DNA from: an uncultured virus (IMG/VR IMGVR_UViG_3300040946_000488)
Lineage: Duplodnaviria > Heunggongvirae > Uroviricota > Caudoviricetes
Reading direction: 5' to 3' (one strand)
IMG/VR virus record: IMGVR_UViG_3300040946_000488
DNA: 20,000 nucleotides
Part shown: positions 1 through 20,000 of the stretch, one piece after another
How positions within the stretch are numbered: the stretch's first letter is position 1
Layout of the letters: each line of letters starts with the position of its first letter
The notes under the pieces: model-generated
The model's input: the letters and a program-made list of their open reading frames with translations, nothing else
The model's database searches: none
What the model was told of the DNA's origin: nothing
Position numbers and translations under genes: made by a program

Positions 1-112
1 GACTGAGTCGCCATGCCCGCTCCAGGCACCATGCCTTGAGGCATGATCGCCATCGAGAAGTGACCCATGCCCGCTCAAGGGTCCATGCCAACAGATAGAT
101 GAAGGATCACCC

Positions 113-505
113 ATGCTCACGACAGAGACCAAGACCCACACGTTCTACATCCCGACCCAACGATGCGCCAAATGCGGAAGCGCCAACACCTCCGTGCGGC
201 TGATCCCGGGCAAGAAAAAGGGACATGAACCTATCCCGATCAACAAGTGGACCTGCAATGACTGCAGCACCATCTTCGACCCCTCGGAAGTCCCCGTGAC
301 CGAGCCAATCCTGATCTGTGCCAACTGCAAGGACATGGTCCCCCACAAGTTCGTGAGGAACGCCGAGGTACAACACGTCCCATCTCCCGACGACCAACCC
401 AGGGAACCCGCGGACACGATCCACCACCACGTGATCTCGCACATGTACTCCTGCCTGACGTGCGGCACCGTGCGGGTCTATGGCTGCCACCTCGGGACAG
501 CCTGA
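113..505 (+). CDS. Zinc-ribbon protein (four CxxC pairs), function unknown
   Basis: 130-aa ORF, AAGGA SD upstream, GC3-rich codons, CAKC/CNDC/CANC/CLTC motifs. Confidence 0.8.
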   Translation: MLTTETKTHTFYIPTQRCAKCGSANTSVRLIPGKKKGHEPIPINKWTCNDCSTIFDPSEVPVTEPILICANCKDMVPHKFVRNAEVQHVPSPDDQPREPADTIHHHVISHMYSCLTCGTVRVYGCHLGTA

Positions 506-527
506 TATCCATCCCGGAAGATCTCAC

Positions 528-728
528 GTGAGCAAGCCCGCCAGCCCCGAGACCGTGCTCTACCAGGAAAAAGAAAAAGCCAGGCTCGAAGGAGAGAGCG
601 ACGGGCGCACCATGGGACGCATCGACGAACGATGCCTCATCGTGAGATGGCTGCGCCGGCAGAGAGGCATGGAGGCATGGCGGCTGGCCAACCTCATCGA
701 GGACGGGATCCACATGGAGGCATCATGA
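528..728 (+). CDS. Small hypothetical protein
   Basis: GTG start after GGAAG; stop overlaps next start (ATGA at 725-728). Confidence 0.65.
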   Translation: MSKPASPETVLYQEKEKARLEGESDGRTMGRIDERCLIVRWLRRQRGMEAWRLANLIEDGIHMEAS

Positions 729-1255
729 GCGACCGAAAACGAATGCCCGACGAACGACCCTCGATCACCAAGAAACTGCACATCAAGTGCGTGAACGAGG
801 AAGAGCAGCTCCAGTGGAAAGTCGACAAGCTGCGCGAGAAACTGCACAAGATCCGGGGACTGGCCCAGCACGGCAGCACCATGATCTCGCCCGACCAGGT
901 GCTGAAGGTGCTCGACGAGCCCGAACGCCCCCCCACCGAGATCGAGGACGTCAAGGTCTACATCCAGGTGGGCCTGTACCCCGACACGGGACAGCCTGGC
1001 GAGATCTTCTTGAAGAGCGACCGCATGGGATCGACCATCTCCGGGCTGCTCGACGCCCTCTCCATGAGCATCTCCGTGGCACTGCAGTCCGGGGTGCCCC
1101 TGGCCTGGTTCGTGGAGAAGATGAAGAACATGCAGTTCTTGCCGTCAGGACCCACCACCGATCCCAAGATCCGGAATGCCACCTCGATCGTGGACGGGCT
1201 GGCCAAGTGGCTGGAGTACAGGTTCCCGCCGCCATCTGGAGACACGGCTCCCTGA
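725..1255 (+). CDS. Stand-alone TSCPD-domain protein (class II ribonucleotide reductase NrdJ C-terminal-like)
   Basis: RKRMPDERPSITKK...VGLYPDTGQPGEIF...GSTISGLLDALSMSISVALQSGVPL...F.PSG.T.DPKI..ATSIVD matches the NrdJ C-terminal pattern from memory; GGAGG SD before ATG 725. Confidence 0.85.
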   Translation: MSDRKRMPDERPSITKKLHIKCVNEEEQLQWKVDKLREKLHKIRGLAQHGSTMISPDQVLKVLDEPERPPTEIEDVKVYIQVGLYPDTGQPGEIFLKSDRMGSTISGLLDALSMSISVALQSGVPLAWFVEKMKNMQFLPSGPTTDPKIRNATSIVDGLAKWLEYRFPPPSGDTAP

Positions 1256-1291
1256 GGTCCCAGGACATGGCCTCCTGGCAGGCATCAAGAT

Positions 1292-1840
1292 CTACTTATC
1301 GGGCAACGATCCCCTGATCTCTCGGATGCGCCAACGAATCGCCTGAGAATCCAACCCCGGATGCTCCTCAAGCAGGCGTGTCACATCTGCCAGATCTTGG
1401 AGCCTCTTGCTCGCCCTCCGGCTTGATTCCGCCGCGGCTGCCAGCTTCAGCAAGATCAGATCGTCCATCGTGACCAGCCGAAGCCTGAGGCTACCCGCCT
1501 GGGCGGGCACTGCCCGATCGACCGAAGCCGACATGAGATCGTCGGCCGAGAACTGGACCGAGATGCGCTGCTTGCGGGGGGTACCCGAAGGGGCTGGCCC
1601 CCTCCAGTTCTCGGACCATCGGTGAAGACCATCGTAGCTAAACCCATGCCTCTCCAGCTCCCCCCGGGGTATGTCATCCCGAGAATGAAGGGCAATATCC
1701 ACATCAGCCGTGGTGCGGGGCTCCTCGGTGTAGAGCTGGACCGCCACACCACCCATCACCGCGTAGGGAGTGCCGGCATCGTCGAGCACATCCACCAGGC
1801 TCGTGAGGACCGTCTCCTTGTCATGTTCACTCATACCCAT
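1292..1840 (-). CDS. Pol-beta superfamily nucleotidyltransferase (AbiEii/MenT-like fold)
   Basis: YAVMGGVAV...PRTTADVDI (GG plus DxD) and C-terminal K...R..KRLQDLAD; start 1840 (GGAG SD) or 1930 (GGAGG SD). Confidence 0.8.
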   Translation of the reverse strand: MGMSEHDKETVLTSLVDVLDDAGTPYAVMGGVAVQLYTEEPRTTADVDIALHSRDDIPRGELERHGFSYDGLHRWSENWRGPAPSGTPRKQRISVQFSADDLMSASVDRAVPAQAGSLRLRLVTMDDLILLKLAAAAESSRRASKRLQDLADVTRLLEEHPGLDSQAIRWRIREIRGSLPDK

Positions 1841-1925
1841 GGTCTCGCTCCATAGATGATCGAGCGACAGCCCAATGGCGAATCGCTCGGTGAATTGTTC
1901 CGTGGTGGGCTGTGGCACAACAGAT

Positions 1926-1954
1926 AGCATGAGTCCTCCCGAACGAGGCGTCAA
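1926..1954 (-). promoter_or_regulatory. Candidate sigma70-type promoter
   Basis: TTGACG-17 nt-CATGCT; spacer carries GTTCGGG motif shared with other promoters. Confidence 0.45.
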
Positions 1955-2006
1955 GGAAGATCACGACAGAGACGACCCAGCCCCCCTGAGATCACAATCT
2001 GTAATC

Positions 2007-2201
2007 TCAGGAAAACCGAATCTTGCCCTTCATCCCCGAGAGCGCCTGCCAGCAAGAATCAGCCATCGCAGCCAGGTAAACGAGATCATGCACGGCCTGT
2101 TCCTTGGTGATCTTATTGTGCTTGGCATGCTTGACCAACCACCCGCCCAGGTGGGGAGGCAATGTCACCGTGAGCTTGAGACTCTTTTTCTTGGCCTTCA
2201 T
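2007..2201 (-). CDS. Small ribbon-helix-helix-like DNA-binding protein
   Basis: KLTVTLPPHLGGWLVKHAKHNKITKEQAVHDLV: beta-strand plus two helices pattern; GGAAGGG SD. Confidence 0.6.
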   Translation of the reverse strand: MKAKKKSLKLTVTLPPHLGGWLVKHAKHNKITKEQAVHDLVYLAAMADSCWQALSGMKGKIRFS

Positions 2202-2221
2202 CGAGGTTCCCTTCCCGTGGA

Positions 2222-2833
2222 TCAAGTCCACATGTAACCACGCACCTTGATCAACCGGATCATCATCTCCTCGTCCCTGGCCTCAAGCGCCTCCTCCATC
2301 GACCAGCACTGGGCGCGAAGCTCTTCCTCTTCCTTGGTGAGGATCTCTTTTTTCAACCTGGACATCCCTTCCCCGATCGGCTCGAACTCGAACGGCCTCG
2401 CGTAAGCCTTGGAGAGGAGGGCATCATGGCGATCATGCTCGATCTTGCGATCATGCGTCCACCACTGGTAGATGTCCAGCATCTCTTTTTTGGCTGCGGC
2501 GTGGGCATCACGATTGGCATTCCCGGAAGGATCTGCGCCTTCCCCTGCTGCGGCCATCTCGGCGGCAGAGCGCCAGTCCACATAGCAGTCGAACGCCTTC
2601 TCTTCCTCGACGAAGCCCACCAAGACAGCCATGTTCGCGAACAAGATCCCCTCGCTCCGGTCCATCCAGCCCCAGGCATAGCCGTTGCGCCTGCTCCGGA
2701 TGTCGAGCATGTGATAACGATGGTAGGTGTGCGTCCTCAGCCAGTACACGGCGCGGCTGACGTGCCTGAGCGGGCCGAAGTGCCAGGACTCCAGCCACCT
2801 GCGGAACCTCTTCAATGCATGCGGCTTCTTCAT
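2222..2833 (-). CDS. Phage-type hypothetical protein
   Basis: 203 aa, GC3-rich, C-terminal DEEMMIRLIKVRGYMWT resembles a motif common in phage hypotheticals; ATGA coupling to upstream ORF. Confidence 0.8.
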   Translation of the reverse strand: MKKPHALKRFRRWLESWHFGPLRHVSRAVYWLRTHTYHRYHMLDIRSRRNGYAWGWMDRSEGILFANMAVLVGFVEEEKAFDCYVDWRSAAEMAAAGEGADPSGNANRDAHAAAKKEMLDIYQWWTHDRKIEHDRHDALLSKAYARPFEFEPIGEGMSRLKKEILTKEEEELRAQCWSMEEALEARDEEMMIRLIKVRGYMWT

Positions 2834-3018
2834 GTGCGTTGGCCCGCTGGGTGCCTATCGGTGTCCTTGGCGTTCCGGCGGACGTTCGCGCAGATCGCTG
2901 GATCGTCGTGAGCCAGCTTGCCCCCACTGGCAGCCAGCTCCTCCTCGGTCGTGATGCCAGGGCCGCCGCACTCCTTGCAGATGGCCACGACTTGCCTCAT
3001 GCCTGGTTGCCATGCCAT
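2830..3018 (-). CDS. Small CxxC hypothetical protein
   Basis: 62 aa, GAGGTG SD, coupled to downstream gene. Confidence 0.6.
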   Translation of the reverse strand: MAWQPGMRQVVAICKECGGPGITTEEELAASGGKLAHDDPAICANVRRNAKDTDRHPAGQRT

Positions 3019-3022
3019 GATT

Positions 3023-3523
3023 TCACCTCGCCTGTGACCAGAGCTTCAGCTCGGGGTTATAGCGCGCCCACCTCCGGACCGTGCCCCGGCTCACCCACTC
3101 CAGGAGCTGGGACTTCGAGTGCAGGAACGAACCGCGCCATCGCCTCACGACCTGGACCACCGCTTCCCGGCCAACCATCCGGCACAGCAGATCCTTCTGG
3201 GCCTGCGTCCCGTTGGGCAAGATCACCATGGCCACCTCCTCCAGATCGCGTGGCAGCCGCAGGAGGCGAGCGCCAGGGCCTCGGAAAGACGCACTCAATA
3301 GCTTGGGCAACCTCGACTGCCTCGCCTTAGAAATTTCCCGTCCCAGGGCGCGCACCATCTCATCCAATTCAACCTGGCCATACCGACAGCCCTGCCAGCG
3401 TGACGTGGCAGCGTCCCGTGCAATGAACGCCCTCTCCCGGGGCAACAGTCGCCGAGCCCTGGCGGAACCTCCGCGCTTGCCGCCCAGGCGGCCCAGGGCC
3501 ACGGCGTGAGGGTTCTTCTTCAT
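3023..3523 (-). CDS. Basic protein with N-terminal KNPxAVALGRLGG..GG.ARA motif (KGG-like) plus extra C-terminal domain
   Basis: MKKNPHAVALGRLGGKRGGSARARRL...IARDAATSRW is a recognisable small basic protein motif. Confidence 0.7.
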   Translation of the reverse strand: MKKNPHAVALGRLGGKRGGSARARRLLPRERAFIARDAATSRWQGCRYGQVELDEMVRALGREISKARQSRLPKLLSASFRGPGARLLRLPRDLEEVAMVILPNGTQAQKDLLCRMVGREAVVQVVRRWRGSFLHSKSQLLEWVSRGTVRRWARYNPELKLWSQAR

Positions 3524-3726
3524 GGGGGATGAGGATGACATGGAGACTCAAGCATGATCAAGCCCTTATTGGCCAGGCATGGAGAAGTGACGGGGACGGG
3601 GGCGACGGGGACCGTCAGGCGCAACAGACGCCGGACGAGTCCCAATCGACACCAAAGCCGCGCTCCCCGATTGCCATCAATGACGTAAGTGCGCGAATTC
3701 ATTGTCAAAGATTGTCCTCTCCGTTC

Positions 3727-3755
3727 TTGACACCTGGTTCCGGGCTGGATAGGAT
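3727..3755 (+). promoter_or_regulatory. Sigma70-type promoter
   Basis: TTGACA-17 nt-TAGGAT upstream of the 3834/3909 gene. Confidence 0.65.
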
Positions 3756-3833
3756 TTGGGATGACAGTGAAAAGAAGCCCCTACATGACGTCTTGTCGAA
3801 CAAGTTGAACAAAAAGGACAAGGAGCATTCATT

Positions 3834-5708
3834 GTGAACTCATCAATCCACCAATTGTGCCACCTACCCGAAGCCTCCAAAGAACCGCAATCCGACAATC
3901 CATTCTACATGGATAAATCAGAATTGAACTCGAAGTTTGGGAGATATTCCAAGAAGGATCTTGCCACGCTTGATGAAGTTCTCAGAGATCAATCTCACTC
4001 CATTCAAGAAGCCATCGACCTTACCCCTGTTCTCCTGAATGGATGGTACTGGACGGGACACCCAACCCGACAGGAACGCCTGAATCTCAAGGGAAAGTAC
4101 CTATTTTTCTCCCCATCTCGCAAGGTCCTGTCCAGAATTGCTTGGAAAGAGATGCAACGGTATCACATCAAACTGGCTAAAATTTCCGCCGTTCCTGTTG
4201 GAGGAGAACATGTCCTGTGCCTTTATCATCAGGACGACAGCCTGAAACTGAAATTGGCAAAATCTTCTTATTATGAACATGGGCTGGAAGCATACGGCTC
4301 TCTTTACTGCCAGAAGCGAAACCTAGAACCCTTTCCTGGACCCTTTCGAGGAAAATACCGTTGGTGGAAAAGCAACGAAGCCACTGACGCTGGCATCTAT
4401 TCGGCTGGTTTTTTGACGAAACTGTCACAGGTGGGGGCGGACGCCTGCGATCCGGAGGAGACAGCCAAGATCTTGGAGCGTATGCGTCTTTCTGACCTGC
4501 GTAGCAACCAGAGCAAGCCGGACAATATACCAGCCGAAGCCAAATGCGAATTGATCGTTGATGTGGCTGGACGGTCCTTGAAGGCCGTGACAAAGGATAG
4601 CTCGGTGCAACCCATTTCCAATCAAATCATACCAAAACAAACACTTCCTCCTCCAGGATTCAAGTCATTGTTGCCAACGGGAACGATCTATGCGGCAATC
4701 GGCCCGCACGAGAAGATCTTCTATATTGGATGGACAAGCAGAGATCTCCAGACACGTCAGAAAGAACATCTTTCCCGCTGCCAGAATTGGCTGGGCTACG
4801 TGTGGGAGGCCGGAACCCCCAAGCCATTTGCCATGTTATTGCACATGCTGCGCCGAAACGGAACAGCCCATCTCATTCATTTTGAAGAACTATGCCAAGG
4901 AACCAAACGAGATGAATGTAAATTGATCCAAGAAAAATGGCTTGAAGGCCATCCCATACTCAATCTAGGAATTCCTTGCCATGAGCTTCAAGAACCGTGT
5001 GGACACGGAGCTGACTGCACAAAGGCGTCCGTAAACCAGCTTGGTTGTCAAGGAACCATACTCAAGGGATTGGCTCACGTGAAACATCGCCTCGAACCGT
5101 ACATTGTCAGATGGGGATTGATCGACGACAAGTCAATGCTTTTCACAGTTCAGACTGCTTTAGAACCAATGTTAGTTCGGACATTTCGATTTGAACCAAG
5201 TCTTTGGAATTCGACAGTCCCATCGAAATCTCCCTGGAATCAGTGGATAGCGAAGACCAATTGGCTTGAACGAACCTCCTGGAATCGAACGAGACAGCCA
5301 CGTGAATATAATCACGACATGGCTCGATACGTAATAGAATTATACCAACAGGATGGAACGCACTATGGATATGCGCACGTCTATGTTGAAATATTAGACG
5401 ACCATACTGTAGGAGTATGCTCCTTCGAGGATTTGGCTGGAATCGCATATCCTCCTCCTGAGTTTCCCTTGAATGATGATCTCGAAATGTGTCTTACCCC
5501 GAGATACGACGAACCCCTCGATGAAATTAGGAACCATTTCTGGGAGGTGCCATCCTCACATCTCGATGCTGTGTTACAACAGCTATCCTTTGAAACTCCA
5601 TTGAAACTTACAACCATAGAAAGAGTTGACGAACACAAGTGGAATATCAAGAATCATGGTGGTGTAGGAACCAGCGGAATTGGTTGGAGACAAATAGAAA
5701 AAGGATAA
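3834..5708 (+). CDS. Multidomain protein: eIF4E-like (DUF1917/Bles03-like) N-terminal domain, central GIY-YIG nuclease motif, unknown C-terminus
   Basis: GKYLFF..AKIS..VLCLY..WKSNEATDAGIY pattern; TIYAAIG...FYIGWTSRDLQTRQKEH...E..LI...PILN; visibly AT-richer than flanks; start GTG 3834 or ATG 3909. Confidence 0.7.
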   Translation: MNSSIHQLCHLPEASKEPQSDNPFYMDKSELNSKFGRYSKKDLATLDEVLRDQSHSIQEAIDLTPVLLNGWYWTGHPTRQERLNLKGKYLFFSPSRKVLSRIAWKEMQRYHIKLAKISAVPVGGEHVLCLYHQDDSLKLKLAKSSYYEHGLEAYGSLYCQKRNLEPFPGPFRGKYRWWKSNEATDAGIYSAGFLTKLSQVGADACDPEETAKILERMRLSDLRSNQSKPDNIPAEAKCELIVDVAGRSLKAVTKDSSVQPISNQIIPKQTLPPPGFKSLLPTGTIYAAIGPHEKIFYIGWTSRDLQTRQKEHLSRCQNWLGYVWEAGTPKPFAMLLHMLRRNGTAHLIHFEELCQGTKRDECKLIQEKWLEGHPILNLGIPCHELQEPCGHGADCTKASVNQLGCQGTILKGLAHVKHRLEPYIVRWGLIDDKSMLFTVQTALEPMLVRTFRFEPSLWNSTVPSKSPWNQWIAKTNWLERTSWNRTRQPREYNHDMARYVIELYQQDGTHYGYAHVYVEILDDHTVGVCSFEDLAGIAYPPPEFPLNDDLEMCLTPRYDEPLDEIRNHFWEVPSSHLDAVLQQLSFETPLKLTTIERVDEHKWNIKNHGGVGTSGIGWRQIEKG

Positions 5709-5757
5709 GGAATAATAGCCTCATCTTCTCTAAGACCCTCCCAGGCTTGAAACCAAA

Positions 5758-6159
5758 ATGAAAAAGATCCAGCCCAAGATTGCATGGAGCCGGCCCGATC
5801 GATGCTGGGTGGGAAGCGCCCCTCCCCTCGTCGGCCCATGCTGCCATGGAGAGAGCAAGGGAGAGGTCGCCGCCTCCCTCGCGGATATTATCCGGGATCT
5901 GGCCTGCGATCTGGCGCCCCATGCGATCCCGAGGCCCAGGACCACCATGGTGATGGAAGGGGCCAAGCTCCCCCCAGGCAAGAGCCTCGACCAGATGGTG
6001 CGGGACGGCCTCATCAACAAAGACGGCTCGCTGAGCCGCCGGCCCCGGCCCAAGAAGACCATCGGGGAACTCATGCTGGAGGACGCCGTGAGGTGGGCCA
6101 ACCTCGTCTTGGCCAGGGACCCTGCGAGAAAGGTCCGACGACGAGCCCTCGACAGATGA
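5758..6159 (+). CDS. HicB-like antitoxin-family protein
   Basis: KIAWSRPDRCWVGSAPPLVGPCCHGESKGEVAASL resembles the HicB N-terminal RNase H-like fold; no hicA seen. Confidence 0.6.
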   Translation: MKKIQPKIAWSRPDRCWVGSAPPLVGPCCHGESKGEVAASLADIIRDLACDLAPHAIPRPRTTMVMEGAKLPPGKSLDQMVRDGLINKDGSLSRRPRPKKTIGELMLEDAVRWANLVLARDPARKVRRRALDR

Positions 6160-6300
6160 TGGAGGCCCGGGCGGGGAAACCCCGCCCAGGCCAAGTACGC
6201 CGCCCAATCAATCAAGAGCCGAGCAGCCATCGCGATCATGCACATGGCTTCCCTCCCCGTCAACCCCCAACCAGAACAATTTTCTGACCAGGCCAGGTCG

Positions 6301-6825
6301 CTACGAATCGAGCGCCGTTGTCCAGTACGGCGCCCATTCCTCGGGGATGTTGCGCGTGTCCATCCGCACCGTGATGGCCGGCAGGTAAGCCGGCTTCCTC
6401 GGCTGGCGGAGCAGTCGCATCCCCGCCTCGGCGGGAGTCCGATCCCCCTTGTGCTTGTTACACAAAACACAACAAGAACAAATGTTCTCCCACACGGTAC
6501 GGCCACCCCGCGAGCGTGGAATGACGTGGTCGAAGGTCAGATCTTCCGACATGAACTGATGCCCACAATACTGGCACCGGAACCCGTCCCGCGTGTAGAT
6601 GTTGACCCGGCTGAACTTCACCCTGATCCGCTCGCGCTTGAAGCTGTTCGCCAGGCGGACGACGGATGGCATCGGCCAGGCACGGGTCGCGCTCTGGATG
6701 GTCCTGTCCTTCGAGTATTCCACCACCTCGACCTTCCCGGTGAAGAAGTCGCAGATGGCCCTCTGCCACGGCTCCACGCGGAGCGGGCGCATCCCCACAT
6801 CGAGGACGAGTACAGCGGCGTTCAT
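6301..6825 (-). CDS. HNH endonuclease (McrA-like)
   Basis: VLVLD...PSVVRL...FSRVNIYTRDGFRCQYCG...LTFDHVIPRSRGG...WENI..CC..CN..KGDRTP.EAGM; AGGAG SD. Confidence 0.95.
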   Translation of the reverse strand: MNAAVLVLDVGMRPLRVEPWQRAICDFFTGKVEVVEYSKDRTIQSATRAWPMPSVVRLANSFKRERIRVKFSRVNIYTRDGFRCQYCGHQFMSEDLTFDHVIPRSRGGRTVWENICSCCVLCNKHKGDRTPAEAGMRLLRQPRKPAYLPAITVRMDTRNIPEEWAPYWTTALDS

Positions 6826-6873
6826 GGCATTCATCTCCTATGCTACAGGTTCATTCCGAGAAAATACAGCGTG

Positions 6874-6949
6874 CGCGCGAGGAGGGACTCAAACCCCCTG
6901 CCTCCGAGGTCATTACTCTACGGCGCTCTGTCAGTTGAGCTACTCGCGC
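6874..6949 (-). ncRNA. tRNA-like element with aberrant anticodon arm
   Basis: Acceptor GCGCGAG/CTCGCGC, D arm GCTC/GAGC, T arm GGGGG-TTTGAGT-CCCTC; anticodon arm bulged with ~9-nt loop. Confidence 0.7.
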
Positions 6950-6953
6950 ATCG

Positions 6954-7018
6954 TGGGGCGGGATGGACTTGGACCACCATCTCCTCTTTCAAGGAACCTG
7001 ATCTTGGACGACCGCCCC
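6954..7018 (-). ncRNA. Truncated tRNA-like element
   Basis: Acceptor GGGGCGG/CCGCCCC, T arm GGTGG-TCCAAGT-CCATC; D and anticodon arms reduced; 65 nt. Confidence 0.6.
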
Positions 7019-7023
7019 GTATT

Positions 7024-7368
7024 TTAGTGGAGAAGTGGCAGGTTGGACACCACCTTCCTCACCGGGCGACGATCATGGACCAGGCTGCACCCGATGCATG
7101 TGGCCTGGCCGTCAAATGGGACATCGACCTCGACCACCAGCTTGTGATCCACCCCGGCCACGTCGAGCCTCCTGGAGAGAGCCCGCAAGGACGCCTCATC
7201 AGGGACCGAGAGCACGACAACATAGGTCTCCGGGGGATGCTGGCCGAAACTGCCGGCGGCATGGGCCACCTGAGCGGCCTGGAAACCGCGAGGCAAGTCA
7301 TCTCGCACCACCAGGTACTGGGTAGGGGGGCCGGCGTCAATCCTTGCCGTCGAACCCCGGATCGTCAT
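7024..7368 (-). CDS. Pth2-like peptidyl-tRNA hydrolase (start uncertain)
   Basis: QYLVVRDDLPRGFQAAQVAHAA...VVVLSVPDE..L...T.IG...LPLL is the Pth2 family pattern. Confidence 0.85.
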   Translation of the reverse strand: MTIRGSTARIDAGPPTQYLVVRDDLPRGFQAAQVAHAAGSFGQHPPETYVVVLSVPDEASLRALSRRLDVAGVDHKLVVEVDVPFDGQATCIGCSLVHDRRPVRKVVSNLPLLH

Positions 7369-7426
7369 CGATCGGCACCGTGGCGGTGCTGATGATGAGT
7401 CCGAGGAGATCATTTGCCTTGGACAT
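7337..7426 (-). CDS. 29-aa peptide MSKANDLLGLIISTATVPIDDDPGFDGKD upstream of/overlapping pth2-like gene
   Basis: GAGAGGA SD, GC3-rich codons, ends GAT TGA C. Confidence 0.6.
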   Translation of the reverse strand: MSKANDLLGLIISTATVPIDDDPGFDGKD

Positions 7427-7435
7427 GTTGTCCTC

Positions 7436-7788
7436 TCACTTGTATTCCCGTTTCGCCAGCTTGGGGAGGGTGTATTCGGCTCCCCTGAAAATCATGCCCT
7501 CAGGCCCCCATTTTGCGTATTTCTCGATCCCGGCCTTCGCGAGGGGCGACAGCTTGACGCCGGCACGGATGGCGAGTCCGTAGGGGGTCCACCGAAGGAT
7601 GTGCTGCAGATCCTTTGGGGTGACCTTGTCGTAGGCTGCGTTGGCGATGTGGTAGGGAACCTCAATGCTCTTGATGACCCCGTGCTCGATGGCTGAGAGT
7701 CCCTTCCGGACAGCCTTGAAGGGATTGAACCCCCATCCCTTGGTGGCGTCGAGGTAGTCTCCGAGAAGCTGCTGTTTTTTGATGCCAT
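7436..7788 (-). CDS. ~117-aa hypothetical protein needing a -1 shift (or 1 extra A) at codon 4-5
   Basis: AGGAG SD + ATG GCA TCA AAA AAC; the -1 frame (QQLLGDYLDATKGWGFNPFKAV...KREYK*) has GC3-rich codons and no own start. Confidence 0.6.
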
Positions 7789-7840
7789 GACGTGTTACTC
7801 CTAGACGGTTCGGCGCATCGGCCCCGATCGCATGGGCATG

Positions 7841-7868
7841 ATTCTATCCACGCCCAGGACTACGTCAA
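7841..7868 (-). promoter_or_regulatory. Sigma70-type promoter for post-array genes
   Basis: TTGACG-16 nt-TAGAAT. Confidence 0.6.
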
Positions 7869-7878
7869 GAGAAAAAAG

Positions 7879-7961
7879 TGCCCCCTGGGGGAGTCGGACC
7901 CCCACGGCCTTCCGGCCACCTGATTTTGAGCCAGGCGTGACTGCCATTCCACCAAAGGGGC
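7879..7961 (-). tRNA. trnL: tRNA-Leu(CAA)
   Basis: Cloverleaf, loop CTCAAAA, long variable arm, T loop TCCGACT. Confidence 0.92.
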
Positions 7962-7966
7962 AAAGG

Positions 7967-8049
7967 TGCCGGGAACAGGAATCGAACCTGCACGCCCTCA
8001 CGGGCGGGGGAGTTTAGGTCCCCCATGACTGCCATTCCATCATCCCGGC
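7967..8049 (-). tRNA. trnL: tRNA-Leu(TAA)
   Basis: Cloverleaf, loop CCTAAAC (C33), long variable arm. Confidence 0.9.
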
Positions 8050-8050
8050 A

Positions 8051-8136
8051 TGGTGCGCCCGGGGGGAGTCGGACCCCCACGGCCTTTCGGCCACACGACC
8101 CTGAATCGTGCGTGACTGCCATTCCACCACGGGCGC
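8051..8136 (-). tRNA. trnL: tRNA-Leu(CAG)
   Basis: Loop TTCAGGG, long variable arm, encoded CCA. Confidence 0.92.
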
Positions 8137-8137
8137 A

Positions 8138-8221
8138 TGATCGGCGAGGGAATCGAACCCTCACGTCCACAAGGGACACAGGTTCCTAAGACCTGCGCGA
8201 CTGCCATTCCGCCAGCCGATC
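8138..8221 (-). tRNA. trnL: tRNA-Leu(TAG)
   Basis: Loop CTTAGGA, long variable arm. Confidence 0.92.
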
Positions 8222-8226
8222 GTCGG

Positions 8227-8309
8227 TGCGAATGGGGAGACTTGAACTCCCACGGGGTTTCCCCCACTGGTCCCTCGAACCAGCGTGACTACCATTCCAC
8301 CACATTCGC
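8227..8309 (-). tRNA. trnL: tRNA-Leu(GAG)
   Basis: Loop TCGAGGG (C33), long variable arm. Confidence 0.9.
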
Positions 8310-8313
8310 ATTG

Positions 8314-8385
8314 AGCCGCCACGGGAACTCGAATCCCACTCTCCTGCTTACCAAGCAGGCACATCGCCATCAATGCTTTGGCGGC
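8314..8385 (-). tRNA. trnT: tRNA-Thr(GGT)
   Basis: Loop TTGGTAA, acceptor GCCGCCA/TGGCGGC. Confidence 0.9.
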
Positions 8386-8389
8386 ACGG

Positions 8390-8461
8390 AGTCCCCGGAG
8401 GGGATCGAACCCTCATCACCCGGTTTAGGAAACCGGGGCCAGTTCCAATCTGGACGAGGAC
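8390..8461 (-). tRNA. trnR: tRNA-Arg(CCT)
   Basis: Loop TTCCTAA; atypical D arm. Confidence 0.82.
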
Positions 8462-8470
8462 GTGAACTTG

Positions 8471-8542
8471 TGGGCCTGCCGAGATTCGGACTCGGAACCT
8501 TGCGATTATGAGCCACCCGCTCTACCGTTGAGCTACAGGCCC
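8471..8542 (-). tRNA. tRNA(CAT), Ile2-like body (could be Met)
   Basis: GGGCCTG acceptor, loop CTCATAA, weak anticodon stem. Confidence 0.8.
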
Positions 8543-8577
8543 GGACCAACCATCCATTACGCCACACCCAGAAACTG

Positions 8578-8650
8578 CGCCCACGACGAGAATCGAACTC
8601 GCCTCACTCGGTAGACAGCCGAGATGCTTCATCCAGAGGCACACGTGGGC
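8578..8650 (-). tRNA. trnD: tRNA-Asp(GTC)
   Basis: Loop CTGTCTA, G73. Confidence 0.88.
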
Positions 8651-8669
8651 AATGATCTGCCATCCCTTG

Positions 8670-8740
8670 TCGGAGCAGGGCGAATCGAACGCCCGCCTGA
8701 GCCACGTGAAGACTCGGTCCTCCCACTAGACGATGCTCCG
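8670..8740 (-). tRNA. trnV: tRNA-Val(CAC)
   Basis: Loop TTCACGT, A73. Confidence 0.88.
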
Positions 8741-8772
8741 TCTCTCCCGGCAGCACGAATTTCGATGTCAAG

Positions 8773-9139
8773 TGGACTCGGCGGGAATCGAACCCGCGTC
8801 CAGTATAGTGTTCAAAACGTCCAGCTACGAGCGTGTCTGGTTTCTTGGGGGCGAGAGACACCAGCATCTCCCACTGCTATGCCCTCCACCATCTCCTGTC
8901 CTTGGCCCTCAGCCGGAGAAGATCTGAGGGAGCGTCCCTGGATTAACGTCGCTGTCCGCTGCCGGGCGCTGGCGGGGCGACGCCTCTTGTCCCTGGCGGC
9001 AATCAAGCAGCCTGAGCGAGAGGAGCCTCGAACGCATTGTCGTTGGCTTTTGATTTTTGGCATGATTGATGAAGCGGCCTTCACACCTTCCGCTGCTCGC
9101 GTCCGTTCCTAGTCCTACCTGTCGATACCTTTCGAGCCC
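8773..9139 (-). ncRNA. ssrA: tmRNA; tag reading frame ANDNAFEAPLAQAA* at 9047-9003
   Basis: 5' GGGCTCG..TCGAC pairs with 3' CGAGTCC-A (G3:U70 alanine identity), GGAC-GCGGG-TTCGATT-CCCGC T arm, tag starting ANDN and ending AA. Confidence 0.95.
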
Positions 9140-9166
9140 AGGATGCCATGCTACCACGAAAATGAG

Positions 9167-9237
9167 TCGGAGCAGGAAGAATCGAACTTCCGTCTGAGGC
9201 TCGTAAAACCTCGGCCCTCCCACTGGACGATGCTCCG
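9167..9237 (-). tRNA. trnV: tRNA-Val(TAC)
   Basis: Loop TTTACGA. Confidence 0.9.
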
Positions 9238-9238
9238 G

Positions 9239-9310
9239 TGCGCGCGGCAAGACTCGAACTTGCGATCTCCGCCATGTCGAGGCGGCATCCTTCCACTGGA
9301 CGACGCGCGC
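9239..9310 (-). tRNA. trnV: tRNA-Val(GAC)
   Basis: Loop TCGACAT (C33). Confidence 0.9.
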
Positions 9311-9321
9311 TTGCGATCAAT

Positions 9322-9621
9322 TCATGCTCCCCTGGAAAACTCGTGCTCGCGACAGCTCCCGTCCGGCAGTACCCCCGTCCTCCGCGACCAATTCCGCCTG
9401 GCCCTGTCATAAGCCTCCTTGTCATCGTAGGAAATGGGACCTATCCAGGAAGGATGATCCTCCAGAGGCTTGGCCTTCGGATACGCAGGAACCGGATCAT
9501 TCTTGATGCAGTGAAGCTTGTCAGGTCCTTTCTTGGCCAAGAAACTGGTCTGCATCGTCATCGCCACGAATTTGCAATTCTGACACCTGCGGGAAAACCT
9601 GCAATACGTCTTCGGTCTCAT
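9322..9621 (-). CDS. 99-aa Cys-rich hypothetical protein inside the tRNA array
   Basis: GGAGGTG SD, CQNC...C...C..H putative metal ligands. Confidence 0.75.
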   Translation of the reverse strand: MRPKTYCRFSRRCQNCKFVAMTMQTSFLAKKGPDKLHCIKNDPVPAYPKAKPLEDHPSWIGPISYDDKEAYDRARRNWSRRTGVLPDGSCREHEFSRGA

Positions 9622-9636
9622 GTCTTTCACCTCCAG

Positions 9637-9709
9637 TCGGGATGGCCGGAGTCGAACCGGCAATCTCCTGTCCCCCAGACAGGCGGCTTACCAACAAGCC
9701 TTCACCCCG
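9637..9709 (-). tRNA. trnP: tRNA-Pro(GGG)
   Basis: Loop CTGGGGG, C1:G72 A73. Confidence 0.9.
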
Positions 9710-9817
9710 GTGGCCCCAGGAGATGACCCCTGGAGCCCATCCGCCATTAGCGGAGTCAGCTCACTTCAGCCAGTCCCTCCATGAGCACCCATCCCTGGAC
9801 GTCTCCAGCCTGGTGGA

Positions 9818-9892
9818 TGGTGCCAGCAGCGGGGAATGATCCCACTCCTTGCGCTTATGGGGCGCGAGTCCTGACCAACTCAGATTGCTGGC
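9818..9892 (-). tRNA. Atypical tRNA(CAT), possibly elongator Met
   Basis: Acceptor GCCAGCA/TGCTGGC-A-CCA, loop CCCATAA, non-canonical T loop ATCATTC and D/anticodon linker. Confidence 0.65.
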
Positions 9893-9896
9893 AGAG

Positions 9897-9969
9897 AGCC
9901 CGTGAGAGGATTTGAACCCCCATAGACCTGGTCCGTAGCCAGGCGCCTGATCCATTAGGCTACACGGGC
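9897..9969 (-). tRNA. trnR: tRNA-Arg(ACG)
   Basis: Loop CTACGGA. Confidence 0.92.
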
Positions 9970-9975
9970 GATTAG

Positions 9976-10047
9976 TAGCTCCGATGAGAATTGAACTCAC
10001 GTTCCCGAATTGAAAGTCCGGTGTCCTGTCCGTTGGACGACGGAGCC
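9976..10047 (-). tRNA. trnE: tRNA-Glu(TTC)
   Basis: Loop CTTTCAA. Confidence 0.92.
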
Positions 10048-10049
10048 GC

Positions 10050-10124
10050 TGGTGATCCCAGGGGGATTCGGACCCCGCATTCCTGCCGTGAGAGAGCAGT
10101 GTCCTGCCGTTAGACGATGGGACC
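10050..10124 (-). tRNA. trnE: tRNA-Glu(CTC)
   Basis: Loop CTCTCAC, encoded CCA. Confidence 0.9.
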
Positions 10125-10126
10125 AA

Positions 10127-10203
10127 TGGAGTCCTCGGCCGGAATCGAACCGGCATTGTGCCTGGATCGGAGCCAGGTGCCCTGTCCATTAGGCGACGAG
10201 GAC
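10127..10203 (-). tRNA. trnR: tRNA-Arg(CCG)
   Basis: Loop CTCCGAT, encoded CCA. Confidence 0.9.
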
Positions 10204-10205
10204 GG

Positions 10206-10278
10206 TGGAACCCCCGCCGGGACTCGAACCCGGGACGCCTGGTTTAGAGGACCTGGCTGCATTCCAATAGCCGGGGGC
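10206..10278 (-). tRNA. trnR: tRNA-Arg(TCT), degenerate D arm
   Basis: Loop CCTCTAA (C33), A.A mismatch in anticodon stem, canonical T arm, CCA. Confidence 0.7.
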
Positions 10279-10281
10279 AGA

Positions 10282-10357
10282 TGGCTCCGGGAGTAGGGAT
10301 CGAACCTACGACTTCTTGATTAACAGTCAAGCCGCATTACCACTCGCGTATCCCGGA
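10282..10357 (-). tRNA. trnN: tRNA-Asn(GTT)
   Basis: Loop CTGTTAA, T1:A72, G73, CCA. Confidence 0.93.
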
Positions 10358-10358
10358 A

Positions 10359-10433
10359 TGGAGCTGGTGAGAGGAGTCGGACCCCCAACCAACGCATTAC
10401 AAATGCGCTGCTCTGCCATTGAGCTACACCAGC
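10359..10433 (-). tRNA. trnT: tRNA-Thr(TGT)
   Basis: Loop TTTGTAA, CCA. Confidence 0.92.
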
Positions 10434-10434
10434 G

Positions 10435-10530
10435 TAGCGGGGACTGGATTTGAACCAGTGAAACCGAGATTATGAGCCTCGTGGGTTTCGATCCGGCTTC
10501 CACCGGACCTCCAGACTTCCCTACCCCGCA
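10435..10530 (-). tRNA. Initiator-like tRNA-Met(CAT) with extra hairpin in the D loop
   Basis: TGCGGGG/CCCCGCT-A with 1:72 mismatch, loop CTCATAA, T loop TTCAAAT; 96 nt. Confidence 0.8.
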
Positions 10531-10531
10531 G

Positions 10532-10603
10532 AGCCCATGCGCAGACTTGAACTGCGCTCGCCGGCTTACGAAACCGGAGCATCGCCGTCTATGCTTCATG
10601 GGC
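10532..10603 (-). tRNA. trnT: tRNA-Thr(CGT)
   Basis: Loop TTCGTAA. Confidence 0.9.
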
Positions 10604-10608
10604 GAATG

Positions 10609-10681
10609 AGCACCGTGCGAGAATCGGACTCGCGTGAAACCGGCTTGGAAGGCCGGCGCCCAGCCACTAGGCCAACGGTGC
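10609..10681 (-). tRNA. trnG: tRNA-Gly(TCC)
   Basis: Loop CTTCCAA, U73. Confidence 0.9.
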
Positions 10682-10684
10682 AGA

Positions 10685-10759
10685 TGGAGCGGAGGACGAG
10701 ATTCGGACTCGCGTCGTCTGCCTTGGCAAGGCAGTGCCTAACCACTCGGCCACCTCCGC
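10685..10759 (-). tRNA. trnG: tRNA-Gly(GCC)
   Basis: Loop TTGCCAA, U73, CCA. Confidence 0.92.
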
Positions 10760-10845
10760 ATCGGAGGCCCCGTTACCCGGGCCGGAGCTTTGATCCTCCA
10801 CGGAACCCACCGAGGTACTCCTTGTACTGGCCCGAGATCGCGATG

Positions 10846-10917
10846 AGCGAGGGACGGAACTCGGATCCGCATGATCTTCCTTGGGAAGGAAGCGCCTAAC
10901 CTCTCAGCCACCCTCGC
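10846..10917 (-). tRNA. trnG: tRNA-Gly(CCC)
   Basis: Loop TTCCCAA, U73. Confidence 0.9.
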
Positions 10918-11058
10918 AAACTGGCGATGCCGGAACGGATTGAGCGCGTAGATCGGTCGCGGTGACCCGCTGGCTCGCCAGATCCTGGCCGGTAGAGCCG
11001 GCGACGATGCTCGTGATCAAGGAGCATGATGTCTCGCCGGACGAGCGACTAGGTTTTG

Positions 11059-11129
11059 AGGCAGGAGCGGGAATCGAACCCGCGGTTGCAGTTTTGCAGA
11101 CTGCCAGCTTGCCACTTGCCGATCCTGCC
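11059..11129 (-). tRNA. trnC: tRNA-Cys(GCA)
   Basis: Loop CTGCAAA, U73. Confidence 0.92.
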
Positions 11130-11132
11130 ATT

Positions 11133-11411
11133 TCACGTCCACAGATCCGGATCCAACCTCCACCGGCCCCTCCCCTGCTTGGGGGAGCGATCCATCCCGA
11201 GGCCGCATGCCCCCCGCGCGACCTTGGGACGACCGGGAGTCTTCTTGCTGCAATGATGGCACCTCCATTCCCCATCCTTCCTCATGCCCAGATTCCTGGT
11301 GAGGAACCTGGAAGGCCACTTCCACCTCTCATGAGGACACACATCCCAGAACCTCCTCACCATCCACTTCACATAGTTCTCGTCTCGCCTTCGTCTCTCT
11401 CCGCGATCCAT
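11133..11411 (-). CDS. Small Arg/Trp-rich basic protein
   Basis: 92 aa, MDRGERRRRD start, CHHC motif, GGAAAGG SD-like sequence. Confidence 0.65.
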   Translation of the reverse strand: MDRGERRRRDENYVKWMVRRFWDVCPHERWKWPSRFLTRNLGMRKDGEWRCHHCSKKTPGRPKVARGACGLGMDRSPKQGRGRWRLDPDLWT

Positions 11412-11548
11412 GTTTGAGCCTTTCCCTGGCCCGCCCCTCTTCGGGGCTGACTAGGGAATGCCCTGCCCGTGCCTTCCTTCATGACGATTTCACCTCAATG
11501 TAAAGGGGCTTTAGATGATTGACCATGGATAGCAGTTTGGTCAATTCT

Positions 11549-12382
11549 TTACGGAGAGAGCGGAACTGCTAGGTTGAAGAACTCACTCTGCGTATTGGGT
11601 AGGATCAGCCGTCGGTCCTGCGGTACGCCCTTCCATCGCTCCTTCCTCTTGGGCTTGTAGAACACTAGGAAGTAGGAATGGCTCTTTCGAGCGTGTGCCT
11701 GTTGGAGTATCCGACTGACTCCGGGGCGCCCGTTGCGCATGACAACGAAGAGATCCTCTGCCACGAATCCGTAGGTCGCCAATTCGTTGATGATTTCTAC
11801 GTGTGTGAGGCGCTGGACGTTGGCGCAAACTTCATCCTGGCACTTGACGATGTAGATGCCACCCGCACGAAGCACCCGCCTAGCTTCCCGCGCTGCGGAG
11901 AAGTAGAGATCAAGAACCGCCTCGTGGTACTTGAGTTCCGACTGCGCTTGGTTGTTGCGATAGTAGTTCTCGAAGTTCTGATGTCTGTCGTGCGCTCCCT
12001 TCCCTGGCGTGTGCATGTACGGCGGATCGAATACAACGCAGTCGATGGAGCCGTCGTCGTACGGCAGCTTTCGGCAGTCGACCCCATGCATGAGATCCGA
12101 GGGAAGCAACCTGTACGCACCGGACGGGATCTTGCGCCAAAACACGCCTTTCCCGTACGTTACGTCTGCGACAGTGCTGCCTTTGGCGACGAACAGAACC
12201 ATCACCTGGGGGAACACGTCGTCGTTGTTGCCAACATACGAACTAAAGACGAGATCGTTGGTCGCGATGCCATCCGGTGCCTTCCGCTTCTTCTTCACCG
12301 GCGTCTCGCCTGTCGACGGGATGTCCGGAGATACCACGGGTTCGATGGAAATGAGATCGCGCAGCATCGTGGTCTGTTTCAT
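11549..12382 (-). CDS. Amino (N6-A/N4-C) DNA methyltransferase
   Basis: VADVTYGKG (SAM-binding motif variant) then CVVFDPPY and [10 protein letters not shown]; start 12382 or 12367 or upstream GTG 12433. Confidence 0.9.
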
Positions 12383-12451
12383 GTCGCACCTGTCTTCTAC
12401 GACGATTCCTTCGCGGGATGCTGCCCCCTCCACAAACCATCCCTGACAGGA

Positions 12452-12480
12452 ATCGTCTTACCACCCGAACTGGATGTCAA
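12452..12480 (-). promoter_or_regulatory. Candidate promoter of methyltransferase
   Basis: TTGACA-17 nt-GACGAT with GTTCGGG spacer motif. Confidence 0.5.
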
Positions 12481-12632
12481 GAAACAATCCCCATGAATCG
12501 AGGACCGGGCCGCCAGGTCGAAGGGATCCGTTCTGCACGGCGCACCCTCGCGAATGTGCTCCCAGCCACCTGGCGTTGCCCGGCGCCCCTGATTTTATCT
12601 CCATGGAGCCGGCCCCATGGCCGGCCATCGCC

Positions 12633-12785
12633 CTACCTGACAGGAACGATCCGGTATGCCGGAGTCCTGTCCTTCGATCCGCACTGCATGTATTGAGCGA
12701 CCTTGTCCGCGGCCTCCTGCCGCGTGTGGAACGGACCGCCAATGCGAACCCAGCGACCGTCCACGTACATCATGATCTGGTACAT
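12633..12785 (-). CDS. 50-aa hypothetical protein MYQIMMYVDGRWVRIGGPFHTRQEAADKVAQY...
   Basis: AGGAGG SD 7 nt before ATG; GC3-rich; below ORF-track cut-off. Confidence 0.75.
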   Translation of the reverse strand: MYQIMMYVDGRWVRIGGPFHTRQEAADKVAQYMQCGSKDRTPAYRIVPVR

Positions 12786-12894
12786 CGGACACCTCCTGTT
12801 GACTGTGGAGGCGTCTCTACGGTGGATGTCCTTTCATGCCGACACTCCCTTCATCCTTGATTCGCAGATGTCACATCCGAGGCTGAAAGGCAAT

Positions 12895-12923
12895 ATCTTC
12901 CTGCTGCCCGAACCAGATGTCAA
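12895..12923 (-). promoter_or_regulatory. Candidate internal promoter
   Basis: TTGACA-17 nt-GAAGAT with GTTCGGG spacer motif. Confidence 0.5.
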
Positions 12924-12934
12924 GGACCATCTCC

Positions 12935-13025
12935 TGGAGGAGAGTGCAGGAGTCGAACCTGCTCGGGGCTCGCGCCACCGGCTCCGGTTTAGCAAACCGG
13001 CCTGTTGCCGTTCCAGCAACTCTCC
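12935..13025 (-). tRNA. trnS: tRNA-Ser(GCT)
   Basis: Loop TTGCTAA, long variable arm, CCA. Confidence 0.92.
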
Positions 13026-13036
13026 ATGCCAACCTG

Positions 13037-13126
13037 AGGAGCTGGAGCGGGTCGAACGCTCAAAGCCGATCTCTCGGACTTGCCCGCTTTCAAGGCGGGA
13101 GGGCTTGCCACATGCCCAACAGCTCC
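13037..13126 (-). tRNA. trnS: tRNA-Ser(TGA)
   Basis: Loop CTTGAAA, long variable arm; paralogue of Ser(CGA). Confidence 0.9.
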
Positions 13127-13136
13127 ATCACGACAG

Positions 13137-13224
13137 AGGAGAGAGGGAGGATCGAACTCCCGTGGCGCTCTTCGCGCCAACCTCAGCTTTCCAAGCTGGC
13201 ACCTTGCCACTCGGTCATCTCTCC
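13137..13224 (-). tRNA. trnS: tRNA-Ser(GGA)
   Basis: Loop TTGGAAA, long variable arm. Confidence 0.92.
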
Positions 13225-13225
13225 A

Positions 13226-13318
13226 TGGAGGAGCTGGGGCGGGTCGAACGCCCATAGCCGATCTCTCGGACTAACCCGCTTTCGAGGCGGGCGGGCTTGC
13301 CAGATGCCCAACAGCTCC
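13226..13318 (-). tRNA. trnS: tRNA-Ser(CGA)
   Basis: Loop CTCGAAA, long variable arm, CCA. Confidence 0.9.
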
Positions 13319-13323
13319 GGGGG

Positions 13324-13394
13324 CGGGCCGTGAAGGAATCGAACCTTCATATCCGGATTTGGAGTTCGGAGTCCTGCCACTGGACGAACGACCC
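13324..13394 (-). tRNA. trnW: tRNA-Trp(CCA)
   Basis: Loop CTCCAAA, G73. Confidence 0.9.
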
Positions 13395-13400
13395 ACGAAG

Positions 13401-13471
13401 TGGAGACAGAGGGAATCGGACCCTCATTACCAGACTGCCAGCCTGGCGTCCTACCGTTGGACGATGTCCCC
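13401..13471 (-). tRNA. trnA: tRNA-Ala(GGC)
   Basis: Loop CTGGCAG, G3:U70, A73. Confidence 0.92.
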
Positions 13472-14023
13472 ATCAGGTTTCACCCTGGATTGCCGACCTC
13501 TCCCATGATTGCGACCCCTGTATGTCAAAGTCAAAGCATCACAATTGGGACAAATCAGCCTGAGATTCTCCTTTGCCCCATTATAAGCATTGCCGTCTAT
13601 GTGATCCACGACCAGAGGAATTGGCTCCCCCAACCACTCAGTCAATCCGCAAACCTGGCAAACCCGACCCCTCTCCCGCAAAAGTTGATCCTTGTTGAAA
13701 GACGCAGTCCCATAATGAGGAGGATGAATAAGCTTCAATCCCTCCAGACGTTGAGCCTTATCCTTACAATCCCTGGTGCAGAATCGAAGCCCGCTCCTGG
13801 ATCTAGAAAGCTGGCTCGTCGACCTCTCAAAAATCCTGCCGCACTGAGCACATGTGAGAGACACCCGACGACGCCTGTTCTTGCCCCTGCACGCCACAGA
13901 GCAACACACATACGTCTCCCCCACATGCTTGGGCACCCAAAATTCCGAATGGCACACCACACACACCCTAGCGAACAGCCTCCTCATGTGACCGTCATAT
14001 CGATCAGACACGATGGACTTCAT
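13451..14023 (-). CDS. HNH homing-type endonuclease with two N-terminal zinc-binding repeats
   Basis: CVVC..F....CCS..C and CAQCG..F....FCT..C repeats; CQVCG...LVVDHIDGNAYNGAKENLRLICPNCD; start 14023 or 13987. Confidence 0.9.
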   Translation of the reverse strand: MKSIVSDRYDGHMRRLFARVCVVCHSEFWVPKHVGETYVCCSVACRGKNRRRRVSLTCAQCGRIFERSTSQLSRSRSGLRFCTRDCKDKAQRLEGLKLIHPPHYGTASFNKDQLLRERGRVCQVCGLTEWLGEPIPLVVDHIDGNAYNGAKENLRLICPNCDALTLTYRGRNHGRGRQSRVKPDGDIVQR

Positions 14024-14066
14024 GAGATGAAATATACCTCATCTGCGCAAAACATATCAACTCCCG

Positions 14067-14139
14067 TGGACCTGGCGTGACTCGAACACGCCGCCTCCTG
14101 CGTGCGGAACAGGCGCTCTCCCAGATGAGCTACAGGCCC
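14067..14139 (-). tRNA. trnA: tRNA-Ala(CGC)
   Basis: Loop TCCGCAC (C33), G3:U70. Confidence 0.88.
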
Positions 14140-14144
14140 ATGTG

Positions 14145-14218
14145 TCAGCATGGCGGGCTCCGCCCCCGCGGCCTCCTGGTCCCGAACCAGGTGCGCCACT
14201 AGGCTGCGCCACACGCTG
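14145..14218 (-). tRNA. trnP: tRNA-Pro(CGG), aberrant T loop
   Basis: Loop TTCGGGA; T loop GGCGGAG. Confidence 0.78.
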
Positions 14219-14230
14219 AAAAAACTCGGG

Positions 14231-14305
14231 GGTGTTCGACGAGACTTGAACTCGCTTGGTCATGCGGTCACAGCGCACGGGCTCGACTCTTCGCCCTCGA
14301 ACACC
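14231..14305 (-). tRNA. trnH: tRNA-His(GTG)
   Basis: Loop CTGTGAC, G-1:C73. Confidence 0.88.
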
Positions 14306-14306
14306 A

Positions 14307-14382
14307 TGGTGGGGATGGAGGGAATTGAACCCTCATCTGCCGCTTATCGAGCGGCTGCCCTTGGCCGTTGTGCTACATCCCC
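14307..14382 (-). tRNA. trnI: tRNA-Ile(GAT)
   Basis: Loop TCGATAA (C33), CCA. Confidence 0.9.
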
Positions 14383-14521
14383 TCATCTTCCCCCTTTCCA
14401 GCGCCGTAGGGGAAGGGGACCAGAAACATTCCGGCCCACGGCTCTCGGCGCCCATGCCCCTGGGCGCCTTCGACACCTCCCAGGCAGGGCATTGTCGGAA
14501 ACACACCCGCCCGGGTGCTGC

Positions 14522-14596
14522 TGGTCGGGATGGCGGGACTCGGACCCGCATCGCCTCGGCCCCAGACCGAGTGCCTAACCTTTAGGCTACATCCCG
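14522..14596 (-). tRNA. trnP: tRNA-Pro(TGG)
   Basis: Loop TCTGGGG (C33), T loop TCCGAGT, CCA. Confidence 0.88.
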
Positions 14597-14603
14597 CTGA
14601 TTG

Positions 14604-14675
14604 TCGAAGCGGCGGGAATCGAACCCGCGTCGTCTCGGTCCCGAACCGAGTGCCTGTCCTCTAGGCTACACCCCG
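14604..14675 (-). tRNA. trnP: tRNA-Pro(CGG)
   Basis: Loop TTCGGGA. Confidence 0.9.
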
Positions 14676-14679
14676 CGAG

Positions 14680-14750
14680 TTCCGGCTGAGAGGATCGAAC
14701 TCCCGTATCCCGGGCCAAAGCCGGGCGCCCTGCCATTGAGCGAAGCCGGA
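14680..14750 (-). tRNA. trnQ: tRNA-Gln(TTG)
   Basis: Loop CTTTGGC. Confidence 0.9.
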
Positions 14751-14751
14751 A

Positions 14752-14826
14752 TGGTTCCCGAGGCACGAGTCGAACGTGCAACCAACGACTTCAGAGGCCG
14801 CTGCGCTCCCATTGCGCCACTCGGGA
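14752..14826 (-). tRNA. trnQ: tRNA-Gln(CTG)
   Basis: Loop CTCTGAA, CCA. Confidence 0.9.
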
Positions 14827-14944
14827 TCGATAGATCTGATGCCCTGCCGGCCTCGCTACGGCAACAGGACAACTTGATGACTTTTTCGACGGGGTCTTGA
14901 GTACCCCACCAGGAGGATGATTGCCACCCCCGGCATCAGATCAG

Positions 14945-15017
14945 TGCCCCGCTCCAGAGTCGGACTGGACCCTCGGCATCTTCAGTGCCGCGCTCGTCCC
15001 ACGAGAGCTTGCGGGGC
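14945..15017 (-). tRNA. trnF: tRNA-Phe(GAA)
   Basis: Loop CTGAAGA. Confidence 0.88.
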
Positions 15018-15060
15018 ATATGCGGGACTTGGCATGTCCCGCCGCTTTGTTCACTATTAC

Positions 15061-15073
15061 GTTTTCAGAGATC
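15061..15073 (-). promoter_or_regulatory. boxA-like antitermination element
   Basis: GATCTCTGAAAAC resembles rrn-leader boxA (GATCTTTGAAAAC type). Confidence 0.5.
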
Positions 15074-15080
15074 GCAGGAG

Positions 15081-15152
15081 TGAGACGCCAGGGAATTGAA
15101 CCCTGATTGACTGATTAAGAGTCAGCTATTCTAGCCGTTGAATTAGCGTCCC
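15081..15152 (-). tRNA. trnK: tRNA-Lys(CTT)
   Basis: Loop CTCTTAA. Confidence 0.92.
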
Positions 15153-15153
15153 A

Positions 15154-15229
15154 TGGTGCCCCTGAAGTGGCTCGAACACTCAATGAACGGGTTAAAAGCC
15201 CGCTGCCCTGACCATTGGGCTACAGGGGC
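15154..15229 (-). tRNA. trnK: tRNA-Lys(TTT)
   Basis: Loop CTTTTAA, CCA. Confidence 0.92.
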
Positions 15230-15236
15230 GTCTCGG

Positions 15237-15317
15237 TGGGCGAGGTGGGGATCGAACCCACCGTGTCCGAGGACAAGGGCTTTACAGGCCCCATCGTCAC
15301 CTTGACTGTTCTCGCCC
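15237..15317 (-). tRNA. trnY: tRNA-Tyr(GTA), first gene of the array
   Basis: Loop CTGTAAA, long variable arm, atypical D arm. Confidence 0.85.
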
Positions 15318-15372
15318 GCTCATCGAACGGGCGTTTATAGCCATCGTGTTTCATGAACGACCTCCTTGTACG

Positions 15373-15405
15373 AAAAAGGCCGCCTCGGAGTTCCGGGCGG
15401 CCTTC
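15373..15405 (-). terminator. Intrinsic terminator/attenuator upstream of the tRNA array
   Basis: AAGGCCGCCCGG-AACT-CCG(A)GGCGGCC followed by TTTTT. Confidence 0.8.
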
Positions 15406-15430
15406 GCAAAAGATTGAAACTGCTCTTGCT

Positions 15431-15580
15431 CTAGCCGCCCATCCTATCCTCCTGCTTGGTCCCTTCCGGGCGTGTAAATGATAGAGGGGCCAAGCTCGAT
15501 GGGGCATTGGGAGCATACGCCCATCCACAGACCGGATGGCCTGCGGATTTGATCGTGAGGTGTCGCGCTCTGAGGAACAT
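15431..15580 (-). CDS. Putative attenuator leader peptide MFLRARHLTIKSAGHPVCGWAYAPNAPSSLAPLSFTRPEGTKQEDRMGG
   Basis: 49 codons between promoter and terminator; 42 distinct codons, all 20 amino acids; last codons complementary to terminator 5' arm. Confidence 0.72.
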   Translation of the reverse strand: MFLRARHLTIKSAGHPVCGWAYAPNAPSSLAPLSFTRPEGTKQEDRMGG

Positions 15581-15597
15581 CTTCAGCTTCCAGGAGG

Positions 15598-15646
15598 ACT
15601 GTGGACCCTTCCCGAGAACCTGTCAACAACTTTTTTTCAGTTTTTT
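15598..15646 (-). promoter_or_regulatory. Main promoter of the tRNA array
   Basis: A-tract UP-like element, TTGACA (15626-15621), 17 nt, CACAGT (15603-15598). Confidence 0.65.
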
Positions 15647-15655
15647 CCCTGGCCC

Positions 15656-15991
15656 CTACTTGCGGATCTGAGCCGCCGCCGGCAGGGACGCAGGCCTCGT
15701 CGGCGGGATGGACCCCCGGATGAAGATCGGGGCTGCCGCCACCACCGCATCCGACAGCGACGCGAACGCCGCCAGGAGGGAAGCCCCCGCCGTGGCGATC
15801 CCAGGATCCACGGGCACCGATGCCGCCGCCGCCGGCTGCAACACCTTGCCACCCTTGACCATGATCATCATCCTGGCGGCCACGTTGGTCGGATCTGCCG
15901 TGTCCCGGACCGCGACCGAAGCCCTCACGGAATCCGCGAGGACCGTCACCGATTCGAGCGATGTCGTGTACGTCTTCTGGATCGTTGCCAT
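15656..15991 (-). CDS. 111-aa Ala-rich hypothetical protein (possibly virion-associated)
   Basis: AAGGA SD before MATIQKTY; GC3-rich. Confidence 0.75.
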   Translation of the reverse strand: MATIQKTYTTSLESVTVLADSVRASVAVRDTADPTNVAARMMIMVKGGKVLQPAAAASVPVDPGIATAGASLLAAFASLSDAVVAAAPIFIRGSIPPTRPASLPAAAQIRK

Positions 15992-16043
15992 GTTCGTTCC
16001 TTCTTTCCTGTGGATGGCCTGTGGCGGCCGTTTTCTCGGAAAT

Positions 16044-16355
16044 CTATGGGCTATCGTCCCTACAGGGCCAGTCGGGCAGGTCGACAGACTTGCCGGAAAG
16101 CCCATGGCTGCTGTCAGCATGGAACAGCAGCTTGCCAACCGTCAAGTTGAGATGACACCTGCGTCTCCCCGGATCAGGATTGTCGGGACTCGTGTTGAGA
16201 AGAGACGGCGAAAAAGTAGGGCTCGCCTGATCGCCATCGAATGCCCACGTGAAAGGTCCTGCCGTGAAGAATGCGTGAGTATGCTCACAACCCGGACAAT
16301 GGAAAGCCCAGCCCCTGATGGAGCCCCCATCATCGACTACCGGCTTGAGCTTCAC
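16044..16355 (-). CDS. DUF6527-like zinc-binding phage protein
   Basis: FHCPGCEHTH...W.FDGD..SPTFSPSLL...CH...G...F..DSSH.L.GK.VDLP; GTGA coupling with fibre gene. Confidence 0.8.
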   Translation of the reverse strand: MKLKPVVDDGGSIRGWAFHCPGCEHTHAFFTAGPFTWAFDGDQASPTFSPSLLNTSPDNPDPGRRRCHLNLTVGKLLFHADSSHGLSGKSVDLPDWPCRDDSP

Positions 16356-19336
16356 GGATTCGCCACCAACAATGTAGACACTCCCCCAATCGGGACCGAC
16401 AAATACACCGGCACAAGCTTGATGTTGCCATTATGATCCTGAATGAGCAGCGCCATGTCCGTAGTGTTGTTCGCCGTGAGATTGGACTCCGCGAACTGGA
16501 ACAAGTCAAGCACCGTGCCAGGCCCGACGCCGGGCTCGTTCGAGACGACCCGGAATGTCTGGACGTGACCGAAATACTGATCGAACACCGTCTCGTTGGC
16601 GCCCGCCGTGGCTCCGTACCCTATGGCGATAGCACTCACCCCGCTGGTCACGGCATCGGTCCCTATGGCGATGGTCCAGGTCCCGACGGCCTGCACGCCT
16701 GCCCCTATCGCCACATGATAGTCGCCGTCCGCCGAAGAACCCGTCCCGACCACCACACAGCCGTCCGCCGATATCCCATGGACGTTCGCCCCATCGCCGA
16801 CGACGACATTGCGGAGACCATCATTCTGGACCTGGGCGACATCCCCCAAGCACACATTCCAACTACCCGTCCCCTGGACCTGGGCATTGTAACCCACGCA
16901 CGTATTCTGATCTCCACCATTGGTCGACGCCCCATTTCCCATGACAACGGTATTAGTACCCGTCACCGTAGCCCCCAGCCCGATGGCAATGTTGCTATCA
17001 CCCACAATCGTAGAACCTGCCCCGATGGCAATGCCCCAGTCATTATACTCCTCAGCAGGCGAACCTGCCGAAGCATTCAAACCGATGGCGACACATCCCT
17101 GATTTCCTGGTTCCCCCGTACTGACCCCAACCCCAATCCCCACCGCATAAGACGCCCCCACATAAGATCCTGAACCAATAACAATCGAAGAAAAACCACT
17201 TATCGCAACATTGTCCCCAATCGCAACCGAACTATCAGCCGACATGGCAGTGCCGTCGCTGCCTATCCCCACCGAATTGTTCCCATCCACGTACACCCCC
17301 GGCCCCAACGCTATGCTGCCCTGGCCATTCGACGATACCGTGCTCCCACTCCCAATCGCTATCCCGTAATCAGTCAAGACCGAAGCATTCGCCCCCATGG
17401 CAATACAATCATTCAAGGGAATCGCGGACGTGGCAACCTGGCCCACGCTGGCAGACATCCCCATCACGACAGTACCAACCCCATAAGTCCCCGCCCCGTG
17501 CCCAATGACGACGTTGTCATCATAAGTCGTCGAGACGCTCAACCCCTGGTACCCCACCGTGGCCTCATACCCTATGGCCACGTTGTTGTTGGAAAAAACG
17601 CCGCTCAAGTGATCGCCAGCCTCGGCATAGTAGCCGAGGGCCACATTGAATTGACCCCACGTGAGGGCCGGCGAACCGATCGCGATGCTAAAATTGCCCG
17701 AAGCCCAGGCTCCCGTAGCCTCCGGCCCGCTGGAACCGATGGCAATGCCCCCCGTCTCCGCCAACTGCGAACCATAGGCATACACCCCAGCGACAGACTC
17801 ATGGCCTATGGCTATGCTGTCGGGACCCGCCGCCACGGCATCAGACCCAACAGCGATGGCATTGTCAGAATAAACATAAGACGAGAATCCGATGGAGACG
17901 GAATAGTCTGCCGCACCTATGGTGGAATCGCCCACTAACGCCAACCCCAATGCCACCGAATACATACCAATGACCGTGGAGGACGGACCCACCGCCACGG
18001 AATAGTCCGAATCGAACAGATCCGAAATGCTTGCGCCATCCCCGATGGCGATGGAACTGTTCCCCCATACGATCGCCCGCCTCCCTATGGACACTGTCAT
18101 GTCTGCATAACCGGCCGCTTGGTACCCGATGGCCAGAGCAGCATTATACGAACTCGGAAACGTGTATTGACCGCCCGCGGTAGTTTCAAACCCGATCGCA
18201 ATGCATCCCGTACCCCACGCATTGCCATAGGCACCCAAGGCCACACATCCCTCCTCAGAATAGTACCCCGAACCGATGTCACTGCCGGCATACTCGGAGG
18301 GACCGATGGCTATGCTCTCCATCCCGGTAGCCTCGGCATACCAACCCATGGCGATATTGTCAGAACCGTAAAAAGAATCGTATCCATTGGTGTGGGCTCC
18401 CAACCCGATCGCAATGCTGCTGCCATCAGTGAGAGAACCGTCATTGCAATTGGCCGGATAACCCGAAACCCCAATCTCGATGCTGCGGGGACCTAGCACC
18501 ATGCCCCCAGCAGACCTGAATGCCGCCCCCTCCCCCCCAGGGACCAACACCTGCACCGCCTCCGGATCCGTGAACCCCACCATATCGGAAGCATCAAAAA
18601 TAACCTTGCCTCCCTGAGCATCCTCCAAGCTGAAAGTCTGATCCAATGGTACCGATCCCACCTCGTAGGCAGCATGAATGGTCTCGCTAGCACCCCCTCC
18701 CGTCGCCGTCTGCGAACCCCCCATGGTCACGGTGAATGGAGAGAGGATGGTGCCCTTGACATTCAGGCGGACATACCTGATCCGATCGCCCGTGGCCAGC
18801 GGCGAGAACTCGAACGACTGGGCACCCAACAACGAGGATGAGGCAGGCTCCGCCGAGAACGATCCGATGGGATTGAAATCCTGGTCGTCGAGGCTGCCCT
18901 CCACCACCACCGAGCCCCGCACCCCTCCCTGCGCCAGGAAGTTCACGTCCCCCTGGTAATTGACCAGGCCTAGATCGCTGCTGGGCTGCGGGCCACTGTC
19001 CCCAGGCACCAGCGTCGGGAAAATCCCAAAAGTGTTATTGCCCGGCAACGACAGCCCAGATATGTTGGCCGTCACGCCCTGGGCACCCGTAACCTGCGAC
19101 CGGATCCTCACCCACTGCAAAGCGCCCGAGAAGGTCTGCTGGATGCCCTCTATGCCACCCGCCTTGAAGGACAAGATCGGATCGAAGTGGATCCCATCAT
19201 GGCTCCCGAGCAAGACGTACTGACCCTCGAACGTCCCGGACAAGGTGACGGTCTTCTCGCCCACCAGAACGGACACATTCACGGCGACGCCGTCGCCTGC
19301 GCTGGGCACGGGGATGTTTAGGATGAAGGTTGCCAT
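16352..19336 (-). CDS. Putative tail fibre/adhesin with YadA-head-like (SIAIG) beta-roll repeats
   Basis: 994 aa, dozens of ~14-aa (S/N)xAIG repeats; AGGAGG SD; no signal peptide or C-terminal barrel anchor evident. Confidence 0.85.
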   Translation of the reverse strand: MATFILNIPVPSAGDGVAVNVSVLVGEKTVTLSGTFEGQYVLLGSHDGIHFDPILSFKAGGIEGIQQTFSGALQWVRIRSQVTGAQGVTANISGLSLPGNNTFGIFPTLVPGDSGPQPSSDLGLVNYQGDVNFLAQGGVRGSVVVEGSLDDQDFNPIGSFSAEPASSSLLGAQSFEFSPLATGDRIRYVRLNVKGTILSPFTVTMGGSQTATGGGASETIHAAYEVGSVPLDQTFSLEDAQGGKVIFDASDMVGFTDPEAVQVLVPGGEGAAFRSAGGMVLGPRSIEIGVSGYPANCNDGSLTDGSSIAIGLGAHTNGYDSFYGSDNIAMGWYAEATGMESIAIGPSEYAGSDIGSGYYSEEGCVALGAYGNAWGTGCIAIGFETTAGGQYTFPSSYNAALAIGYQAAGYADMTVSIGRRAIVWGNSSIAIGDGASISDLFDSDYSVAVGPSSTVIGMYSVALGLALVGDSTIGAADYSVSIGFSSYVYSDNAIAVGSDAVAAGPDSIAIGHESVAGVYAYGSQLAETGGIAIGSSGPEATGAWASGNFSIAIGSPALTWGQFNVALGYYAEAGDHLSGVFSNNNVAIGYEATVGYQGLSVSTTYDDNVVIGHGAGTYGVGTVVMGMSASVGQVATSAIPLNDCIAMGANASVLTDYGIAIGSGSTVSSNGQGSIALGPGVYVDGNNSVGIGSDGTAMSADSSVAIGDNVAISGFSSIVIGSGSYVGASYAVGIGVGVSTGEPGNQGCVAIGLNASAGSPAEEYNDWGIAIGAGSTIVGDSNIAIGLGATVTGTNTVVMGNGASTNGGDQNTCVGYNAQVQGTGSWNVCLGDVAQVQNDGLRNVVVGDGANVHGISADGCVVVGTGSSADGDYHVAIGAGVQAVGTWTIAIGTDAVTSGVSAIAIGYGATAGANETVFDQYFGHVQTFRVVSNEPGVGPGTVLDLFQFAESNLTANNTTDMALLIQDHNGNIKLVPVYLSVPIGGVSTLLVANP

Positions 19337-19461
19337 GTTCCTCCTGCACGGATCGATGGATGATCGCCGCAGCGCGAGCAGATCAGGATGTACGATTCCG
19401 CGTGAGAACCCCCCGGCGTCCCGACGGAGACCGCAAGGACCACGGACAATTTATGGATGAA

Positions 19462-19489
19462 ATGTTACCTGAAACCGACAAGACGTCAA
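19462..19489 (-). promoter_or_regulatory. Candidate promoter upstream of fibre gene
   Basis: TTGACG-16 nt-TAACAT. Confidence 0.45.
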
Positions 19490-19615
19490 GCCATGCCTCA
19501 TCTTTAATGAAACGCCCTGTCCCCTCATCGGAGACATCCGAACCCACCGGGCATCGCTAACCACGATGGCAGAACGCCGAGCAGAGAGCCACGCCCCGTA
19601 AGCCTGGACAAGGCC

Positions 19616-19671
19616 AGGGACGAGGAACGAGGGACGAGGAACGAGAGACGAGGGACGAGGGACGAGGGACG
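19616..19671. repeat. Heptamer tandem repeat (AGRRACG)x8
   Basis: AGGGACG/AGGAACG/AGAGACG units in an apparently non-coding region. Confidence 0.9.
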
Positions 19672-20000
19672 AGGAGTGCCCTGCCAGGAAGCGAGCATGG
19701 AGCCCCAGGGACCAGGGACAGGGCACCGGATACATGACCATGACTGTCGAAGTCCAGCACACCGCGCCCCGCGGGCTTGGATGGCGGGCAAGGACCCCAG
19801 CGCCCGGCACCCCGCCGCCAACTAGCCTCCCGCGTGGCCAGCAGGCACTGGATGGCGAGGGAAGACCCCAGCGCCCATCTCCCAGCTCCCCGGCACCCCG
19901 CCGGCGGCATCCGGCCAGCACCGGGAATCGCCAACCTCCATGGCAAGACGCCGGACACCGAGCCAGGTCCGCCGACCTCGCGTCCCAGGGACCACGATGC

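Follow-up and report, generated by a model that had tools for sequence, protein, structure and literature searches.

The stretch of DNA analysed here, referred to below as the window, is 20,000 nucleotides long and comes from an uncultured virus of the Caudoviricetes. Its minus strand carries a tRNA array in which ARAGORN called 42 tRNAs and one tmRNA; at least 3 more tRNA-like genes lie beyond that set, for a total of about 45 tRNA genes. A peptidyl-tRNA hydrolase (PTH2) gene on the downstream, low-coordinate flank served as our marker for fetching relatives of the array. The Rfam tRNA gathering score was reached by 36 of the 42 ARAGORN tRNAs, including 15 of the 17 with C33 or C55, and the 6 below it include tRNA-Phe (C55) and tRNA-Arg(TCT) (C33). 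Also present are an aberrant Pro-CGG gene at 14144-14218, whose T loop reads GGCGGAG, together with a CAT gene that bears an insertion of about 40 nt, and odd CAT and His-like genes. No DNA similarity to the window was found among deposited phages, the nearest relatives being metagenome contigs; the sequencing runs that contain the stretch bear peat or wetland labels, and at least half of its words occur in three studies other than the possible sources. The array belongs to a large phage seen solely in metagenomes. The features are listed here, with the sister lineage L022 as comparison partner for stem pairs and orthologue states.

7024..7413, minus: peptidyl-tRNA hydrolase PTH2 gene, downstream flank of the array
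7878..15317, minus: tRNA array (42 ARAGORN tRNAs, tmRNA, at least 3 tRNA-like genes)
7878..7961, minus: tRNA-Leu(CAA), C55, T loop TCCGACT (ARAGORN structure)
7965..8049, minus: tRNA-Leu(TAA), C33; the U33 form would make TTAA (ARAGORN structure)
8051..8136, minus: tRNA-Leu(CAG), C55 (ARAGORN structure)
8225..8309, minus: tRNA-Leu(GAG), C33 (ARAGORN structure)
8470..8542, minus: tRNA(CAT), C55 and A59 (TCCGAAT); the U55 form would make TTCGAA; C in RNA-library contig
8772..9139, minus: tmRNA, tag ANDNAFEAPLAQAA, canonical TTCGATT T loop (ARAGORN); top depth among RNA-library contigs
9237..9310, minus: tRNA-Val(GAC), C33 (ARAGORN structure)
9816..9892, minus: atypical tRNA(CAT), loop CCCAUAA (C33), T loop AUCAUUC (A54/U58), encoded CCA
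10050..10124, minus: tRNA-Glu(CTC), C55 and A59 (TCCGAAT) (ARAGORN structure)
10206..10278, minus: tRNA-Arg(TCT), C33; below Rfam threshold; C in RNA-library contig
10359..10433, minus: tRNA-Thr(TGT), C55; sister-lineage orthologue (92% identity) has U55
10608..10681, minus: tRNA-Gly(TCC), C55, retained in sister lineage
10685..10759, minus: tRNA-Gly(GCC), C55 and A59, retained in sister lineage
10845..10917, minus: tRNA-Gly(CCC), C55; orthologue (89%) has U55; C in RNA-library contig
11549..12433, minus: DNA methyltransferase gene within the array, absent from one DNA contig of run X8
13400..13471, minus: tRNA-Ala(GGC), C55; C in RNA-library contig
13451..14023, minus: HNH endonuclease gene within the array
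14066..14139, minus: tRNA-Ala(CGC), C33 (ARAGORN structure)
14307..14382, minus: tRNA-Ile(GAT), C33, retained in sister lineage; C in RNA-library contig
14522..14596, minus: tRNA-Pro(TGG), C33 and C55; orthologue (82%) has U33 and U55
14944..15017, minus: tRNA-Phe(GAA), C55; sister-lineage copy identical; below Rfam threshold; C in RNA-library contig

Position specificity of C33 and C55

U33 and U55 are normally invariant in cellular tRNAs. In the parsed ARAGORN structures of the window, C55 (a T loop beginning with TC) occurred in 11 of the 42 tRNAs and C33 in 7. The eleven C55 genes named in the initial annotation are exactly those that we parsed, and its eight C33 genes are these 7 together with the atypical CAT gene that we read at 9816-9892(-), which folds as a cloverleaf but was called by neither ARAGORN nor Rfam. 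The change is confined to particular positions: among the 42 tRNAs, N54 was T in 41, N56 was C in 42, N58 was A in 41, N53/N61 was G/C in 40 and the D-loop GG was present in 41, and G18 and G19 were intact in the C55 genes. Neither A nor G was found at position 33 in any of the 42, and the sole non-pyrimidine at position 55 was that of the aberrant Pro-CGG gene.

As a comparison set, we used the tRNAs of the other fetched phage loci. C55 was found in 6 of 187 such tRNAs, as opposed to 11 of 42 in the window (Fisher p=1.3e-5), and in one fixed T-arm context it was carried by 2 of 118 among the IMG/VR matches listed. The corresponding C33 counts were 19 of 188 and 7 of 42 (p=0.28), and C33 is thus not unusual for a phage array, only in comparison with the cellular norm given above as general background. 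GC pressure alone does not account for the lineage specificity of C55, as the GC-rich arrays L018 (58% GC) and L033 (60% GC) have it in 0 of 35 and 2 of 31 tRNAs, respectively. Other departures were seen elsewhere: in locus L016, G55 is present in 9 of 14 tRNAs and seven genes with TGC loops carry AG where the D-loop GG is expected, and A54 occurs together with U58 in L018, L022, L016 and the atypical CAT gene of the window.

The lineage specificity of C55, taken with the peat or wetland labels of the runs, might be read as an adaptation of the RNA unrelated to defence, for example a looser elbow suited to cold peat, or independence from, or avoidance of, host TruB/TrmA or a phage modification enzyme. 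We regard this as unlikely, since the C55 genes keep G18 and G19, the window ORFs include no recognised modification enzyme and nothing positive points in this direction.

The initial annotation had also raised C-to-U editing as a way to turn the genomic C back into U. A phage or host deaminase would be required, and all of the changes are indeed U-to-C, the sole direction open to reversal by a cytidine deaminase. Contigs from two RNA libraries, which belong to two studies, lie on parts of the array at very uneven depth (182 in the tmRNA bin, 0 in several array bins). In the pieces shown, these contigs, probably of precursor RNA and perhaps in part of DNA and so not decisive, had the genomic letter at every site covered, namely 6 of the 18 C33/C55 sites, and no row with another letter appeared at any of the 18. 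A Pfam scan of 29 window ORFs, bearing on the deaminase that the editing proposal calls for, matched no deaminase family. Editing is also not needed where U and C flip freely among orthologues, as described below, and we consider it extremely improbable.

Orthologues in a sister lineage

Comparison with L022 gave 493 stem pairs, of which 367 were the same, 99 had changed at both bases and 18 at one base with pairing retained, and 9 were broken; pairing was therefore kept in 117 of the 126 changed pairs. Mismatched stem pairs averaged 0.18 per tRNA in the variant genes vs 0.25 in the canonical ones. These figures bear out two statements of the initial annotation, that the stems of the variant tRNAs stay paired and that the substitutions are not the product of decay. 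Drift of redundant copies towards pseudogenes would agree with the aberrant members of the array (Pro-CGG, the CAT gene with the insertion, the odd CAT and the His-like genes) and with the 6 sub-threshold tRNAs, but it is very unlikely given the compensated stems, the intact state of the remaining invariant positions and the fact that many variant genes are the sole copy in the array for their own anticodon.

Among 29 pairs with the same anticodon, some of which are of low identity (72-75%) and may represent replaced genes, not true orthologues, differences numbered 11 at N55, 13 at N59, 0 at N56, 1 at N8 and 2 at N58, and 22-26% in the stems. For the 17 clear orthologues (identity of at least 80%, mean 93.3%), there were 5 differences at N55, 4 at N59, 2 each at N33 and N37 and 0 at N54, N56, N57 and N58, with 10 of 170 in the T stem; the probability of 5 or more N55 differences at the mean rate is 0.004. 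Position 55 was thus the fastest-changing site among these pairs, level with the free position 59 (5/17 vs 4/17). In the alignments, Thr-TGT, Gly-CCC and Gln-TTG have isolated flips of a single base next to compensatory stem changes.

The states at N55, window first and relative second, were CC 4, CT 5, TC 5 and TT 14 (association p=0.41), and those at N33 were CC 2, CT 2, TC 3 and TT 22, while the frequency of C55 is similar in the two lineages (11 of 42 and 9 of 32-33). The C55 set differs between the lineages, and C is therefore tolerated, not preserved. The argument of the initial annotation, that parallel change suggests selection for C, is not supported by this comparison: orthologues do not conserve the C, and position 55 changes at about the rate of the unconstrained position 59, an outcome that the initial annotation had itself named as refuting its proposal. 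The actual anomaly is lost invariance. That U stays the commoner state suggests that C is neutral to mildly deleterious. The rapid change at 55, which consists of transitions only, could also reflect diversifying selection, the 17 to 29 pairs being too few to tell the two apart. Also, the C55 of tRNA-Phe is found again in the distant locus L033, where the T stem differs; this is a hint that one tRNA species or more may retain it.

Avoidance of TTCGAA

The T loop found most commonly (U54 U55 C56 G57 A58 A59) reads TTCGAA as DNA, and this is the most under-represented 6-bp palindrome of the window, with 0 occurrences against a Markov expectation of 8.2 and a shuffle mean of 4.56. It is absent as well from L020, L021, L022 and L026, whereas the unrelated arrays L018, L033 and L048 have 13, 13 and 10 copies. 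TTCGAA, CTCGAG, GGGCCC and GAGCTC are missing from both the window and the sister lineage.

Within T loops of the form TYCGA, A59 was found in 3 of 11 C55 loops vs 0 of 24 U55 loops of the window (p=0.025) and in 4 of 9 vs 0 of 15 in L022 (p=0.012), while in other loci 41 of 116 U55 loops have it. At the frequency found elsewhere, the probability of 0 TTCGAA loops in 42 is 3e-5. A59 is present only with C55 or A57 because TTCGAA is avoided, and reversion of C55 to T would produce TTCGAA in 3 of the 11 C55 genes. Avoidance of this site accounts for these 3; it covers none of the C33 genes, of which TTAA could concern at most 1 of 7. Selection on the DNA, which the initial annotation had not considered, is the one selective force that can be shown here. 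TTCGAA is presumably a restriction site of the hosts, for which we infer an enzyme that cuts it. The new observations are the rank of TTCGAA as most avoided 6-bp palindrome and the absence of A59 from U55 loops, in contrast to its presence in 3 of 11 C55 loops; we found no description in the literature of an avoided site coinciding with conserved T-loop DNA.

Possible nuclease escape, proposed loosening of constraint, and known systems

Lysine tRNAs are the classic targets of PrrC and PARIS, and those of the array have canonical loops, which speaks against the other selective account raised by the initial annotation, escape from tRNA-cutting defence. Developed further here, such an account would have C55 remove the U54-U55-C56 motif required by T-loop nucleases of the Schlafen/Cash type and C33 alter the anticodon loop seen by anticodon nucleases, so that the phage would accumulate resistant tRNA versions, with turnover as host pressure shifts. 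The available part of one report describes CbCash, a CRISPR-associated Schlafen nuclease, as cutting mainly in the T loop at a UUC motif, directly 5' of its U55, with cleavage abolished by single U54 or U55 mutations, and as also cleaving certain anticodon loops ahead of UC (PMC13462974). Evasion of nucleases has been proposed as the role of anticodon-loop changes in phage tRNAs (van den Berg et al. 2023, PMC10264068), U33 and the T loop being unmentioned in the portion of that text available. The requirement of CbCash for U55, the lineage-specific excess of C55 that GC content does not explain, the standing of 55 as fastest-changing site and the loss of UUC by other routes elsewhere, with covariation (G55 with D-loop AG in L016; A54 with U58), make nuclease evasion plausible for C55. 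However, protection would extend to only 11 of the 42 tRNAs when the nuclease concerned attacks most of them, and the sister lineages protect different sets (CT 5, TC 5) at equal frequency, which resembles an equilibrium and not a sweep. Also, a rule of UC after the cut predicts a link with C34, but C34 is present in 1 of 7 C33 genes vs 15 of 35 U33 genes; U32-C33 is created in 5 of the 7 C33 loops. Nuclease evasion thus suits the partial, unconserved pattern of C55 less well, and we hold it as a tentative possibility.

Our preferred reading, to which we give a probability of about 0.5, is that the 2 sites are relaxed to pyrimidine and that restriction-site avoidance shapes a subset of the genes. 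The "invariant" uridines would now be free pyrimidine positions, 55 strongly so and 33 about as in other phage arrays. Single T-to-C or C-to-T transitions flip 33 and 55 between sister-phage orthologues, leaving about a quarter of the genes with C55 at any time, in a set that differs by lineage; the lineage avoids the TTCGAA palindrome, at a cost borne at tRNA positions 55, 57 or 59. The other 8 C55 genes and the C33 genes would then reflect relaxed constraint, and the C55 and C33 tRNAs, judged from their sequences, probably work in translation. Overall, the array looks to be mostly a case of loosened constraint plus restriction-site avoidance, and not of proven escape from host nucleases.

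Phage tRNAs proposed or shown to resist host anticodon nucleases include those of T5, set against PARIS and retron Eco7. As far as the available accounts go, such tRNAs (PMC10264068; T5) share with the window a large array beside translation-related genes and altered conserved loop positions, and they involve specific species or sites matched to a known nuclease; in contrast, the changes in the window are at the universal U33 and U55, in many species, and are unconserved between sister lineages. CbCash represents the UUC-targeting, U55-requiring class of enzyme that tRNAs with C55 might evade, although U55C specifically is not among the mutations described in the available part of that report (PMC13462974); in the window, C55 is found in only a quarter of the tRNAs, and such a nuclease is putative for the host. 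The mycobacteriophages of cluster C1, with about 33 tRNAs per phage according to the part of PMC10264068 available, likewise have dozens of tRNAs per array. The window array also has a tmRNA and homing-endonuclease-like insertions, and it differs in having no DNA similarity to deposited phages. Avoidance of restriction-site palindromes is classical in phage genomes, and the window and its sister lineage share the lack of several 6-bp palindromes; unlike the classical cases, the avoided site here coincides with DNA that encodes the universally conserved T loop. The eukaryotic cytoplasmic initiator tRNA has C33, and animal mitochondrial tRNAs have degenerate T loops; these are working tRNAs without U33 or a canonical T loop, as those of the window would be. 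Yet in those systems such features are fixed lineage-wide, for particular tRNAs or entire organelles, whereas in the window U and C alternate in otherwise canonical elongator tRNAs of the bacterial type.

The tRNA array and its nucleotides at positions 33 and 55

ARAGORN placed an array of 42 tRNA genes and one tmRNA gene on the minus strand of the window, and the protein genes in and around this array are phage-like. The tmRNA, for which ARAGORN read the tag ANDNAFEAPLAQAA, is backed by Rfam at 102 bits, and 36 of the 42 tRNAs reached the RF00005 gathering threshold (29 bits), those below it being Asp, Arg-TCT, Ser-TGA, Ser-CGA, Phe and Tyr. Readings of the gaps between called genes added several tRNA-like genes, which are included in the list of features.

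Features of the array and its surroundings (window coordinates)
632-1255, TSCPD-domain protein
6301-6834, HNH endonuclease
6874-6949, odd tRNA (gap reading)
7024-7413, peptidyl-tRNA hydrolase, PTH2
7878-15317, minus strand, array of 42 tRNAs and one tmRNA
9816-9892, atypical CAT tRNA-like gene, anticodon loop CCCAUAA (gap reading)
10435-10530, CAT gene with an insertion of ~40 nt (gap reading)
11549-12433, DNA methyltransferase
13451-14023, HNH endonuclease
near 14224-14300, His(GTG)-like gene (gap reading)
16352-19336, 994-aa protein with YadA-head repeats

Few nucleotides in biology are as conserved as U33 and, above all, U55, which occurs as pseudouridine 55. In PMC7912444, pseudouridine 55 is described as the most universally conserved tRNA modification. 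When the ARAGORN structures were parsed, we found C33 in 7 of the 42 window tRNAs and C55, in a TCCGA T loop, in 11, so that the array does not show the universal U33 and U54-U55-C56 of bacterial-type tRNAs. The genes that the initial annotation had listed for the two variants are exactly those recovered by parsing, and the eighth gene it gave for C33 corresponds to the atypical CAT gene, which was read outside the ARAGORN calls. The departure is confined to positions 33 and 55: T54 is kept in 41/42 tRNAs, C56 in 42/42, A58 in 41/42 and the G53/C61 pair in 40/42, and the D loop has GG in 41/42. No purine occurs at position 33 among the 42 window tRNAs, and the sole non-pyrimidine at position 55 is in an aberrant Pro-CGG gene (14144-14218). 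The variant genes are scattered along the array, which rules out physical clustering, and we observed no D-loop covariation with C55 in the window, GG being present in all 11 C55 genes. A link between C55 and G57 was likewise rejected, since G57 occurs in 11/11 C55 loops, yet also in most U55 loops.

Stem maintenance and turnover of the C state in a sister lineage

A metagenome scan with the PTH2 alignment returned 40 loci. One, L019, matches a part of the window at ~100% identity, and six others (L020-L024 and L026) form a single sister lineage with PTH2 92% identical. The sister array is syntenic yet diverged, with DNA identity of 72-81% in the array vs 87-95% in the flanks. The sister locus L022 carries C55 in 9/33 tRNAs and C33 in 5/33, partly in genes other than the variant genes of the window.

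The possibility that the variant genes are simply decaying could be examined through their stems. Base pairs of the acceptor, anticodon and T stems of window tRNAs, 493 in all, were set against those of the L022 orthologues: 367 were unchanged, 99 were altered on both sides and 18 on one side with pairing kept, and 9 were broken in one lineage. The marks of a pseudogene, broken stems and loss of several invariants, were therefore not seen, with 117 changed pairs preserved against 9 broken and the other invariant positions of the window tRNAs kept; this bears out the earlier remark that the stems stay paired. Mismatches per tRNA were also no more frequent in variant than in canonical genes (0.18 vs 0.25). 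These 2 observations rule out simple decay, and decay is a very improbable account.

Among 29 same-anticodon pairs from the window and the sister lineage, position 55 differed in 11 and position 59 in 13, with stem positions differing at 22-26%; the corresponding counts were 5 for N33, 0 for N56, 1 for N8 and 2 for N58. In the subset of 17 clear orthologues (identity >=80%, mean 93.3%), N55 differed in 5 pairs, N59 in 4, N33 in 2 and N37 in 2, N54, N56, N57 and N58 in none, and T-stem positions in 10/170 comparisons. N55 changes much more often than the mean rate would give (p=0.004), and no differently from the free position 59. Alignments of Thr-TGT, Gly-CCC and Gln-TTG show lone single-base flips beside compensatory stem changes. 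The states of N55 in window/sister were CC 4, CT 5, TC 5 and TT 14, without significant association (p=0.41), and those of N33 were CC 2, CT 2, TC 3 and TT 22. These comparisons show that invariance has been lost and that position 55 acts as a free pyrimidine. The initial annotation had taken the parallel change to suggest selection. By the criterion that it set itself, a substitution rate no higher than elsewhere in the loops, selection for C is not supported: position 55 changed in 5/17 pairs and position 59 in 4/17, which is no different. The symmetric flux, with equal frequency of C in both lineages and U ~3 times commoner, is consistent with an equilibrium where C is either tolerated or slightly deleterious. 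Polarization of the changes was discarded as unreliable because the outgroups available for it, the phage loci L018 and L033, are distant.

In the CAT tRNA at 10435-10530, an extra hairpin of ~40 nt separates the D arm from the anticodon arm (MFE -40.2 kcal/mol, z=-2.95); the place of this gene in the sister lineage is taken by a 73-nt CAT tRNA with T loop CGCACAT. The gene at 6874-6949, just downstream of PTH2, scores 43 bits in Rfam; its anticodon arm is irregular and its T loop reads TTTGAGT (U56). It is kept in place in L020, L021, L022 and L023, where it is called Ile-AAT with a 9-nt loop, and the phage locus L017 has a tRNA with a TTTGAAT loop in the same place. Within the sister lineage, L021:659-732 has anticodon TTT (Lys) where other contigs have TGT (Thr; e.g., L022:5680-5753), a single-base anticodon polymorphism. 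Contigs from DNA run X8 skip either 885 bases comprising the methyltransferase gene (window 11530-12416) or 1912 bases (10885-12798), which indicates that the insert is missing from some members of the population, as expected for a mobile gene. Methyltransferase homologues sit in unrelated phage contexts; a query with this gene returned 15 loci, none of which had a related array. The 624-aa ORF at 3834-5708, which has no family match and lies in a low-GC stretch (49% vs about 60%), is probably a recent insertion.

Comparison with other phage arrays and avoidance of TTCGAA

By megablast against deposited phages, the array gave a single 58-base match and hence no close relative there; an exact 26-mer of the Phe tRNA had no match in viral_contigs or genome_contigs, and the ORF at 15656-16138, used as query, returned no relatives. 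Other phage tRNA loci were fetched mainly through the PTH2 marker; L016 was obtained by searching for a T-arm pattern, and the query with the methyltransferase supplied L002 and L005. The PTH2 profile found 18 loci in IMG/VR, which, besides L018, have only small tRNA sets. The comparison set comprised 188 non-identical tRNAs of other loci.

Frequency of C at the two positions (window; other loci; Fisher test)
C55: 11/42; 6/187; p=1.3e-5
C33: 7/42; 19/188; p=0.28

C55 is strongly and specifically enriched in the window, and in a fixed T-arm context in IMG/VR at least 116 matches carried T and at least 2 carried C among the matches listed. At the level found in the window, C33 appears typical of phage arrays in general, its frequency being unusual only relative to cellular tRNAs. 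GC content was rejected as the cause of C55, as L018 (58% GC) has it in 0/35 tRNAs and L033 (60% GC) in 2/31.

Two of the fetched loci, which belong to distant phages, have an unusual PTH2 gene. In both L018:9986-10330 and L017:3211-3546, an ATG and 3 codons are followed by an in-frame TAG and then by the conserved domain, and anticodon-CTA tRNA genes lie immediately downstream (L017 has a further gene with an ambiguous 6-nt loop). The combination of in-frame TAG and CTA tRNAs suggests that the amber codon may be read through or recoded.

Avoidance of a putative restriction site was found to account for part of the C55 pattern. No other 6-bp palindrome of the window is as under-represented as TTCGAA, which has 0 occurrences vs 8.2 expected from a Markov model and 4.56 as the shuffle mean. 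It is absent from 4 sister loci as well (L020, L021, L022 and L026), whereas the unrelated arrays L018, L033 and L048 contain 13, 13 and 10 copies, respectively; the count is far below expectation in the window, relatives share the absence, and the site is present in unrelated phages, as for an avoided restriction site. Other palindromes at 0 in the window are CTCGAG, GGGCCC, CAGCTG, GAGCTC, AGCGCT and CCTAGG (2.7 to 6.9 expected), and in L022 CTCGAG, TTCGAA and GAGCTC are at 0, with GGGCCC found once.

The sequence TTCGAA also encodes the commonest T loop, which makes up 41/187 loops elsewhere; the probability of finding it in 0/42 is 3e-5. Its avoidance entails that U55-G57 loops with A59 are missing. 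A59 was observed in 0/24 U55-G57 loops of the window vs 3/11 C55 loops (p=0.025) and in 0/15 vs 4/9 in L022 (p=0.012), while elsewhere it accompanies U55 in 41/116 loops. In the window, A59 accompanies U55 in a single loop, TTCAAAT, whose A57 likewise destroys TTCGAA. For 3 of the 11 C55 genes, a change back to T would generate the site. Restriction avoidance accounts for this subset of C55 and for the coupling of C55 with A59; it leaves the other 8 C55 and all C33 unaccounted for. Avoidance of TCGA (TaqI-type) was rejected as a cause of C55, with 131 sites seen vs 117 expected and TCGA even created by three C33 loops. Palindrome avoidance as a cause of C33 was rejected as weak, since only Leu-TAA would create a site, TTAA (5 seen vs 9.4 expected).

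In the aggregate, we favor, with a probability of about 0.5, the reading that positions 33 and 55 have been relaxed to pyrimidine in phage tRNAs that remain functional, and that avoidance of TTCGAA shapes a subset of them. The literature searched contained no account of phage arrays rich in C55, nor of a T loop shaped by a restriction site. The 2 lineages offer ~20 structurally maintained natural tRNA genes that lack U55, with matched U55 orthologues one base apart, and such orthologues are ready-made isogenic pairs for testing the need for U55 and pseudouridine 55. Also, the universal T loop and a restriction site can share one sequence, and a defence directed at DNA then shapes the sequence of tRNAs.

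RNA libraries, tRNA-cutting nucleases and the tRNA elbow

The initial annotation had raised the option that genomic C is restored by C-to-U editing. Two RNA libraries from 2 studies contain 23-27% of sampled words of the window, and their contigs cover parts of the array at very uneven depth (the tmRNA bin at 182, the 7374-7660 bin at 161, several at 0), which favors transcription over carried-over DNA. The RNA evidence consists of contigs spanning several genes rather than mature tRNA reads, and these are probably precursors. The pieces shown cover 6 of the 18 variant sites and have C at each of them: CAT C55, Arg-TCT C33, Gly-CCC C55, Ala-GGC C55, Ile-GAT C33 and Phe C55. No other letter was recorded on any variant site in these pieces, and no deaminase family was found among the 29 window ORFs scanned. 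Nothing in these contigs or ORFs supports editing, which we regard as very improbable.

Departures from the usual T loop were also seen in other arrays. On the 219-kb IMG/VR phage contig L016 (7741-12735), 9/14 tRNAs carry G55 in TGCRA loops, and in seven TGC-loop genes AG replaces the D-loop GG, so that A18 and G55 seem to covary; a single Gly tRNA combines G56 with a D loop that lacks GG, a possible C19-G56. TCGA is not strongly avoided in this contig (78 seen vs 96 expected). ATCRTNN T loops, with A54 and U58 as a swapped 54-58 pair, recur in several phage arrays: the atypical CAT of the window, Glu-TTC of L022, Lys-CTT and Met of L018, and Ser and Ile of L016.

Escape from nucleases that cut the T loop or the anticodon loop is a possible alternative, which we hold only tentatively. 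According to PMC13462974, the CRISPR-associated Schlafen nuclease CbCash cuts directly 5' of U55 within a UUC motif, loses activity on a single mutation of U54 or U55, and also cleaves certain anticodon loops ahead of a UC motif. Since CbCash depends on U55, a C there would abolish the UUC motif, which makes escape mechanistically plausible. Also in favor of escape, other arrays lose UUC by other routes with covariation: L016 through G55 with D-loop AG replacing GG, and several arrays through A54 with U58. However, the change affects only ~1/4 of the tRNAs, the sister lineages carry it in different sets of genes at equal frequency, and the variant is not conserved per tRNA species, the N55 states being independent (p=0.41). 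The association of C33 with C34 predicted for evasion of cleavage at UC motifs is also missing, C34 occurring in 1/7 C33 genes vs 15/35 U33 genes. Some other adaptation at the RNA level is an unlikely reading.

More speculatively, and with lower confidence than escape as such, the T-loop elbow may be a front in an arms race against tRNA-cutting immunity. C55 would then be one of several independent deletions of UUC that leave the elbow working, the alternatives being G55 with A18 (L016) and A54 with U58 (L018, L022 and the window's atypical CAT), and the fast flipping between U and C would reflect diversifying selection rather than drift. Loop changes in phage tRNAs have already been proposed, in PMC10264068, to confer resistance to host anticodon nucleases; the searched passages of that paper mention neither U33 nor the T loop, and its supplementary mycobacteriophage loop tables may contain C33 cases. 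If nuclease escape were true, phage tRNA counter-defence would extend from the anticodon loop to the elbow.

Follow-up and report, generated by a model that had tools for sequence, protein, structure and literature searches.

A candidate leader-peptide attenuator ahead of a phage-like tRNA/tmRNA array

A short leader ORF in front of a phage-like array of tRNA genes and one tmRNA gene may be part of a ribosome-mediated transcription attenuator that senses the general progress of translation. We put this forward tentatively, with a confidence that falls a little short of even, on the basis of the sequence and modeled RNA folds in the window, that is the whole stretch of 20,000 nucleotides that was analysed. 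The original prediction for this DNA had combined attenuation with a leader that samples all codons. Its attenuation part gains support from mutually exclusive folds, from a stop codon inside the antiterminator strand and from conservation of the module from the promoter on, whereas a special all-codon sampling leader is unsupported. Large phages carry tRNA arrays, and the timing and dosing of these genes are largely unknown. If our reading is correct, the phage would gauge the performance of the ribosomes and reply with its own tRNAs and a ribosome-rescue RNA. An attenuator before a tRNA array would link attenuation with the use of phage tRNAs against host tRNA depletion, a link that we did not find described in a full-text literature search.

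The leader element is about 250 nt long. Its parts and the array downstream are located in the window as follows:

15627..15650, minus strand: A-rich, UP-element-like tract upstream of the -35 hexamer; start of the homology to lineage B
15598..15626, minus strand: promoter-like site of putative function (TTGACA 15626-15621, 17-nt spacer, CACAGT 15603-15598), from sequence reading and pattern match
15587..15591, minus strand: weak Shine-Dalgarno-like GGAAG, 6 nt before the leader ATG
15431..15580, minus strand: leader ORF of 49 codons plus UAG, from the ORF list; intact in 4 of 6 homologous loci; relatives P0001, P0002, P0004 and P0006
15433..15440, minus strand: antiterminator 5' strand GGGCGGCU, ending on the first base (U) of the leader's UAG
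15406..15429, minus strand: nested spacer hairpin of 7 bp (GCAAGAG, 10-nt loop, CUUUUGC) that joins the antiterminator strands
15395..15402, minus strand: shared strand GGCCGCCC, antiterminator 3' strand and terminator 5' arm
15373..15402, minus strand: hairpin resembling an intrinsic terminator (stem of 10 bp with a bulged A, loop of 4 nt; local energy -24.6 kcal/mol) followed by UUUUU
15331..15367, minus strand: conserved post-terminator block with AAGGAGGT (15367-15360), ATG (15354-15352) and TATAAA (15339-15334)
7878..15317, minus strand: tRNA array, the presumed target, with 42 tRNA genes and one tmRNA gene

All steps of the proposed mechanism are deduced from sequence and folding. Transcription would start about 10 nt before the ATG of the 49-codon ORF. 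In the emerging RNA, GGGCGGCU at the end of the ORF would pair with GGCCGCCC, aided by the nested hairpin, and the antiterminator formed in this way would block the terminator hairpin and let the polymerase continue into tRNA-Tyr and the later tRNAs. A ribosome keeping pace with the polymerase and positioned at the UAG or the codons just before it would instead cover GGGCGGCU; the terminator would then form and transcription would stop. The tRNA and tmRNA genes would be switched on when ribosomes are slow, stalled before about codon 43, or absent. Such a switch would therefore read overall translation progress rather than the supply of one amino acid, and a design with every codon would not be needed for it.

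The GC-rich hairpin with a U tract that had been predicted ahead of the first tRNA is present at 15402-15373, where GGCCGCCCGG-AACU-CCG(A)GGCGGCC (15402-15378) is followed by UUUUU (15377-15373), and the proposed complementarity of GGGCGGC (15440-15434) to GCCGCCC (15401-15395) was likewise matched in the sequence. Pairing of GGGCGGCU with the terminator 5' arm encloses the nested 7-bp hairpin and yields a 46-nt antiterminator with a local energy of -23.9 kcal/mol, near balance with the -24.6 kcal/mol of the terminator. Cotranscriptional folding, proposed earlier as a check, returned the antiterminator as minimum free energy (MFE) fold for transcripts cut at 15395, 15390, 15384 and 15378, with an 8-bp helix (15440-15433 / 15402-15395) around the 7-bp hairpin, and the terminator as MFE fold of the full-length transcript. 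The 8-nt arm adds -10.8 kcal/mol compared to -4.5 ± 2.3 kcal/mol in dinucleotide shuffles of the 190 nt upstream, a gain reached by 1 of 300 shuffles. For lineage B, a diverged relative, the same pair of terminator and antiterminator folds is predicted. The element thus has what is expected of an attenuator in several respects: one strand belongs both to the terminator and to the predicted antiterminator, promoter and terminator are separated by a short ORF ahead of the presumably regulated genes, and the end of this ORF is set such that a terminating ribosome, judging from its footprint size, would mask the antiterminator. As a 1:2 anti-antiterminator, folding offers nothing better than an imperfect pairing over a long distance, between 15440-15434 and 15570-15559, and the antiterminator outcompetes it as soon as the arm has been made. 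Since no convincing anti-antiterminator exists, the ribosome-free folds predict read-through, unlike in trp.

Upstream, both hexamers of the predicted TTGACA-17-CACAGT promoter were located on the minus strand by sequence reading and pattern match, and they are unchanged in lineage B. A consensus promoter scan did not list this site because its -10 hexamer agrees with TATAAT at 3 of 6 positions only, and the window holds no second copy of it. The Shine-Dalgarno-like sequence reads AGGAAG in lineage B; in the window it is GGAAG, and the 994-aa gene has a stronger one (GGAGG). Similarity of L011 and L012 to the window begins at 15637, and the genes farther upstream differ. Some observations speak against an attenuator: the Shine-Dalgarno sequence is weak and the predicted 5' UTR comprises only about 10 nt, the upstream genes are co-oriented and a scan found no terminator-like site between them and the leader, and the promoter is also spanned by an RNA-library contig (X18).

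The ATG ORF predicted at 15580-15431 is present with 49 codons, 42 of them distinct, and encodes all 20 amino acids; the full codon sets of Ala (4/4) and Pro (4/4) are used as had been claimed. The peptide matches no Pfam or PHROG family and looks more like a leader than like a folded protein, and its codon adaptation is 0.61 versus 0.74 ± 0.07 for the genes of the window. GGC is the commonest codon (three times), there are no codon runs, and a run or cluster of regulatory codons of the trp/his type was not found in the leader ORF.

The DNA comparison covers two lineages only, the window (A) and a metagenomic lineage of about 10% divergence (B, L011) that is present on five contigs. Between A and B the promoter is preserved, as are the frame, the position of the stop, the spacer and the terminator. 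The spacer is identical at 27 of 28 positions, with the sole difference (15419) in the loop of the nested hairpin, and the terminator at 31 of 31, compared to 83-93% identity of the neighbouring tRNAs. Within the ORF, 4 substitutions in 75 nt of the 3' half stand against 11 in 75 nt of the 5' half. The latter fall on codon positions 1/2/3 as 1/5/5, and 8 of the 15 substitutions in the whole ORF are at third positions, which is a weak enrichment. When the conservation of the ORF position was checked, the frame proved intact in 4 of 6 homologous loci (L007, L008, L013 and L011) and broken by single-base gaps in two (L010 and L012); we read these gaps as assembly errors because L010 is also gapped inside tRNA-Tyr. 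In simulations with 15 random substitutions the ORF survived in only 39-40% of cases. Lineage B carries an in-frame 3-nt insertion, P0002 an insertion of 15 residues and P0004 one residue fewer and one more, so that 4 of 4 indels among the variants are in frame, in a sample biased towards intact frames because the protein relatives came from called ORFs. All peptide relatives end in GG-stop, three of them in addition to lineage B. The contigs that encode P0001, P0002 and P0004 measure 2,292, 11,791 and 1,824 nt. The distant P0004 retains the frame and about half of the residues, has Val at the position of the leader ATG and is called as an ORF that begins 31 codons earlier. In this small sample, position and frame are kept while the peptide varies, as would suit an attenuator leader. 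In the search for covariation across the two lineages, RNAalifold counted 0 compensatory changes in 69 pairs; 6 one-sided changes left the pairing intact and 5 pairs were disrupted. Neither the antiterminator strands nor those of the terminator differ between A and B, which leaves no changes there that could covary.

Searches beyond these loci returned few relatives. Blastn of 15200-16400 against phages and of 15200-17400 against plasmids gave no match, and IMG/VR contained 0 matches to a 25-mer of the terminator and 0 to a 25-mer inside the ORF. Queries with P0004, the leader peptide and the alignment of the peptides brought up no true relative among viral contigs or genome contigs, where L014 was the one match, and a further query with P0004 recovered only itself. 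Two of the four profile-search matches among 1.84 billion representatives (P0003 and P0005) were discarded as spurious long repeat proteins. L014 was dropped as a relative because it matches only the N-terminal extension of P0004; it is without tRNA. A 111-aa neighbour protein has no relatives in IMG/VR. The neighbouring protein that we take to be DUF6527-like, with no Pfam match, was found at 6 loci, 0 of them with tRNAs.

The tRNA predicted behind the hairpin is tRNA-Tyr (15317-15235), the first of 42 tRNAs that all lie on the minus strand. The array had been called complete, which the gene calls do not show: ARAGORN lists no tRNA-His and a single CAT anticodon. An additional tRNA-like gene, at 6874-6949 and with no readable anticodon, comes from Rfam. 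The array is interrupted by genes for an HNH endonuclease and a DNA methyltransferase. The tRNA region of phage T4 consists of clustered tRNA genes together with other small RNA genes and has homing endonuclease genes among them. The array resembles it in its clustered tRNAs, an accompanying small RNA gene and an endonuclease gene within. We know of no leader ORF or attenuator for phage tRNA clusters, and a full-text literature search found none described.

Leader-peptide attenuators of amino-acid operons are exemplified by trpL, hisL, pheL, thrL and leuL. Attenuation of this kind is treated in PMC3082878 and PMC4046918. The element shares with trpL/hisL-type attenuators a promoter-proximal short ORF followed by an intrinsic terminator, an antiterminator that contains one terminator strand, and a ribosome at the end of the ORF that would mask the antiterminator strand. 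It differs from them in that no single-amino-acid codon run is present (no codon occurs more than three times), in that a clear 1:2 anti-antiterminator is absent and read-through is predicted when translation is lacking, and in that the genes downstream encode tRNAs and a tmRNA instead of biosynthetic enzymes and the element is phage-like. Besides mef/mel-msr(D), the erm, vmlR and bmrCD systems are attenuator types that sense inhibition of translation. The mef/mel-msr(D) attenuator upstream of resistance genes works by ribosome stalling (cf. PMC4335068). Attenuators of this type are similar to the element in that the leader ORF is free of amino-acid codon runs, a slowed ribosome favours the antiterminator and general translation stress is read out. 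Their trigger is a drug-bound ribosome at particular peptide motifs, and their output is resistance proteins; in contrast, no known stalling motif is present here, and the output would be tRNAs and tmRNA. A further comparison concerns T-box riboswitches, which bind uncharged tRNA directly, have a specifier as well as T-box motifs, and are located ahead of genes for aminoacyl-tRNA synthetases or of amino-acid genes. The element resembles them as a terminator/antiterminator switch tied to tRNA status; no T-box model of Rfam matched 15300-15750 at E <= 10. Together with the U tail, the hairpin GCCGCCCG..CGAGGCGGC comes very close to the terminator consensus of RcsR1, an sRNA of Rhizobiales (RF02552). 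Membership in this family was rejected at 26.7 bits versus a gathering score of 60, with only the terminator confidently aligned, and the likeness might at best suggest that the host is an alphaproteobacterium. A likeness to an SRP RNA motif (CCGGAAGG..AAGCAG) was dropped for want of Rfam support.

Between terminator and tRNA-Tyr, the 36-nt block with TATAAA is 100% identical in lineage B and contains a perfect Shine-Dalgarno sequence and an ATG that are both conserved. The ORF from this ATG enters tRNA-Tyr and matches no Pfam or PHROG family. The TATAAA could be a separate tRNA promoter. Sequence reading found no -35 match upstream of it, the block has no second copy within the window, and a consensus scan found no other minus-strand promoter-like site between the terminator and 14060.

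A different and doubtful, though by no means negligible, explanation is that promoter, 49-codon ORF (or a small RNA of about 215 nt) and terminator make up a small transcription unit of their own that just happens to precede the array. Expression of the tRNAs would then stem from leaky read-through, from upstream phage promoters or from the TATAAA promoter, and the antiterminator pairing would have no regulatory role. That the element is bounded by a promoter and a strong terminator would fit such a unit, as would the good folding of the full-length leader RNA (z = -3.0; 2 of 200 shuffles equally good), the retention of frame and about half of the residues in P0004 and the fully conserved TATAAA block before tRNA-Tyr. 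Small RNAs that derive from attenuators or end at terminators are also common in bacteria (cf. PMC6614838). It is at odds with this explanation that the antiterminator is unlikely to arise by chance and has the stop codon inside, that the TATAAA lacks an upstream -35 match, and that Rfam, Pfam and PHROG gave no family match. The N-terminal half of the peptide evolves free of amino-acid constraint. The 5' domain folds differently in A and in B, with 5 pairs broken, which argues against a structured small RNA. We regard it as very unlikely that the element is an RNA switch independent of translation, in which a protein, a small molecule or a tRNA binds the upstream RNA and the open frame is incidental. 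The balanced alternative folds would agree with it, nucleotide conservation in the spacer and in the ORF's 3' half is 95-96% and exceeds that of the neighbouring tRNAs, and the stem GCUUGGCCC/GGG.ACCAAGC is invariant across 4 aligned sequences. However, no Rfam family, T-box and riboswitches included, reaches its gathering score (the sole match with a low E-value is the terminator-only one to RcsR1), A and B do not share the 5' structure, and all indels are in frame with the stop position kept. Even less probable is a coincidence of an ordinary terminator near an ordinary promoter-like site, with ORF and complementary heptamer arising by chance. G+C-rich arms do pair easily (the arm was fully paired in 7% of the shuffles), a 49-codon open frame is not rare in DNA of 59% G+C (we estimate about 0.2 per frame), and the 31-nt hairpin is of a common type since it is also present in L009, an unrelated 473-kb contig, and resembles the RcsR1 terminator consensus. 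Yet the whole module is conserved as a block from the promoter on, the energy gain was so rarely matched by shuffles, and the frame is kept across four lineages.

Within the attenuator reading, the idea of a leader designed to include all codon classes or all amino acids, on which the ribosome would stall and thereby turn on the replacement tRNAs whenever some tRNA is depleted, cleaved or left uncharged, appears quite improbable to us. The codon diversity of the window's own ORF lies above chance, as predicted. Its 42 distinct codons among 49 compare with a mean of 33.8 (sd 2.2) in mononucleotide shuffles, at least 42 being reached by 1 of 20,000 shuffles in one run and by 3 of 20,000 in another, and uniform draws from 61 codons give P = 2.9e-4. 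The leader is the most codon-diverse 147-nt stretch of the window, and the excess is frame-specific (42-43 in frame versus 34-36 out of frame), with codon diversity picked as statistic post hoc, when the sequence had already been read. On the other side, 19 sense codons are missing from the ORF, including CTG, GTG, GAC, AAC, TAC, TGC and CGG, some of them common (CTG, GTG). Among the codons that had been named as rare, AGA, CGA, CTA, TCA, ACA, TTT and TGT are indeed rare in the genes of the window, and so are AAA and CCA, but AGG (20.5 per 1000) and TTG (19.7 per 1000) are not. Lineage B has 37 distinct codons out of 50, an ordinary number (shuffle P 0.14), and is without Cys; the fall from 42 to 37 equals the neutral expectation for 15 substitutions (mean 37.6). 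Excess codon diversity was hence not found in this homologous leader, and the claim that the leader is built to sample all codons is not supported.

The amino acids give a somewhat different picture. All 20 occur in 49 residues in 1.7% of stop-free shuffles and in 1.6% of 2,574 real 49-residue windows, and they are present in the window, P0001, P0002 and P0004 (45 aligned residues). This recurrence in 4 of 5 variants is suggestive only, and the independent events are few because the variants are related. P0004 has 24 residues in common with the window, and its other 25 supply all six missing types (P = 0.007-0.02), although a stricter null that counts P0004 residues common to any family member gives P = 0.03-0.11. 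P0001 differs from lineage B at two positions, of which Y22C brings Cys and H7Y restores Tyr. Against selection for every amino acid, each of the 5 variants has its Asp confined to the final 6 codons, where a stalled ribosome should, judging from footprint size, still cover the antiterminator strand. That a translation-capacity sensor was selected to hold every amino acid, with a stall before about codon 43 turning on a near-complete tRNA set and the tmRNA, is in our view unlikely. If true, it would be a self-contained counter to host tRNA-targeting defences or host shut-off, and the all-20-amino-acid property, if selected, would represent a novel principle in leader-peptide design.

RNA-library contigs (X18, X19 and X20) cover the stretch in part and carry no ends, strand or level. 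Two of them bridge the terminator (X18, 15137-15750; X19, 15123-15505), which is compatible with read-through, though these contigs may derive from DNA in the libraries. For X18, all 30 bins are covered at a depth of 2-21.

The original prediction had placed a promoter, a 49-codon ORF, a hairpin with U tract and the first tRNA in this order, and we confirmed this anatomy at the following positions, listed with neighboring features:

15626-15621 and 15603-15598, minus strand: promoter-like site, TTGACA and CACAGT separated by 17 nt
15580-15431, minus strand: leader ORF, ATG at 15580, 49 sense codons, UAG at 15433-15431
15402-15378, minus strand: terminator hairpin, followed by UUUUU
15331-15367, minus strand: block with a perfect Shine-Dalgarno sequence AAGGAGGT, followed after 5 nt by an ATG (15354-15352), and with TATAAA (15339-15334)
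15317, minus strand: start of tRNA-Tyr
13451-14023: HNH endonuclease gene inside the tRNA array
11549-12433: DNA methyltransferase gene inside the tRNA array
Upstream of the leader, same direction: gene for a 994-aa protein that carries YadA-head repeats and matches a PHROG
Upstream of the leader, same direction: gene for a 111-aa protein

The Shine-Dalgarno sequence of the leader ORF itself is weak. We tentatively favor, at somewhat less than an even chance, ribosome-mediated attenuation: the leader would monitor how translation proceeds in general and control at least the first block of tRNA/tmRNA genes in the array. This is the best-supported mechanism. The leader transcript was folded at successive lengths, with 3' ends stepped through the terminator. 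As soon as the terminator 5' arm has been transcribed (3' end at 15395), GGGCGGCU (15440-15433) and GGCCGCCC (15402-15395) pair in the minimum-energy fold, enclosing a nested hairpin, GCAAGAG/CUUUUGC (15429-15406). Such an antiterminator stays the minimum-energy fold up to a 3' end at 15378, the terminator being preferred only by the full-length transcript; the local energies are balanced (-23.9 versus -24.6 kcal/mol). Adding the terminator arm gains -10.8 kcal/mol, whereas shuffles of the 190 nt upstream gain -4.5 +/- 2.3 kcal/mol and only 1 of 300 matches the observed value. The predicted complementarity between ORF end and terminator 5' arm is borne out. The U of the UAG stop is the final base of the antiterminator 5' strand. 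Judging from footprint size, this strand would be masked by a ribosome positioned at UAG or the last codons, leaving about 29 nt free between ribosome and polymerase, which would be just the terminator hairpin.

A metagenome scan with the terminator 25-mer as query returned seven loci. Three (L007, L008, L013) are near-identical to the window across the leader stretch, and three (L010, L011, L012; lineage B) are about 10% diverged, their similarity beginning exactly at the A-tract and -35 while the upstream genes differ. Between window and L011 both promoter hexamers and the terminator (31/31) are identical, as are 27 of 28 spacer positions, the sole difference (15419) falling in the hairpin loop; the neighboring tRNAs show 83-93% identity. 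The 5' half of the ORF (75 nt) carries 11 substitutions and the 3' half (75 nt) 4 plus an in-frame 3-nt insertion. Lineage B has the same antiterminator/terminator fold pair. The seventh locus, L009, an unrelated contig of 473 kb, has only 31 nt of hairpin in common with the window (9999-10029, identical to window 15376-15406); this contig is high in G+C and has no U tract after the hairpin. The 31-nt hairpin further bears a close resemblance to the consensus terminator of RcsR1, a rhizobial sRNA. Membership of the leader in RcsR1 was rejected, as the weak Rfam match aligned the terminator alone. Together with the tmRNA tag of the window (ANDNAFEAPLAQAA), the RcsR1-like hairpin hints at an alphaproteobacterial host, as a lead only.

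The main rival to an attenuator, that the ORF is an independent small gene, we consider unlikely. The ORF is intact in four of six homologous loci (L007, L008, L013, L011). Single-base gaps break the frame in L010 and L012; assembly errors are suspected because tRNA-Tyr of L010 is gapped too. In these two (L010 1587-1718, L012 1055-1192) the shifted frame ends at a UGA just before GGGCGGC, thus even here beside the antiterminator strand. A protein search, whose relatives can only be intact ORFs, yielded P0001 (49 aa), P0002 (64 aa, including an insertion of 15 residues), the lineage B peptide P0006 on 5 contigs, and the distant P0004; in P0004 the last 45 residues cover the entire leader in the alignment at ~50% identity, one residue being absent and one extra. 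Every variant ends in GG-stop, the lengths of the four indels are all divisible by three, and the ORF survives 15 random substitutions in only ~40% of simulations. Against translation speak, besides the bias of the protein search and the weak Shine-Dalgarno sequence, that third-position substitutions are only weakly enriched (8/15, window versus L011), that codon adaptation, at 0.61, is intermediate between genes (0.74 +/- 0.07) and off-frame controls (0.545 +/- 0.067), and that P0004 has Val at the leader start position. The leader has no family match in Pfam, PHROG or Rfam. Substitutions in the 5' half fall on codon positions 1/2/3 as 1/5/5, and the RNA fold predicted for this half has not been maintained: lineage B folds differently, and over 69 pairs RNAalifold found no compensatory changes, 6 one-sided changes that kept pairing and 5 broken pairs. 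From sequence comparison, a freely changing 5' half with an unconserved fold is more in keeping with a leader peptide whose sequence is irrelevant than with a folded protein or structured small RNA.

A designed sensor of every codon or every amino acid is weakened and seems to us quite improbable. The unusual diversity noted before is real: the leader ORF uses 42 distinct codons in 49, including the complete sets of four for Ala and for Pro, and all 20 amino acids. Same-base shuffles average 33.8 +/- 2.2 distinct codons, with 42 reached in 1/20,000 and 3/20,000 (two runs), and for uniform draws from 61 codons P = 2.9e-4. The leader is the most codon-diverse 147-nt stretch of the window, specifically in frame (42-43 versus 34-36 out of frame). 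The list of rare codons in the original prediction stands apart from AGG and TTG, which are not rare in the window DNA; the ORF lacks 19 sense codons, several being the commonest for their amino acid. The excess expected in related leaders did not appear, lineage B having an ordinary 37 distinct codons in 50 (shuffle P = 0.14). As 15 neutral substitutions in the window ORF give 37.6 +/- 1.9, nothing held diversity up; from the lineage B start 42 is reached in only 0.1% of runs, so the window copy is an outlier either way. All 20 amino acids recur in the window peptide, P0001, P0002 and the aligned 45-residue part of P0004; the sole exception is the lineage B peptide, from which Cys is missing. 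This is suggestive only, the variants being related and few: a random 49-mer has all 20 with P ~0.007-0.017, and given the 24 residues that P0004 has in common with the window, the six types still lacking are all found among its other 25 with P = 0.007-0.02, or 0.03-0.11 when conditioned on residues common with any member. Asp is confined to the last six codons in all five variants, where a stalled ribosome should still mask the antiterminator strand, so that at least one amino acid would go unsensed.

Further, a 36-nt block (15331-15367, minus strand) is identical in lineages A (the window type) and B, while the 13 nt adjoining tRNA-Tyr vary. Its role might be to load ribosomes or to act as a second promoter, and in the latter case the attenuator interpretation would lose weight; the 44-codon ORF from ATG 15354 runs through tRNA-Tyr and has no match to protein families. 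Three metatranscriptome runs contain parts of the stretch. The terminator is bridged by contigs from two RNA libraries, X18 (15137-15750, spanning the promoter too) and X19 (15123-15505), which show neither ends nor strand and could derive from DNA; both carry a C-to-U change at 15397 that retains a G-U pair in both alternative helices. A full-text literature search, with many subscription journals outside its scope, turned up no account of attenuation by a leader ORF preceding a tRNA array or operon.

The window (59% G+C) is probably a portion of a large uncultured phage, judging from gene content; near relatives were found neither among GenBank phages nor among PLSDB plasmids or IMG/VR contigs. 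ARAGORN lists 42 genes for tRNAs and one for a tmRNA, which all lie on the minus strand from 15317 to 7878; it detected no tRNA-His in the window, and the supposed completeness of the array is not borne out. Rfam confirmed the tmRNA and 33 tRNAs, one of them (6874-6949, minus strand; 43.2 bits) absent from the ARAGORN list, lying ~1 kb past its last tRNA and without a readable standard anticodon arm. The methyltransferase of the array is 53% identical to mycobacteriophage proteins. Three genes upstream of the leader share its orientation, and a small protein encoded there is presumably DUF6527-like. L013 is 95% identical to the window over 14618-17632, with a 100% identical leader ORF, and only 72-82% over the remaining array (7878-14600), so the array is a mosaic whose recombination boundary lies near 14600. 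The top promoter-like site of the scan (14031-14060, minus strand; TTGATA-18-TATATT, 10/12 matches) lies within the array directly upstream of the HNH endonuclease gene, so tRNAs downstream may not depend on the leader. A 624-aa ORF (3834-5708, plus strand) has no match in Pfam or PHROG and, by eye, a candidate GIY-YIG-like stretch; with a third-position G+C of 0.48 versus 0.7-0.8 in its neighbors, it looks like a recent insertion.
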